A stretch of 64,000 bases of DNA, from NCBI GenBank assembly GCA_964640655.1, contig CAZXFT010000012.1:32191-96190 (forward strand), written 5' to 3'. Positions 1 through 64,000 of the stretch are shown piece after piece. Every line of letters begins with the position of its first letter. Within the stretch, counting starts at the first letter, position 1. The position numbers and the translations under genes were made by a program. The notes under the pieces are model-generated. The model was given only the letters and a program-made list of their open reading frames with translations, was not told where the DNA came from and searched no databases. This DNA is from an uncultured Bifidobacteriaceae bacterium. Its GTDB lineage: Bacteria; Bacteroidota; Bacteroidia; Chitinophagales; UBA10324.

Positions 1-243
1 GCAGCGCTTCCTCGCAACTTCTTAACCCGTTGGATGAACAAAAATAAAGACCTGAAACGCAGCATATCACAGATAATTCCAGAACATTTACGATATCGAT
101 TGCGACAGGTGTTTTATGACACTAAGAATATGCCTGTACTAACTGCTGAAGATTACACAGCACTGATGCCATTGTTTATTTATGATATTCAACGCACAGA
201 AAAAATTACAGGGTTATCATTACAACACTGGTTTAAACCTTGA
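1..243 (+). CDS. Sulfotransferase family protein, C-terminal fragment (gene starts before the window)
   Basis: Frame is open from base 1 (AALPRNFLTRWM...). The tail PRN...FIYDIQRTEKITGLSLQHW parallels the tail of the sulfotransferase at 4012-4893 (PRN...FAEDLRKTESLTGLNLKAW). Confidence 0.7.
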   Translation, partial: AALPRNFLTRWMNKNKDLKRSISQIIPEHLRYRLRQVFYDTKNMPVLTAEDYTALMPLFIYDIQRTEKITGLSLQHWFKP

Positions 244-1187
244 CACACTTGAATTCTGTTGCCGTTATCATTGTTCACTTTGGCGATTACGCATTAACAA
301 GGGCTTGTATTGAAAGTGTGCTGTTATCGAGCGAGGATGTGCACATAGTTGTCTGCGACAACTCGATGAATATAAGCAATGATACTCTCAGAAAAGATTT
401 TGAGCATATAGCCATCAGCGATATTAATAAATCAGATGCTGTTGGGAACAATAAACTACTCTGGCATAAGATGCTTTTCAATAGTGGCTATGCAGCAGCT
501 GCCAATGCGGGAATTCGTCTGGCTCAAAAATATTTTTCATCTGATTACTTTCTGATACTGAATAATGATTGCACCATAGAGCAAGCTTGCATAGAAAAAT
601 TAATGAGATGCTATCAGTCAATAATTGACTGTGGATTGCTTGGTGCTAAAGTATTGTTTAGAGACAATGATATATTCATTAACTCAGTTGGCGGATACTT
701 TAATGCCTGGACAGGCTGGCAAAAAAATATTGGTGCCCGGGAAAAAGATAGCGGACAGTACATAGGCTTATTACAACCCGATTATGTGTATGGTGCCTGT
801 ATGTTTTTTAGTAAGGCATTCATTAATCAGGTGGGTTTAATGGATGAACATTTTTTGCTTTATCACGAAGAGCATGACTGGTGTGTACGCGCTGTGAAGA
901 AAGGTTTTAACAATTATACCTGTTGTGATGCGGTAGTTTATCATCAACAAGGTGCTTCGAGCGGTAAAAAAATTAAACATCTCGATGCTCCTGAATTTAT
1001 TTTGATTTTACAATACAGTAATCTCATCAGGTTTTATCTCAAACATTACCCGCTCCTACTACCTATTGCATACTTCAGACTCCTGTTAATTATGCTTAAA
1101 CGAATGCTGCAAGGCAAGTTTAAGCATTCGTTATTACTTCTTAGCGTTATCTTCGGAAAACGGATTCATACACTTCCTGCACTATGA
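240..1187 (+). CDS. Glycosyltransferase family 2
   Basis: VAVIIVHF, VVCDNS, NSGYAAAANAG, LILNND, GACMF, MDEHFLLYHEEHDWC motifs. Confidence 0.92.
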   Translation: MTHLNSVAVIIVHFGDYALTRACIESVLLSSEDVHIVVCDNSMNISNDTLRKDFEHIAISDINKSDAVGNNKLLWHKMLFNSGYAAAANAGIRLAQKYFSSDYFLILNNDCTIEQACIEKLMRCYQSIIDCGLLGAKVLFRDNDIFINSVGGYFNAWTGWQKNIGAREKDSGQYIGLLQPDYVYGACMFFSKAFINQVGLMDEHFLLYHEEHDWCVRAVKKGFNNYTCCDAVVYHQQGASSGKKIKHLDAPEFILILQYSNLIRFYLKHYPLLLPIAYFRLLLIMLKRMLQGKFKHSLLLLSVIFGKRIHTLPAL

Positions 1188-2473
1188 CGAATACAATCGG
1201 TGAGTTTTTTGTGCTGAGAATAGCTGCATACAGGATCATTACTTTAGTAATTATGCTGCTCAGCTTTCAGTATTTCACACTCTCACCGCTGGCTGCATAC
1301 ACAACAAATATTGAAAAAGGATTTACGGTATTCATTCTTTTGTTTTTACTCGTTTATCTTCTATTTAAAGTTATACAAACAAAAACACTCGAAACCATTG
1401 ACATACTTGTTTTGGTGATGAGTTTTGGAATTCCTCTTTACTCTGCATTTATAGCAAAATTTTATTGGTCTCAACCCATTTTACATGGCTTCACCACACA
1501 AAAATTTTGGTATATAGCTCTTGGGGCTTTTGTGGTTTACTATTTCCTAAGAAACAAATACATCACAATACTCGATATACACCACATGATGCTTGGTGTA
1601 GCTTGGTTCAGTCTTGCAATTTATCTTTTGGTGGAAGTGATGTTTGATGCAACTAAATTTCGCGACACCAACTTTGTGTACTGCAATCCGGCAAAAGGCG
1701 GATGTGGATTTAAATTCAACACTTTTTTTCTGGGTTATGCTATGCTCTATTATTATATCAAGGCTATTAAAGAGAAGAGGCATTTTTGGTTACTCGTGAG
1801 TGGTTTGTTCTTTGCATACTTTCTTTTCTTTTTTCAGAAACGTGGCGTCATTATCATTACCGGGATCACGTTTATTATCATATTGATTGCCAACACCAAT
1901 GCTAAAAGTTTTATAAAATACATCAGCATATTTCTAACAACATTTGTTGTTATGTTAGGTTCATTATACTTAGTCTCTCAGCAAAAATTCAATACACTGG
2001 TTGGACAATACGGAAACTTCGTAGATATACTTCAGGGTGAAGAGACAGGTGAAGGCAGCGCCGATTCCCGTATACGCGAGTTGGCTACCATGGCAAAATT
2101 TTCGTCAGAACATAAAACCGCTTGGATATTTGGAAATGGTAAATGGAGTGATAACTGGGAACAAAATCCGGCACTTATTGAAAAATTCTTCCCAAGCGAT
2201 TTGGGTTTGGTCGGGGTGTTTTTTGTTTATGGCATTGTTGGATTTCTGTTAGTTCACATTCAATTCTACTTTACAACACGATGGTTGCGAAAAAATGAAA
2301 CTACCACTTACCCCATAATCTATCAGCATTTCAAATACTTCCTATTGTTTTATTACTTACGAAGTTTATTCAGCGGGTCCATATTTTTTGGATCAGGTCC
2401 TGCCATTACTTTGTTTTTTGTTGTTTTGTTTTATTACATAAAAAAATATGAAACCGATGTTTCTGTATCCTAA
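1184..2473 (+). CDS. Polytopic membrane protein, Wzy/O-antigen ligase-like polysaccharide polymerase
   Basis: About 11-12 hydrophobic segments, loop S.DSRI...IFGNG...SDLGLVG.F..YG, located in a glycosyltransferase operon. Confidence 0.65.
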   Translation: MTNTIGEFFVLRIAAYRIITLVIMLLSFQYFTLSPLAAYTTNIEKGFTVFILLFLLVYLLFKVIQTKTLETIDILVLVMSFGIPLYSAFIAKFYWSQPILHGFTTQKFWYIALGAFVVYYFLRNKYITILDIHHMMLGVAWFSLAIYLLVEVMFDATKFRDTNFVYCNPAKGGCGFKFNTFFLGYAMLYYYIKAIKEKRHFWLLVSGLFFAYFLFFFQKRGVIIITGITFIIILIANTNAKSFIKYISIFLTTFVVMLGSLYLVSQQKFNTLVGQYGNFVDILQGEETGEGSADSRIRELATMAKFSSEHKTAWIFGNGKWSDNWEQNPALIEKFFPSDLGLVGVFFVYGIVGFLLVHIQFYFTTRWLRKNETTTYPIIYQHFKYFLLFYYLRSLFSGSIFFGSGPAITLFFVVLFYYIKKYETDVSVS

Positions 2474-4001
2474 TCTGCTGCTGTATTTCTTGATAACTTT
2501 TTCTTCCTGCGTTCAACAAAAAGGCAAAACCGAGCCGCTGAACCTCACCATCAACTACAGCGACAATGCCAATAGCGTTGAACCTCTGTTGTTTGGTTCT
2601 TCTACATCTTCTATGTACTGGCAATCAGATTCGCGCAGTGATAAATTTATTTCTCTTGTGGACTCGCTTCAATTAAAAGTGCTTCGTTGGCCAGGTGGCA
2701 CCTTAGCGCAATTTTACCATTGGAATAAACCGGGTTATGGATTAAGTCAAAATGAAATCAAAGCCATACACGCACCTTACGCCAATAGCTTAAAAAATCA
2801 AAATGCTTATGTAGATGATAAATCGTTTACGCGCAGGTATGTCGACGACTTTGTTTTGTTTGCACAGAAAACTCATTCACAAGTATTGGTTTGTGCCAAT
2901 CTTGTTACAGCTAGCGATGAAGAAAATCTGGCGCTTCTCGATTTCTTTCAAAGTAAAAATATCATTGTATGTGGCGTGGAGTTGGGCAATGAACTATACT
3001 TGCCTATGATGCGCGGTGTGTTCAGTAATGATGTTCAGAAATATATTACCCGTTCAAAAACATTAGCTGAAAAAATCAAAAAGAAATATCCCAGTATGCC
3101 TTTAGCAGTATGTGGCGCACCTATACGAGACATAGCCGATGAAAATCCGCCTGAAGGCAGTGAAGCTGCCTTTTTCAGTGATTGGAATCAGCAACTGGCA
3201 AAACAAACTTTTTATGATGCTGTAGTATTGCATTATTACTTCCCTGTCAAGTGCAGTGGTACAGTAAGTTCTGTTTTTAATTGTGCATATAACGAAGTTC
3301 AAAATATCATCACCAAAACATTTCCTACTACTATAGAGATGTATCGCAACACATTTGGTAATAAAAGATTTTGGATAACAGAATGGAACTTTGCTACTAA
3401 AGCAACTCAGGGACGCTATGGTAATACTTTGTTACAAAACATGTTTATATCACGATTTTATGATGCAATTAATACTGTCAATTTGAAGTTCGCGAATCAA
3501 ATCACGATGGCTACTTATCAAACCTTAGCCGGGGATGTATATGGAACATGTATGATCATGGATAAAAACAAACGAGAGACATTTACTGATAAATCAGCAG
3601 ATCCTTACATTAGAAAGTCTTCTTACTTCGCACATATTATGATGAAAAATATTTTCAACAACAGTATGATTATGTGTGAAGTGAAAAGCAATAGCAGTGA
3701 TGTATATTGCAGTGCTTACTATGATAAATCAAGCGGTAAAATAACTTTGCATTATCAAAACACCGGAACTGAACCTTTCAAAATCAATTCCATTACTGTG
3801 AACGGGAAAAGTATTTCCATGCAAAGCTTAGTTAACGGTACATACCTTCAATCAGAAAACCTCTATGATGGATTTGGATTGAATAAGGCAGACGGAGAAA
3901 TGACCAATCGAAATACACCTAACATCGTCTCTATTCAAGACGAGATAAAAAACATCAACATTTCAAAATACTCTTACGGATATTTGCAGATAACACTATA
4001 A
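2448..4001 (+). CDS. Glycoside hydrolase clan-A (GH79/GH51-like) lipoprotein
   Basis: Lipobox FSSC; VLRWPGGT; VELGNE (acid/base); WITEWN (nucleophile). Confidence 0.75.
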   Translation: MKPMFLYPNLLLYFLITFSSCVQQKGKTEPLNLTINYSDNANSVEPLLFGSSTSSMYWQSDSRSDKFISLVDSLQLKVLRWPGGTLAQFYHWNKPGYGLSQNEIKAIHAPYANSLKNQNAYVDDKSFTRRYVDDFVLFAQKTHSQVLVCANLVTASDEENLALLDFFQSKNIIVCGVELGNELYLPMMRGVFSNDVQKYITRSKTLAEKIKKKYPSMPLAVCGAPIRDIADENPPEGSEAAFFSDWNQQLAKQTFYDAVVLHYYFPVKCSGTVSSVFNCAYNEVQNIITKTFPTTIEMYRNTFGNKRFWITEWNFATKATQGRYGNTLLQNMFISRFYDAINTVNLKFANQITMATYQTLAGDVYGTCMIMDKNKRETFTDKSADPYIRKSSYFAHIMMKNIFNNSMIMCEVKSNSSDVYCSAYYDKSSGKITLHYQNTGTEPFKINSITVNGKSISMQSLVNGTYLQSENLYDGFGLNKADGEMTNRNTPNIVSIQDEIKNINISKYSYGYLQITL

Positions 4002-4011
4002 CCCAATTGAT

Positions 4012-4893
4012 TTGGCAGAAGCTAGACCTACATTTTTTATCATTGGCGCACCCAAAGCAGGAACAACTTCGTTGTATTATTACCTCAAACAACACCCTCA
4101 AGTGGTGATGAGCTCTGTCAAAGAGCCCAACTTTTTTTCTTATCCTGAATTGGAAAAACAAAAACTGTATTACAAAGATGATTCGGTGAAGAATGAACAG
4201 GAGTATTTAAAATTATTTAATCATAACAATGCTCAGGCAAAAGCCATAGGCGAAGCCAGCGTATCTTATCTGTTCTATTCCGGCACGGCAGTGCGCATTA
4301 AATCTTTTCAGCCCGAGGCTAAAATTATCGTCATGCTGCGCAATCCTTTTGACCGCGCATGGAGTCACTATTTGATGGACTACAAGTTGAATTATGTGCG
4401 CGATTCTTTCGACAACATTGCCACCAAAAGGGTAAACGGACACAGAAACAATCAGCACTTTCAGCAATATATAGAACTCGGTCTATACCACCGGCAATTA
4501 AAGAATTACATCGATGTGTTTGGTAAAGAAAAACTATATATAGGCCTCTACGATGAGTTAAAAAATAATACTCAAAAGGTGTATGATGAAATATGTTCAT
4601 TCCTAAATATTGATAAAAAGACATTGCCTGAAGCATCGGCTTATAACAGCGCTGAAATGCCGCGCAATGGCCTGATCAAATCCCTATACGCTTCTGATAA
4701 CATACGCCGAGGACTCAAGAAAATGCTTGGCGGTGAACAAAGCAGAAAAATAAAATCTCTCCTGTTTAAAAAACCGGAGATGCAGGCTCAGGAAGAAACC
4801 CGCATACAACTCAAAAACTTGTTTGCTGAAGACTTACGCAAAACCGAATCGCTCACCGGACTTAATCTGAAAGCATGGTATGAAACCACGTAA
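4012..4893 (+). CDS. PAPS-dependent sulfotransferase
   Basis: 5'-PSB loop IIGAPKAGTTSL, KEPNFF, GEASVSY, 3'-PB motif LRNPFDRAWSHY; TTG start. Confidence 0.92.
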   Translation: MAEARPTFFIIGAPKAGTTSLYYYLKQHPQVVMSSVKEPNFFSYPELEKQKLYYKDDSVKNEQEYLKLFNHNNAQAKAIGEASVSYLFYSGTAVRIKSFQPEAKIIVMLRNPFDRAWSHYLMDYKLNYVRDSFDNIATKRVNGHRNNQHFQQYIELGLYHRQLKNYIDVFGKEKLYIGLYDELKNNTQKVYDEICSFLNIDKKTLPEASAYNSAEMPRNGLIKSLYASDNIRRGLKKMLGGEQSRKIKSLLFKKPEMQAQEETRIQLKNLFAEDLRKTESLTGLNLKAWYETT

Positions 4894-6058
4894 AGTGGCT
4901 ATGATTGAGCCTGTGGGAGGACACCGTGGCAACGAACTTTTTTTATACAACCTATGTAACGGATTACAACAAGCTCACTACAACACAACGCTTTACACCT
5001 GCAACGAAACCAATTTCGATGCTTTTCATCAACCTTTGTTTGAGGTTAAGAAATACTATAAAGATATTTATGGCAGTGCTCCGGCACTTTGGCGTGGGGT
5101 TCGGTATGCGCGGGGTGCATTTCAAACCGCAAAAGATTGTGCACGGCAACAAACCGATCTGGCACATATGCACATCTATCACTTTGCCAATCGCGAATAT
5201 GTAAATCAATATCTTTTGCATAAGCATAATATTAAAACTGTGCTCACCATTCATGATGTGGAGGATTTTGTTAAGTATGGCGGCAAACATTCATTAAATA
5301 AATATCGTCGATTTGAAAAATATAATCCGCACAACATAGTATTATCTGGCTACGCTAAAGACAAATTACTCCACTACTTTCCCAATACTCCCCAAGAAAA
5401 CATTCACATAATTCCTGTTACCGACAAAGACACCTTATACTTTAATCCCCATCGCACCAAAGCTGAAGCTCGTCGTGCACTGGGTCTGCAGCAGGATGAT
5501 TTTATTGTGATGTTTTTTGGTCAGATAAAAAAAGTTAAAGGGCTAGACCTTTTGATAGATGCATTTGCACAAACACTGAAAGGCAAAGAAGATGCACGTT
5601 TATTGATAGCCGGTATTCCTTGGAAAGTAGGCTTCGATACTTTTGAAAAGCAAATTCATCAACATCAAATTGAAGAACAATGTGTTCTTCGCCTGGAGTA
5701 TCACCCTAACGAGATAAAACCTGACTACTTTTCTGCTGCCGATATAGTGGTGTTACCCTATCGCGAAATTTTTGCCAGCGGTGTTTTAGTGAATGCGCTG
5801 CACTATGGTGCCGCCATCATCTGTTCCAATTTGCCCTTCTTTAAAGAATATGTACAACACGAGCGCGATTGCCTGATGTTTGAAAATGAAAATGCCGCAT
5901 CTTTAGCTGAGCAGCTTTCAATCGTTTATACGCATCGTAATAAAATATCACAACTCAAAACCGCTGCCCGATACACCGCAGACACCACGTTCAACATCGA
6001 ACGCATTGTGCGACAAACCATAGCGGTCTATGAGCAGGTGCTACAAGCTAACCAATAG
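4880..6058 (+). CDS. Glycosyltransferase family 4
   Basis: FFGQIKKVKGLDLL, AADIVVLPY, SGVL.NALHYG motifs. Confidence 0.92.
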   Translation: MKPRKVAMIEPVGGHRGNELFLYNLCNGLQQAHYNTTLYTCNETNFDAFHQPLFEVKKYYKDIYGSAPALWRGVRYARGAFQTAKDCARQQTDLAHMHIYHFANREYVNQYLLHKHNIKTVLTIHDVEDFVKYGGKHSLNKYRRFEKYNPHNIVLSGYAKDKLLHYFPNTPQENIHIIPVTDKDTLYFNPHRTKAEARRALGLQQDDFIVMFFGQIKKVKGLDLLIDAFAQTLKGKEDARLLIAGIPWKVGFDTFEKQIHQHQIEEQCVLRLEYHPNEIKPDYFSAADIVVLPYREIFASGVLVNALHYGAAIICSNLPFFKEYVQHERDCLMFENENAASLAEQLSIVYTHRNKISQLKTAARYTADTTFNIERIVRQTIAVYEQVLQANQ

Positions 6059-6112
6059 CATTCAGGCTTAATAAATAACTTCCTATTATTGTGTTCCTAA
6101 ATTTTTCAACTC

Positions 6113-7492
6113 ATGAAATCATATATCGAAACCCATAAAGACCGCTTCCTCAACGAATTGCTCGAATGGCTGCGCATGCCTTCAGTGAGCGCCGACCCTG
6201 CATTTAAAGACGATGTGCTGCGAGCTGCAGCCTTTGCTGCCGACAAACTAAAAGCTGCCGGAGCTGATAACGTAGAGATTATTGCCACCCCGGGTTATCC
6301 TGTGGTGTATGGTGAAAAAATTGTTGACGCCAAAAAACCAACCGTGTTAGTCTATGGTCATTACGATGTGCAACCCGCCGACCCTTATGAGCTTTGGGAT
6401 TCGCCTCCTTTTGAACCCGTGATTAAAAAATCGGAGCGCCACCCCGATGGTGCCATATATGCTCGCGGCTCCTGCGATGATAAAGGTCAAGTCTATATGC
6501 ACATCAAAGCATTTGAAGTAATGATGCAGACCGGTAACCTCGATTGCAACATCAAGTTTATGATTGAAGGTGAAGAAGAAGTTGGCAGCAGCAATCTTAA
6601 TCCATTCCTAGAAAAATATCGCGATAAACTGAAAGCCGATGTAGTATTGGTTTCCGACACATCTATGGTGTCTAACGATTGTCCCTCAATTACCGTGGGT
6701 CTGCGTGGCTTGTCTTACCTCGAAGTGGAAGTAACAGGCTCTAACCGTGACTTACACTCCGGAGTATATGGCGGTGCTGTTGCTAACCCCATCAACACTC
6801 TCGCAAAAATGATTGCCTCCCTGAAAGATGCCAACAACCGTATCACAATTCCAGGATTTTATGATGCTGTAAGAGAGTTTAGCGCTGAGGAGCGTGCTGA
6901 GATGGCCAAAGTACCATTCAGTCTGGATGAGTATAAAAAAGAACTGGATATAGATGATATAGAAGGTGAAACCGGCTACACTACATTGGAGCGTTCCAGC
7001 ATTCGTCCTACACTCGATTGCAACGGCATCTGGGGTGGTTATATAGGCAAGGGTGCCAAAACTGTATTGCCTTCAAAGGCTTATGCAAAAATCAGTATGC
7101 GTTTAGTACCCAATCAACAATCGGATAAAATCACCGAGTTGTTCACCAAACATTTTGAAGGCATAGCACCTAAATCAGTACGTGTAAAAGTTACTCCCCA
7201 CCATGGTGGCGAAGCAGCCCTTACTCCTACAAACAGCGTAGCTTATGCTGCGGCAAGCAAGGCCATGGAAACTACATTTGGTAAAAAACCTATTCCTACA
7301 TACGAAGGTGGCAGCATACCCATAGTAGCCAGCTTCGAACGCATACTTGGTCTCAAAACCATACTGATGGGCTTTGGGCTCAACAGCGATGCGCTGCACT
7401 CACCTAACGAACACTATGGCATATTTAACTATTTCAAAGGCATTGAAACCATACCTCACTTCTACAAGCATCTGGCGGAGATGAGTAAGTAA
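6113..7492 (+). CDS. M20 family dipeptidase
   Basis: YGHYDVQP, ARGSCDDKGQ, EGEEEVGS, DLHSG, GGSIP, HSPNE. Confidence 0.95.
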   Translation: MKSYIETHKDRFLNELLEWLRMPSVSADPAFKDDVLRAAAFAADKLKAAGADNVEIIATPGYPVVYGEKIVDAKKPTVLVYGHYDVQPADPYELWDSPPFEPVIKKSERHPDGAIYARGSCDDKGQVYMHIKAFEVMMQTGNLDCNIKFMIEGEEEVGSSNLNPFLEKYRDKLKADVVLVSDTSMVSNDCPSITVGLRGLSYLEVEVTGSNRDLHSGVYGGAVANPINTLAKMIASLKDANNRITIPGFYDAVREFSAEERAEMAKVPFSLDEYKKELDIDDIEGETGYTTLERSSIRPTLDCNGIWGGYIGKGAKTVLPSKAYAKISMRLVPNQQSDKITELFTKHFEGIAPKSVRVKVTPHHGGEAALTPTNSVAYAAASKAMETTFGKKPIPTYEGGSIPIVASFERILGLKTILMGFGLNSDALHSPNEHYGIFNYFKGIETIPHFYKHLAEMSK

Positions 7493-7580
7493 TGATAATG
7501 TCTTCAGAAAACAAAAAAAATTAGGCCGAATAAATACTTTCTCCTTCTCAAAATCAATAGTTGCACTCATTCCTTCAAAA

Positions 7581-8519
7581 ATGAAAAAAATAATCACCTG
7601 CATCACTTTAGTACTCTTAAGCATCGTGTCTTATGCGCAAGTAGATACCACTAATAACAAAACCAACGCCACTACCGAATACTACGATATAGTGGCTGTT
7701 TATCGCGAGCATATCGATGGTCGTGGCAGACGTATTCAATACACCACTGAATTAAAAGGTGAGATATTGAATTACGATGCCAATTCGGGTGTCATTACAT
7801 TTAAAGCCTTGGATGATAAAATGTACTCTCTAAAAAGTGGCGAGTACAAATACTTTCAGTACAATAAAGAATTTTCCATTAAAAATAAAGAAAGCAAAAA
7901 AGTAGTGCTTCGCCAGCGCAAGGAAACCCAGTTTCAATTATCTGCTGGACTGCGCTTAACCGCGCTCGATCTGCGCGACAATTTCGTTGCCGACGATTAT
8001 TACGTATGGTCGCAGGAAAGCAACTCCGATGTACCCATAGCCTTTTACTTTGGCGGCGGTAAATATTTTGGCCGAAAACATTTTGCCGGCTTAGGCGGAG
8101 AACTTGCCTTGTCTTCCTATGGCAAAAATTATATCAACGCCGGCTTACGCTATGTATATCAATATGATGCTTATAAACGCAACACCGCTTTTTACCTGCC
8201 TGTAGAGTTAAACTACTTCAGTGCTCAGTACAATCAGAACTATGATGTTGCCGACACACTAATCACATACTATCCAGGTGGGGGCTATTCCATAGAATAT
8301 CCAAGCCAAAAAAACATTGATCAACTCATGACTGCCGTATCATTTTCATTCGGGCAGGGAATCTCATTTATCTTAAACGATAAACACTCCATTTCTATAG
8401 AGATGTCATTAATCAAACTGTTTCCACTAAGCACTAGCTTCCCGAATCCGCCTACACGCATACCAAATGTAAGAATGGAAGGTATGGGTTTACGCTTTGG
8501 TTTTATTTATAATTTGTAG
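7581..8519 (+). CDS. Secreted protein with probable C-terminal outer-membrane beta-barrel
   Basis: Signal peptide (SYAQ), amphipathic beta strands, terminal strand LRFGFIYNL. Confidence 0.55.
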   Translation: MKKIITCITLVLLSIVSYAQVDTTNNKTNATTEYYDIVAVYREHIDGRGRRIQYTTELKGEILNYDANSGVITFKALDDKMYSLKSGEYKYFQYNKEFSIKNKESKKVVLRQRKETQFQLSAGLRLTALDLRDNFVADDYYVWSQESNSDVPIAFYFGGGKYFGRKHFAGLGGELALSSYGKNYINAGLRYVYQYDAYKRNTAFYLPVELNYFSAQYNQNYDVADTLITYYPGGGYSIEYPSQKNIDQLMTAVSFSFGQGISFILNDKHSISIEMSLIKLFPLSTSFPNPPTRIPNVRMEGMGLRFGFIYNL

Positions 8520-8543
8520 TAGTGGGATCGGGGAGTACGTCGA

Positions 8544-10760
8544 CTACTCCTCCCCAAATATCAAATTATTCGTAGTGCCGCCTTTATTATATTTATCGCA
8601 ATCTGTCTCAATATTCATTTCCAAAGGCCTCTGGAAACTACTTTCGGCATTAATGCCTAAACTCTTATCCGCGTAAACACTTTGCAGAAAATAAGCCCAT
8701 ATAGGCAAAGCCATTGAAGCACCCTGACCAAACTGCATCGAACGGAAACGGATAATGCGGTCTTCTCCACCAACCCAACATCCTCCGCACAACTGCGGTG
8801 TAATACCCATAAACCAGCCGTCAGTATTACTTTGTGTGGTTCCGGTTTTGCCGCCTAATTCTCCCTTTATATTATACTTGAATCGCATTCGGCGAGCGGT
8901 ACCAAAGTCAACCACATTCTGTAGCATACGGCACATAATATAGGCCACCTGATCATTGATTACTTCTACCTGTTTTGACTGAAACTCCTGTATCAGAGAA
9001 CCCTGATTATCGGTGATACGCATGATATACTGCGGTTTGGTATATACTCCGTGATTGACAAAAGTGCTGTAGGCTCCTGTCATTTCATATACACTGATGT
9101 CGGGTGTGCCCAGGCAAATGGAAGGATAAGGTTCCATATTACTCGTAATGCCCATACGTCGCGAAATATCTATCATAGGCTTTGGACCTAACTGCTTCAT
9201 CAGATATGCACTAATAGTGTTTACCGAGCCGGCAAGCCCCTGAAAGAGCGTAAGCATACCACCGTATTTATTATCAGAATTATCCGGTGCCCAGTTGTTA
9301 AAGTTTTCAAAAACAACTTTTTGATTGGCAACAGTATAACAAGGCGAGTATCCGTTTTCTATGGCCAGTGTATAGAGTATAGGTTTAATAGTAGAACCCA
9401 CCTGTCGCTTAGCCTTAACATTAACGTGGTCATACTGGAAGTACCGATGATTGATACCACCAACCCAGGCCAGCACATTGCCACTATGTGGATCCATAAC
9501 CATAAAGCCGGTGTGCAGAAACATCTTGTAATATTTGATAGAATCCCACGGCGACATAATGGTATCCAAATCTCCTTTATATGAATACACTGTCATATTA
9601 ATAGGTGTTTGAAAAACTTTTTTTATCGAGTCAGCAGAAACACCGCGCTTTTTCAATTTAATGTATCGGTCGCATTGCTTCATAGCGTTGGTAATGAAGT
9701 CATCGTTATCACCCCAGGGTCTTTTGGTTTTATAGCTTTTAAAGAATTGCCCCTGAAGTTCGTGCATATGTTTGTTAACCGCTTGTTCGGCATAACGCTG
9801 CATTTTGAAGTTGATACTGGTATAAACTTTTAAGCCATCCGTATAAAGGTTATAGTTGCTTCCGTCAGACTTGGTGTTTTCCTTACACCACTTCAAAAGT
9901 TCCTGTCGTAAAAACTCTCTGAAATAAGTGGCATTACCTTCGTTATGATCAGGGCTAACAAAATTGAGTCGTATAGGAATGTTTTTAATCGAGTCGGCAA
10001 CAGTAGGGGTTAAAAAATTGTACTTAGACATTTGATCCAATACAGTGTTACGTCTCGAAAGCGAGAGTCCGGGATTACGACGCGGATTGTACAGTGTGCT
10101 TCCTTTAAGCATACCTATCAGCACAGCAGCTTCTTCCACTTTTAATGAGTCAGGAATTTTATTGAAATAGGTGCGCGCCGCTGATTTGATACCATATGAG
10201 TTTTCGCTGAACTCAACCGTATTCAGATACAGATTGATGATTTCATCTTTGGTATATCGGCGTTCCAACTTCACAGAGGTAATCCACTCCTTAAGTTTCG
10301 CAGTGAGAATGGTGGAGAGAGTGCGCTCTTTGGGTCTCGGAAAAAGATTTTTTGCCAACTGTTGAGTTATGGTACTGGCTCCTTCCTTATCTCCCATCAA
10401 AGTGGCCACTATGGCTCTTAGGGTTCCCCAATAATCTATGCCGCTATGATCATAAAAACGAATGTCTTCGGTAGCCAATAAAGTGTTTTTGAGGAGCGGA
10501 GGTATCTCTTCAAACGAAGCAATGCTTCTGTTTTGGAAATAGTATTTACCCAATAATATGCCTTCGGCAGAATACACTTCGGTAGCTAGTTGGCTCCTAG
10601 GATTCTCTAATTGCTCGAACGAAGGCATATCGCCAAAAAGGCCTGCAGCAGTTAATGCAAAAACACCCGTAACTGCAATCACAAACACCACAACCGTAAT
10701 CCACAATCCAACAATATAAAATCGATATCCTTTATAGCTTTTCCCTTTACCCTTTGCCAT
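8544..10760 (-). CDS. mrcA: Class A penicillin-binding protein (PBP1A, transglycosylase/transpeptidase)
   Basis: ATEDIRFYDHSG, GASTITQQLAKNL, GSTIKP (SxxK), SVN, GKTGT. Confidence 0.93.
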   Translation of the reverse strand: MAKGKGKSYKGYRFYIVGLWITVVVFVIAVTGVFALTAAGLFGDMPSFEQLENPRSQLATEVYSAEGILLGKYYFQNRSIASFEEIPPLLKNTLLATEDIRFYDHSGIDYWGTLRAIVATLMGDKEGASTITQQLAKNLFPRPKERTLSTILTAKLKEWITSVKLERRYTKDEIINLYLNTVEFSENSYGIKSAARTYFNKIPDSLKVEEAAVLIGMLKGSTLYNPRRNPGLSLSRRNTVLDQMSKYNFLTPTVADSIKNIPIRLNFVSPDHNEGNATYFREFLRQELLKWCKENTKSDGSNYNLYTDGLKVYTSINFKMQRYAEQAVNKHMHELQGQFFKSYKTKRPWGDNDDFITNAMKQCDRYIKLKKRGVSADSIKKVFQTPINMTVYSYKGDLDTIMSPWDSIKYYKMFLHTGFMVMDPHSGNVLAWVGGINHRYFQYDHVNVKAKRQVGSTIKPILYTLAIENGYSPCYTVANQKVVFENFNNWAPDNSDNKYGGMLTLFQGLAGSVNTISAYLMKQLGPKPMIDISRRMGITSNMEPYPSICLGTPDISVYEMTGAYSTFVNHGVYTKPQYIMRITDNQGSLIQEFQSKQVEVINDQVAYIMCRMLQNVVDFGTARRMRFKYNIKGELGGKTGTTQSNTDGWFMGITPQLCGGCWVGGEDRIIRFRSMQFGQGASMALPIWAYFLQSVYADKSLGINAESSFQRPLEMNIETDCDKYNKGGTTNNLIFGEE

Positions 10761-10762
10761 AC

Positions 10763-13468
10763 TTATTTATAATTACTGTCAAAGAATGCCATGTATAAAT
10801 CGAGGTTCTTTGTTTTAAAAAACGTACTGAAATTTTTATCGTCGATGATAAAAACGTGATATGTGGTTTCCACAGCATCAAACAATGTTTCTTTGGCCAG
10901 TATCTCGTTATAATAGATCATAGCTTGCTGGCTACTCTTGAATTGTTTCACTAATACCATCTGCCTGGTTTCATCTAGAAGCATCGTATTTACTTTCAAA
11001 TTTTCGGACGAACGGTTTTTGCTGTTGTGTTGTATCAATGAGTCGGCAATAGCTTTGTTACTACTTTTTATCTCATCAAACATCACCACTATGAACTGCG
11101 ATGCGTTGGCTTTATATTCATAATCGCTTTTTGAAGGGGCATCGTTTACTTTCTTCACCGGTTCGTTCTTTGTCGTTTTTTCAAGCATAGCCAGTATCTC
11201 TTTAGCCTTTACATTCTCCTCGCCACTAGGGTACTTTAATACAAACATGGTTAACTCGGTTTTCAATGAATCTTTGCCTTTGGTTTGAGCTATGGCAAAG
11301 GCACGTAGCAATTCGAACTTGGGCATGAAAACCGATCTGTTAAAAACCTTCCTGGCGGAGTCTGCTGCAACAATCACTTTAGGATATTGACTTTGATTAT
11401 ACATGCGGTAAGTATAATTATAATACTTTTCGACAACGTCAACTTTATTGGTTTGTTCTATTTGTGAGTTAGGGTTAAGCAGATATTTAGTAAATGTATT
11501 ATCCGGATATTCAGAGGATAGTTTATTCTTGACAGCTTCGGCTTTTGCTGCGTCGGGTTTTCGATTATAGAGTATGTATAACTGATACAAAGCCTGGGGT
11601 TCAAAAGAGTTTTTAGGGTATCTGTCAATTAGTTTTTCGAAATACTCAATAGCTTTTTTATCATTCTGAAGATCTTCCTTAAATATTGTACCCGCAGCGT
11701 AGTATGCACCGGTAAGTCGTTGTAGGGACTTCTCCATCTTTTCAGGAGTAAGGGGTAGGCCTGCTTCTAAATCAGAAATAGTTAATTGCTTCTCTTCTTT
11801 CTTTTTGATTTGAGATGAATCGATATCTGAATTCATATCCGACATCTTGTTAGATCTGCGCCAATTGTCTTCAAGTTTTCTTGTACCCCAGTCCTTTAAG
11901 AATTCGTTATAACCATTTGCCCGCTGAACAGGATTATAGAAATAAAAAGTTGAGCCTTGTTGTGATTGGTTTCCTGCACCGGTTTGTATTTTGTTGAGTT
12001 GATTTTTTTTCTGCTCTTCTAATTGTTTTTGTTTTTCAATCTGAATTAAAGCCTTTTGTAAAGCAGACTTACGCTGACTCTCACTCATGTTTGCCAGGGC
12101 TATCACGCTATCTTCATCGTGAATTATGGTTAATTGCTTTACAAGATTAGAAAGAATAGAACTACGGCTTTGTATAGCATTCAAATCATCATAGGATTTG
12201 GAGATAAATTGTAAAGTACTGTCGTAGTATATTTTGGAAGGTTTGTATTGTTGTGCATTAAAAGTCAACTCTCCCATTTTCAAAAAGCTCAATCCTTTTT
12301 GGTGATTGTTATTAACACTTGAGTTCACTGACAGTTGCAGGTAATCCATGGCTTTATCTTTATCGTTTTGCACAAGATAAACTTCTGCCATGGTATAGTA
12401 AATCTGGTCGAGGAACTCTTCGTATTTCGAGTCGCGCTCCATCTTTTCCAATATTTCCAGAACTTCCTTAACCTGAGTTTTTCCTTTCCCTGTAAAAGAC
12501 TTAGCAATGTTAATTCGGGCATTGAAATCCATCTTGTAATCAGGATGCAAGGTGAGTACTTCTTTAAAAGACTTTATTGATTTGTCTGAGTTGCCAGTAA
12601 TCTGATACAATTGAGCTAGAATAAACACATAGCGGCGGCGCTGTGCTTTATTACTAGTCATAGCTATGGCGTGTATCAATGGTCTGATAGCTTCTTTATA
12701 GCGCTGCTGATCAATCATCATTTGTGCATAGCTAGCTTCTAGCAAGGCACGATATTTAAAAGTGAAGTCATAATTTTTCTCCACCATTTTAATGATGGTT
12801 TCGGCTTCATAATACTTTTTTATTTTGATGTAGCAGGTAACCAGCCACATTACAGCTTCATCTTTTACAGGTTGGTGTTTTAAAAAAGTTTGACTCAAAG
12901 AAGCTTTTGGTTTTAACCAAGGGAGTTTAACACCATCGTACTCCAACTTTTTACCTTTTTGGTTTCGCACGGTAACCTGCTTCTTATTCTTGGGAAGTCT
13001 GTATGAACCAACGATATATTGAAAAGACTGCAAAGCACTTTCGTAATCTTTTTTTAGGTAGTATGCCTTGCCAATCATCAGGTTGCAATCGTCCACCCAT
13101 TTACTCTTAGTATGAATTTTATTGGATACAGTCAGGCGTGAAATAATGGAGTCAATATCCGGAATGGAAGCTCCAGTGGCCAACTCATTTTTATCGATGG
13201 GGAGTAATTTGGAATAATCGTCCTGCAGAGAATTATTGATACCGCGCTGCCCGGCATTCATCTTACTGTTGGCATTATAATAGGCATTATACCGGTGCAC
13301 CGTATTATGAAATATTCTGCCTATCAGACTATACCTTGATTGACTGTAAGTTTGAGTAGGCAGCAAAATAGTAGAGCTGATAACCGATAATAAAATAATA
13401 ATGCCTGTAGCTCTTTGCTTCAATTTGTTATGGTTTTCTATATTACGCTCGCTTTTCGATGAAGACAT
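10763..13468 (-). CDS. sprE: T9SS/gliding-associated TPR protein PorW/SprE
   Basis: YNAYYNA, SKWVDD..L.IGKAYY, TPR repeats, FYFYNP...WG.RKLEDNWRRSNK signature; neighbourhood with M23 and bactofilin. Confidence 0.8.
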   Translation of the reverse strand: MSSSKSERNIENHNKLKQRATGIIILLSVISSTILLPTQTYSQSRYSLIGRIFHNTVHRYNAYYNANSKMNAGQRGINNSLQDDYSKLLPIDKNELATGASIPDIDSIISRLTVSNKIHTKSKWVDDCNLMIGKAYYLKKDYESALQSFQYIVGSYRLPKNKKQVTVRNQKGKKLEYDGVKLPWLKPKASLSQTFLKHQPVKDEAVMWLVTCYIKIKKYYEAETIIKMVEKNYDFTFKYRALLEASYAQMMIDQQRYKEAIRPLIHAIAMTSNKAQRRRYVFILAQLYQITGNSDKSIKSFKEVLTLHPDYKMDFNARINIAKSFTGKGKTQVKEVLEILEKMERDSKYEEFLDQIYYTMAEVYLVQNDKDKAMDYLQLSVNSSVNNNHQKGLSFLKMGELTFNAQQYKPSKIYYDSTLQFISKSYDDLNAIQSRSSILSNLVKQLTIIHDEDSVIALANMSESQRKSALQKALIQIEKQKQLEEQKKNQLNKIQTGAGNQSQQGSTFYFYNPVQRANGYNEFLKDWGTRKLEDNWRRSNKMSDMNSDIDSSQIKKKEEKQLTISDLEAGLPLTPEKMEKSLQRLTGAYYAAGTIFKEDLQNDKKAIEYFEKLIDRYPKNSFEPQALYQLYILYNRKPDAAKAEAVKNKLSSEYPDNTFTKYLLNPNSQIEQTNKVDVVEKYYNYTYRMYNQSQYPKVIVAADSARKVFNRSVFMPKFELLRAFAIAQTKGKDSLKTELTMFVLKYPSGEENVKAKEILAMLEKTTKNEPVKKVNDAPSKSDYEYKANASQFIVVMFDEIKSSNKAIADSLIQHNSKNRSSENLKVNTMLLDETRQMVLVKQFKSSQQAMIYYNEILAKETLFDAVETTYHVFIIDDKNFSTFFKTKNLDLYMAFFDSNYK

Positions 13469-13522
13469 GTAAGTTTTGACGGCAAAAAGTCATACCCCGT
13501 TAGAATTCATCCTGCTTAACGA

Positions 13523-13530
13523 CAAAAGTA
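13523..13530 (-). promoter_or_regulatory. Bacteroidota housekeeping-sigma -7 element (TACTTTTG) for sprE-mrcA
   Basis: Exact TAnnTTTG match 54 nt upstream of the ORF start. Confidence 0.55.
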
Positions 13531-13582
13531 TTTTAAAATTTCATTTTACTTCCCAAAGGAATCAACACCGTAATATTGTATA

Positions 13583-14482
13583 ATGGACGATTCGGCTAAA
13601 GAGAATACAGGCTGGCTAAAACGACTCACTAACAAGTACCGATTGGTGATTTTGAACGACGAATCATTTGAAGAAGTCAGTTCGTTTCGGCTCTCCCGTT
13701 TTAATGTTTACATTTTTCTCAGCACCATCTTTATTCTACTCATATTTCTGATTACGTCAGTTTTGGTCTTTACCCCATTAAAAGAATATATACCCGGTTA
13801 CACCGGTAGTGATTACCGCAACGATATAGTGGCTTTGCAACTTAGAGCAGATTCTTTGGAGAATGAATCAAAAGCTACCGATTTGTATTTGAACAATTTG
13901 TTGCAGATAGTGCATGGAAATGCTCCGGTTATCAAAATTGATACTCCGGTAATTGATTTAAACACCGCAAAAAAAAATTATGACACCATCAACCTTAAAT
14001 CAGTTTCAGGTAATGAGAAAAAGCTACGTGGACAAATGGAGAGCGAAAGCAGCTACAGTCTCGGGCTTAACTTATCTCTGAATAATGCTCCCGGGCAAAC
14101 CAACCTGAGGAGCTATTACTTTTTTCCACCTATTAAAGGATATGTAACCGACGAATTTGATCCCAAAAGAGACCACTACGGAGTTGATGTGGTAGCACCT
14201 GAAAACGAGGCCATTAAAGCCTGTATGGACGGCGTGGTCTTGTTCTCGGCCTGGACCAGTGAAACAGGTTATGTCATAGCCTTGCAGCACCGTAATAATT
14301 TAATATCTTTGTACAAGCATAATTCGGTATTACTCAAGAAGGAAGGCAGTTATGTGCATGCAGGAGACGTGATAGCCATTATTGGGAATACCGGAGAGCA
14401 TTCAACGGGGCCTCACTTGCACTTTGAGATATGGTACAACGGCATCCCGCTGAACCCAAAGGATTACATAGTTTTCAAATAA
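13583..14482 (+). CDS. M23 family metallopeptidase
   Basis: HYGVD, YKHNS, STGPHLHFE; N-terminal TM helix and coiled coil. Confidence 0.93.
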   Translation: MDDSAKENTGWLKRLTNKYRLVILNDESFEEVSSFRLSRFNVYIFLSTIFILLIFLITSVLVFTPLKEYIPGYTGSDYRNDIVALQLRADSLENESKATDLYLNNLLQIVHGNAPVIKIDTPVIDLNTAKKNYDTINLKSVSGNEKKLRGQMESESSYSLGLNLSLNNAPGQTNLRSYYFFPPIKGYVTDEFDPKRDHYGVDVVAPENEAIKACMDGVVLFSAWTSETGYVIALQHRNNLISLYKHNSVLLKKEGSYVHAGDVIAIIGNTGEHSTGPHLHFEIWYNGIPLNPKDYIVFK

Positions 14483-14499
14483 AGTAGTGATTCATTAAA

Positions 14500-14937
14500 A
14501 TGTTTAACAAAAAGAACGATATGTCAGACAGCAACAACATTAAGACTCAGGTGACCAATGGCCCCATTCTAAACATCATTGGCTCAGGCACTCGTATTGA
14601 AGGTGCCATAGTTTGTGATGGCGACATCCGCGTTGATGGCTCTGTAAAAGGAACTATCACCAGCAAAGCAAAAATTGTCATAGGCCCAACCGGCTCTGTG
14701 GAGGGTGATTTGTTTTGTGAAAATGCTGACGTAAGTGGTAAAATTTTTGGTTCAATTGAAGTAACCGAACTGTTGTTTATGAAGTCAACCTCATATCTTG
14801 AAGGTGATATCACGACAACCAAATTTGTAGTGGAAGCAGGCGCCAAGTTCAACGGTAACTGCCGCATGGGGGTTAAAGAAATTAAGCCTAACGAAAAACC
14901 AAATACCGCGCAGGTTAAGCAAAAAGAAGCGGTATGA
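14500..14937 (+). CDS. Bactofilin (polymer-forming cytoskeletal protein)
   Basis: IIGSGTRIEG...DIRVDG.V.G.I...VEAGAKFNG.C.M beta-helix; follows M23 gene. Confidence 0.92.
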   Translation: MFNKKNDMSDSNNIKTQVTNGPILNIIGSGTRIEGAIVCDGDIRVDGSVKGTITSKAKIVIGPTGSVEGDLFCENADVSGKIFGSIEVTELLFMKSTSYLEGDITTTKFVVEAGAKFNGNCRMGVKEIKPNEKPNTAQVKQKEAV

Positions 14938-15122
14938 AGAACGAGTGGATGAAATATTCATCACTCGCATTTCAAATCGTTGGTACTATGATTGCCGGCA
15001 TTGCCGGTGGTTACTATCTTGATAAATACTTAAACACTTCTCCTGTCTTTTTGATGTCTTTGTTGATTATTGCGGTTATTGCCGTGCTCGTGATTATTAT
15101 TAAAACTTCTTCAAAACCCTGA
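14934..15122 (+). CDS. AtpZ/AtpI family small membrane protein
   Basis: W.KYSSLAFQ...GGYYLDKY two-TM pattern. Confidence 0.75.
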   Translation: MKNEWMKYSSLAFQIVGTMIAGIAGGYYLDKYLNTSPVFLMSLLIIAVIAVLVIIIKTSSKP

Positions 15123-15506
15123 ATGTCGTTTTATATCCGCTTACTGTTATTGTGTTTAGTATTGGTAGCAATATGTGCAATTGTTCAATTCAGCAATAGC
15201 AGTTCATTCATAAATACTTTTGCTTATAGCAGCATAGCCTTTTTTGCTATAGTAACTGCGTTGATTCATTTCATTGCTCGGCGCAGTATTGCCGGTAACA
15301 ATCATCGCCGCTTCAGTACAGCTATTATGGGTGGTATGACAATCAAACTTTTTTCCTCTGCATTATTTGTGCTCATTTACTCATTATTCAAAAAACCGGA
15401 GAGCATTATCATTATCATTCCCTTTTTTATTTTCTACATCAGCTTCACTGTTCTTGAAGTGATGGAGTTTATGCGCTTGAATAAAATGCTTCAAGAGAAA
15501 AAATAA
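15123..15506 (+). CDS. Four-TM membrane protein (AtpI-like partner)
   Basis: 4 hydrophobic helices, F...MGGM.IKL, PFFIFY..F...EV; follows AtpZ-like gene. Confidence 0.55.
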   Translation: MSFYIRLLLLCLVLVAICAIVQFSNSSSFINTFAYSSIAFFAIVTALIHFIARRSIAGNNHRRFSTAIMGGMTIKLFSSALFVLIYSLFKKPESIIIIIPFFIFYISFTVLEVMEFMRLNKMLQEKK

Positions 15507-15516
15507 TCAATTAAAA

Positions 15517-16173
15517 GTGACACGCGAAGAACATTTGAGAATGATGCTCAGTAATAAGTTGATGCAGTATGTTCCCGAAGCAACAATTCCCCTGATAGTC
15601 AACTGGATGATGGAGTATAAAATTCATCTTACACTAACCCCGCAACGAAGCAGTAAGTATGGTGATTACCGGCATCCACACGGTAATAAAGGTCATCGAA
15701 TCTCAGTCAATAAGAATTTGAACCGCTTTGCATTTCTGATTACATTGGTTCACGAAGTGGCTCACCTAAAATGCTGGATGAAACATAGAAATTCTGTTGC
15801 GGCACACGGGCAGGAGTGGAAAATGATATTTACTCAATTGTTAATTCCGTTTATTGAGTTACATATTTTCCCTGACGATGTCAAATCAGCATTAATCAAG
15901 TATGCACAATCTCCGGCGGCATCGACGTGTTCCGATGAAAGATTAATGCGTGCTCTGGCCAATTATAACAGAATTAAATTACCACGTGTTGAAGAACTTG
16001 CCGAAGAAGCCTTATTTAGAACCATCAATGGTAGACTTTTTCAAAAAGGTGAGGTTATTCGTAAACGTATTCGCTGTGTTGAAGTTCATACCAAACGTAC
16101 ATTTCTGTTTCATCCATTAGCTGAGGTTGTTCCAAACGAAAATTTTGAGATTTGGATTAAGACTCAAGATTGA
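15517..16173 (+). CDS. SprT-like zinc metalloprotease
   Basis: R.SKYGDYR, TLVHEVAH (HExxH), HGQEWK. Confidence 0.88.
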   Translation: MTREEHLRMMLSNKLMQYVPEATIPLIVNWMMEYKIHLTLTPQRSSKYGDYRHPHGNKGHRISVNKNLNRFAFLITLVHEVAHLKCWMKHRNSVAAHGQEWKMIFTQLLIPFIELHIFPDDVKSALIKYAQSPAASTCSDERLMRALANYNRIKLPRVEELAEEALFRTINGRLFQKGEVIRKRIRCVEVHTKRTFLFHPLAEVVPNENFEIWIKTQD

Positions 16174-16189
16174 ACGATTTCAATTTCTC

Positions 16190-16197
16190 TACATTTG
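16190..16197 (+). promoter_or_regulatory. -7 element TACATTTG for tyrS
   Basis: Exact TAnnTTTG, 7 nt before ATG 16205. Confidence 0.6.
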
Positions 16198-16204
16198 CGA
16201 TGCT

Positions 16205-17491
16205 ATGAGCACAAACCCTTTTATTGAAGAACTGCGTTGGCGCGGTATGCTGCACGAATTGACACCAGGTGTAGAGGAGCAACTTAACAAAGAATGCACT
16301 GCTGGCTATGTAGGTTTCGACCCTACATCAGATTCACTGGGCATTGGCAATCTTGTTCCAATACTTTTGCTTAAACATTTACAGCGTCATGGACACAAAC
16401 CCATAGCCTTAGTTGGTGGTGCTACCGGTATGATTGGTGATCCTTCGGGTAAGTCGGCTGAAAGAAATTTGTTGAGTGAAGAACAAATTAAGTATAATGT
16501 AGAATGCCAGAAGAAACAACTTCAAAAGTTTTTAAAGTTTGGTGAAGGTAAAACCGATGCGGAGATGGTGAACAACTACGATTGGTTTAGGGAGATGGGC
16601 TTTCTGCAATTTTTACGTGATGTTGGCAAGCACATCACCATCAGTTATATGATAGCAAAAGATTCGGTTCAAAACCGTCTCGAGACCGGCATTTCTTTCA
16701 CTGAATTTTCTTACCAGTTGCTTCAGGGTTATGATTATTATGTATTACATCAAAATAAAAATGTTCGCTTACAGTTAGGTGGTTCCGATCAATGGGGTAA
16801 TATGACGACAGGAACCGAACTGATTCGTCGCAAATGCGGCGGTGATGCATATGCAATTACCTGCCCTTTGATAACTAAAGCTGATGGAACAAAATTCGGT
16901 AAAACTGAAAGTGGCAACATTTTTCTTGACCCTAAAAAAACATCACCGTATAAATTTTATCAGTATTGGTTGAATGCCGCAGATGAAGATGCATTGCGTT
17001 ATCTGAAAACATTTACTTTCCTCACACAGGAGTCTATCAATCAATGTGCTGCTGAACATCAGGCTGCACCGCATACCCGTGCTATGCAGAAATTACTTGC
17101 CCGCGAAATAACCACATTAGTTCATTCAGCGGCAGATTATGAATTTGCTGTTAAGGCATCGGAGATTTTATTTGGACAAAGCACTGCTGAAGCATTAATG
17201 AATTTTAGCAATGCAGAGTTTGAGCAGATTTTTGAAGGTGTTCCATCAGCCAAAATATCAAGATCAGACCTGCATACTGGTATGGATGTACTTGAACTGC
17301 TAGCCGAGAAAACCGGGTTTCAACCTTCGCGCGGCGAAGCACGTCGAGGTATCCAAGGTAAAGGAATCAGCATCAACAAAAAAATTGTTGAAGCAGTGGA
17401 TACCAAAGTGCATACTGATATGCTGATCAATAACCGTTACCTGCTGTTACAGAAAGGGAAGAAAGCTTATTTCCTAGTAGTCGTGGAATAA
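16205..17491 (+). CDS. tyrS: Tyrosine--tRNA ligase
   Basis: YVGFDPT, GGATGMIGDPSG, FSYQLLQGYD, QLGGSDQWGN, KFGKT, C-terminal S4 domain; start moved to ATG 16205. Confidence 0.97.
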   Translation: MSTNPFIEELRWRGMLHELTPGVEEQLNKECTAGYVGFDPTSDSLGIGNLVPILLLKHLQRHGHKPIALVGGATGMIGDPSGKSAERNLLSEEQIKYNVECQKKQLQKFLKFGEGKTDAEMVNNYDWFREMGFLQFLRDVGKHITISYMIAKDSVQNRLETGISFTEFSYQLLQGYDYYVLHQNKNVRLQLGGSDQWGNMTTGTELIRRKCGGDAYAITCPLITKADGTKFGKTESGNIFLDPKKTSPYKFYQYWLNAADEDALRYLKTFTFLTQESINQCAAEHQAAPHTRAMQKLLAREITTLVHSAADYEFAVKASEILFGQSTAEALMNFSNAEFEQIFEGVPSAKISRSDLHTGMDVLELLAEKTGFQPSRGEARRGIQGKGISINKKIVEAVDTKVHTDMLINNRYLLLQKGKKAYFLVVVE

Positions 17492-18238
17492 CTATTTCAT
17501 GTTCCAGTGATGTGCTAACTCGGCATTTATCACTTTGTAAGTTTTTTCTTTCAGTTGATCTAAATCAGCTATGGTCATACCTGTAGTATCAATAGGCTCA
17601 TGTACCACAATACGCAATCTGCCGGGCTTTCCATAAATTTTTTTGTCAACATACAGTCGATTCCAGTTGTCAACAAAGGTTACAGGTAATACAGGAGTTT
17701 GTTTTTCGATTGCCAGCTTGAATGGTCCGTTTTTAAAGCGTAAGAGATGTGGAGGATGCGCACCTATAGTGCCTTCAGGAAAAATCACCAAAGAAAAGTT
17801 GTTGTCAATGCTTTCTTCTGACTGTTTGATGGCTTTGTAAGCTGCAGCTTTATTTCCCCTGTCAACTGGTATGTCTATGGTTTTAAAAAAAATATTGAAA
17901 ATCGGAATATAGCTCAGTTCCACCTTAGCCATAAAGCGAATGTTGTAATGACCTATAAGCACAGCCGTTGGTATATCCAGATAGGAAAAATGATTTGGAC
18001 AAATGATGTAGGGTTTATTTTTCTTAGGCTTATAACGATATTCAACACGATAGGTCAACCCTGTTAAAAAGAAAACAGCTCTGGCCCATAGCTCGCGCAG
18101 TTGATTGGCTTTTGAAAAATGTTTATCATTTCTCAAAAAAATCAGAAAAAATGGATAGCATAGAAAGAAGAACAGGATAAATACAAAGAAGTAATAGTAA
18201 CCCCACAATACTTTAAACGGATAACTGAAAGACTTCAT
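17492..18238 (-). CDS. plsC: 1-acyl-sn-glycerol-3-phosphate acyltransferase
   Basis: NHFSYLD (HxxxxD), FMAK, FPEGT, FKNGPF. Confidence 0.9.
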   Translation of the reverse strand: MKSFSYPFKVLWGYYYFFVFILFFFLCYPFFLIFLRNDKHFSKANQLRELWARAVFFLTGLTYRVEYRYKPKKNKPYIICPNHFSYLDIPTAVLIGHYNIRFMAKVELSYIPIFNIFFKTIDIPVDRGNKAAAYKAIKQSEESIDNNFSLVIFPEGTIGAHPPHLLRFKNGPFKLAIEKQTPVLPVTFVDNWNRLYVDKKIYGKPGRLRIVVHEPIDTTGMTIADLDQLKEKTYKVINAELAHHWNMK

Positions 18239-18316
18239 GCGCTAAAAATAAGAGGACAACTATATAATTATGATTTCTTATAACCCAGGTCTTAACAGGT
18301 ATGTGTTTGAATAAAC

Positions 18317-18324
18317 TATTTTTG
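18317..18324 (+). promoter_or_regulatory. -7 element TATTTTTG for trpS
   Basis: Exact TAnnTTTG, 8 nt before ATG 18333. Confidence 0.55.
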
Positions 18325-18332
18325 CCAGCTAT

Positions 18333-19328
18333 ATGGAAACAGTAGTCAGTGGAATTAGGCCAACAGGACATTTACATCTGGGCAATTACTTTGGAGCTGT
18401 GCGCAATTTTATACGCATGCAAAATGATTTTAACTGTTACTTCTTTGTAGCGGATTATCATTCGCTTACCACTCATCCACACCCTGAACACTTGCAAAAT
18501 TCAGTGAGAAGCGTACTGGCGGAATATTTAGCTTGCGGCTTAGACCCTGAAAAGTGTACATTATACATTCAAAGTGACTTACCCGAAACAGCTGAATTAT
18601 ACTTGCTGCTCAATATGCTTAGCTATGTCGGTGAGTTGGAGCGTTGCACCTCTTTTAAGGATAAAATACGTCAGCATCCTGATAACATTAACGCGGGACT
18701 TCTCACCTACCCCGTTCTAATGGCTGCCGATATCTTAATTCACAAAGCCATGAAAGTACCTGTTGGCAAAGATCAGGAACAACACCTCGAAATGGCTCGC
18801 AACTTTGCTCAGCGCTTCAATTACATGTATGGTTCAGAATTATTTCCACTACCTGTTGCTTTTAACTATTCCGATAATCTGATAAAAGTTCCCGGACTTG
18901 ACGGAAGCGGTAAGATGGGAAAGAGTGAAGGTGAAGGCAATGCCATTTTTATTACTGATGATGATGCAACAATTAAAAAGAAAGTGATGCGTGCTGTAAC
19001 CGATAGTGGACCTACTGCTCCCGACTCAGAAAAACCGGAAGCTATCAAGAACATATTCACATTAATGAGTCTTGTATCGAAACCGGATGTGTTACAAGAA
19101 TTTGATGCGGCATACAATAACTGTACTATTCGCTATGGAGATATGAAAAAGAAATTGACAGAGGACATGATATCTTTCATCACACCCATTCGTGAGCGTG
19201 TACAACAAATAGAAGCTGATGATGAATTATTGAAACGGGTAACAGAACTTGGAAAAGAAAAAGCTAAAGACAGTGCACGTAGAACTTTAATTGAAGTGCG
19301 CGGATTAATTGGGATGAGGGGATATTAA
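18333..19328 (+). CDS. trpS: Tryptophan--tRNA ligase
   Basis: SGIRPTGHLHLGNY, YPVLMAADIL, VPVGKDQEQH, KMGKS. Confidence 0.97.
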   Translation: METVVSGIRPTGHLHLGNYFGAVRNFIRMQNDFNCYFFVADYHSLTTHPHPEHLQNSVRSVLAEYLACGLDPEKCTLYIQSDLPETAELYLLLNMLSYVGELERCTSFKDKIRQHPDNINAGLLTYPVLMAADILIHKAMKVPVGKDQEQHLEMARNFAQRFNYMYGSELFPLPVAFNYSDNLIKVPGLDGSGKMGKSEGEGNAIFITDDDATIKKKVMRAVTDSGPTAPDSEKPEAIKNIFTLMSLVSKPDVLQEFDAAYNNCTIRYGDMKKKLTEDMISFITPIRERVQQIEADDELLKRVTELGKEKAKDSARRTLIEVRGLIGMRGY

Positions 19329-19999
19329 GACTTCTCTTCCTTCATCGTAAATACATACTGAATAATATTGGCTCCCATTTGTAATGCCTTAGTACGTTTT
19401 TCTTCAGGGTCATTATGTACGTCATCCCAACCATCACCTAGGTCCGTTTCAGTATTATAGAAGCATATCAAACGACCTTCATAGATCAATCCATAACCGC
19501 GTGGAGGTTTTCCATCGTGCTCATGAATCTTAGGCATACCATTCGGGAAATTATATTTCTGATGATAGATAGGATGAGAAAATGGCAATTCTATGAACTC
19601 TAGTTCAGGAAATATTTTTTTAAAAGCAGGACGTACATAAGGATCTAAACCATAATCGTCGTTCAAGATTAAAAAGCCTCCACCGATAAGATAATCACGC
19701 ATGTTAGCAGCTTCTGAATCAGTAAAAACCAAATTACCGTGACCGGTAACATATACAATAGGATAGTTGAAAATATCGCTGCTGCCACTTTCAATGGTTG
19801 CATATTCGGAGTTGAAGTTGGTTCCCAGATTTTTATTGCAAAATGTTGCAAGGTTCTTTAATGAATTAACATCGTTATACCAGTCGCCACCACCGCTGTA
19901 TTTGAGCAAGGCAAACTTGAGCGTTCCTTCGCGATTAATTGCATTACCCAATAACAAACCTGATGTAAGAATAGCAAAAAAGAAAAACACCTTTTTCAT
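19325..19999 (-). CDS. DUF4159 domain protein
   Basis: LKYSGGGDWY, YVTGHG, GGFLILNDDYG, PKIHEHD, DLGDGW. Confidence 0.85.
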   Translation of the reverse strand: MKKVFFFFAILTSGLLLGNAINREGTLKFALLKYSGGGDWYNDVNSLKNLATFCNKNLGTNFNSEYATIESGSSDIFNYPIVYVTGHGNLVFTDSEAANMRDYLIGGGFLILNDDYGLDPYVRPAFKKIFPELEFIELPFSHPIYHQKYNFPNGMPKIHEHDGKPPRGYGLIYEGRLICFYNTETDLGDGWDDVHNDPEEKRTKALQMGANIIQYVFTMKEEKS

Positions 20000-20032
20000 A
20001 ATGAAACAAAACTACACAAACGAAATGCTTAC

Positions 20033-20725
20033 TTAATTATTGATTCCCAACAAAACCGCTGCATAAATAGCAGCAGTTTCAGTTCGCAATACTCTAGATC
20101 CCAGACTCACCGCCTCATAACCGTGGTTCAGTATCTGTTTCATCTCATCTTCTGTAAAATCGCCTTCCGGGCCTATCAGTATACAGGTTGATTCTTGAGT
20201 CACAGATATATCCGACAACGATGAAGGTTTGTCCTGTGACAAGGCTGCCACATATTTTCTGCTAACTTCTGTTTGCTTAATAAACGAATCCAGCTTTATC
20301 AATGGATGAAGTACAGGTATAAATAAATTACGCGACTGTTTCACAGCAGCTACAGCTCGCATCATTAGTTTTTCCATATTTATTTTATCACGCTCGCACC
20401 TCGTAGTTCTTATAAATGTAATTTCTGTCACCCCCAACTCAGTCAACTTCTCAATCATAAACTCTAAACGGTCCATACTCTTGACAGGTACTACAGCAAT
20501 ATGTATACGATGGTTGATGTCCTGATGCATCACATGCTGAACAATAACTACGTCTGTCTTCTTCTTACTTACCGAGATCAGGCAGCATTGGTAAAGGTTT
20601 CCGCAACCATCGGTAATATGTATCATGTCCCCTACTACATGCCGCATTACGTGTATGCAATGGTGTGCCTCGCTTTCGGGCAATGATGATTCTGAACTTA
20701 TATGGGGGTGAAAATAAATTTCCAT
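20033..20725 (-). CDS. rsmE: 16S rRNA m3U1498 methyltransferase
   Basis: HHCIHVMR, EKLTELGV, LIGPEGDF, LGSRVLRTETA. Confidence 0.95.
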   Translation of the reverse strand: MEIYFHPHISSESSLPESEAHHCIHVMRHVVGDMIHITDGCGNLYQCCLISVSKKKTDVVIVQHVMHQDINHRIHIAVVPVKSMDRLEFMIEKLTELGVTEITFIRTTRCERDKINMEKLMMRAVAAVKQSRNLFIPVLHPLIKLDSFIKQTEVSRKYVAALSQDKPSSLSDISVTQESTCILIGPEGDFTEDEMKQILNHGYEAVSLGSRVLRTETAAIYAAVLLGINN

Positions 20726-29691: not shown

Positions 29692-30318
29692 TTAATCAAA
29701 AATCGAAAATTTGCTTTTGCCGCCGGGTTTATCCTTAGGCTTTTTTTCGTGATTAGTGGAATGAGTTACAGCAGTGATATTGGAATTTGTTTTAGTCAAT
29801 AAACTTTGATCTCCACTCATCAGATATTTTTTAAAATCCTCAGTGAGTAAGCGATAAGTAATCAGGTTAGATGCTTTATCCAAATGAAATATTAAACCAT
29901 AACCAGGGTCTTCATCTTCGCACATAAACTCACTTATTGTACCAAAGAATTCTTTAAGTTGTTGTTTATCGAATATAGGCAAGAAAATACGTAGTATCCT
30001 TGGATCGTAATATCTGAAAAACATTACTTCATCTTGTTCTGTAACGATTTCTGAATTGTTTTTTAGAATTTGAATTAGATTCTGTTTATCCTTTGTAAAT
30101 GACACCAATGTATAGGAACCTTTGCCCCATTTTTCATTCAACATCAACTCATCTAACTTTTCTGTGCTACCAAATAAATGTGGCCCTACATCAACAAACT
30201 GACCATCGTAATTGCTTTTAAGAATGCACACAGATGGTCCATATGCTTGAATGAGGTCATCTATTTCTATACTTTCAGATGCAGCATCAATAATGTAATA
30301 GCGTTTGTTTTGCGACAC
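29692..30318 (-). CDS. DUF4123 T6SS effector chaperone/adaptor
   Basis: YIIDAA, VGPHL, WG, FFRYYDPRILRIFLP...QLKEFFG.I. Confidence 0.85.
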   Translation of the reverse strand: MSQNKRYYIIDAASESIEIDDLIQAYGPSVCILKSNYDGQFVDVGPHLFGSTEKLDELMLNEKWGKGSYTLVSFTKDKQNLIQILKNNSEIVTEQDEVMFFRYYDPRILRIFLPIFDKQQLKEFFGTISEFMCEDEDPGYGLIFHLDKASNLITYRLLTEDFKKYLMSGDQSLLTKTNSNITAVTHSTNHEKKPKDKPGGKSKFSIFD

Positions 30319-30319
30319 G

Positions 30320-31111
30320 TTATCTTATTATTTGTAGGTTATTATCTCCGTTCAATATGAAATAAAAAGGCAATTCCCTCCTTATTCCCTGGATCTTATT
30401 GATAAAACAAATAGGTTGATTATAATACTCATCGTGCATATAAATCACACGACCATCTGAGGCATAATCAACAATGAAATTTGCAAGCAGCAAGGGTTGA
30501 AGTACAAAATCAGAATCAGAAATAGTTGTCTGTATCAGATTTAAAGAATCTTCAAATCCTTGTTTAAAATCATCGTAGTATGCAAGGCTCATTTCCTGTT
30601 CTCTCCTGTAAATTATATCAGCGATTGCAGAAGCATCTCTTTTACTTAATAATGAGTGTATGAATTTATATTGGTTCACAACTAACTGAGAAGCATGATC
30701 AATCTCATCTTTAATGTTTTTTGATTTAACCCAATCAAATTCAACAGGCCATTCAGCATTAAATTTTCCTTCCAAAAAAAAACCTGGTATAGGAGTTTCA
30801 ATAGTCGAAATACCCATAGGCATCTGTAAAGGAAATATCGTTTTGAAATTAACAGGTAAATCATCAACAGTTTTCACAAGCACATCCACTTTAAGTTCTG
30901 AATCGGGTAAAAGAACCGATTCATTTTTCATAGGTCTGATAATAACTCTTAAATCATTTTCATCTTTTCTTAGAAAAGGATTTACCGGCACGCTCATATT
31001 ATAAGCTAATCCATCAGTGTTAATGAAAAATGGAAAACCGTTTATCAAAGCAACAAATGAACACTTATTATTAGCTATCGCTATTGCATATTGTAATCTG
31101 TTATCTGCCAT
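30320..31111 (-). CDS. Hypothetical protein, candidate immunity/partner of the 480-aa effector
   Basis: ATG 31111 immediately after the upstream stop; acidic, no signal peptide. Confidence 0.5.
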   Translation of the reverse strand: MADNRLQYAIAIANNKCSFVALINGFPFFINTDGLAYNMSVPVNPFLRKDENDLRVIIRPMKNESVLLPDSELKVDVLVKTVDDLPVNFKTIFPLQMPMGISTIETPIPGFFLEGKFNAEWPVEFDWVKSKNIKDEIDHASQLVVNQYKFIHSLLSKRDASAIADIIYRREQEMSLAYYDDFKQGFEDSLNLIQTTISDSDFVLQPLLLANFIVDYASDGRVIYMHDEYYNQPICFINKIQGIRRELPFYFILNGDNNLQIIR

Positions 31112-31112
31112 A

Positions 31113-32555
31113 TTAAAGTCGTAGTCTTCGTTGTTCAATTAAATCTCTTGCCGCCACCCACGGATATGTATTTTCGTCAGAAGCCCCGGGTGCCGAGCTC
31201 CCACTTTCAATTCGTGTATCTCTTGTTGTTCCTGCACGGCAATAAGCTCCATAATATAAAGTCAATCCATCGAAAGTTGCTCCTAAACCAAGATACAGTC
31301 CACTACTATCTAAATTAGGTCCGCTTCCGGTTATGGTTACAGATGTTCTTGCACCACCCCTTATTCCGCAATTAATTACGAAAAATGAAAAGTCTCTATT
31401 TACCTGTCCGCGTATTTGAAAATCAAAGGATAATACACCACTAACAGATCCGCTTGCTCTTCCAGACGGTTCGGTTGTTTCTTTTGAATAATTAAATGTT
31501 CCGTTGATTGTTCCCGAAATCGTAAATGTAATGGCAACATACCTTTCAATGTGCCGACCAGCTGCTCGTACAATCAGAGCTCCTACATATGGGATGGCTG
31601 CAATAGCAACATTACTTAAAACAATATTCAGCTGTAAGCCAATTAATGGAGTAAATCCTAATGAAAAATTGATATAATAACCACAATCCAGATTAGTAGG
31701 ATTTTCTTGCCACCTGGTATTAATACTGATACTAAAACTTGGTGGTACGGGCTGCCAGCGTACTGTAGCCTGTGAAACAAAATCTGTAATTTCTTTTACT
31801 CCGTTCAGGAAACGATAAAAGTTTCTGATTAATCGTAAAAAATCTGTGATACTACCTCCAAAATTTGATGTTCTTCCATCATCGGTTCTTGAAAATGTAA
31901 CAGTAGTATCATCAAATTCAATCGCGTTTGTATCAGGATTAATTCGAGATGAGAATGTTACAGTACCTGACCATGAATAATCAGGGTATACCTTTACCTG
32001 AATGCGTTTACTGTTTCTGTGAGTATTACACGCTATGTTATAAATTGAAGGTTGAATACCATGATTGAAAAAACCCAATCTGTCAGCGTTCCCACTCCAA
32101 ATAAAACCAGCATCTAAAGAAGTATTATTTTCAGTGGTTACTGTAATATGTCGTCGATTAAAGTCCCATATGTGATTATTGTGTTGAGAACATGGTCCTT
32201 CTGTTCCGGTGAGTCTAAATTGCACGTTAGCCTTAACAACATTTCTTCCGGCAACAAAACTTATTGAATCACCTACAGATTGATTGGAGCGATAAACTCT
32301 ATCGCTGTCATTAGCTTTATTAATTTGTAATATAGAAAAGTTGCAAGGCTCACTAGATGCTGGACCTGTGCCATCAGGACAACCTGTTCCGCGAGAATCG
32401 GAGCGGGTTGCCGGTGAAGTACCTGTTTGATCTGCCCTAACCTCTTCTTCATATATCTCCATAAAGCGAGGATCATTTAATACCGCATCTGCACTTTCAG
32501 GCGTTTGTTGTGTTTCCGCTACATACCTATCTAATGCACGTTCTAATGCACCCAT
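31113..32555 (-). CDS. Putative T6SS effector of unknown activity (beta-rich, hydrophobic hairpin)
   Basis: Lies between PAAR/co-chaperone and DUF4123; no signal peptide; hydrophobic segment PLIGLQLNIVLSNVAIAAIPYVGALIV. Confidence 0.55.
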   Translation of the reverse strand: MGALERALDRYVAETQQTPESADAVLNDPRFMEIYEEEVRADQTGTSPATRSDSRGTGCPDGTGPASSEPCNFSILQINKANDSDRVYRSNQSVGDSISFVAGRNVVKANVQFRLTGTEGPCSQHNNHIWDFNRRHITVTTENNTSLDAGFIWSGNADRLGFFNHGIQPSIYNIACNTHRNSKRIQVKVYPDYSWSGTVTFSSRINPDTNAIEFDDTTVTFSRTDDGRTSNFGGSITDFLRLIRNFYRFLNGVKEITDFVSQATVRWQPVPPSFSISINTRWQENPTNLDCGYYINFSLGFTPLIGLQLNIVLSNVAIAAIPYVGALIVRAAGRHIERYVAITFTISGTINGTFNYSKETTEPSGRASGSVSGVLSFDFQIRGQVNRDFSFFVINCGIRGGARTSVTITGSGPNLDSSGLYLGLGATFDGLTLYYGAYCRAGTTRDTRIESGSSAPGASDENTYPWVAARDLIEQRRLRL

Positions 32556-32556
32556 G

Positions 32557-32907
32557 TTATAAGATAAGATTTTTGCGAATTAAATAATCAGTTAGTTCTT
32601 CAATAATTCTCTCCGGGCTTCTGTCAGGCCAAGTCAAGATTTTCTTGATAGCATCATTATAATCCTTTTCTTGCATCTCTTGATAATTCAACACTAAATA
32701 AACAAATTGCTCTATCTGCTCGTCAGTTTTGAAGCCATATTTTTCAGTTTCCCTTATCTTCTTATGTAACAGTTTAACTTGTTCAGACTCCTCTTTAGGA
32801 AGATATGGCGGCTTAATAGCTCGGTAGTGATTTAATAATTCTTCAATAAACTTTTGCAGTTTTTTGTTTGCATATACATCCAGTTGATAATCATATAGCT
32901 TAATCAT
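32557..32907 (-). CDS. Small helical protein resembling the C-terminal half of DUF4123 chaperones (candidate co-chaperone)
   Basis: Pattern Q..V.......F...L..H......P...I.....YGF......F..L...IL; abuts the PAAR stop. Confidence 0.45.
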   Translation of the reverse strand: MIKLYDYQLDVYANKKLQKFIEELLNHYRAIKPPYLPKEESEQVKLLHKKIRETEKYGFKTDEQIEQFVYLVLNYQEMQEKDYNDAIKKILTWPDRSPERIIEELTDYLIRKNLIL

Positions 32908-33378
32908 CTATTTACAATCTTTACATGTACACGAGTTGTGAACTAATGCATTAGAATATTTAGCTGCAGCTCTAAAACTCATTTTAGTCTTCATACTTGG
33001 TGAAGTTGAGATTATAGCTTTTTCGTATTGTTTTTGTTGTGACGGCGGTGGTTTTACTGCAGCTGCTCCGGCACCTCCTCCCCCAGATTCACCGATAAGT
33101 ACAGTTGGGAATCCTCCCACAATAACACCACCATGTGCGGTCATATCTCCCATACGTGCTGCTGGCAATCCTCCTATTAATACTCCGGTAGAGCCTAAAG
33201 TAATGATGTCCGGAGGTCCAACACAAGTACACATTTTTGTAGCAGTAGCTGCCGGTAACCCTCCAATTAACACTGTTGGACAACCCGGTGGTAAAATTGG
33301 CCCCCCAACATGAGGCTTTGGTCCATCAAACATCGGGCAGGTATGCATATCAGATATTCGTGCTGCAGGTTTTCCCAT
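32908..33378 (-). CDS. PAAR spike-tip protein with C-terminal extension
   Basis: KPAARISDMHTCP...PHVGGPI...VLIGGLPAARMGDMTAHGG; about 60-aa tail ending CTCKDCK. Confidence 0.93.
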   Translation of the reverse strand: MGKPAARISDMHTCPMFDGPKPHVGGPILPPGCPTVLIGGLPAATATKMCTCVGPPDIITLGSTGVLIGGLPAARMGDMTAHGGVIVGGFPTVLIGESGGGGAGAAAVKPPPSQQKQYEKAIISTSPSMKTKMSFRAAAKYSNALVHNSCTCKDCK

Positions 33379-33380
33379 AG

Positions 33381-35246
33381 TTACTTTGTTATGAAGTTAA
33401 AATTAGTGAACGGTATTGACTTGGATTCTAATTTAGTTTGTAAATCAGACATAATATTCTCTTTATCATCTTTGTCAAGGTCTTTATCTGTTAATGTGAG
33501 TACCACATTTATACATCTTACAATACCTTCATTTGGTAAAACGCTATTCATTACACCCTTCTCAACTAATACTTGTTTCACTTTGTTTCCTAATTCGTAT
33601 CTTACAAATGCTCTGATATCTTCAAGTGTTATCACTCTATTTCGTGTTATGAGTGAATAACGATAGGCGTTTAAAGATTCATCAGGATTCAGCTCATTTC
33701 TGCCACCATATGAATTGGTCATCAACGTAATGTTATTACGTTGAATATCATTGCCGCTATACAGATCGAATTTTGAACCAGGTCTGATACTATTTGCTGT
33801 CTCTCCATTAGTTGTCCAATAATCAATGTATAGCATCTCTCCCTCCTGAAATGGGTTAACCATGATATAAGTGGAGTCATTTAATTTACCTGTAGTGTTC
33901 TGAAGTATTCTTTGATCCAACTGTGAAATATCCTGATTCAGATTTCTAATGTTTCCAATAAGAAAGTCCTGACCTAATGCAGCAAATGATCCGCTCTCAT
34001 CTCGTAATAATTCAAGAAGGTAATTAAGAAAATCAACAGCATTACGACTGTCAAATCGTTCAATTCCACTCTTTCTGATGGTGTATGTACCCGGAATTGA
34101 TTGTTCACTCTTCTTGAGAGGAGTTGAATGATATTTATTACCCTCTACATTACTGATTGATTTGGTATTGAAATAAAAACCCGAAGTACCGGAAAGTGGG
34201 ACTATATTAATATTCAATGGTAATCTATATCGAAGTTGTATATTTTGTTTGTTTACAACCGGAAAACAATTTAGAGAAACAAAGGTGTCTTCAAGAATTG
34301 TTTCTGAAAAAACTGGTGCCAGTTTAATTTTAACCCACAATAATTTCTCATTGAGTTGCTTGAGATCCTGAACAGAAAATACGTCTTCAAAATCCTTCGG
34401 GTAATATTTTAAGTCGTCAACAAAATCAATTTTTTGAGCTTGCTTGATGCCGGCTATGTGCAGGAACCTGTTATCGTAAGAGTCAGCAATTTCTGATAAT
34501 ACCGTATTGGCATCATTGTGTTCCAGCAGATCTTCTTCGGAATGGGTTGTGTGATGAGTGCTATACCCCTGCTTCATCAATAACTCTTTATCATTCACGA
34601 ACCACTTAGAAGTAATAAGCGCTTTATATAAGGTGTGTTTAGCAGGTTGATTTCTCCAATCGAAGTAGAACGTAAAATCTTGTAAGGATTGAATGCGATA
34701 GTTCAGCTTTATGCCAAGCCATATTTCACCGCTGGATAGTTTGGAATGTTCATCTGATTTTAAAAAAAACTCACGGGTGTTATTTTCATTAAAGCTAAAA
34801 ATTTGTGTACCCGTAGCAGAAAATTTTATTTCAGCATCAAATATTTTTTGCTGAATCAATGGAACAAAAAATAAGTCCAATGTGGTATCAAGAGGCCCAT
34901 TGACTTTAGAAGCTGTTTTTTTCTGAGTATAGAATTGATGACTTTCATTGATTTCGCATACAGGCTCAACAGGCTTAGCATATAATATGGCATGTGACGG
35001 ACGAGGCCCGGTATAAACATTGGGTGTTAAGAGTGATGCAAGCCTCTCTAAAATACGAACCTGCGATGAGTTAATTTCCTGATTGAGTTTGTATACTTCG
35101 GTTGAGAATGCTTCTATTAATAATTTAACTATCGGGTCAAAAGATTCAATATCAGTATCCGTATAACCCCAATAAGCAGCCGCACTCTTAATAATCCTGC
35201 TCTTGATGTATTCCTTGCTTAATGTATTGGTTTGTTTTGTTGACAT
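33381..35246 (-). CDS. tssF: T6SS-iii baseplate TssF
   Basis: IK.RI...AA..WG....ESFDPIVKLL, NCFPVVN, ERFDSRNA, LLELLRDE..F, WTTNGE.AN, TR.RVIT.EDI. Confidence 0.9.
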   Translation of the reverse strand: MSTKQTNTLSKEYIKSRIIKSAAAYWGYTDTDIESFDPIVKLLIEAFSTEVYKLNQEINSSQVRILERLASLLTPNVYTGPRPSHAILYAKPVEPVCEINESHQFYTQKKTASKVNGPLDTTLDLFFVPLIQQKIFDAEIKFSATGTQIFSFNENNTREFFLKSDEHSKLSSGEIWLGIKLNYRIQSLQDFTFYFDWRNQPAKHTLYKALITSKWFVNDKELLMKQGYSTHHTTHSEEDLLEHNDANTVLSEIADSYDNRFLHIAGIKQAQKIDFVDDLKYYPKDFEDVFSVQDLKQLNEKLLWVKIKLAPVFSETILEDTFVSLNCFPVVNKQNIQLRYRLPLNINIVPLSGTSGFYFNTKSISNVEGNKYHSTPLKKSEQSIPGTYTIRKSGIERFDSRNAVDFLNYLLELLRDESGSFAALGQDFLIGNIRNLNQDISQLDQRILQNTTGKLNDSTYIMVNPFQEGEMLYIDYWTTNGETANSIRPGSKFDLYSGNDIQRNNITLMTNSYGGRNELNPDESLNAYRYSLITRNRVITLEDIRAFVRYELGNKVKQVLVEKGVMNSVLPNEGIVRCINVVLTLTDKDLDKDDKENIMSDLQTKLESKSIPFTNFNFITK

Positions 35247-35248
35247 AA

Positions 35249-35689
35249 TTAATCAAATGAAATCGGGCTGATGTAGAGTACTTGCTTAAAATGAAACGGC
35301 TCGCGTGTTTTAACAATATTAGCTTTTACATAAACCTCAAGTTTCTTTTTGATGTAGTGTAAATCCTTGTGAGAAAATACTAATTCTTCCTGCTCAATTT
35401 TTATTTCTACTTCAACATCGTACAACCTAGTTTCGTATTTGCTAATGCTCGCGCGGGCATTTTTGGAAATTTTATCGAGCCAGATCATCTCATTGGGCAC
35501 ATATTGAAAATCCCAATCCCAAAGTTCTGTACCAAATTCAGGGTCATATCTACATTCATCATACTTAGTAGTGAGCAGAAGGAATAAATTCTGAGCAATA
35601 GATTCATGAAATGAACAGGTTTCTGATTCTCTTTTCTGCATCAGAGCCTTAAAATTAATAGGCATCTTATAATTCTGTCCGGTTAACAT
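35249..35689 (-). CDS. tssE: T6SS TssE (gp25-like)
   Basis: SIAQNL.LLLTT..DECRYDPEFGTELWD.DF, I.KYE.RL, F...LYISPIS. Confidence 0.9.
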   Translation of the reverse strand: MLTGQNYKMPINFKALMQKRESETCSFHESIAQNLFLLLTTKYDECRYDPEFGTELWDWDFQYVPNEMIWLDKISKNARASISKYETRLYDVEVEIKIEQEELVFSHKDLHYIKKKLEVYVKANIVKTREPFHFKQVLYISPISFD

Positions 35690-35693
35690 GACA

Positions 35694-37565
35694 TTAATTA
35701 AGCATAATCATTCCAGCTTTTACAGTTGCCATTGCACCAGCCGTTAAATCAATTTTAGCTCCGGCAGTAGTTTTAGCCTGAATGCCTGCTGTTATTTCAT
35801 AATTAGTTCCGGCAGTGAATTTTGTATCTGCACCACTCTGAACTTCAAAATTTGCACCAGCTGTATTTTTAATATTGGTTCCTGCTTGCAATGAATACTC
35901 CTGGCCTGTAGTAATTTCAAGTTTTTGATTGCAATTAAACTTATGATTATTTGTAGTTGACTCAATTTTATCTTGCGCATCAATTTTCATTTCCTTGCAT
36001 TTGAAAATTAACTTTTCAGAATCCATGGTAATATCTTTATCCGACTTAATTAAAATATTGCCTCCATCTTCTAGTGTCAGAGTAATCTCTGTTTTCTTAT
36101 CCTTATTGTATAGTGATATGGTTTCTTTTCCTCCTTCATCATTAAACAGAATTACATTGCCGCTTTGTGTGTGAATAGCTTTCATGTAATTGTCATTATT
36201 GTGCCATTCCGACTTGTCTTTACCGTTATGCATAGAACCAATCACATATGGCAAATCGGGGTTGCCATTTTCAAAACCCACTAGTACTTCTTCATCTATC
36301 TCAGGTAAAAAATAAATTCCTTTGTTACCTCCGGCATTCGGCATTGAAATCCTCACCCAAGGAGAGTTTGAGGAATTATCATGCCACATCAACCTGACTT
36401 TTATCCTGCCAAGCTTTTCAGGATCGTTATTATCAATAACTACAGCGGGTTGTTCCATTGCAGTTGGGTAATGAATAGTATCATAAATAGCTGCTGGCAC
36501 TTTCATCTCCTTGGGTATACCCTGAATAGCATTTTGATAGTTTCCCAAACCATCAGATGTGTGTGAAATCTTTACTATACGGAAATGTCCGGCATCATTT
36601 GAATTATCTCCAACAACATTATTTAGTGAAACTGTAACAATACTGCCCAATTTTAAATGTGATAATACAGTGTCTGCGTGTAAAGAAAGGAATGATGAGG
36701 CCTGTGTGTTTGCTCTTGACTCAATTTCTTTATCTAACTCCTGTTTTGTTTTAACAAAACGATGAGAGTTTGTGCGTGTTTTATTTACAAAAAGTTGGTT
36801 AGACCTCGTATTGGCATGTGCACTCAGGGGGTCTGCACCTGCAATGGTAGATGGACTGCTCGACATGATTACTTCTTTATTGAAATAATCATAAGAATAA
36901 ACATCATGCTTCATATCATTAAGGTTGAGTGAAAGCAGAATGTTATTACTATCCCTTAAATAGTCTATAGGGACAGGTTCCTCATCAATGGGATCTCCGA
37001 AAATTATTTTGGATCCATTATAATAAAACCATTCTCCGTATTCGGCAGCCAGACGTCTTATATAATCAATATCATGTTCTAAATACTGAGTAGAATATAA
37101 AATCTCATCAGTAAATTTTGGATTGACTGTTCGGGAAATATTTGATGGAATAGCATCTAACACTTTGTTAACAGTATCTTTTAGCCTACCTTGTAAAAAA
37201 GATTGCTGATTATGCCCGTTTCTCAAATAAATCATTGGACAAAAACCACTAAATACAAGGTCGCTCAAAAAGCCACCGGTGTTAGCGAGTTTCACACTGG
37301 TAACGATACCAGTAAAATTATTTTCTATGACCGGCTCGGATGTCCCTTCGGCAGGTCTGTTCTTGAAATTAATCAATACAGAGCGGCCTAAATATTTTTT
37401 TGACTCATTTAAAACAAACGAGGAGCCACTCTCAATGACATCCATTGGGAAATAGATTTCAAATGTGCTCATCTCGTTCACACATTGATTAATATATACT
37501 CGTGAAAAAGGACTAATAGATTTATTGCCCTCTAAAGTAATGGTAACATCAATCTGGCTGGACAT
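35694..37565 (-). CDS. vgrG: T6SS spike VgrG
   Basis: QY.E.D..Y..RLA..YGEWFYY, A.V.DN.DP..LGRI.V, PEI.EEVLVGFE.GNPD.PYV.G, C-terminal 8-residue beta-helix repeats. Confidence 0.95.
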   Translation of the reverse strand: MSSQIDVTITLEGNKSISPFSRVYINQCVNEMSTFEIYFPMDVIESGSSFVLNESKKYLGRSVLINFKNRPAEGTSEPVIENNFTGIVTSVKLANTGGFLSDLVFSGFCPMIYLRNGHNQQSFLQGRLKDTVNKVLDAIPSNISRTVNPKFTDEILYSTQYLEHDIDYIRRLAAEYGEWFYYNGSKIIFGDPIDEEPVPIDYLRDSNNILLSLNLNDMKHDVYSYDYFNKEVIMSSSPSTIAGADPLSAHANTRSNQLFVNKTRTNSHRFVKTKQELDKEIESRANTQASSFLSLHADTVLSHLKLGSIVTVSLNNVVGDNSNDAGHFRIVKISHTSDGLGNYQNAIQGIPKEMKVPAAIYDTIHYPTAMEQPAVVIDNNDPEKLGRIKVRLMWHDNSSNSPWVRISMPNAGGNKGIYFLPEIDEEVLVGFENGNPDLPYVIGSMHNGKDKSEWHNNDNYMKAIHTQSGNVILFNDEGGKETISLYNKDKKTEITLTLEDGGNILIKSDKDITMDSEKLIFKCKEMKIDAQDKIESTTNNHKFNCNQKLEITTGQEYSLQAGTNIKNTAGANFEVQSGADTKFTAGTNYEITAGIQAKTTAGAKIDLTAGAMATVKAGMIMLN

Positions 37566-37577
37566 AATAAAAAGAGT

Positions 37578-37623
37578 AAAAAAACCACAGAAGGTTTGAA
37601 TAAATTCAGCCTGCTGTGGTTTT
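37578..37623 (-). terminator. Intrinsic terminator/attenuator between hcp and vgrG
   Basis: Hairpin AAAACCACAGCAGGCTGAA-TTTA-TTCAAACCTTCTGTGGTTTT followed by a T-run. Confidence 0.75.
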
Positions 37624-37661
37624 CAGTTTAGTTAATGAACTTTCTTAAAAGCTAATCCCGA

Positions 37662-38057
37662 TTAGGATTTGGGCCAGTCGTTAACGTGCTTAGCGTTACC
37701 GATGGTAAGTGTTTGAGCAGAGATGGTAATGTTATATACCATTGAATCGCCGCCAAATTGAGAAAATGCTTCGGAATAGCCGATGATATATGCATTCTCA
37801 AAAGTAATTTCCTTCAATTTAGCATCCTCATCAGTCTTCTTCCAGACAATATTGCCACTAATCATTTTGTGTGGACTGTTGATCATGGTTTCAAGAATTG
37901 AGGTGTCTGAAGTGGATTCAATTGTAATATCTACAGTTCCACCGTAGTTGCCTGATGATGGTCTTCCTTTGAAGTCAACATCACGACGGAAAGCATAGGA
38001 GCAAGACATTACGTCGTAAGGTTTGCCTCCGATTGTTAATAAGCCTTTAAATGACAT
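37662..38057 (-). CDS. tssD: T6SS-iii tube protein TssD/Hcp
   Basis: MSFK..L...G..Y.V..C.Y.F.R.VD.KGRPSS...GG.V.I.IEST, F.NAYII.YSE.F, ISA. Confidence 0.93.
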   Translation of the reverse strand: MSFKGLLTIGGKPYDVMSCSYAFRRDVDFKGRPSSGNYGGTVDITIESTSDTSILETMINSPHKMISGNIVWKKTDEDAKLKEITFENAYIIGYSEAFSQFGGDSMVYNITISAQTLTIGNAKHVNDWPKS

Positions 38058-38104
38058 AGTTTAAAATTGGGTTTTTATTGTTTAAAAAAAATGTTAATAA
38101 TTAA

Positions 38105-39484
38105 TTATTGTTGAGCGTACTCACTTGCCCAGGTAGTTTCAGCATCTTCACCTTTCTGACCATCGAGGCGAACAATGAAACTTTTAGCCGGGAAGTAAGG
38201 AACGATATGAATATCAAGATTGATTTTATCCTTGATGTTTTCATCGCGTTCGAATTTCATGATTTTGAAACTTTCAATGAGTTTGCTGGGACCTTGTATT
38301 GTGTCAAGGAATTTTACGATCTGTGATCTTAGATCCTTTTCAGTTAAAGATGTCCAGTTTTCAAAAGCACGACGGTTTAAAAAATCGATTAGTACTTTGG
38401 TTATATAATCAAATACTCGAACAACGGAGTAAGTTTGTAATCCGAGGTTATCGCCATTGAAAAGTGTCTTGGCAGAGAAAGCCATTACTTTTCCATATTC
38501 GTTAACCATTGGCACTAAACCAATTTTGTCCAAGTTTGAGATGTCGCTTTTTTTCATATTGAATTTAACACCATCAACTTCATTCAGAGAACCATGTTTT
38601 TTACCGGCTGTAACCTGCGACATTAATGTAGTGTACATCTTACCTGCCAACGCCGCTGATCCACCTACCATCACGTCTTCTTCTTCACCTACTTCTTCGT
38701 TTTTGCCACGACCTACCAGATAATTACAAGTCATAATTACGTTAGACTTGTATGCATCAGCACTAGTATGATTTGCTGCTTCAAAAAGATCAACAACTTC
38801 ATCAACAGAATCCAGATTTCTGAAATCGGTGCAAAGCATCACTTTATTGTCGTAAGCAATTTTTCCCCATTTATCTATCACCTTGTTTGAACCCAGATAA
38901 CCCGGTATCACCATCAGCGAGTAGTTGTCTTTTAAGTCCAGACGATCGTAGTTCTGTTTAAGTTCTTCAGCTACTGCATCAATAAAGCGCGGATTGTCTA
39001 AATCCTGAAGTTGCTCCATTTCTGCATTTAAAATGGTAACGTTTTTTAACTTATCAGATTCTGTGTTCTTGTAAAACAAAGCCAAACTTCTGTATGACTC
39101 TTCTAATGATCGAGTATTATCTAGAGTCTTTTTTAAATTCTTTTTCAATGTTTTGGCGGCGGCATCCGCTTTTTGCGAACACTCATCCACCATATCAGAA
39201 ATTGAGTTTGAGTTTGTTAAAAGAGAGTACCAAAGCATAAGCTTCTTTTTTAACTCTTCTCTGTCTTTCTTTTTATCAGCTTCTGTAAGGAATATTTTCT
39301 TTAATGCCTTACGTTCAGGGTTCAGATTTTTAGTGCCTTCTATGGTAGATTCAATAAAATCGAAGCCGCCAACCTTTGCTAATTTGCTAATACCCTGAGA
39401 AAGTACTTCTGCAGGAGATTCTAAACGTTCGAAAGCCTGTTCACGTGCCGGTGCTGCACCGCCTACTTGTTCTAATTCACTCAT
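38105..39484 (-). CDS. tssC: T6SS-iii sheath large subunit TssC (DUF5458)
   Basis: LE.SYR.L..FY.N, YDRLDL..NYSL.VIPGYLGSN, GLQTYSVVRVFDY, PYFPAK.F. Confidence 0.93.
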   Translation of the reverse strand: MSELEQVGGAAPAREQAFERLESPAEVLSQGISKLAKVGGFDFIESTIEGTKNLNPERKALKKIFLTEADKKKDREELKKKLMLWYSLLTNSNSISDMVDECSQKADAAAKTLKKNLKKTLDNTRSLEESYRSLALFYKNTESDKLKNVTILNAEMEQLQDLDNPRFIDAVAEELKQNYDRLDLKDNYSLMVIPGYLGSNKVIDKWGKIAYDNKVMLCTDFRNLDSVDEVVDLFEAANHTSADAYKSNVIMTCNYLVGRGKNEEVGEEEDVMVGGSAALAGKMYTTLMSQVTAGKKHGSLNEVDGVKFNMKKSDISNLDKIGLVPMVNEYGKVMAFSAKTLFNGDNLGLQTYSVVRVFDYITKVLIDFLNRRAFENWTSLTEKDLRSQIVKFLDTIQGPSKLIESFKIMKFERDENIKDKINLDIHIVPYFPAKSFIVRLDGQKGEDAETTWASEYAQQ

Positions 39485-39507
39485 TTTTTATTTTACTTTT
39501 TAGGTGA

Positions 39508-39963
39508 TTATTTAGTGTGGTCTTCTAGTTCCTGAATTAATGATTTCAGTGAATCGATAAATGCATTTTTTGTTTCAGGATTTTCGGCAACTGATTTGAG
39601 TAACTTGTTGGTCTTCAATTGCTTGATGATGTTTTGATATTGATCCTGTTGCAATTGTTGGTCTTTTAAAAATTTACTGTTTTCAGTTATATTCTTTGCA
39701 TTGAAGTCACCAAGATTTTTGAATTTTAAATTCTCCTGAACCGAACTTCCATCAGCAGTTTCAAAGTCAATATCAACAGACGGTTTAAAATGATCAAACA
39801 CTTCATCTACTGTTTTCAAATCATAAACAGCTTCAGGTTTTATTGGTGCGTCAGCAGTTAATTTCTGAATGAACATGGTTCTGTTCATCGGGATGTCGGA
39901 AATAGCTTCGGAGGTATCTTTTTTTACCTCATTGCCACCTACACCAAAGTTGTACATACTCAT
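39508..39963 (-). CDS. tssB: T6SS-iii sheath small subunit TssB
   Basis: YNFGVGGNEV..D.SEAI.DIP.NRT....LT, F.HFKP.V...F, QLK.NK.L. Confidence 0.92.
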   Translation of the reverse strand: MSMYNFGVGGNEVKKDTSEAISDIPMNRTMFIQKLTADAPIKPEAVYDLKTVDEVFDHFKPSVDIDFETADGSSVQENLKFKNLGDFNAKNITENSKFLKDQQLQQDQYQNIIKQLKTNKLLKSVAENPETKNAFIDSLKSLIQELEDHTK

Positions 39964-39989
39964 AGGTTTTTCAATTTTTTAATTTAAGT

Positions 39990-39997
39990 CAAATGTA
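39990..39997 (-). promoter_or_regulatory. Internal -7 element TACATTTG upstream of tssB
   Basis: Exact TAnnTTTG in the tssH-tssB gap, 26 nt before the ATG. Confidence 0.65.
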
Positions 39998-40038
39998 ACG
40001 GTATAGAAGTTATTAAACAATACCCCTAAAAGGTTATT

Positions 40039-42525
40039 TTATTTAACAGTCCAGGTAATTTCTCCATTGTCACCCCCCACATCAATGGTATTGCCTTTTG
40101 CCACTTTTCCACCTATTAACATCTTTGATATTGGTCGTCGCAATTGGTTTCTGATGACTCCTGTTAATGGTCGTGCACCATAACGTGGCGTAAATCCCAT
40201 CATTGCCAGCGCCTTCCTAGCATCCGCGGAGATGTTTAATGTAATTCCCATTTTGTCCAAAGTGGTTATTAAACTCTTCACATGTATGTCAAAAATTTTA
40301 ACCACATTCTTTTCGCTGATTGGGGCAAATGGAATAATCTCGGTGAGACGTGCAAGAAACTCAGGTCTGAAATGCTTAGCCATTATTTCCAAAAGATCAT
40401 TTGATTTTGGCAAAATGTCTTTGCTGAATTGTTCCACAATCCACTCCTGACCTATGTTTGAGGTAAAAATGATTATGGCGTTAGAAAAATCGCCTTCTTT
40501 ACCAAGTCGGTCATGCATATGTCCCTCATCCAGTATCTGAAGGAAAATGTCGAATACAGAAGCATGTGCTTTTTCAATTTCATCAAATAATACAACAGCA
40601 TATGGCTGCTCTCTGATTTTGTTGACAAGCATACCTCCTTCTTCATAGCCAACATAGCCGGGAGGAGCACCATATAACAAAGCAGCTGAGTGTTCTTCTT
40701 TAAACTCAGACATATCGAAACGTATCATGGCCTTTTCGTCGTTAAAGAGGAACTCAGCTAAAGATTTTGCAGCTTCTGTTTTACCGGTACCCGTTGGACC
40801 AAGGAAAAAGAATGAACCAATCGGTTGGCCGGCTTTATTTAATCCGCTTCGCGATTCGAGCACTGCATCAGCTAATGATTTCAAGGCATGATCCTGGCCT
40901 ACAACTCGCTTTTTCAGATAGTCGTCCATTGCCAACAGCTTCTCTTTTTCGGATGCCTGAATTTTTCCTAATGGAATTCCGGTTTTGTAAGAAATCACAG
41001 AGGCAATATCTGTTTTATCAATCGCATCTTTTTTAACCGCTGCTAATGCAATAAGCTTATCAATATTTTTCATAAGGTAATCATGAAATTGCGCAGCAAC
41101 TTCCATGGACTTTACATCGGTTTCATCATCAATTTGCCCAAATAAAACTGGGCTGATGGTATTCTTAAATGTCTTATACAACCATTGATATTCCTTGAAT
41201 TTTTCTGTATCACTTAATTCACTGTTTGATGCCAATGTTTCAACCTGTTGCTTCACTTCTTTTAAATCTTTATCAGATGTTTCGTCCATCATCTTCATGG
41301 CTGCCATAGTACGGTCTAACAAATCGATTGCAGCATCAGGTAAGCGGCGGTCTTTGATGTAGCGTTTAGCCAGTTTAACACACTCCGGTAAAGCATCAGC
41401 ATTTACTTTCAGGTTGTGATGTTTTTCATATGCAGGAAGAACTTTTGCCAGCATTTTAATAGTGGTGTCCATATCAGGTTCTTCAACACGTACTAATTCG
41501 AAGCGGCGGTTGAAGGCCTGTTCAGGTTCAATGATTTTTCTGTATTCATCATTTGTGGTTGCTCCAATTACTGTTATTTCACCACGCGCAAGTTCAGGCT
41601 TTAGCAAGTTAGCAGCTCCCCCACCCGCAGGACCTTTAGGATCGAGCAGCGTATGAACTTCGTCGATAAAAAGAATTGCTTTTTCAAATTGCTTGATCTC
41701 TTTAATGATATTCTTCAAGCGATCTTCTACTTCACCTTTATATGATGCACCGGCAATCAAGGCTCCCATATCCAATTCAAGAATAACTGCATTCTGAAGA
41801 TTAGTAGGAACTTTTTGTTCAATAATTGCCAATGCAAAACCATCTACCAGCGCCGTTTTACCGACACCAGGTTCACCGGTGAGTATGACGTTTGGTTTAC
41901 TGCGACGGCCTAATATTTCAATCATCATTTTTACCTCTCTGTCGCGACCAATTATTGGATCTAACTTACCTTCTTTAGCAATAGATGTTTTGTCCACGCA
42001 ATATTTGAAGAGAGCACCCTGTGATGCAGAAGCAGCCGGTTTTCCATTTGATGAAGTATCGGCTGAAGCACCGGTTACTGCATTTTGAATGCTGACATCA
42101 TTCAAGTATAGTTCAAGTATTTCTTTTTCCTTAACAGGAAAAGATTTTAACTGATCATTTGAAAATGCAATGTTTGGCTTGCAAACAGCAGTAAAAACAC
42201 AAATAGGGTTAATCTCGTGTAATCCCAACTTGATACGTACATTGTCTGCTTCGTCGAAGATAGACATAACTGTATCATCACCTCCGGGTGTTTCAACGGT
42301 TTTAGATGTCTTAGGACTATCTTCCATTCTTATTTCAGCCCAGTCGGCAATATAGTTGGCATCCTTTCCAATAGACTCCAGGAATTGTTTGAGACCTATG
42401 TCGCGATGCATTAAAGCTCGCAATAAATGTGCTGCAGAGAATTTTTCGTTATGGTATTCTTTAGCAAATGATTGTGCTATTTCTATGGCATGCTTGACGT
42501 TCTCGTTGAGGTTTATGGTATTCAT
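40039..42525 (-). CDS. tssH: T6SS AAA+ ATPase TssH/ClpV
   Basis: Two AAA modules (GEPGVGKT, FIDEVH; GPTGTGKT, FDEIEKAH); directly upstream of tssB. Confidence 0.92.
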   Translation of the reverse strand: MNTINLNENVKHAIEIAQSFAKEYHNEKFSAAHLLRALMHRDIGLKQFLESIGKDANYIADWAEIRMEDSPKTSKTVETPGGDDTVMSIFDEADNVRIKLGLHEINPICVFTAVCKPNIAFSNDQLKSFPVKEKEILELYLNDVSIQNAVTGASADTSSNGKPAASASQGALFKYCVDKTSIAKEGKLDPIIGRDREVKMMIEILGRRSKPNVILTGEPGVGKTALVDGFALAIIEQKVPTNLQNAVILELDMGALIAGASYKGEVEDRLKNIIKEIKQFEKAILFIDEVHTLLDPKGPAGGGAANLLKPELARGEITVIGATTNDEYRKIIEPEQAFNRRFELVRVEEPDMDTTIKMLAKVLPAYEKHHNLKVNADALPECVKLAKRYIKDRRLPDAAIDLLDRTMAAMKMMDETSDKDLKEVKQQVETLASNSELSDTEKFKEYQWLYKTFKNTISPVLFGQIDDETDVKSMEVAAQFHDYLMKNIDKLIALAAVKKDAIDKTDIASVISYKTGIPLGKIQASEKEKLLAMDDYLKKRVVGQDHALKSLADAVLESRSGLNKAGQPIGSFFFLGPTGTGKTEAAKSLAEFLFNDEKAMIRFDMSEFKEEHSAALLYGAPPGYVGYEEGGMLVNKIREQPYAVVLFDEIEKAHASVFDIFLQILDEGHMHDRLGKEGDFSNAIIIFTSNIGQEWIVEQFSKDILPKSNDLLEIMAKHFRPEFLARLTEIIPFAPISEKNVVKIFDIHVKSLITTLDKMGITLNISADARKALAMMGFTPRYGARPLTGVIRNQLRRPISKMLIGGKVAKGNTIDVGGDNGEITWTVK

Positions 42526-42537
42526 TGTTTAATTGAA

Positions 42538-44991
42538 TTATCGGTTATAAATTAAATCTCCGGGTGTTTTAGACAGCATTTTGTTAATGATATATGAAGA
42601 AACTAAAATGGATGTTAAGAAGATGACTACGACAGTTACATAAGTATATGTATCAAACAAGATGAAATAAGACACATCACTTTCAACCGTAAAGTTTTGT
42701 TTCAGAAGTGTGTCAATAGTTAATCCTGTTAGATAGGCTACAGTACTAGAAAGAATAATTCCTATAATGATAAAGAAAAGGATAATGGTAAAATAAATTT
42801 TCAGTGAATCGCGGTTACTTAGACCAATAGCCATAAAAGTTCCGATGTTCATTTTCACTTTGCTCAAATGAAGCTTTAAAAGATTGAATAAAAACAAACT
42901 AATTGTGATAGTACCAAACAAAATAACCAGGTAAGAAATGATTTGAGTGATTTTACTCAGGAAGTTAAAATTCTCTTTTTCCTTTACTTTGGCTAAATCC
43001 ACTTCAATAACATTGCGCGAGGTTTCATCCTTGTCGTTAAAGCGATTGAAAATAAAATCGGAGAAGCTACGTACTGAGTCAAGTTTAGAAAAGTAAATAC
43101 TTAAAAAGTCATACTTGTAATCTGATGTTGACGCTACGGCATCATCATAGTTATAAACCTGTTTAAATGCGGCATTTTTCAGCGGTGACTCAGATTCAAG
43201 TGTCGAACAAAATCTTTGACGCTCAACATCACTCGTAAATGGTTCCATCAAATTGATGGTAAGATCGAAGCCATCTTTGAAAGAAGCTACGTGTTTACCA
43301 GGATTAGCAATAATCTTAGGGTCATTAAATTCATATGCGGTTAACTTCTGAAAATAGTCGTTGAGTTGATTCTTAATTTCAAAAGCTGTTTTCTCATCGG
43401 TATATAAAACATATTGAACGTTTTTATTCTTGCGTGTTAGATCAAAAATATCGTCGATCTTATTGGTATATACAGGATAGAAGTATTCTGATACGGCAAT
43501 GTTGTTTTTTCCCGGTAATTCACGTACAATGGCGCGTACAGGTATGGGCACACGTAATTCTATTTCTCTGTGCGACGTGGTATCAACGATTGTGTTTCTG
43601 ATATAGATGTAGTCATCGTCTTCGGTGTATCCTAATTTTTTATAAAAAGATTCAGTTACGATTATGCTCAGATCTTCTTTAAAAAGGTTTTCGTTGTTAC
43701 CTCGTACAATGTTTTTTGGCCCAAGGATATAATCATTAATTAGACTTAAATCTTTGCCTATATCAAGCGTTCTGCATTTGGCATATTCTATATTATTTGA
43801 ATTATTATAGTTAACTCTAAGTGAAAATTCCTTGGTCGAAGAAATAGTAGAATAAGAGTAATTGTTCTTAAACTCATCATTATCCAAAGTGTTTTTAATT
43901 TGGTTAATCATTTCCTGACTTCCACGAGAAGCAGGAATACTGATTTGCAGCCAGTTAGTAAATGCGCTATCCAGTTTTTTGTGCAGATAATCCAGACAAC
44001 CATTTGCAAAACCCACCGCAAGAAAAGTAAAAAATAATATTCCACATAGCACAAGCAGGTTAGAAAAGTTCTTTCCTGCTATAGCTTTAGATTCTTTACT
44101 AAGAAATAATCGGAAGTAGTTCTTGTAATACGACTTTGAAATACGCTGATCTACTGTTTGATGAATCTGAGAATCAACATTAGTCTGATATAAAGCTTTA
44201 ATGCGGTTTCTGAATTGCGATAAGTCATTCTGATTTAAAGATTCCCACTGCGTGCGGTTAAAAATATTTTCCGGTAATACTTCACCAAAGCCCTTTGATT
44301 TATCTTTAGTTATTAATACAATTTCATCAGCGTGAGCTAGTGCCAGATTGATATCGTGCGACACTATGATGGAAGAAAGACTGCTGCTGAGGTTAGAACG
44401 AATCAACTTCATAAGTTCGTTGGCATTCGCCTCATCTAAATTTCCTGTTGGTTCATCACCTAATAACACGTGAGCTCCGGTATTTAATGCGCGCACAAAA
44501 GCTATCCGCTGACGCTGACCGCCGGAAAGGTTAACAGCAAGAGTAGTTTCGTTAACTTCTGATTCTGGTAAATTAACGCGCTTCATTAAATCCTTTGCAC
44601 CTGCCAACACATCAAGCTCTGATTTGGATTCTTTTATCATGCGAGAGAGACTGATGTTCTCGTACGCTGTGAAATTTTCCATCAGATTTGTATTCTGAAA
44701 GATGAAACTTAAATGCTTCTTTCTGACTTCGGAAAGTTGAGTAGCATTTGCCCAGAGTTTTTTGAATTCAAGTCTTTCTTTTTCATTAATAAAAGTTACT
44801 TCACCACCGGCTATGGTATTATTCATTAAGCCTATGGTCTCAAGCAAAGTACTCTTACCTGTGCCTGAAGCACCTAACAGAAAAGTGATACATCCGGCTT
44901 TGATGTCAAGATTATTAATGCTTAACACCTTATCGGCAGAAACACCATTATAGGAACAGTCTAACTGTCGTATCTCAAAAACATTACTCAT
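42538..44991 (-). CDS. Fused ABC ATPase-permease (MacB/LolCDE-like architecture)
   Basis: Walker A GASGTGKST, LSGGQRQR, LLGDEPTGNLD, VSHD; TM1, large periplasmic domain, 3 C-terminal TMs, tail TPGDLIY. Confidence 0.88.
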   Translation of the reverse strand: MSNVFEIRQLDCSYNGVSADKVLSINNLDIKAGCITFLLGASGTGKSTLLETIGLMNNTIAGGEVTFINEKERLEFKKLWANATQLSEVRKKHLSFIFQNTNLMENFTAYENISLSRMIKESKSELDVLAGAKDLMKRVNLPESEVNETTLAVNLSGGQRQRIAFVRALNTGAHVLLGDEPTGNLDEANANELMKLIRSNLSSSLSSIIVSHDINLALAHADEIVLITKDKSKGFGEVLPENIFNRTQWESLNQNDLSQFRNRIKALYQTNVDSQIHQTVDQRISKSYYKNYFRLFLSKESKAIAGKNFSNLLVLCGILFFTFLAVGFANGCLDYLHKKLDSAFTNWLQISIPASRGSQEMINQIKNTLDNDEFKNNYSYSTISSTKEFSLRVNYNNSNNIEYAKCRTLDIGKDLSLINDYILGPKNIVRGNNENLFKEDLSIIVTESFYKKLGYTEDDDYIYIRNTIVDTTSHREIELRVPIPVRAIVRELPGKNNIAVSEYFYPVYTNKIDDIFDLTRKNKNVQYVLYTDEKTAFEIKNQLNDYFQKLTAYEFNDPKIIANPGKHVASFKDGFDLTINLMEPFTSDVERQRFCSTLESESPLKNAAFKQVYNYDDAVASTSDYKYDFLSIYFSKLDSVRSFSDFIFNRFNDKDETSRNVIEVDLAKVKEKENFNFLSKITQIISYLVILFGTITISLFLFNLLKLHLSKVKMNIGTFMAIGLSNRDSLKIYFTIILFFIIIGIILSSTVAYLTGLTIDTLLKQNFTVESDVSYFILFDTYTYVTVVVIFLTSILVSSYIINKMLSKTPGDLIYNR

Positions 44992-44994
44992 GCT

Positions 44995-47448
44995 TTATGG
45001 GAATATATTGCTTGGCACCCAATAGAAGTAACCATCGAGTGCATCTTTTGCATTCGACTTGTCGTTTTTGATTTTTTCTAACTTGCCAGAGACCTCATAT
45101 AATAGGTTGGCAATAGTGTTAATGTTGTTGTCGTCAACTTTTTTAACATTGTTTAAATCATCAATAGAGTACTTCGTTAATAAATCATTCTTAACAGGTA
45201 ATCCGGTGATCATCGTTAAAACCTCTGAAGGTTTCTTCTTAAGTAAATCAGCTAAAAGTTTAGGATCGACGCTTCCTCCTTTATATGTTATTAAAGTTTG
45301 TTTAAATGCTTCAATAACTTCCTGTCTTTGTTGATCGGAATTACCACCGGATCCGAATCTTTGATAACTCTCCAGTATTTTATCTAATTCTGATCCTGTT
45401 AAAAGTAATGTATAGCTATATACGGGATAAGATAATTTCTTGGAGGACATTGTTGTATAACCCTGAACAAAAAATTGAAAATTTTCTGAAGCATATTTAT
45501 TAATTGTTGAGGGGTCAAGTTTATTGAAATCAACTGCATTCTTAAAAATTTTAGCTATGAGTGGATTGAAACCTGCTTTACCTGCTGTTTCAAAACCTTT
45601 AATAATGTTGATGACACCATCAACAGCCATTCTAATTGAACGGTCGGCATTAAGCACTAAAGAGTCGAGTGCTTTTTCAACTTCATCAGTTCTCATTGAA
45701 GAACCTTCAAGAGGGAAAAGCAAGTAATCATTCACAGGTCCATCATTAGGAACATTAATAGACCATATTGTGCCTGTATTATTGCGAGCACTGAATACGG
45801 GTTTTTTAAACTCTTTCTTTTGATTTACTAACTCTAGTGTTTTATTAATATCATCGTTCAGCATAGCAGATGAATTTTTGATGATGTTTCTTGCATCGGT
45901 AACAAATTGTTCAAATTCTGGTGCATAACCATTGTTGGCTTGAATGGCTGAGAATGTAACACCATACTGCGCCAGTTTTTCCTCGACTTTAGTTCTGCTG
46001 TATTGAATGTCTTCAGGGTCGTTGGACGCACTGCCTATGAGTATTAAAATATTCGACTCGTAACGTTCGGTGAATAATCGTGAACCATTCATGATTGCTT
46101 CAAAAACCGGCTGGTACGGACTTTTTTCAGTGCACTGATATTTTGCCGCTAACTCTTTTTTAATATTAAATAAAAATGAACTCACAGAAGAATTCAGTCC
46201 GCTGCTAGCAACAATATCTGCATTGCATGATTTATATGACTTATCACGATATACAACAAAGCCATACTTATATTGGTATTCGCTGGATATACCAATGTTA
46301 TCTAATGACTTTTGAATGGCTTTCAGGATATTCTCATTGTATGAGGCCATTTCTTCTGAACCGTCAATAACAAAAACAATGTTTACCTTTTTAGCCAAAG
46401 CCAAGATATCTGCTGTATTCTTATCAATTAATGGTCTGTCTGAATTGCCTATAATTTTTTGACCTGATTTACTAATGATATCAGTTGTGAAACCTGTAGT
46501 AATAATTCCTTCATTATCCTGGCTTATAACAGGTGAGCGAAAGTCATAAGATGTTAATTTTTTGTAAGTATCATCTTCTTTCCATAAGGGATCAGTTGGG
46601 TATGTACCGGATTGAAATTTTGATGCTTCGGACGAGGTTCCAACTATACATGCGTTTAATCCTTTTTGTTTACGGTCCTGAATAGCCTCAGCATTTTGAT
46701 TAGGTTCTATACAAATACAGTTTGCCCATTTTTTAATCAGTCCGCTAGAAATCCATCCCAGTATTTTCTCTTCGCAGTTGCGTCCGGTTATTGAATTGGT
46801 TTTGCATAACAAATAAGATGTGTCATTGTTGGATATATACATCTTGGATATAAAGATGTACTGAAACAGCCGGAGTGATTTATCCTGAATCACCTGAGTT
46901 CGAACTGGATCATAGTATAGTTTGATTTCACCATTATAAGAATTAATGTATCTGCCTAAGTCCTTTAAAACAGTTAAATCAGATACAACGGTCAGTGCTT
47001 TTAAATAAACAAATGTATTGGTAGCAACAAGGCTTGAACTCCAAAGAAGTAAATCTTTCTTCTTTACCCAGCCAATAGAAACACCTTCGGATCCTGTTTT
47101 CCATTTACTATCAATTGGAACACCCGGATTGTATTCCATTAAATTTAAATAATCACCTTTTTCGCCTATAACCCAGGCTGGTGTCATGAATTTTAATTTG
47201 CGAACCACAGTGGAACTATTTGGATTATCAAATGCTTGAACATCGTTTCGAGTTGTATACACTGTCCAAATCGTATTGTCTTTTTCAGCATTTGTGTGAT
47301 CAGTTATTTCTGTGCCATCGGGGAATTTGTATGCATCGGGGGTTCTGAATACCATTGTTCCTTTAGGCACACTCTTGTTTTGTGCCCATATTGTGGTATT
47401 GATAAATAAAAGTAAAATGCCGGCTTTAATCCAGTACTTGAATGTCAT
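44995..47448 (-). CDS. tssR: T6SS-iii TssR (VWA-domain membrane-complex protein)
   Basis: Signal peptide from ATG 47448; W.VY..R, GWV.K..LLLW, LGWIS...I..W, VNIVFVIDGS (VWA), C-terminal FYWVP...FP. Confidence 0.82.
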   Translation of the reverse strand: MTFKYWIKAGILLLFINTTIWAQNKSVPKGTMVFRTPDAYKFPDGTEITDHTNAEKDNTIWTVYTTRNDVQAFDNPNSSTVVRKLKFMTPAWVIGEKGDYLNLMEYNPGVPIDSKWKTGSEGVSIGWVKKKDLLLWSSSLVATNTFVYLKALTVVSDLTVLKDLGRYINSYNGEIKLYYDPVRTQVIQDKSLRLFQYIFISKMYISNNDTSYLLCKTNSITGRNCEEKILGWISSGLIKKWANCICIEPNQNAEAIQDRKQKGLNACIVGTSSEASKFQSGTYPTDPLWKEDDTYKKLTSYDFRSPVISQDNEGIITTGFTTDIISKSGQKIIGNSDRPLIDKNTADILALAKKVNIVFVIDGSEEMASYNENILKAIQKSLDNIGISSEYQYKYGFVVYRDKSYKSCNADIVASSGLNSSVSSFLFNIKKELAAKYQCTEKSPYQPVFEAIMNGSRLFTERYESNILILIGSASNDPEDIQYSRTKVEEKLAQYGVTFSAIQANNGYAPEFEQFVTDARNIIKNSSAMLNDDINKTLELVNQKKEFKKPVFSARNNTGTIWSINVPNDGPVNDYLLFPLEGSSMRTDEVEKALDSLVLNADRSIRMAVDGVINIIKGFETAGKAGFNPLIAKIFKNAVDFNKLDPSTINKYASENFQFFVQGYTTMSSKKLSYPVYSYTLLLTGSELDKILESYQRFGSGGNSDQQRQEVIEAFKQTLITYKGGSVDPKLLADLLKKKPSEVLTMITGLPVKNDLLTKYSIDDLNNVKKVDDNNINTIANLLYEVSGKLEKIKNDKSNAKDALDGYFYWVPSNIFP

Positions 47449-48103
47449 AGTTAATGTAGTTTTTCTCTTCTTTATTATTGTAGAATTGTAGTAATGATAT
47501 GAGTTCAGATTGCATTTTCTCTTTTGACATTTTTTGATTCTTATCTTCTTTATAAGAAACACGTATCACCACTTGAGTAAATCCGGGATTGCATCCAGTT
47601 AATGTCATTAATTCCATAGGAATGTATTTAAACATCCTCGAAATTTCATAGGGGTTTTTATTGATTGATTTATAAATATAGTCGGACTTGATGTAAAAGT
47701 AACATAACAGAGAGTCGGCAATCTTGATAGGTTCCTGATTGAGAATGTTCAGAATAAACTCGTTATCAAATTTGTAATATGGCGCTCCATATTCATTGTC
47801 AAGATTCAACTCATCTAAAATATCAAGACGCTTGTTAATCTTGGTGTAGTATAAAGGTTTGAGTTTATTGGGCTGATAATAAACAAAGTAATTCTCAGTT
47901 TTAGCAGCTAGTCTGTCTAATGTACTTGATATGTGAATTCGTACGTCGGTATTTAATCTAACTCCGGCTCTGATGTCGGCTTGTCCGTTATCAATATATA
48001 CCAGTGACATAGAGTTCTTCTGTGCGGTAAAAATGTTTTGTGCTCTGGATGAATAATGCATCAACAGACAAATTGAAACGACAAGGGATAGGCGGCGCAT
48101 CAT
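47426..48103 (-). CDS. tssQ: Probable T6SS-iii TssQ
   Basis: Signal peptide, about 225 aa, located between TssP and TssR; assigned mainly by synteny. Confidence 0.55.
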   Translation of the reverse strand: MMRRLSLVVSICLLMHYSSRAQNIFTAQKNSMSLVYIDNGQADIRAGVRLNTDVRIHISSTLDRLAAKTENYFVYYQPNKLKPLYYTKINKRLDILDELNLDNEYGAPYYKFDNEFILNILNQEPIKIADSLLCYFYIKSDYIYKSINKNPYEISRMFKYIPMELMTLTGCNPGFTQVVIRVSYKEDKNQKMSKEKMQSELISLLQFYNNKEEKNYINYDIQVLD

Positions 48104-48105
48104 TA

Positions 48106-49086
48106 TTATTTATATTTATAAGTGATGGTAGCGGATAATATTTTACCTGTTTTTTTATCGGTAGTCATTTCAACTAAGGTTATTTGCAACTGACCTGCGT
48201 TGGCTTTACACTCATTAATGAACGAAGCAAGTTTCTTTGTTTCAGTTTTACCATCTCTAATCAGCTTCACTTCAGTGTTTTGATTATCCTTAAAATTATC
48301 TGCAATCCACTCTCGATTATTATTGTAATTTAAGGAGCCATTATCAGCAATTTCGTTCAATCTGTTTTTTAGCTCTATGGTAGAAACATTTTTTGTGTTT
48401 GTAGGTGGTGGCGGTGGTGGTGGCGGTGGTGGTGAGTTTTGCTTTTGTACTTTATCTTTTGGTGCATCCTTGACTACTGGTTTAACTTCCTGTACAGGCT
48501 CAGGTTTTTTTATAACCACTGTTTTATAAACCGGATCGGAAACATCTGTACTGCATGATATCTGGAAGGTACCGGCCATCTTATATGTATAAGTTGCCTT
48601 TTGTTCACGTGCATCTATACGGCCACTGTAACCAAACTTCCAGTCAAATTTAGTAGCACCTTCTGAAACGCAGGTGAACTCCAATTTCTCTCCCACTTTA
48701 CCTTCTGCAGGACCCGAAATGGCAGCTGTTGGTTTGCTAACTGTTTCCTCAACCAATGACTCGACAACAACAGTGAAAGTATCCTTACATTCAATTTTGT
48801 TATTAATAATAAGACTAATGATATAGCGACCTGGGTTGTCGTATTTATACTTTCCCTCAGCAGTTTCAAAAGTTCCGCTGCCATCTCCCATATCCCATTT
48901 CCATTGTTTGGCTCCGGGTGTTTCATCTTTAAATGAAATTTCTCCACCGGCAATTACTTTTCTTTCGCTGATTGTAAAAATAGCTTTAGTGCAATCTTCA
49001 GCACCACTGAAAAAATATTTAAAGCCAATAATAAGCAGTGCTATGAAAACCACTGCCCCTACTACAAAAATTATCCTTTTATCCAT
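48106..49086 (-). CDS. tssP: T6SS-iii TssP (PKD domains)
   Basis: N-terminal TM helix, two PKD domains (WKWDMGDGS; WKFG.SG.ID...ATY.Y...G), poly-Pro linker. Confidence 0.85.
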   Translation of the reverse strand: MDKRIIFVVGAVVFIALLIIGFKYFFSGAEDCTKAIFTISERKVIAGGEISFKDETPGAKQWKWDMGDGSGTFETAEGKYKYDNPGRYIISLIINNKIECKDTFTVVVESLVEETVSKPTAAISGPAEGKVGEKLEFTCVSEGATKFDWKFGYSGRIDAREQKATYTYKMAGTFQISCSTDVSDPVYKTVVIKKPEPVQEVKPVVKDAPKDKVQKQNSPPPPPPPPPPTNTKNVSTIELKNRLNEIADNGSLNYNNNREWIADNFKDNQNTEVKLIRDGKTETKKLASFINECKANAGQLQITLVEMTTDKKTGKILSATITYKYK

Positions 49087-49101
49087 TCGTGTATGTGAGT
49101 T

Positions 49102-50829
49102 TTATCTGTTATAAAGTGCATATGTTAGACCTACGTTAATACCCCAGGAAAGTATGTTGTTTCGACCTATTCCATTGGTAAGAGACTGGTAGCTGGCAAG
49201 TTTGCGGTTATTATTGCTGAAATCGGTTTTGTCCTCTTTCCAATAAGTACTATAATAAACACTGGACTTACTGTTATTCAACTGTGTGTATATCACAACA
49301 AGACCTGCATTATAATATAACTTGCCTGTAATCAATTTTGCAAACTGAACTTTACCAATGTATGTAAGCGTAAGACCTTCAATACCAAGTGTCTTATCAG
49401 AAGGTATGTTAGGTGTCAGAGAACTTCCATACAGCAATAAATCTTCAAGTGCATTACTCTTTGAGTTATCAAATTTGATAACTCCCGGTGCATTAAGGTC
49501 GTCGTTGATATCTGTTGCAACAAATTTTCCAATAGACTTATCATACTTAGCATATGAGAAATAATTAAATGAAGGTTCATCCTTGGTGAATGTCCATCTT
49601 GCTCTCGTGAAGCTGGGACCCACACCGGCACTGAATTTCAGAAATGAAGTTACTCCCTCAGAGCTCTTACCGCTGATATTAAACTTGTATTTTAAAAAAA
49701 GAATGGGTGCAGTGAGGATGCTATAGTTGATTTGTTCTTCAATGTTGTCAGAAGAAATAATTTTTCGAACACTCTCTATGGTTTGTTTATTCTCGGCATC
49801 AATATTTTTATCAATAAAACTTACAAAGAAATTATCAATACCAACCGTCTGTTTAGCATTGGTGTAAATTGCTCCTAATCCAATACCGAAAACACGTTTT
49901 TTTCTTCCGAAATAATATTCTAATTCGGCTGCAGCGTGCCACTGACCTAATGAAGATTTTTTTATAACATTAAAATCTTCTTTCAGAGCGAATTGAGCAG
50001 GATCGTCATTTGGCGAGAATGTGTTCTTATACCCTTCTGTAAGATTGGTTTGGAACTTCTCCTTGTTAAAATCAACAAACGTCAATGTTCCTCCGGCGTT
50101 GATATTAAAAACAATTCGTTCACCAAAAGCAGGAGGACAACCTCGGTTGCTGAGTATACCTCTTGATCCGGGGCATTTATCTTCATTACCAAAGACCAAA
50201 TCGCCGTCAGAGTCATTACTGAATTTAATTTTGGAGATTTTACCGCTATTTACAACCTTAGTAATTAATGCCGCCGTATAATCTTCATTAAATGAAAATG
50301 TAAGAGTTATTGTATCACGATTGTATGTAATAGGAGAATTTTCCGGAAAGAGCACAACAGGAGTTCCAATACTTGATTTTGCTCTGAACTCTTTTTCAAT
50401 GGTGATATAAACAACGTCTTCTTTAAACTCGTTGAGGTTCACAGATATGTTACGTATTTTTATAATATCAATACCTCTTTTATAAAACTGTTTCAATTCA
50501 CTGATATATTTATCAATATCAACAAGATCGAGATCGTAGGCTACATCATAAACATTCTGCTGTTGTATAACTTGTGGGTTACGGAAAAGATTAGGAACAA
50601 ACTCGTTGTAGATGTCGGCATTATCAGAGAAAAGTGATCTGAATTTTGTAATCGCTTCATTAGTAATGGTATCGCTTCCTGATGTTTTAAACTTATTATA
50701 GTCTTCATAGACATTAAGCAGGGAATCAATCAGTTTAAATGCTTTTAACTTTTTATCCCAACTGATGTCCTGGCTCCAGCCGGAAATAAATACACAAGAC
50801 AATAAAGCGGTGAGTATAATTTTTTTCAT
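49102..50829 (-). CDS. Outer-membrane protein: periplasmic domain, TSP3-like Ca-binding repeat, beta-barrel
   Basis: Signal peptide; DSDGDLVFGNEDKCPGSRG...GCP; amphipathic strands ending WGINVGLTY. Confidence 0.6.
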   Translation of the reverse strand: MKKIILTALLSCVFISGWSQDISWDKKLKAFKLIDSLLNVYEDYNKFKTSGSDTITNEAITKFRSLFSDNADIYNEFVPNLFRNPQVIQQQNVYDVAYDLDLVDIDKYISELKQFYKRGIDIIKIRNISVNLNEFKEDVVYITIEKEFRAKSSIGTPVVLFPENSPITYNRDTITLTFSFNEDYTAALITKVVNSGKISKIKFSNDSDGDLVFGNEDKCPGSRGILSNRGCPPAFGERIVFNINAGGTLTFVDFNKEKFQTNLTEGYKNTFSPNDDPAQFALKEDFNVIKKSSLGQWHAAAELEYYFGRKKRVFGIGLGAIYTNAKQTVGIDNFFVSFIDKNIDAENKQTIESVRKIISSDNIEEQINYSILTAPILFLKYKFNISGKSSEGVTSFLKFSAGVGPSFTRARWTFTKDEPSFNYFSYAKYDKSIGKFVATDINDDLNAPGVIKFDNSKSNALEDLLLYGSSLTPNIPSDKTLGIEGLTLTYIGKVQFAKLITGKLYYNAGLVVIYTQLNNSKSSVYYSTYWKEDKTDFSNNNRKLASYQSLTNGIGRNNILSWGINVGLTYALYNR

Positions 50830-53800
50830 CGGGCTATCATCAGTTTTTGAGTGAGTATTAATCCACTTCCGGATTGGTAGGTTAAAATATATAAACCATC
50901 GTCAAGTTGAGAGGTATCAATAGATTCAAGTGGTTTAAATACTTGTTTATTGATAATAGTTCTTCCACTTAAATCAACAACATGAATAAATGCTTCACCT
51001 GCTATGTAGGGCATTTCCACAACAATATAATCAGAAGACGGATTGGGATAAACTTTAAAGAAATTCTTCAATAAATCGTCGCGGGTAGATGTAACATTCG
51101 ACACATTGTTCAGGAACGAGCGTTGAATGCACGCATTTCCACTCGTCTTATAATCCACATAGTAATAGTTATCGTTCGTGTTCAAAATTTCATTTCCAAA
51201 AACATAAACTGATTGATTCTGATTTGGTGATAATCCGAATGAGATAGAGTTTAGAGCAAATGAACTATTATCATTGAATAAATTTTTTGAAACGCGATGC
51301 CATTGATATTCAATACCGGCGACGTCGTATAACACTGCCATCGAAGCCGGATTAACCGTTAACTGAAACATATCAGCATAAGGCAAGCTGTTAATTTGAG
51401 AGGGGATAGGAATTAATTTAGTCGTTGAACATTTAACATTACCAAAAATATTGGTCGAAGCTGTTAAAGAAATGCTGTTACCAAACAAATCAGGGTCGGC
51501 GATAAAAGCTTTCGTACTGTCATCATTAAATAAACCAAGTTGGTTGCCCCAGCTATAATTTGTATTGGCAGAAGGTTGAATAAATACGTAAACATTTTTC
51601 TGGCCAATGCAAGAAGGTTCTAATGTAAATACTGGTTCGTTAGGTGCAGGATTAAAAGTAATACTCAAGTTTATCGGAGAGCCTTCGCAAGAGTCACTTC
51701 CTAAATGATAAATTGGTATTACACTATATGTTGCTGTTCCGGTAGTACTGTTTGATTGTAACACAGGAACTATACTTGGCAAAATATAATCAGATGTCTT
51801 GATATCCTGTGTCCATAATGAACTAGTTAGAACATTGTTGCTATTAATTCTATTCCACTTATAAGTTGTATTACTTTCTATGGTTGTAGATTCATTGGAT
51901 GTTACTTTTATGTTTCCGGTTTCAGACTTTTCACACCGGACATAAGTGGTGTCATTACCTGAAAGAGTAGGCATAACCTGCAATGTGACAGATGATGGAG
52001 TTCCAGTACAGACTGATGAAGGGCTTGCAACCTGAAAACGAGGAGTTATAGAATAAGAAATGGGCACATGCTTAGTATCATCAAGATTTTGTACCGTAGC
52101 ATTAATGATTGCTAAAGCAGGATTTGAAACTGTAGAAGGGTTTGAAGAGTTGTCGCTTGCGTTTTCCCACGTCCAGTCAAATTTATATGCGGGAGTGCCA
52201 GTAGTTTGAGGTATCAGGTCAACAGCAATAACCGAATTATCACACACATTGACTTTTTGTGGTACGGCTGTAAAAGAAGGAATTGGCAGTACAACGATTG
52301 TGAATGTGGTATCGCCATTGGCCTTATGACAACCCTCGCTTCCTCCTGCTGTACTGGGTAATACGGGGTCGTAATGTATAACTGCTTGTTGTGCAGCTGA
52401 TGTAGCGTTTGTTAAGTTTAATGTAAATGTATTACCACCTAAATTAGAACTAACGTTATTTCCTGAACAAGTACCATTACAAGAAATGCTACCACTTTGA
52501 CTGGAACTAAAAAACCAATCATAGTTATATGTTGCTGTACTTAACAAAGCCAAAGTAACCGTACTGTTTACACCAGAACATATCGTATCAGGGAAAACAG
52601 GTGTTACTGAATTTAGGGAAGGATTAACGTTAACAATTCGAGTTGCGCTTGAAGTACAACTATTCGCCGCCGTTCCGACAACTGTGTATGTTGATGTTGC
52701 AGTTGGGTTTGCAGTAACCGTTGCACCTGATGAGGGACTTAATCCAGCAGATGGTGTCCAAGTATATGATGATGCGCCTGACGCGGTTAATGAAAAACCT
52801 TGACCAAAGCATATTGTAACGGTTGCAGGGCTTACTGAGACTGTTGGTAAAGGAAGTATAGTTACTATTCTAGTAGAAGTTCCAGTACACCCTGCGGCAG
52901 AGGTGCCTGTTACTGTGTAAGTAGTCGTTGAGGATGGGCTCGCATTTACATTAGTTCCCGTTGTAATATTTAAACCTGTTGATGGAGTCCAAGTATATGT
53001 TGATGCTCCTGATGCTGTTAATGTAGCACTTGCTCCAAGGCAAATTGAAACGGTGGCGGGAGAAACATTAACTGTAGGTAATGGGTTTATTGTAACTATC
53101 CTGGTTGCTGTAGATGTGCAACCAGCAGCAGATGTTCCGGTAACAGTATAAGTTGTTGTTGCAACAGGGCTTGCGTTAACGGAACTTCCATTTGTTGCAC
53201 TTAAACCTGTTGATGGGGTCCAGGTGTATGTTGATGCTCCCGATGCTGTCAAGCTTTGAGATGCACCAATGCAAATTGAAACAGTAGCGGGAGAGATAGA
53301 AACCGTAGGCAAAGGATTAACCGTTACTATCCGTGTAGCATTCCCGGTGCATCCGTTCGCAGCAGTGCCTGTGACAGTATATGTTGTTGTTGAAGCAGGA
53401 CTGGCAGTAACAGTTGCTCCTGTTGTCGGACTAAGTCCGGATGAAGGTGACCAACTATAAGTATTAGCACCGGAAGCGGTTAATGGAATACTTCCACCTG
53501 CACAAATGGTTGCTGTAGCAGGTGAGACAGAAATGGTGGGTACAGGGTTTACGGTTACTATTTTAGTTGCAGTGCCTGTACATCCATTCGCTGTTGTACC
53601 GGTTACGGTGTATGTTATTGTTGAAGAAGGATTGGCTGAAACAGTTGCACCTGTGGTAGCACTCAAACCTGTTGAAGGTGTCCAGGTGTATGTTGATGCT
53701 CCTGAAGCTGTAAGGTTGATACTGGAGCCTGAACAAATAGAAGCGGTGCTTGGACTGACGCTCACTGATGGTAACGGATTTACTGTTACTGTTTTGGATG

Positions 53801-54869
53801 CTGTACCTGAACATCCGTTAGCTGTTGTACCCGTTACAGTATAAGTTGTTGTTGATGTTGGACTGGCTGTAACTGTTGCACCGGTTGTCGCACTCAATCC
53901 TGTTGCAGGTGTCCACGAATAAGTATTGCCACCGCTTGCGGTTAGATTAATTGATCCACCGGAACAAAAAGCGGCTGTAATTGGTGAAATTGAAATACTG
54001 GCTGAGCTATTGACAGTTACTACTACAGTAGCAGTAGATGAGCACCCTGATGAAGTACCTGTAACAGTATATGTAGTGGTAACTGTTGGACTGGCAGTAA
54101 CCGAAGTACCAGTAGTGGTATTTAATCCTGATGATGGCGACCAGGAATAAGTAGTTGCTCCGCTTGCAGTTAATGATGTGGACTGTCCGTTACATAAGGT
54201 TGCAGATGAGGGATTGACAGAAACAGAAGGCGTGCTGTTTACAGTTATTGCCTGATTAAAGGAACAACTGGCTCCGTTACCGTCAGTAATAGTAACGGTA
54301 AATGTACCCGATGCAGAAGGTGTAATTACATTTGTAGTTGCGCTATTGCTCCATAGATAACTTAACCCACTACCTTGAGTACTGCAAGTACCTATAGTAT
54401 TTCCAGAGCAAACTGTTGTTGGTGTTATTACAGGTTGTATGATTGTTATCTGGTTGGTTGTAACCGGTGTACTTACTGCTATTTGTGTGTTGTTGTTACA
54501 AATAATTACACGAGTCTTGTATACGCCACACTGGGTGAAAGTACTTGCATTAAATGTGAAACTTACCGGAGACAATGTTCCGGTTCCTGAAATTGCGGAA
54601 GGATGATTAACGGTAAACCCAGAAGTTTGATTACAGGCATCAAAGACATCCTGATTTGCAGAACCTAAAGGACCCTTAGCTATCTGAAATTTTAAAGTCC
54701 TATTACTCCCAACTCCCGTGTATTTAATATGTGTGGTTAAACTAAATTGCTGAAGAGCAGTTGAACAAAATATTTTCACACCTGAAATACTATCTAAAGT
54801 GACACTTTGTGCAAATAGATGATTCAATGAAAAGATAAAGAAAACAATCAGTGATAATTTTTTCTTCAT
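50826..54869 (-). CDS. Large T9SS type-A CTD cargo with tandem Ig/PKD-like repeats (adhesin-like)
   Basis: Signal peptide from ATG 54869 (MKKKLSLIVFF...LFAQ); seven 77-aa repeats; CTD VYPNPSSD...VDLSGR...IDTSQLDDGLYIL...QKLMI. Confidence 0.9.
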   Translation of the reverse strand: MKKKLSLIVFFIFSLNHLFAQSVTLDSISGVKIFCSTALQQFSLTTHIKYTGVGSNRTLKFQIAKGPLGSANQDVFDACNQTSGFTVNHPSAISGTGTLSPVSFTFNASTFTQCGVYKTRVIICNNNTQIAVSTPVTTNQITIIQPVITPTTVCSGNTIGTCSTQGSGLSYLWSNSATTNVITPSASGTFTVTITDGNGASCSFNQAITVNSTPSVSVNPSSATLCNGQSTSLTASGATTYSWSPSSGLNTTTGTSVTASPTVTTTYTVTGTSSGCSSTATVVVTVNSSASISISPITAAFCSGGSINLTASGGNTYSWTPATGLSATTGATVTASPTSTTTYTVTGTTANGCSGTASKTVTVNPLPSVSVSPSTASICSGSSINLTASGASTYTWTPSTGLSATTGATVSANPSSTITYTVTGTTANGCTGTATKIVTVNPVPTISVSPATATICAGGSIPLTASGANTYSWSPSSGLSPTTGATVTASPASTTTYTVTGTAANGCTGNATRIVTVNPLPTVSISPATVSICIGASQSLTASGASTYTWTPSTGLSATNGSSVNASPVATTTYTVTGTSAAGCTSTATRIVTINPLPTVNVSPATVSICLGASATLTASGASTYTWTPSTGLNITTGTNVNASPSSTTTYTVTGTSAAGCTGTSTRIVTILPLPTVSVSPATVTICFGQGFSLTASGASSYTWTPSAGLSPSSGATVTANPTATSTYTVVGTAANSCTSSATRIVNVNPSLNSVTPVFPDTICSGVNSTVTLALLSTATYNYDWFFSSSQSGSISCNGTCSGNNVSSNLGGNTFTLNLTNATSAAQQAVIHYDPVLPSTAGGSEGCHKANGDTTFTIVVLPIPSFTAVPQKVNVCDNSVIAVDLIPQTTGTPAYKFDWTWENASDNSSNPSTVSNPALAIINATVQNLDDTKHVPISYSITPRFQVASPSSVCTGTPSSVTLQVMPTLSGNDTTYVRCEKSETGNIKVTSNESTTIESNTTYKWNRINSNNVLTSSLWTQDIKTSDYILPSIVPVLQSNSTTGTATYSVIPIYHLGSDSCEGSPINLSITFNPAPNEPVFTLEPSCIGQKNVYVFIQPSANTNYSWGNQLGLFNDDSTKAFIADPDLFGNSISLTASTNIFGNVKCSTTKLIPIPSQINSLPYADMFQLTVNPASMAVLYDVAGIEYQWHRVSKNLFNDNSSFALNSISFGLSPNQNQSVYVFGNEILNTNDNYYYVDYKTSGNACIQRSFLNNVSNVTSTRDDLLKNFFKVYPNPSSDYIVVEMPYIAGEAFIHVVDLSGRTIINKQVFKPLESIDTSQLDDGLYILTYQSGSGLILTQKLMIAR
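52621..54240 (-). repeat. Seven tandem ~231-nt repeats encoding Ig-like domains
   Basis: Unit P.VSVSP....IC.G.S..LTASGA.TY.W.PS.GL..TTG..V.ASP..TTTYTVTGT...GC...ATR.VTVN. Confidence 0.9.
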
Positions 54870-54924
54870 AGGGTTTGGGGGTTGGACTCGCAATATAACT
54901 GCATTTTTAAATACCTGTAGGTTT

Positions 54925-56235
54925 CTATTTTATTTCTTCAACTATATTTTCTGTATTGTCATTAATGGTAGTGGAGATTACTCTAAACTTAAAATGCCCC
55001 TGGCGGTGCCCAATTTCATAATTGATATTGTATTTAAGTTTTTCGTCCTCCATGGCCATTTTTTTAAATTTTACATTATCATTTTTCTTTGAACAGGAAA
55101 CTACATAATCCACCTTTCGAACCTTAATTGGAATACTAAACCTGGTGTTTACGCGAACCAGTTCATTATTTACATATCGCGAAGCAACATCCCATTTCTT
55201 TTGAAGCATTCTCATTTCAAGATTCTTCTTGAATGAAACTTTGTTTTGAGTGGAGTCTATATTATTGAAAACAATCCTTTGCATAGAGCCAGACTTATTT
55301 ACATAACATTCGAGGATTGCATTGTAATGAAAATTAATGGGCATGGAATGCATTACTTCTTCAATATCTTTCTGTATAAACTTCTGATAATACACCACAT
55401 TGGCATTTGATGCTTCTTCAAAAACTTCTTCCACCACCATAGTGTCCACAACTTTTACCGGAGTAGTAACAACTTCCTTAACTGGTTTCTTTTCTTCATT
55501 ATGAACTTCAATGGTTTTTTGCTCGTGGTTTTTTTTCTGTTCTTCTACGGGCTTTTGTTCTGGGTTTTCTTTTTGAACATCAACAGGTTTTGGCTCCGGA
55601 TTTTCTTTCTGTTCTCCAACAGGCTTTATTTCCGGGGTACTATTCTTAATCGGTTGTTTGACTTTCAATAGTGAATTCGGATAGTAACGTTCTATTACAT
55701 CAGCATGCCATTTCTCCACTTCCGGGCTAATACGCTCGAGAGTATAATGATAACCCGGATGCTCAACTCCCAGGTCCACTATTTGATTGAGGTATAAATA
55801 TTTTTCACGTTTATTGTCTTTGAAGAAAAATACAAACTGATAATTGGAATCCATAAGATATGGAATGGTGTCTAAACCATTCGGGAATATGTATCCTGTT
55901 TTTGTTCGTGTTATTTGTTGTGAATATTGAGCCTTAGGAGCTTGAGTATTGTTGGCGGCATATTGCCTGACTACTACCTCCTGATCATTGTTATTGTAAT
56001 CAACTTCTATTGAGCCAAACTCCTTATTAAAATCAGTGAAAGTATAACGTGTTGTATAGTTGTTGTAGCCGTTATAAATTGTGTCTAATTTGAAAATAAT
56101 CTGAAAGGTAGAATCCGAGTATACACTATATGCTATGCCCAGTAAAGGTTTTGTTTTTTTCTGTGCTTGCAGATTTGTCAAAAAGAAAACACACAGGCAT
56201 AATGCTATAAGACAGCCCGGTAATTTAATAGACAT
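54925..56235 (-). CDS. Secreted protein with Lys/Pro/Glu linker and TonB C-terminal-like domain
   Basis: Signal peptide; linker repeats; C-terminal CYVNKSGSM...KWDVAS...VRV.TRFSIPIKV resembles TonB_C. Confidence 0.5.
   Translation of the reverse strand: MSIKLPGCLIALCLCVFFLTNLQAQKKTKPLLGIAYSVYSDSTFQIIFKLDTIYNGYNNYTTRYTFTDFNKEFGSIEVDYNNNDQEVVVRQYAANNTQAPKAQYSQQITRTKTGYIFPNGLDTIPYLMDSNYQFVFFFKDNKREKYLYLNQIVDLGVEHPGYHYTLERISPEVEKWHADVIERYYPNSLLKVKQPIKNSTPEIKPVGEQKENPEPKPVDVQKENPEQKPVEEQKKNHEQKTIEVHNEEKKPVKEVVTTPVKVVDTMVVEEVFEEASNANVVYYQKFIQKDIEEVMHSMPINFHYNAILECYVNKSGSMQRIVFNNIDSTQNKVSFKKNLEMRMLQKKWDVASRYVNNELVRVNTRFSIPIKVRKVDYVVSCSKKNDNVKFKKMAMEDEKLKYNINYEIGHRQGHFKFRVISTTINDNTENIVEEIK
55519..55626 (-). 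repeat. Three 36-nt tandem repeats (KPVxxQKxNxEx)
   Basis: KPVGEQKENPEP / KPVDVQKENPEQ / KPVEEQKKNHEQ. Confidence 0.8.
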
Positions 56236-56240
56236 AAAAG

Positions 56241-56744
56241 CTAATTACGTGGTGCGTTCAGAATAAGCTGATATTTCTCCAATTCACTTTTTGCTTTCTC
56301 TAAATCTTTGTTGCACCTGTTATTTTCCAGCACCAAGGCATTGTATTGATTTGTAACAGTTAACTCATTTTTCTTGGCATCAAGTAAAGCACTATAGCCT
56401 AAAGCAATCTTCTTATAGAACTTAATTGAAGTAGAATCACCGCTGATGTTTTTTAAGCGGGTAATGTGCTCTGCAATATCTGCCTCAACTGCAGACTGAA
56501 CCCTGCCTGGTTTTCCATATACCATAAACCATACATTCAACGAATCTACTATGGCATTTATATTTCCGCCGCCTTTGGACTGTGCTTTTAAATCATAATA
56601 CTCGTTGTGTAAGGTTTTGTAATCTTTCCAGGGAAAACTGTAGTCGATAAAAATAGTTAGCACCACAATAAACACGGTAACTAAAAACATCACTAAAAAT
56701 TGAAAGAAGGCGTTGTTAATCTCTTTTTCGTTCTTCGGCTTCAT
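56241..56744 (-). CDS. tssO: T6SS-iii TssO
   Basis: MKPKN..E...AF.QFL..F TM helix, C-terminal coiled coil with C..DL; follows tssK. Confidence 0.82.
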   Translation of the reverse strand: MKPKNEKEINNAFFQFLVMFLVTVFIVVLTIFIDYSFPWKDYKTLHNEYYDLKAQSKGGGNINAIVDSLNVWFMVYGKPGRVQSAVEADIAEHITRLKNISGDSTSIKFYKKIALGYSALLDAKKNELTVTNQYNALVLENNRCNKDLEKAKSELEKYQLILNAPRN

Positions 56745-56762
56745 AGGGTATAAATGGGTTTA

Positions 56763-57911
56763 TTATTCAAGTAATGACCAACCTTTCTTGTTGTCTTTCT
56801 TTTCGGCATTCGATTTTTCACGAACAAATATGTCTCGCTCTTTACGCTTACCTATTAAGTCTAACTGATTTAGTTTGTTAAATAAGTTCTCAAACATCGA
56901 AAGGAAATTATCCACCTTCTGATAAGAGTTGGCTATATTTTTATGGTCGTAGTCGTGAAAGATGATGTCATTCAGAAAGCTGTCGAAGTTTCCGGCATTT
57001 AACTCAGTCCATTCTGAGAAATACAACAGCATTTCTTCCTTTTCTTTTTCTGCAAGGCAATCGTTAAAAACTCTGATGTGATTAGCCATGCGAACAAAAT
57101 AATCAATCAGGAAAACTGGGGGACGATATACAGTTGTTTGTCTGTATTCAAAAAAGATGTCAGCGATGTATGCAATAATCTTTTCGCAAAGATTTTTAAT
57201 ATTTACAGCCAGTGCTGTTGTCTGATTCTTAGAAACAACTTTTTGAATAATCTTGGTGCAGTTCTCTTCTATGGAGTTCAGCGAGGCGCCAAAGTTTCGG
57301 TAATAATTGATCAAAGAAGGGTGGCTGATAACGCTGGTGCTAGGTGGAATATATTTTGTATCAAAAACATAATCATCCCCTTTCAGAAGCACCCTGCCTA
57401 TGGTCAGGCAATAATCCAACCCTGAGTTGTTGGTCAATTGGTCAGCAGGCTGAATGTGCAGCGAATAAGTGTGATTGGTAAACGGCACACGCAGTGGACT
57501 TTCTTCGGGGTTGGCCTGACCATGTAACGCACGGTCGTATGGATTTACCATAATTACAAGGTCATAAACCACTGCTTTGTTTGAGCGTGTTTGTTCATTG
57601 GCGATATCTGTGGTAACAGATAAATCACCAATATTATTAAGTATTTCAATTCTGCAACCACCAATAGTTAATGCACGGCAAGTATTGATACGAATTTTGA
57701 ATTTATCGAAACGACTGTCTATAACATCTAGGCTAATAGTATCGGCATTTTTTTTCCCTGGCAACAGGCCATAATTCCATTCGTTCAGGTTAACGGCATA
57801 AGCATCACGTATGGCATCAATATGTGCACGGTCGCTTTCAATAAAACGATTCTTTGAGATTTTCATCCCATCGATCCAGTTGACTGTGAAATATTTTATT
57901 TCAGGTATCAT
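56763..57911 (-). CDS. tssK: T6SS-iii baseplate TssK
   Basis: VNWIDGMKISK.RF, NYGLLP, CRALT.GG.RI, GQ.NPEE.P.R.P, YIPP, Y.H..I. Confidence 0.88.
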   Translation of the reverse strand: MIPEIKYFTVNWIDGMKISKNRFIESDRAHIDAIRDAYAVNLNEWNYGLLPGKKNADTISLDVIDSRFDKFKIRINTCRALTIGGCRIEILNNIGDLSVTTDIANEQTRSNKAVVYDLVIMVNPYDRALHGQANPEESPLRVPFTNHTYSLHIQPADQLTNNSGLDYCLTIGRVLLKGDDYVFDTKYIPPSTSVISHPSLINYYRNFGASLNSIEENCTKIIQKVVSKNQTTALAVNIKNLCEKIIAYIADIFFEYRQTTVYRPPVFLIDYFVRMANHIRVFNDCLAEKEKEEMLLYFSEWTELNAGNFDSFLNDIIFHDYDHKNIANSYQKVDNFLSMFENLFNKLNQLDLIGKRKERDIFVREKSNAEKKDNKKGWSLLE

Positions 57912-57915
57912 TCAC

Positions 57916-58764
57916 TTAGCTGTTTTCAACTCGTCTGCACACAATAATTTGTTTTTCAGCGAGGTTATTTGTTGAAATTGTTATTTCCGGGTCAATAAAC
58001 TTTTTTGAACCAAACATTCCCGGTTTAATGTAAAACACCCATCCATAAGCCTTACCCTGTGTATCGTGCGTAATGATTGGGTTTTCTTCATACTTATCGT
58101 TATAGTTCTGAATAAACATGCAAAACCAATCAGAGAATAGTAACTCTTCCGGTGCTTTTGCCTTGAAGTTGGTGGTATTGGTTTCTGTAAGGTTTTTTAA
58201 AAATTCAAGTTCCAGTACTTTAACTCTGTTTAAATCAAGATTATCTAAGTCAACCTCGTTAGGAAACTCAGGATAGTACCATACTTTATAAATTGGAACA
58301 GGGATAGCTACTGAAGCTTCAAAGGTGAGGAAATAGAAATAAGGAATGATGAAAGTAAAAAATGCCGAACCAAAGTACCACCCGCCGGTGCGCTCGCTGG
58401 CAAAATCATAAACAATGGAAAACAGCAGGCCCGAAAGAAATACCACAAACAGTTGTAGCAGTATGGCAGATAACATGGGATAATTGAATCGATTACCATA
58501 CTTCTTGATAAAAATTTTGTAAAAGAATATTCCACTAATTGCAGCAAAAAACTGAGTGACTATGAAGAGAACAAAAGGGTTAGAATCCTTAATAAGACCA
58601 ATAAATCCAAACAACGTATGCAGCAGAACAAAAAAAAGTGAGGTTAATATTAACCGAAGCGATTTAAAATCCTGCTTCTGTTTGTTCAAATATTGAAACA
58701 CAATCATGGTTACAAGAACCACAAGTGAAGAAATACCAATATAGGGGTAGTTAAGGTTTATCAT
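57916..58764 (-). CDS. tssN: T6SS-iii TssN
   Basis: 5 N-terminal TMs, IP.P.YK.WYYP, FKAKAP....F.DWF..FI..YN, YGW.FY.K, IDP..TI..N.L. Confidence 0.88.
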   Translation of the reverse strand: MINLNYPYIGISSLVVLVTMIVFQYLNKQKQDFKSLRLILTSLFFVLLHTLFGFIGLIKDSNPFVLFIVTQFFAAISGIFFYKIFIKKYGNRFNYPMLSAILLQLFVVFLSGLLFSIVYDFASERTGGWYFGSAFFTFIIPYFYFLTFEASVAIPVPIYKVWYYPEFPNEVDLDNLDLNRVKVLELEFLKNLTETNTTNFKAKAPEELLFSDWFCMFIQNYNDKYEENPIITHDTQGKAYGWVFYIKPGMFGSKKFIDPEITISTNNLAEKQIIVCRRVENS

Positions 58765-58772
58765 TTAAGCGT

Positions 58773-64000: not shown

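What the first reader, a model, noticed from the sequence alone, without database searches (positions are those of the whole stretch)
49102..56235. T9SS adhesin module embedded within the T6SS-iii membrane-complex genes
Seen: between tssO and tssP lie three co-directional, closely spaced secreted-protein genes, with no terminator seen and the last two overlapping by 4 nt. They encode a TonB-C-like linker protein, a ~1347-aa T9SS cargo with seven Ig repeats, and an OM barrel with a TSP3-like repeat. Known: TssN/O/P/Q/R form the T6SS-iii membrane complex and T9SS cargo is not a canonical part of it; coupling of T9SS-exported grappling hooks to a T6SS is described for ixotrophic Aureispira, which uses T6SS-iv. 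Inference: a co-transcribed catch-and-kill or contact-sensing module, in which a surface adhesin is linked through the barrel and TonB-like protein to a T6SS-iii.
Basis: partly seen in the sequence, partly recalled or inferred. Interest (0 to 1): 0.82.

Follow-up and report, generated by a model that had tools for sequence, protein, structure and literature searches.

The report
Surface-protein cassette built into T6SS-iii
In this bacterium the genes for a cell-killing injection needle include a conserved block encoding a surface protein, a small outer-membrane barrel and an inner-membrane ATPase, which likely form a contact-sensing anchor for the needle, and a similar block occurs in relatives where this needle type was not found.

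Summary
In detail: three co-directional genes lie between tssO and tssP of a complete T6SS-iii. They encode a TonB/TolA-C-like protein (weak structural support, no membrane anchor), a type A T9SS cargo with seven Ig repeats, and an NTF2-like domain + TSP3 motif + 8-stranded barrel. The conserved unit is not this trio but a longer cassette: cargo-barrel-tssP-orfQ-tssR-MacB-type ABC. The barrel was seen at 20 of 33 related ABC loci (4 lacked it, 9 too short). Cargo stalks vary, but a pre-CTD domain is shared (34 of 37 barrels have such a cargo upstream). The TonB-like gene was found mainly in the own family (7 of 28 genomes, exactly the TssC-positive ones). A sister cassette sits in near-complete genomes with no TssC or TssN found, and the cargo-barrel pair also occurs in TIR-STAND operons. 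The grappling-hook reading is weak: non-T6SS paralogues match GhpA as well, and the barrel is not PorP-like. Best reading (0.45): a surface sensor/anchor extending the T6SS-iii membrane complex; binding and function are untested. This scan noted the cassette earlier on other DNA. Interest 0.7.

The parts
59812..59886 (-). tRNA-Arg(ACG) directly upstream of the locus, followed by a terminator-like hairpin (59803-59785) and a Bacteroidota-type TAnnTTTG element at 59739
   Evidence: the promoter motif is recalled
56763..59858 (-). tssG-tssN-tssK (baseplate and connector); tssG named by position and by similarity to genes at the same place in relatives, no family hit
56241..56744 (-). tssO; the only TssO/TssQ-like gene found in the genome
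   Evidence: PF17561 E 1.8e-14; phmmer with two Capnocytophaga TssO-family proteins finds only this gene, weakly
54925..56235 (-). orfA: signal peptide, beta-sheet domain, disordered linker, TonB/TolA-C-like domain (~276-380); fused to a barrel-like C-terminus in G016, G022, G201
   Evidence: family-restricted
50826..54893 (-). orfB: T9SS type A cargo, seven 77-aa Ig repeats, further Ig/PKD-like domains
51090..51671 (-). conserved pre-CTD region of orfB (residues 1075-1268; Ig-like D1 plus D2, family motifs YQWGxD and YWV..C..K.YYN), the candidate barrel-docking part
49102..50829 (-). orfC: signal peptide, NTF2-like domain (23-204), one TSP3-type motif (205-233), 8-stranded OmpA/NspA-like barrel with long loops (235-575)
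48106..49086 (-). tssP: N-terminal TM helix, two PKD domains
47426..48103 (-). orfQ: conserved ~210-225 aa exported protein of no known family between tssP and tssR; not TssQ-like
44995..47448 (-). tssR (vWA); signal peptide without a lipobox cysteine, unlike the B. fragilis lipoprotein
   Evidence: four TssR Pfam domains; start from alignment; PMC10781749
42538..44991 (-). MacB/FtsX-type (type VII) ABC protein: ATPase with intact Walker A/B and signature motifs, 4 TM helices, ~350-aa periplasmic domain
32908..42525 (-). tssH, tssB, tssC, hcp, vgrG, tssE, tssF, PAAR: contractile core

Best explanation
The three genes are the outer half of a conserved envelope cassette (T9SS cargo, NTF2-barrel, TssP, OrfQ, TssR, MacB-type ABC) that sits inside this T6SS-iii locus and likely works as a surface contact sensor and outer-membrane anchor for the injection apparatus. 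Shown: gene order, domain content, conservation, co-occurrence. Inferred steps: (1) the T9SS exports OrfB; (2) its conserved pre-CTD domain docks on the long outer loops of the OrfC barrel, holding a replaceable Ig stalk at that spot, as type B cargo is held by PorP/SprF but with an unrelated barrel; (3) the periplasmic NTF2-like domain of OrfC contacts TssP/OrfQ/TssR; (4) the MacB-type ATPase couples ATP to a periplasmic shape change in that chain and so licenses or positions assembly or firing, in the way TagS/TagT are needed for the Pseudomonas H1-T6SS response; (5) OrfA is a lineage-specific periplasmic or barrel-tethered adaptor, not a motor. The barrel is too small to be the exit channel of the tube (8 strands; tube size recalled).
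For: Cassette order in relatives. Of 33 MacB-type loci from GTDB, 20 show the barrel upstream of tssR, 4 have unrelated genes there, 9 do not reach far enough; 23 of 33 have a T6SS gene in the stretch and 5 of 8 others tested have TssC elsewhere. Of 37 distinct orfC-type barrels in the loci held, 34 have a D2-bearing cargo within two genes upstream, 2 are at a locus edge, 1 has none (most were used to build the D2 model, but G408, G413 and G368 cargos were not and score E 1.7e-7 to 2e-13). The D2 profile hit only 28 places in 22 of 351 genomes, 26 in cargo-barrel operons, although the own genome alone has 158 type A-like CTD proteins. Pre-CTD divergence tracks the barrel beyond TssR (partial r 0.31, p 0.006) but not TssR beyond the barrel (0.08, p 0.26; 22 loci). 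orfA in 7 of 7 TssC-positive and 0 of 20 TssC-negative family members (kin, not independent). SprA is present. Precedents: type B cargo anchored by co-encoded barrels (PMC9143113, abstract); TagS/T ATPase required for T6SS sensing (PMC13713981, passages); Aureispira T6SS-iv antennae proposed to trigger firing (bioRxiv 2024.01.29.577165, passages).
Against: No binding, localisation or expression was shown. Only 11 of 32 TssC-positive genomes in the order sample hit this TssR subtype (only 2 candidates scored per genome), and canonical loci without cargo, barrel or ABC exist (G435; Capnocytophaga; none near the core in G117, G045, G038, G119), so T6SS-iii does not need it. The cassette occurs without T6SS-iii and cargo+barrel occur in TIR-STAND operons, so its basic job is not T6SS-specific. 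G380 has barrel and TssR but no cargo; the G412 cargo lacks a D2 hit; two D2 hits (G041, G075) precede trypsin-like genes, not barrels. D2 is a derived form of a common pre-CTD Ig domain, and the window's copy beats the next own-genome protein only by 26.6 versus 18.8 bits when its orthologue is left out. Adjacent genes co-vary through linkage alone, so one search is weak. No kinase/phosphatase pathway like PpkA-PppA lies in this locus.
Confidence: 0.45

Rival explanations
1. Purely structural: the barrel and cargo pin the membrane complex to the outer membrane and the ABC protein helps assemble it or open the peptidoglycan (FtsEX-like), replacing the missing TssQ and the TssR lipid anchor, with no sensing role.
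For: No second TssO/TssQ-like gene was found and TssR lacks a lipobox, whereas B. fragilis has TssQ and a lipoprotein TssR (PMC10781749, part 2). TssNQOPR as described has no integral outer-membrane protein.
Against: A variable 680-2800+ aa extracellular stalk is not needed for anchoring; T6SS-iii-less cassettes sit beside kinase, FHA and PP2C genes in G177 (Pfam) and apparently G235, which points to signalling.
Confidence: 0.2
2. A separate adhesion or signalling machine that shares an operon with the T6SS for co-regulation only.
For: Stand-alone cassettes in 95-100% complete genomes without TssC or TssN; cargo+barrel reused with TIR-nSTAND1 genes.
Against: The cassette contains the only tssP and tssR of the genome, which are essential T6SS parts in B. 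fragilis (PMC10781749); in the main clade 24 of 27 non-canonical TssR rows come from T6SS-iii carriers.
Confidence: 0.15
3. One reading: OrfB is a grappling-hook-like prey adhesin linked through barrel and a TonB-like protein to the T6SS.
For: Best PDB match of OrfB is GhpA (329 bits, residues 187-724); the cargo is T9SS-exported and barrel-paired like ghpA-ghpB.
Against: Two non-T6SS paralogues of the same genome match GhpA at 333 and 220 bits; 33 own proteins carry the repeat; the T6SS-linked cargo of G013 has no PDB match at E 0.001. GhpA is 5,898 aa with 52 Ig repeats, a ~1,400-aa hook and PorP/PorE partners (bioRxiv section 8); OrfB has ~10 Ig-like units, no such head, an 8-stranded partner.
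Confidence: 0.12
4. The ABC protein and barrel form a transporter (lipoprotein sorting or efflux, e.g. of immunity proteins).
For: Closest NCBIfam models are LolD/MacB/FtsE, all below cut-off.
Against: No MacA/TolC or LolA-like gene in any cassette read; an 8-stranded barrel is not a protein channel; the constant partner is TssR.
Confidence: 0.08

Closest known systems
T6SS-iii membrane complex TssNQOPR of Bacteroides fragilis (PMC10781749)
   Same: tssN between tssG and tssK; tssO, tssP, tssR present; full contractile core.
   Different: No TssQ found; TssR without lipobox; four to five extra conserved genes (cargo, NTF2-barrel, orfQ, type VII ABC, orfA). The paper's abstract says no membrane-complex homologues are detected outside T6SS loci; here TssR-family proteins (Pfam TssR and TssR_VWA above cut-off for G084) occur in genomes without TssC or TssN. 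Its narrower statement (no complete complex without T6SS) is not contradicted.
Type B CTD cargo with PorP/SprF barrels (PMC9143113, PMC12618676, abstracts)
   Same: A T9SS cargo gene directly followed by a barrel gene, suggesting a cognate anchor.
   Different: CTD is type A; barrel is 8-stranded with a periplasmic NTF2-like domain (PorP is 14-stranded, recalled); the conserved part is the pre-CTD domain.
TagQRST sensor module of Pseudomonas H1-T6SS (PMC13713981, PMC13584744, passages)
   Same: ABC-transporter-like inner-membrane ATPase plus outer-membrane and periplasmic partners encoded in a T6SS locus.
   Different: No homologues of TagQ/TagR/PpkA seen here; has an extracellular T9SS protein and an integral barrel; the ABC is fused and has a large periplasmic domain.
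Aureispira grappling hook GhpABC and T6SS-iv antennae (bioRxiv 2024.01.29.577165)
   Same: Same Ig repeat family in the stalk; T9SS surface protein in a T6SS-bearing Bacteroidota cell.
   Different: T6SS-iii, not iv; genes inside the T6SS locus; quarter length, no hook head, no PorP/PorE. The antenna is the better functional analogue; the passages read name no antenna protein.

Membership tests
T6SS-iii | TssB, C, D, E, F, G, H, K, VgrG, PAAR core | tested here: met
   (TssB, TssK below cut-off, TssG by synteny only)
T6SS-iii | TssN, TssO, TssP, TssR | tested here: met
T6SS-iii | TssQ | tested here: inconclusive
   only one TssO-family gene found with two Capnocytophaga queries; TssQ is often missed through divergence (PMC10781749 section 11)
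T9SS type A cargo (orfB) | signal peptide plus type A CTD, T9SS translocon in genome | tested here: met
   TIGR04183 39.2 bits over cut-off 23; SprA present
GhpA-type grappling hook | giant protein with distal hook and ~50 Ig repeats | tested here: not met
   1347 aa, 7 such repeats; match to GhpA covers neck/stem repeats only
GhpA-type grappling hook | PorP- and PorE-like genes downstream | tested here: not met
   downstream gene models as NTF2 + 8-stranded barrel, then tssP
GhpA-type grappling hook | heptamer that binds prey flagella | not testable with these tools
   needs cryo-ET and binding assays
TonB (orfA) | TonB C-terminal fold | tested here: inconclusive
   structural hits over 276-380 are TonB/TolA C-domains at Z 5.0-6.1, Foldseek E 0.05-0.1; no Pfam hit; hhalign to the window's TonB 0.4%
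TonB (orfA) | uncleaved inner-membrane anchor helix coupled to ExbBD | tested here: not met
   single N-terminal hydrophobic stretch ending in a conserved A-Q cleavage-like site; judged by eye, no signal-peptide predictor run
8-stranded OmpA/NspA-like barrel (orfC) | 8-stranded membrane barrel fold | tested here: met
   Z 17.6, rmsd 2.5 over 152 of 155 residues of NspA 1p4t, on a predicted model
Type VII (MacB/FtsEX/LolCDE) ABC | ABC ATPase plus 4-TM FtsX permease with large periplasmic domain | tested here: met
MacAB-TolC efflux pump | MacA adaptor and TolC duct genes beside it | tested here: inconclusive
   none among the window's locus genes; rest of genome not searched
TagQRST-PpkA pathway | TagQ, TagR, kinase and phosphatase in the locus | tested here: not met
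   no such Pfam/NCBIfam hit among 28 window proteins scanned

The most novel reading that the evidence does not exclude
The cassette is an undescribed stand-alone trans-envelope machine of Bacteroidota: a T9SS surface probe docked on an NTF2-barrel, wired through vWA/PKD proteins to a type VII ATPase. It is the ancestral system from which T6SS-iii took TssP and TssR, it has been coupled more than once to contractile systems (T6SS-iii in both tree clades; an eCIS/T6SS-iv-type locus lying inside the cassette in G238), and its cargo-barrel pair is a reusable surface receptor also plugged into TIR-STAND operons.
Probability: 0.3. Interest if true: 0.9.

Novelty: new variant of a known kind. Interest (0 to 1): 0.7.

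Why it matters
The described T6SS-iii membrane complex has no integral outer-membrane part, no known trigger and no known ancestor. This cassette supplies candidates for all three, names a new way to anchor type A T9SS cargo (a cognate 8-stranded barrel), and is present in a cultured strain (Flaviaesturariibacter amylovorans JCM 17919, locus L048), so deletion and cryo-ET tests are feasible. Searches for TssR+MacB+Bacteroid+type VI secretion and for 3 of TssR/von Willebrand/FtsX/T9SS returned 0 papers, and a 2026 review of T6SS accessory factors has no mention of T9SS, TssR or adhesin in its main text; subscription papers and supplements were not covered.

Tried and rejected
Sequencing runs: no RNA holder listed. 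The search for related loci with barrel alignments found no usable pattern; the ABC C-terminus was used instead, which samples only the fused-ABC clade. General link of the T6SS-iii-less cassette to eCIS/T6SS-iv: rejected; in family f23 gp19 tubes occur in 34 of 81 genomes and in 2 of 4 TssR-positive TssC-negative ones; over all 13 TssC-negative cassette genomes checked, 7 have gp19; G150's system is not beside its cassette genes and G084's lies over 25 kb away; G238 is a single case. Three main-clade genomes without TssC, TssN or TssD (G358, G359, G362) have unknown completeness and nest among T6SS carriers, so I treat them as loss or gaps, not as evidence. GhpA match as a sign of a hook: rejected by paralogue controls. 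Sequence searches of orfA and orfQ against the PDB gave nothing credible; Atlas hits for orfA and orfC were 0.90 or lower, leads only. Recent insertion of the trio: GC 0.35-0.40 matches neighbours. The tree is the quick IQ-TREE result, midpoint-drawn, with one long-branch canonical TssR; it does not fix the root.
Full report
Observation. The window holds a complete T6SS-iii on the minus strand, starting behind a tRNA-Arg: tssG-tssN-tssK-tssO-orfA-orfB-orfC-tssP-orfQ-tssR-ABC-tssH-tssB-tssC-hcp-vgrG-tssE-tssF-PAAR. With the longest starts, gaps from tssG to tssH are 31 nt or less (55 nt if orfB starts at its ATG), and orfB/orfC overlap by 4 nt. No intergenic terminator-like site was found in the trio. 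The genome is 99.9% complete; record titles of close homologues point to Chitinophagales.

Anatomy. OrfB has seven 77-aa Ig repeats and a type A CTD; SprA is in the genome. OrfC, folded from a 91-sequence alignment (pLDDT 85.9), is an NTF2-like domain (Z about 12), one TSP3-type motif and an 8-stranded barrel (Z 17.6 to NspA). A profile search found 166 representatives at E 1e-30 or better (some are TSP3-repeat matches only). OrfA, folded from 6 sequences (pLDDT 56), has a TonB/TolA-C-like part at ~276-380, a disordered linker and a signal-peptide-like start; in G016, G022 and G201 it carries an added barrel-like C-terminus (judged from sequence). The ABC protein has intact motifs, 4 TM helices and a large periplasmic domain.

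Conservation. Among 41 relatives, the six strong orfC matches outside the window were all in TssC-positive genomes and, as far as their contigs reach, in the order cargo-barrel-tssP-orfQ-tssR-ABC. In 351 genomes of the order, TssC occurred in 32, long orfC matches at 14 places, 9 in T6SS-iii loci and 5 in TIR-nSTAND1-cargo-barrel operons, and this TssR subtype in 18 genomes, 11 with and 7 without TssC. A GTDB scan with the ABC C-terminus gave 33 loci from Chitinophagales, Saprospiraceae, unclassified Bacteroidia and one Flavobacteriales genome (six duplicate handle loci): 20 show the barrel, 4 have unrelated upstream genes, 9 do not reach far enough. OrfA was found in 7 of 28 family genomes, the 7 with TssC (27 of 28 tested for TssC), as a partial homologue in G028, and not in 12 other cassette genomes (shallow profile). 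Other T6SS-iii loci of the order lack it: G435 has a canonical block, and four more show none near the core.

Cargo-barrel pairing. Cargos differ in length (about 680 to over 2800 aa) and repeat type (Ig_7, PKD_5, SprB, HYR) but share the last ~280 residues. A profile of the pre-CTD domain hit 28 places in 22 of 351 genomes; 23 were model members, 3 more lie in such operons, 2 precede trypsin-like genes. Of four further cassette cargos long enough to test and not in the model, 3 hit and 1 did not. In the own genome orfB is the top hit among 158 type A-like CTD proteins, with a modest margin once its orthologue is removed. Across 22 loci pre-CTD divergence follows the barrel more than TssR, which linkage can also explain. 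Direct binding was not tested.

Outside T6SS-iii. G084, G106, G177, G235, G301, G408, G412 and G150 (95-100% complete) have TssR-like plus split ABC and permease genes, all but G150 with cargo and a barrel-like gene upstream, and neither TssC nor TssN (G000 and the divergent G368 rang as controls). A quick tree of 41 TssR proteins separates 28 rows (24 T6SS-iii, 3 without, 1 canonical Capnocytophaga TssR) from 13 rows (10 without T6SS-iii, 3 with), SH-aLRT 100; the root is not fixed. In G238 an eCIS/T6SS-iv-type locus (Pvc16, sheath, gp19 tubes, spike, baseplate) lies between two tssR genes and the ABC-permease pair, but no general enrichment of such systems was seen.

Grappling hook. OrfB's best PDB match is GhpA, but two unrelated paralogues score 333 and 220 bits against its 329, 19 own proteins carry three or more such repeats, and the G013 cargo has no match. 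Size, head and partner genes differ from GhpABC (bioRxiv 2024.01.29.577165, section 8 and passages).

Mechanism. I commit at 0.45 to a surface sensor and anchor: cargo docked by its pre-CTD domain on the barrel, NTF2-like domain linking to TssP/OrfQ/TssR, type VII ATPase driving a periplasmic change that places or licenses firing. All of these steps are inferred. Rivals: structural anchor only (0.2), co-regulated separate machine (0.15), prey hook (0.12), transporter (0.08).

Literature seen. PMC10781749: parts 1-2 of 9, section 11 and passages, supplements not read. bioRxiv ixotrophy: passages and section 8; its supplements were not seen. PMC12618676, PMC9143113: abstracts. PMC13584744, PMC13713981: passages. 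Type VII ABC papers: search listing only. Searches returned no paper; searches listed none whose title or abstract start describes this cassette. Two earlier notes of this scan had described the cassette on other DNA; they led me to the T6SS-less search, which I then ran myself.

Verdict. Real, conserved and apparently undescribed in the literature searched: a variant T6SS-iii whose membrane-complex genes sit in a larger envelope cassette. Interest 0.7.

Noticed in passing
L022, L023, L024, L030, L031, L032 (G023, G014, G005, G013, G017, G019): Operon TIR-domain protein - nSTAND1 NTPase - D2-bearing T9SS cargo - NTF2-barrel, with no T6SS gene in the stretch; G005 and G013 carry both this and the T6SS-linked pair.
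   Followed up: partly
G238:C14 about 22000-76000 (L029, L081, L141): An eCIS/T6SS-iv-type contractile system lies inside the cassette, between cargo-barrel-tssR-tssR and the ABC-permease pair; single case.
   Followed up: partly
L059:1448-1987, L060:1492-2091, L069:1701-2246, L070:1675-2220; L073:16552-17163: A free-standing ~180-200 aa gene between cargo and barrel; the L059 and L073 copies match the barrel's NTF2-like N-terminus.
   Followed up: partly
L077 (G177), L079 (G235), L127-L129 (G380, G413, G368): Ser/Thr kinase, FHA-trypsin and PP2C genes directly upstream of the cassette in G177 (Pfam); similar-looking genes in the others were not scanned.
   Followed up: partly
L064, L055, L066, L084: Two or three tssR-like genes, some truncated, in one cassette.
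   Followed up: no
window 28446-32907: Effector/immunity-type region after PAAR: DUF4123 adaptor, Tae4-family amidase, unknown 480, 272, 222 and 116 aa ORFs; G002 has a different gene after PAAR but similar last three genes (L089).
   Followed up: no
L019:4922-7427 (G005); L021:9286-10919 and 18713-19881 (G028): tssR of G005, and the barrel and tssK of G028, are split into two ORFs (break or assembly error).
   Followed up: no
window 60816-62788: Ordinary exbB-exbD-tonB-like cluster on the + strand just outside the locus; no link to orfA found.
   Followed up: partly
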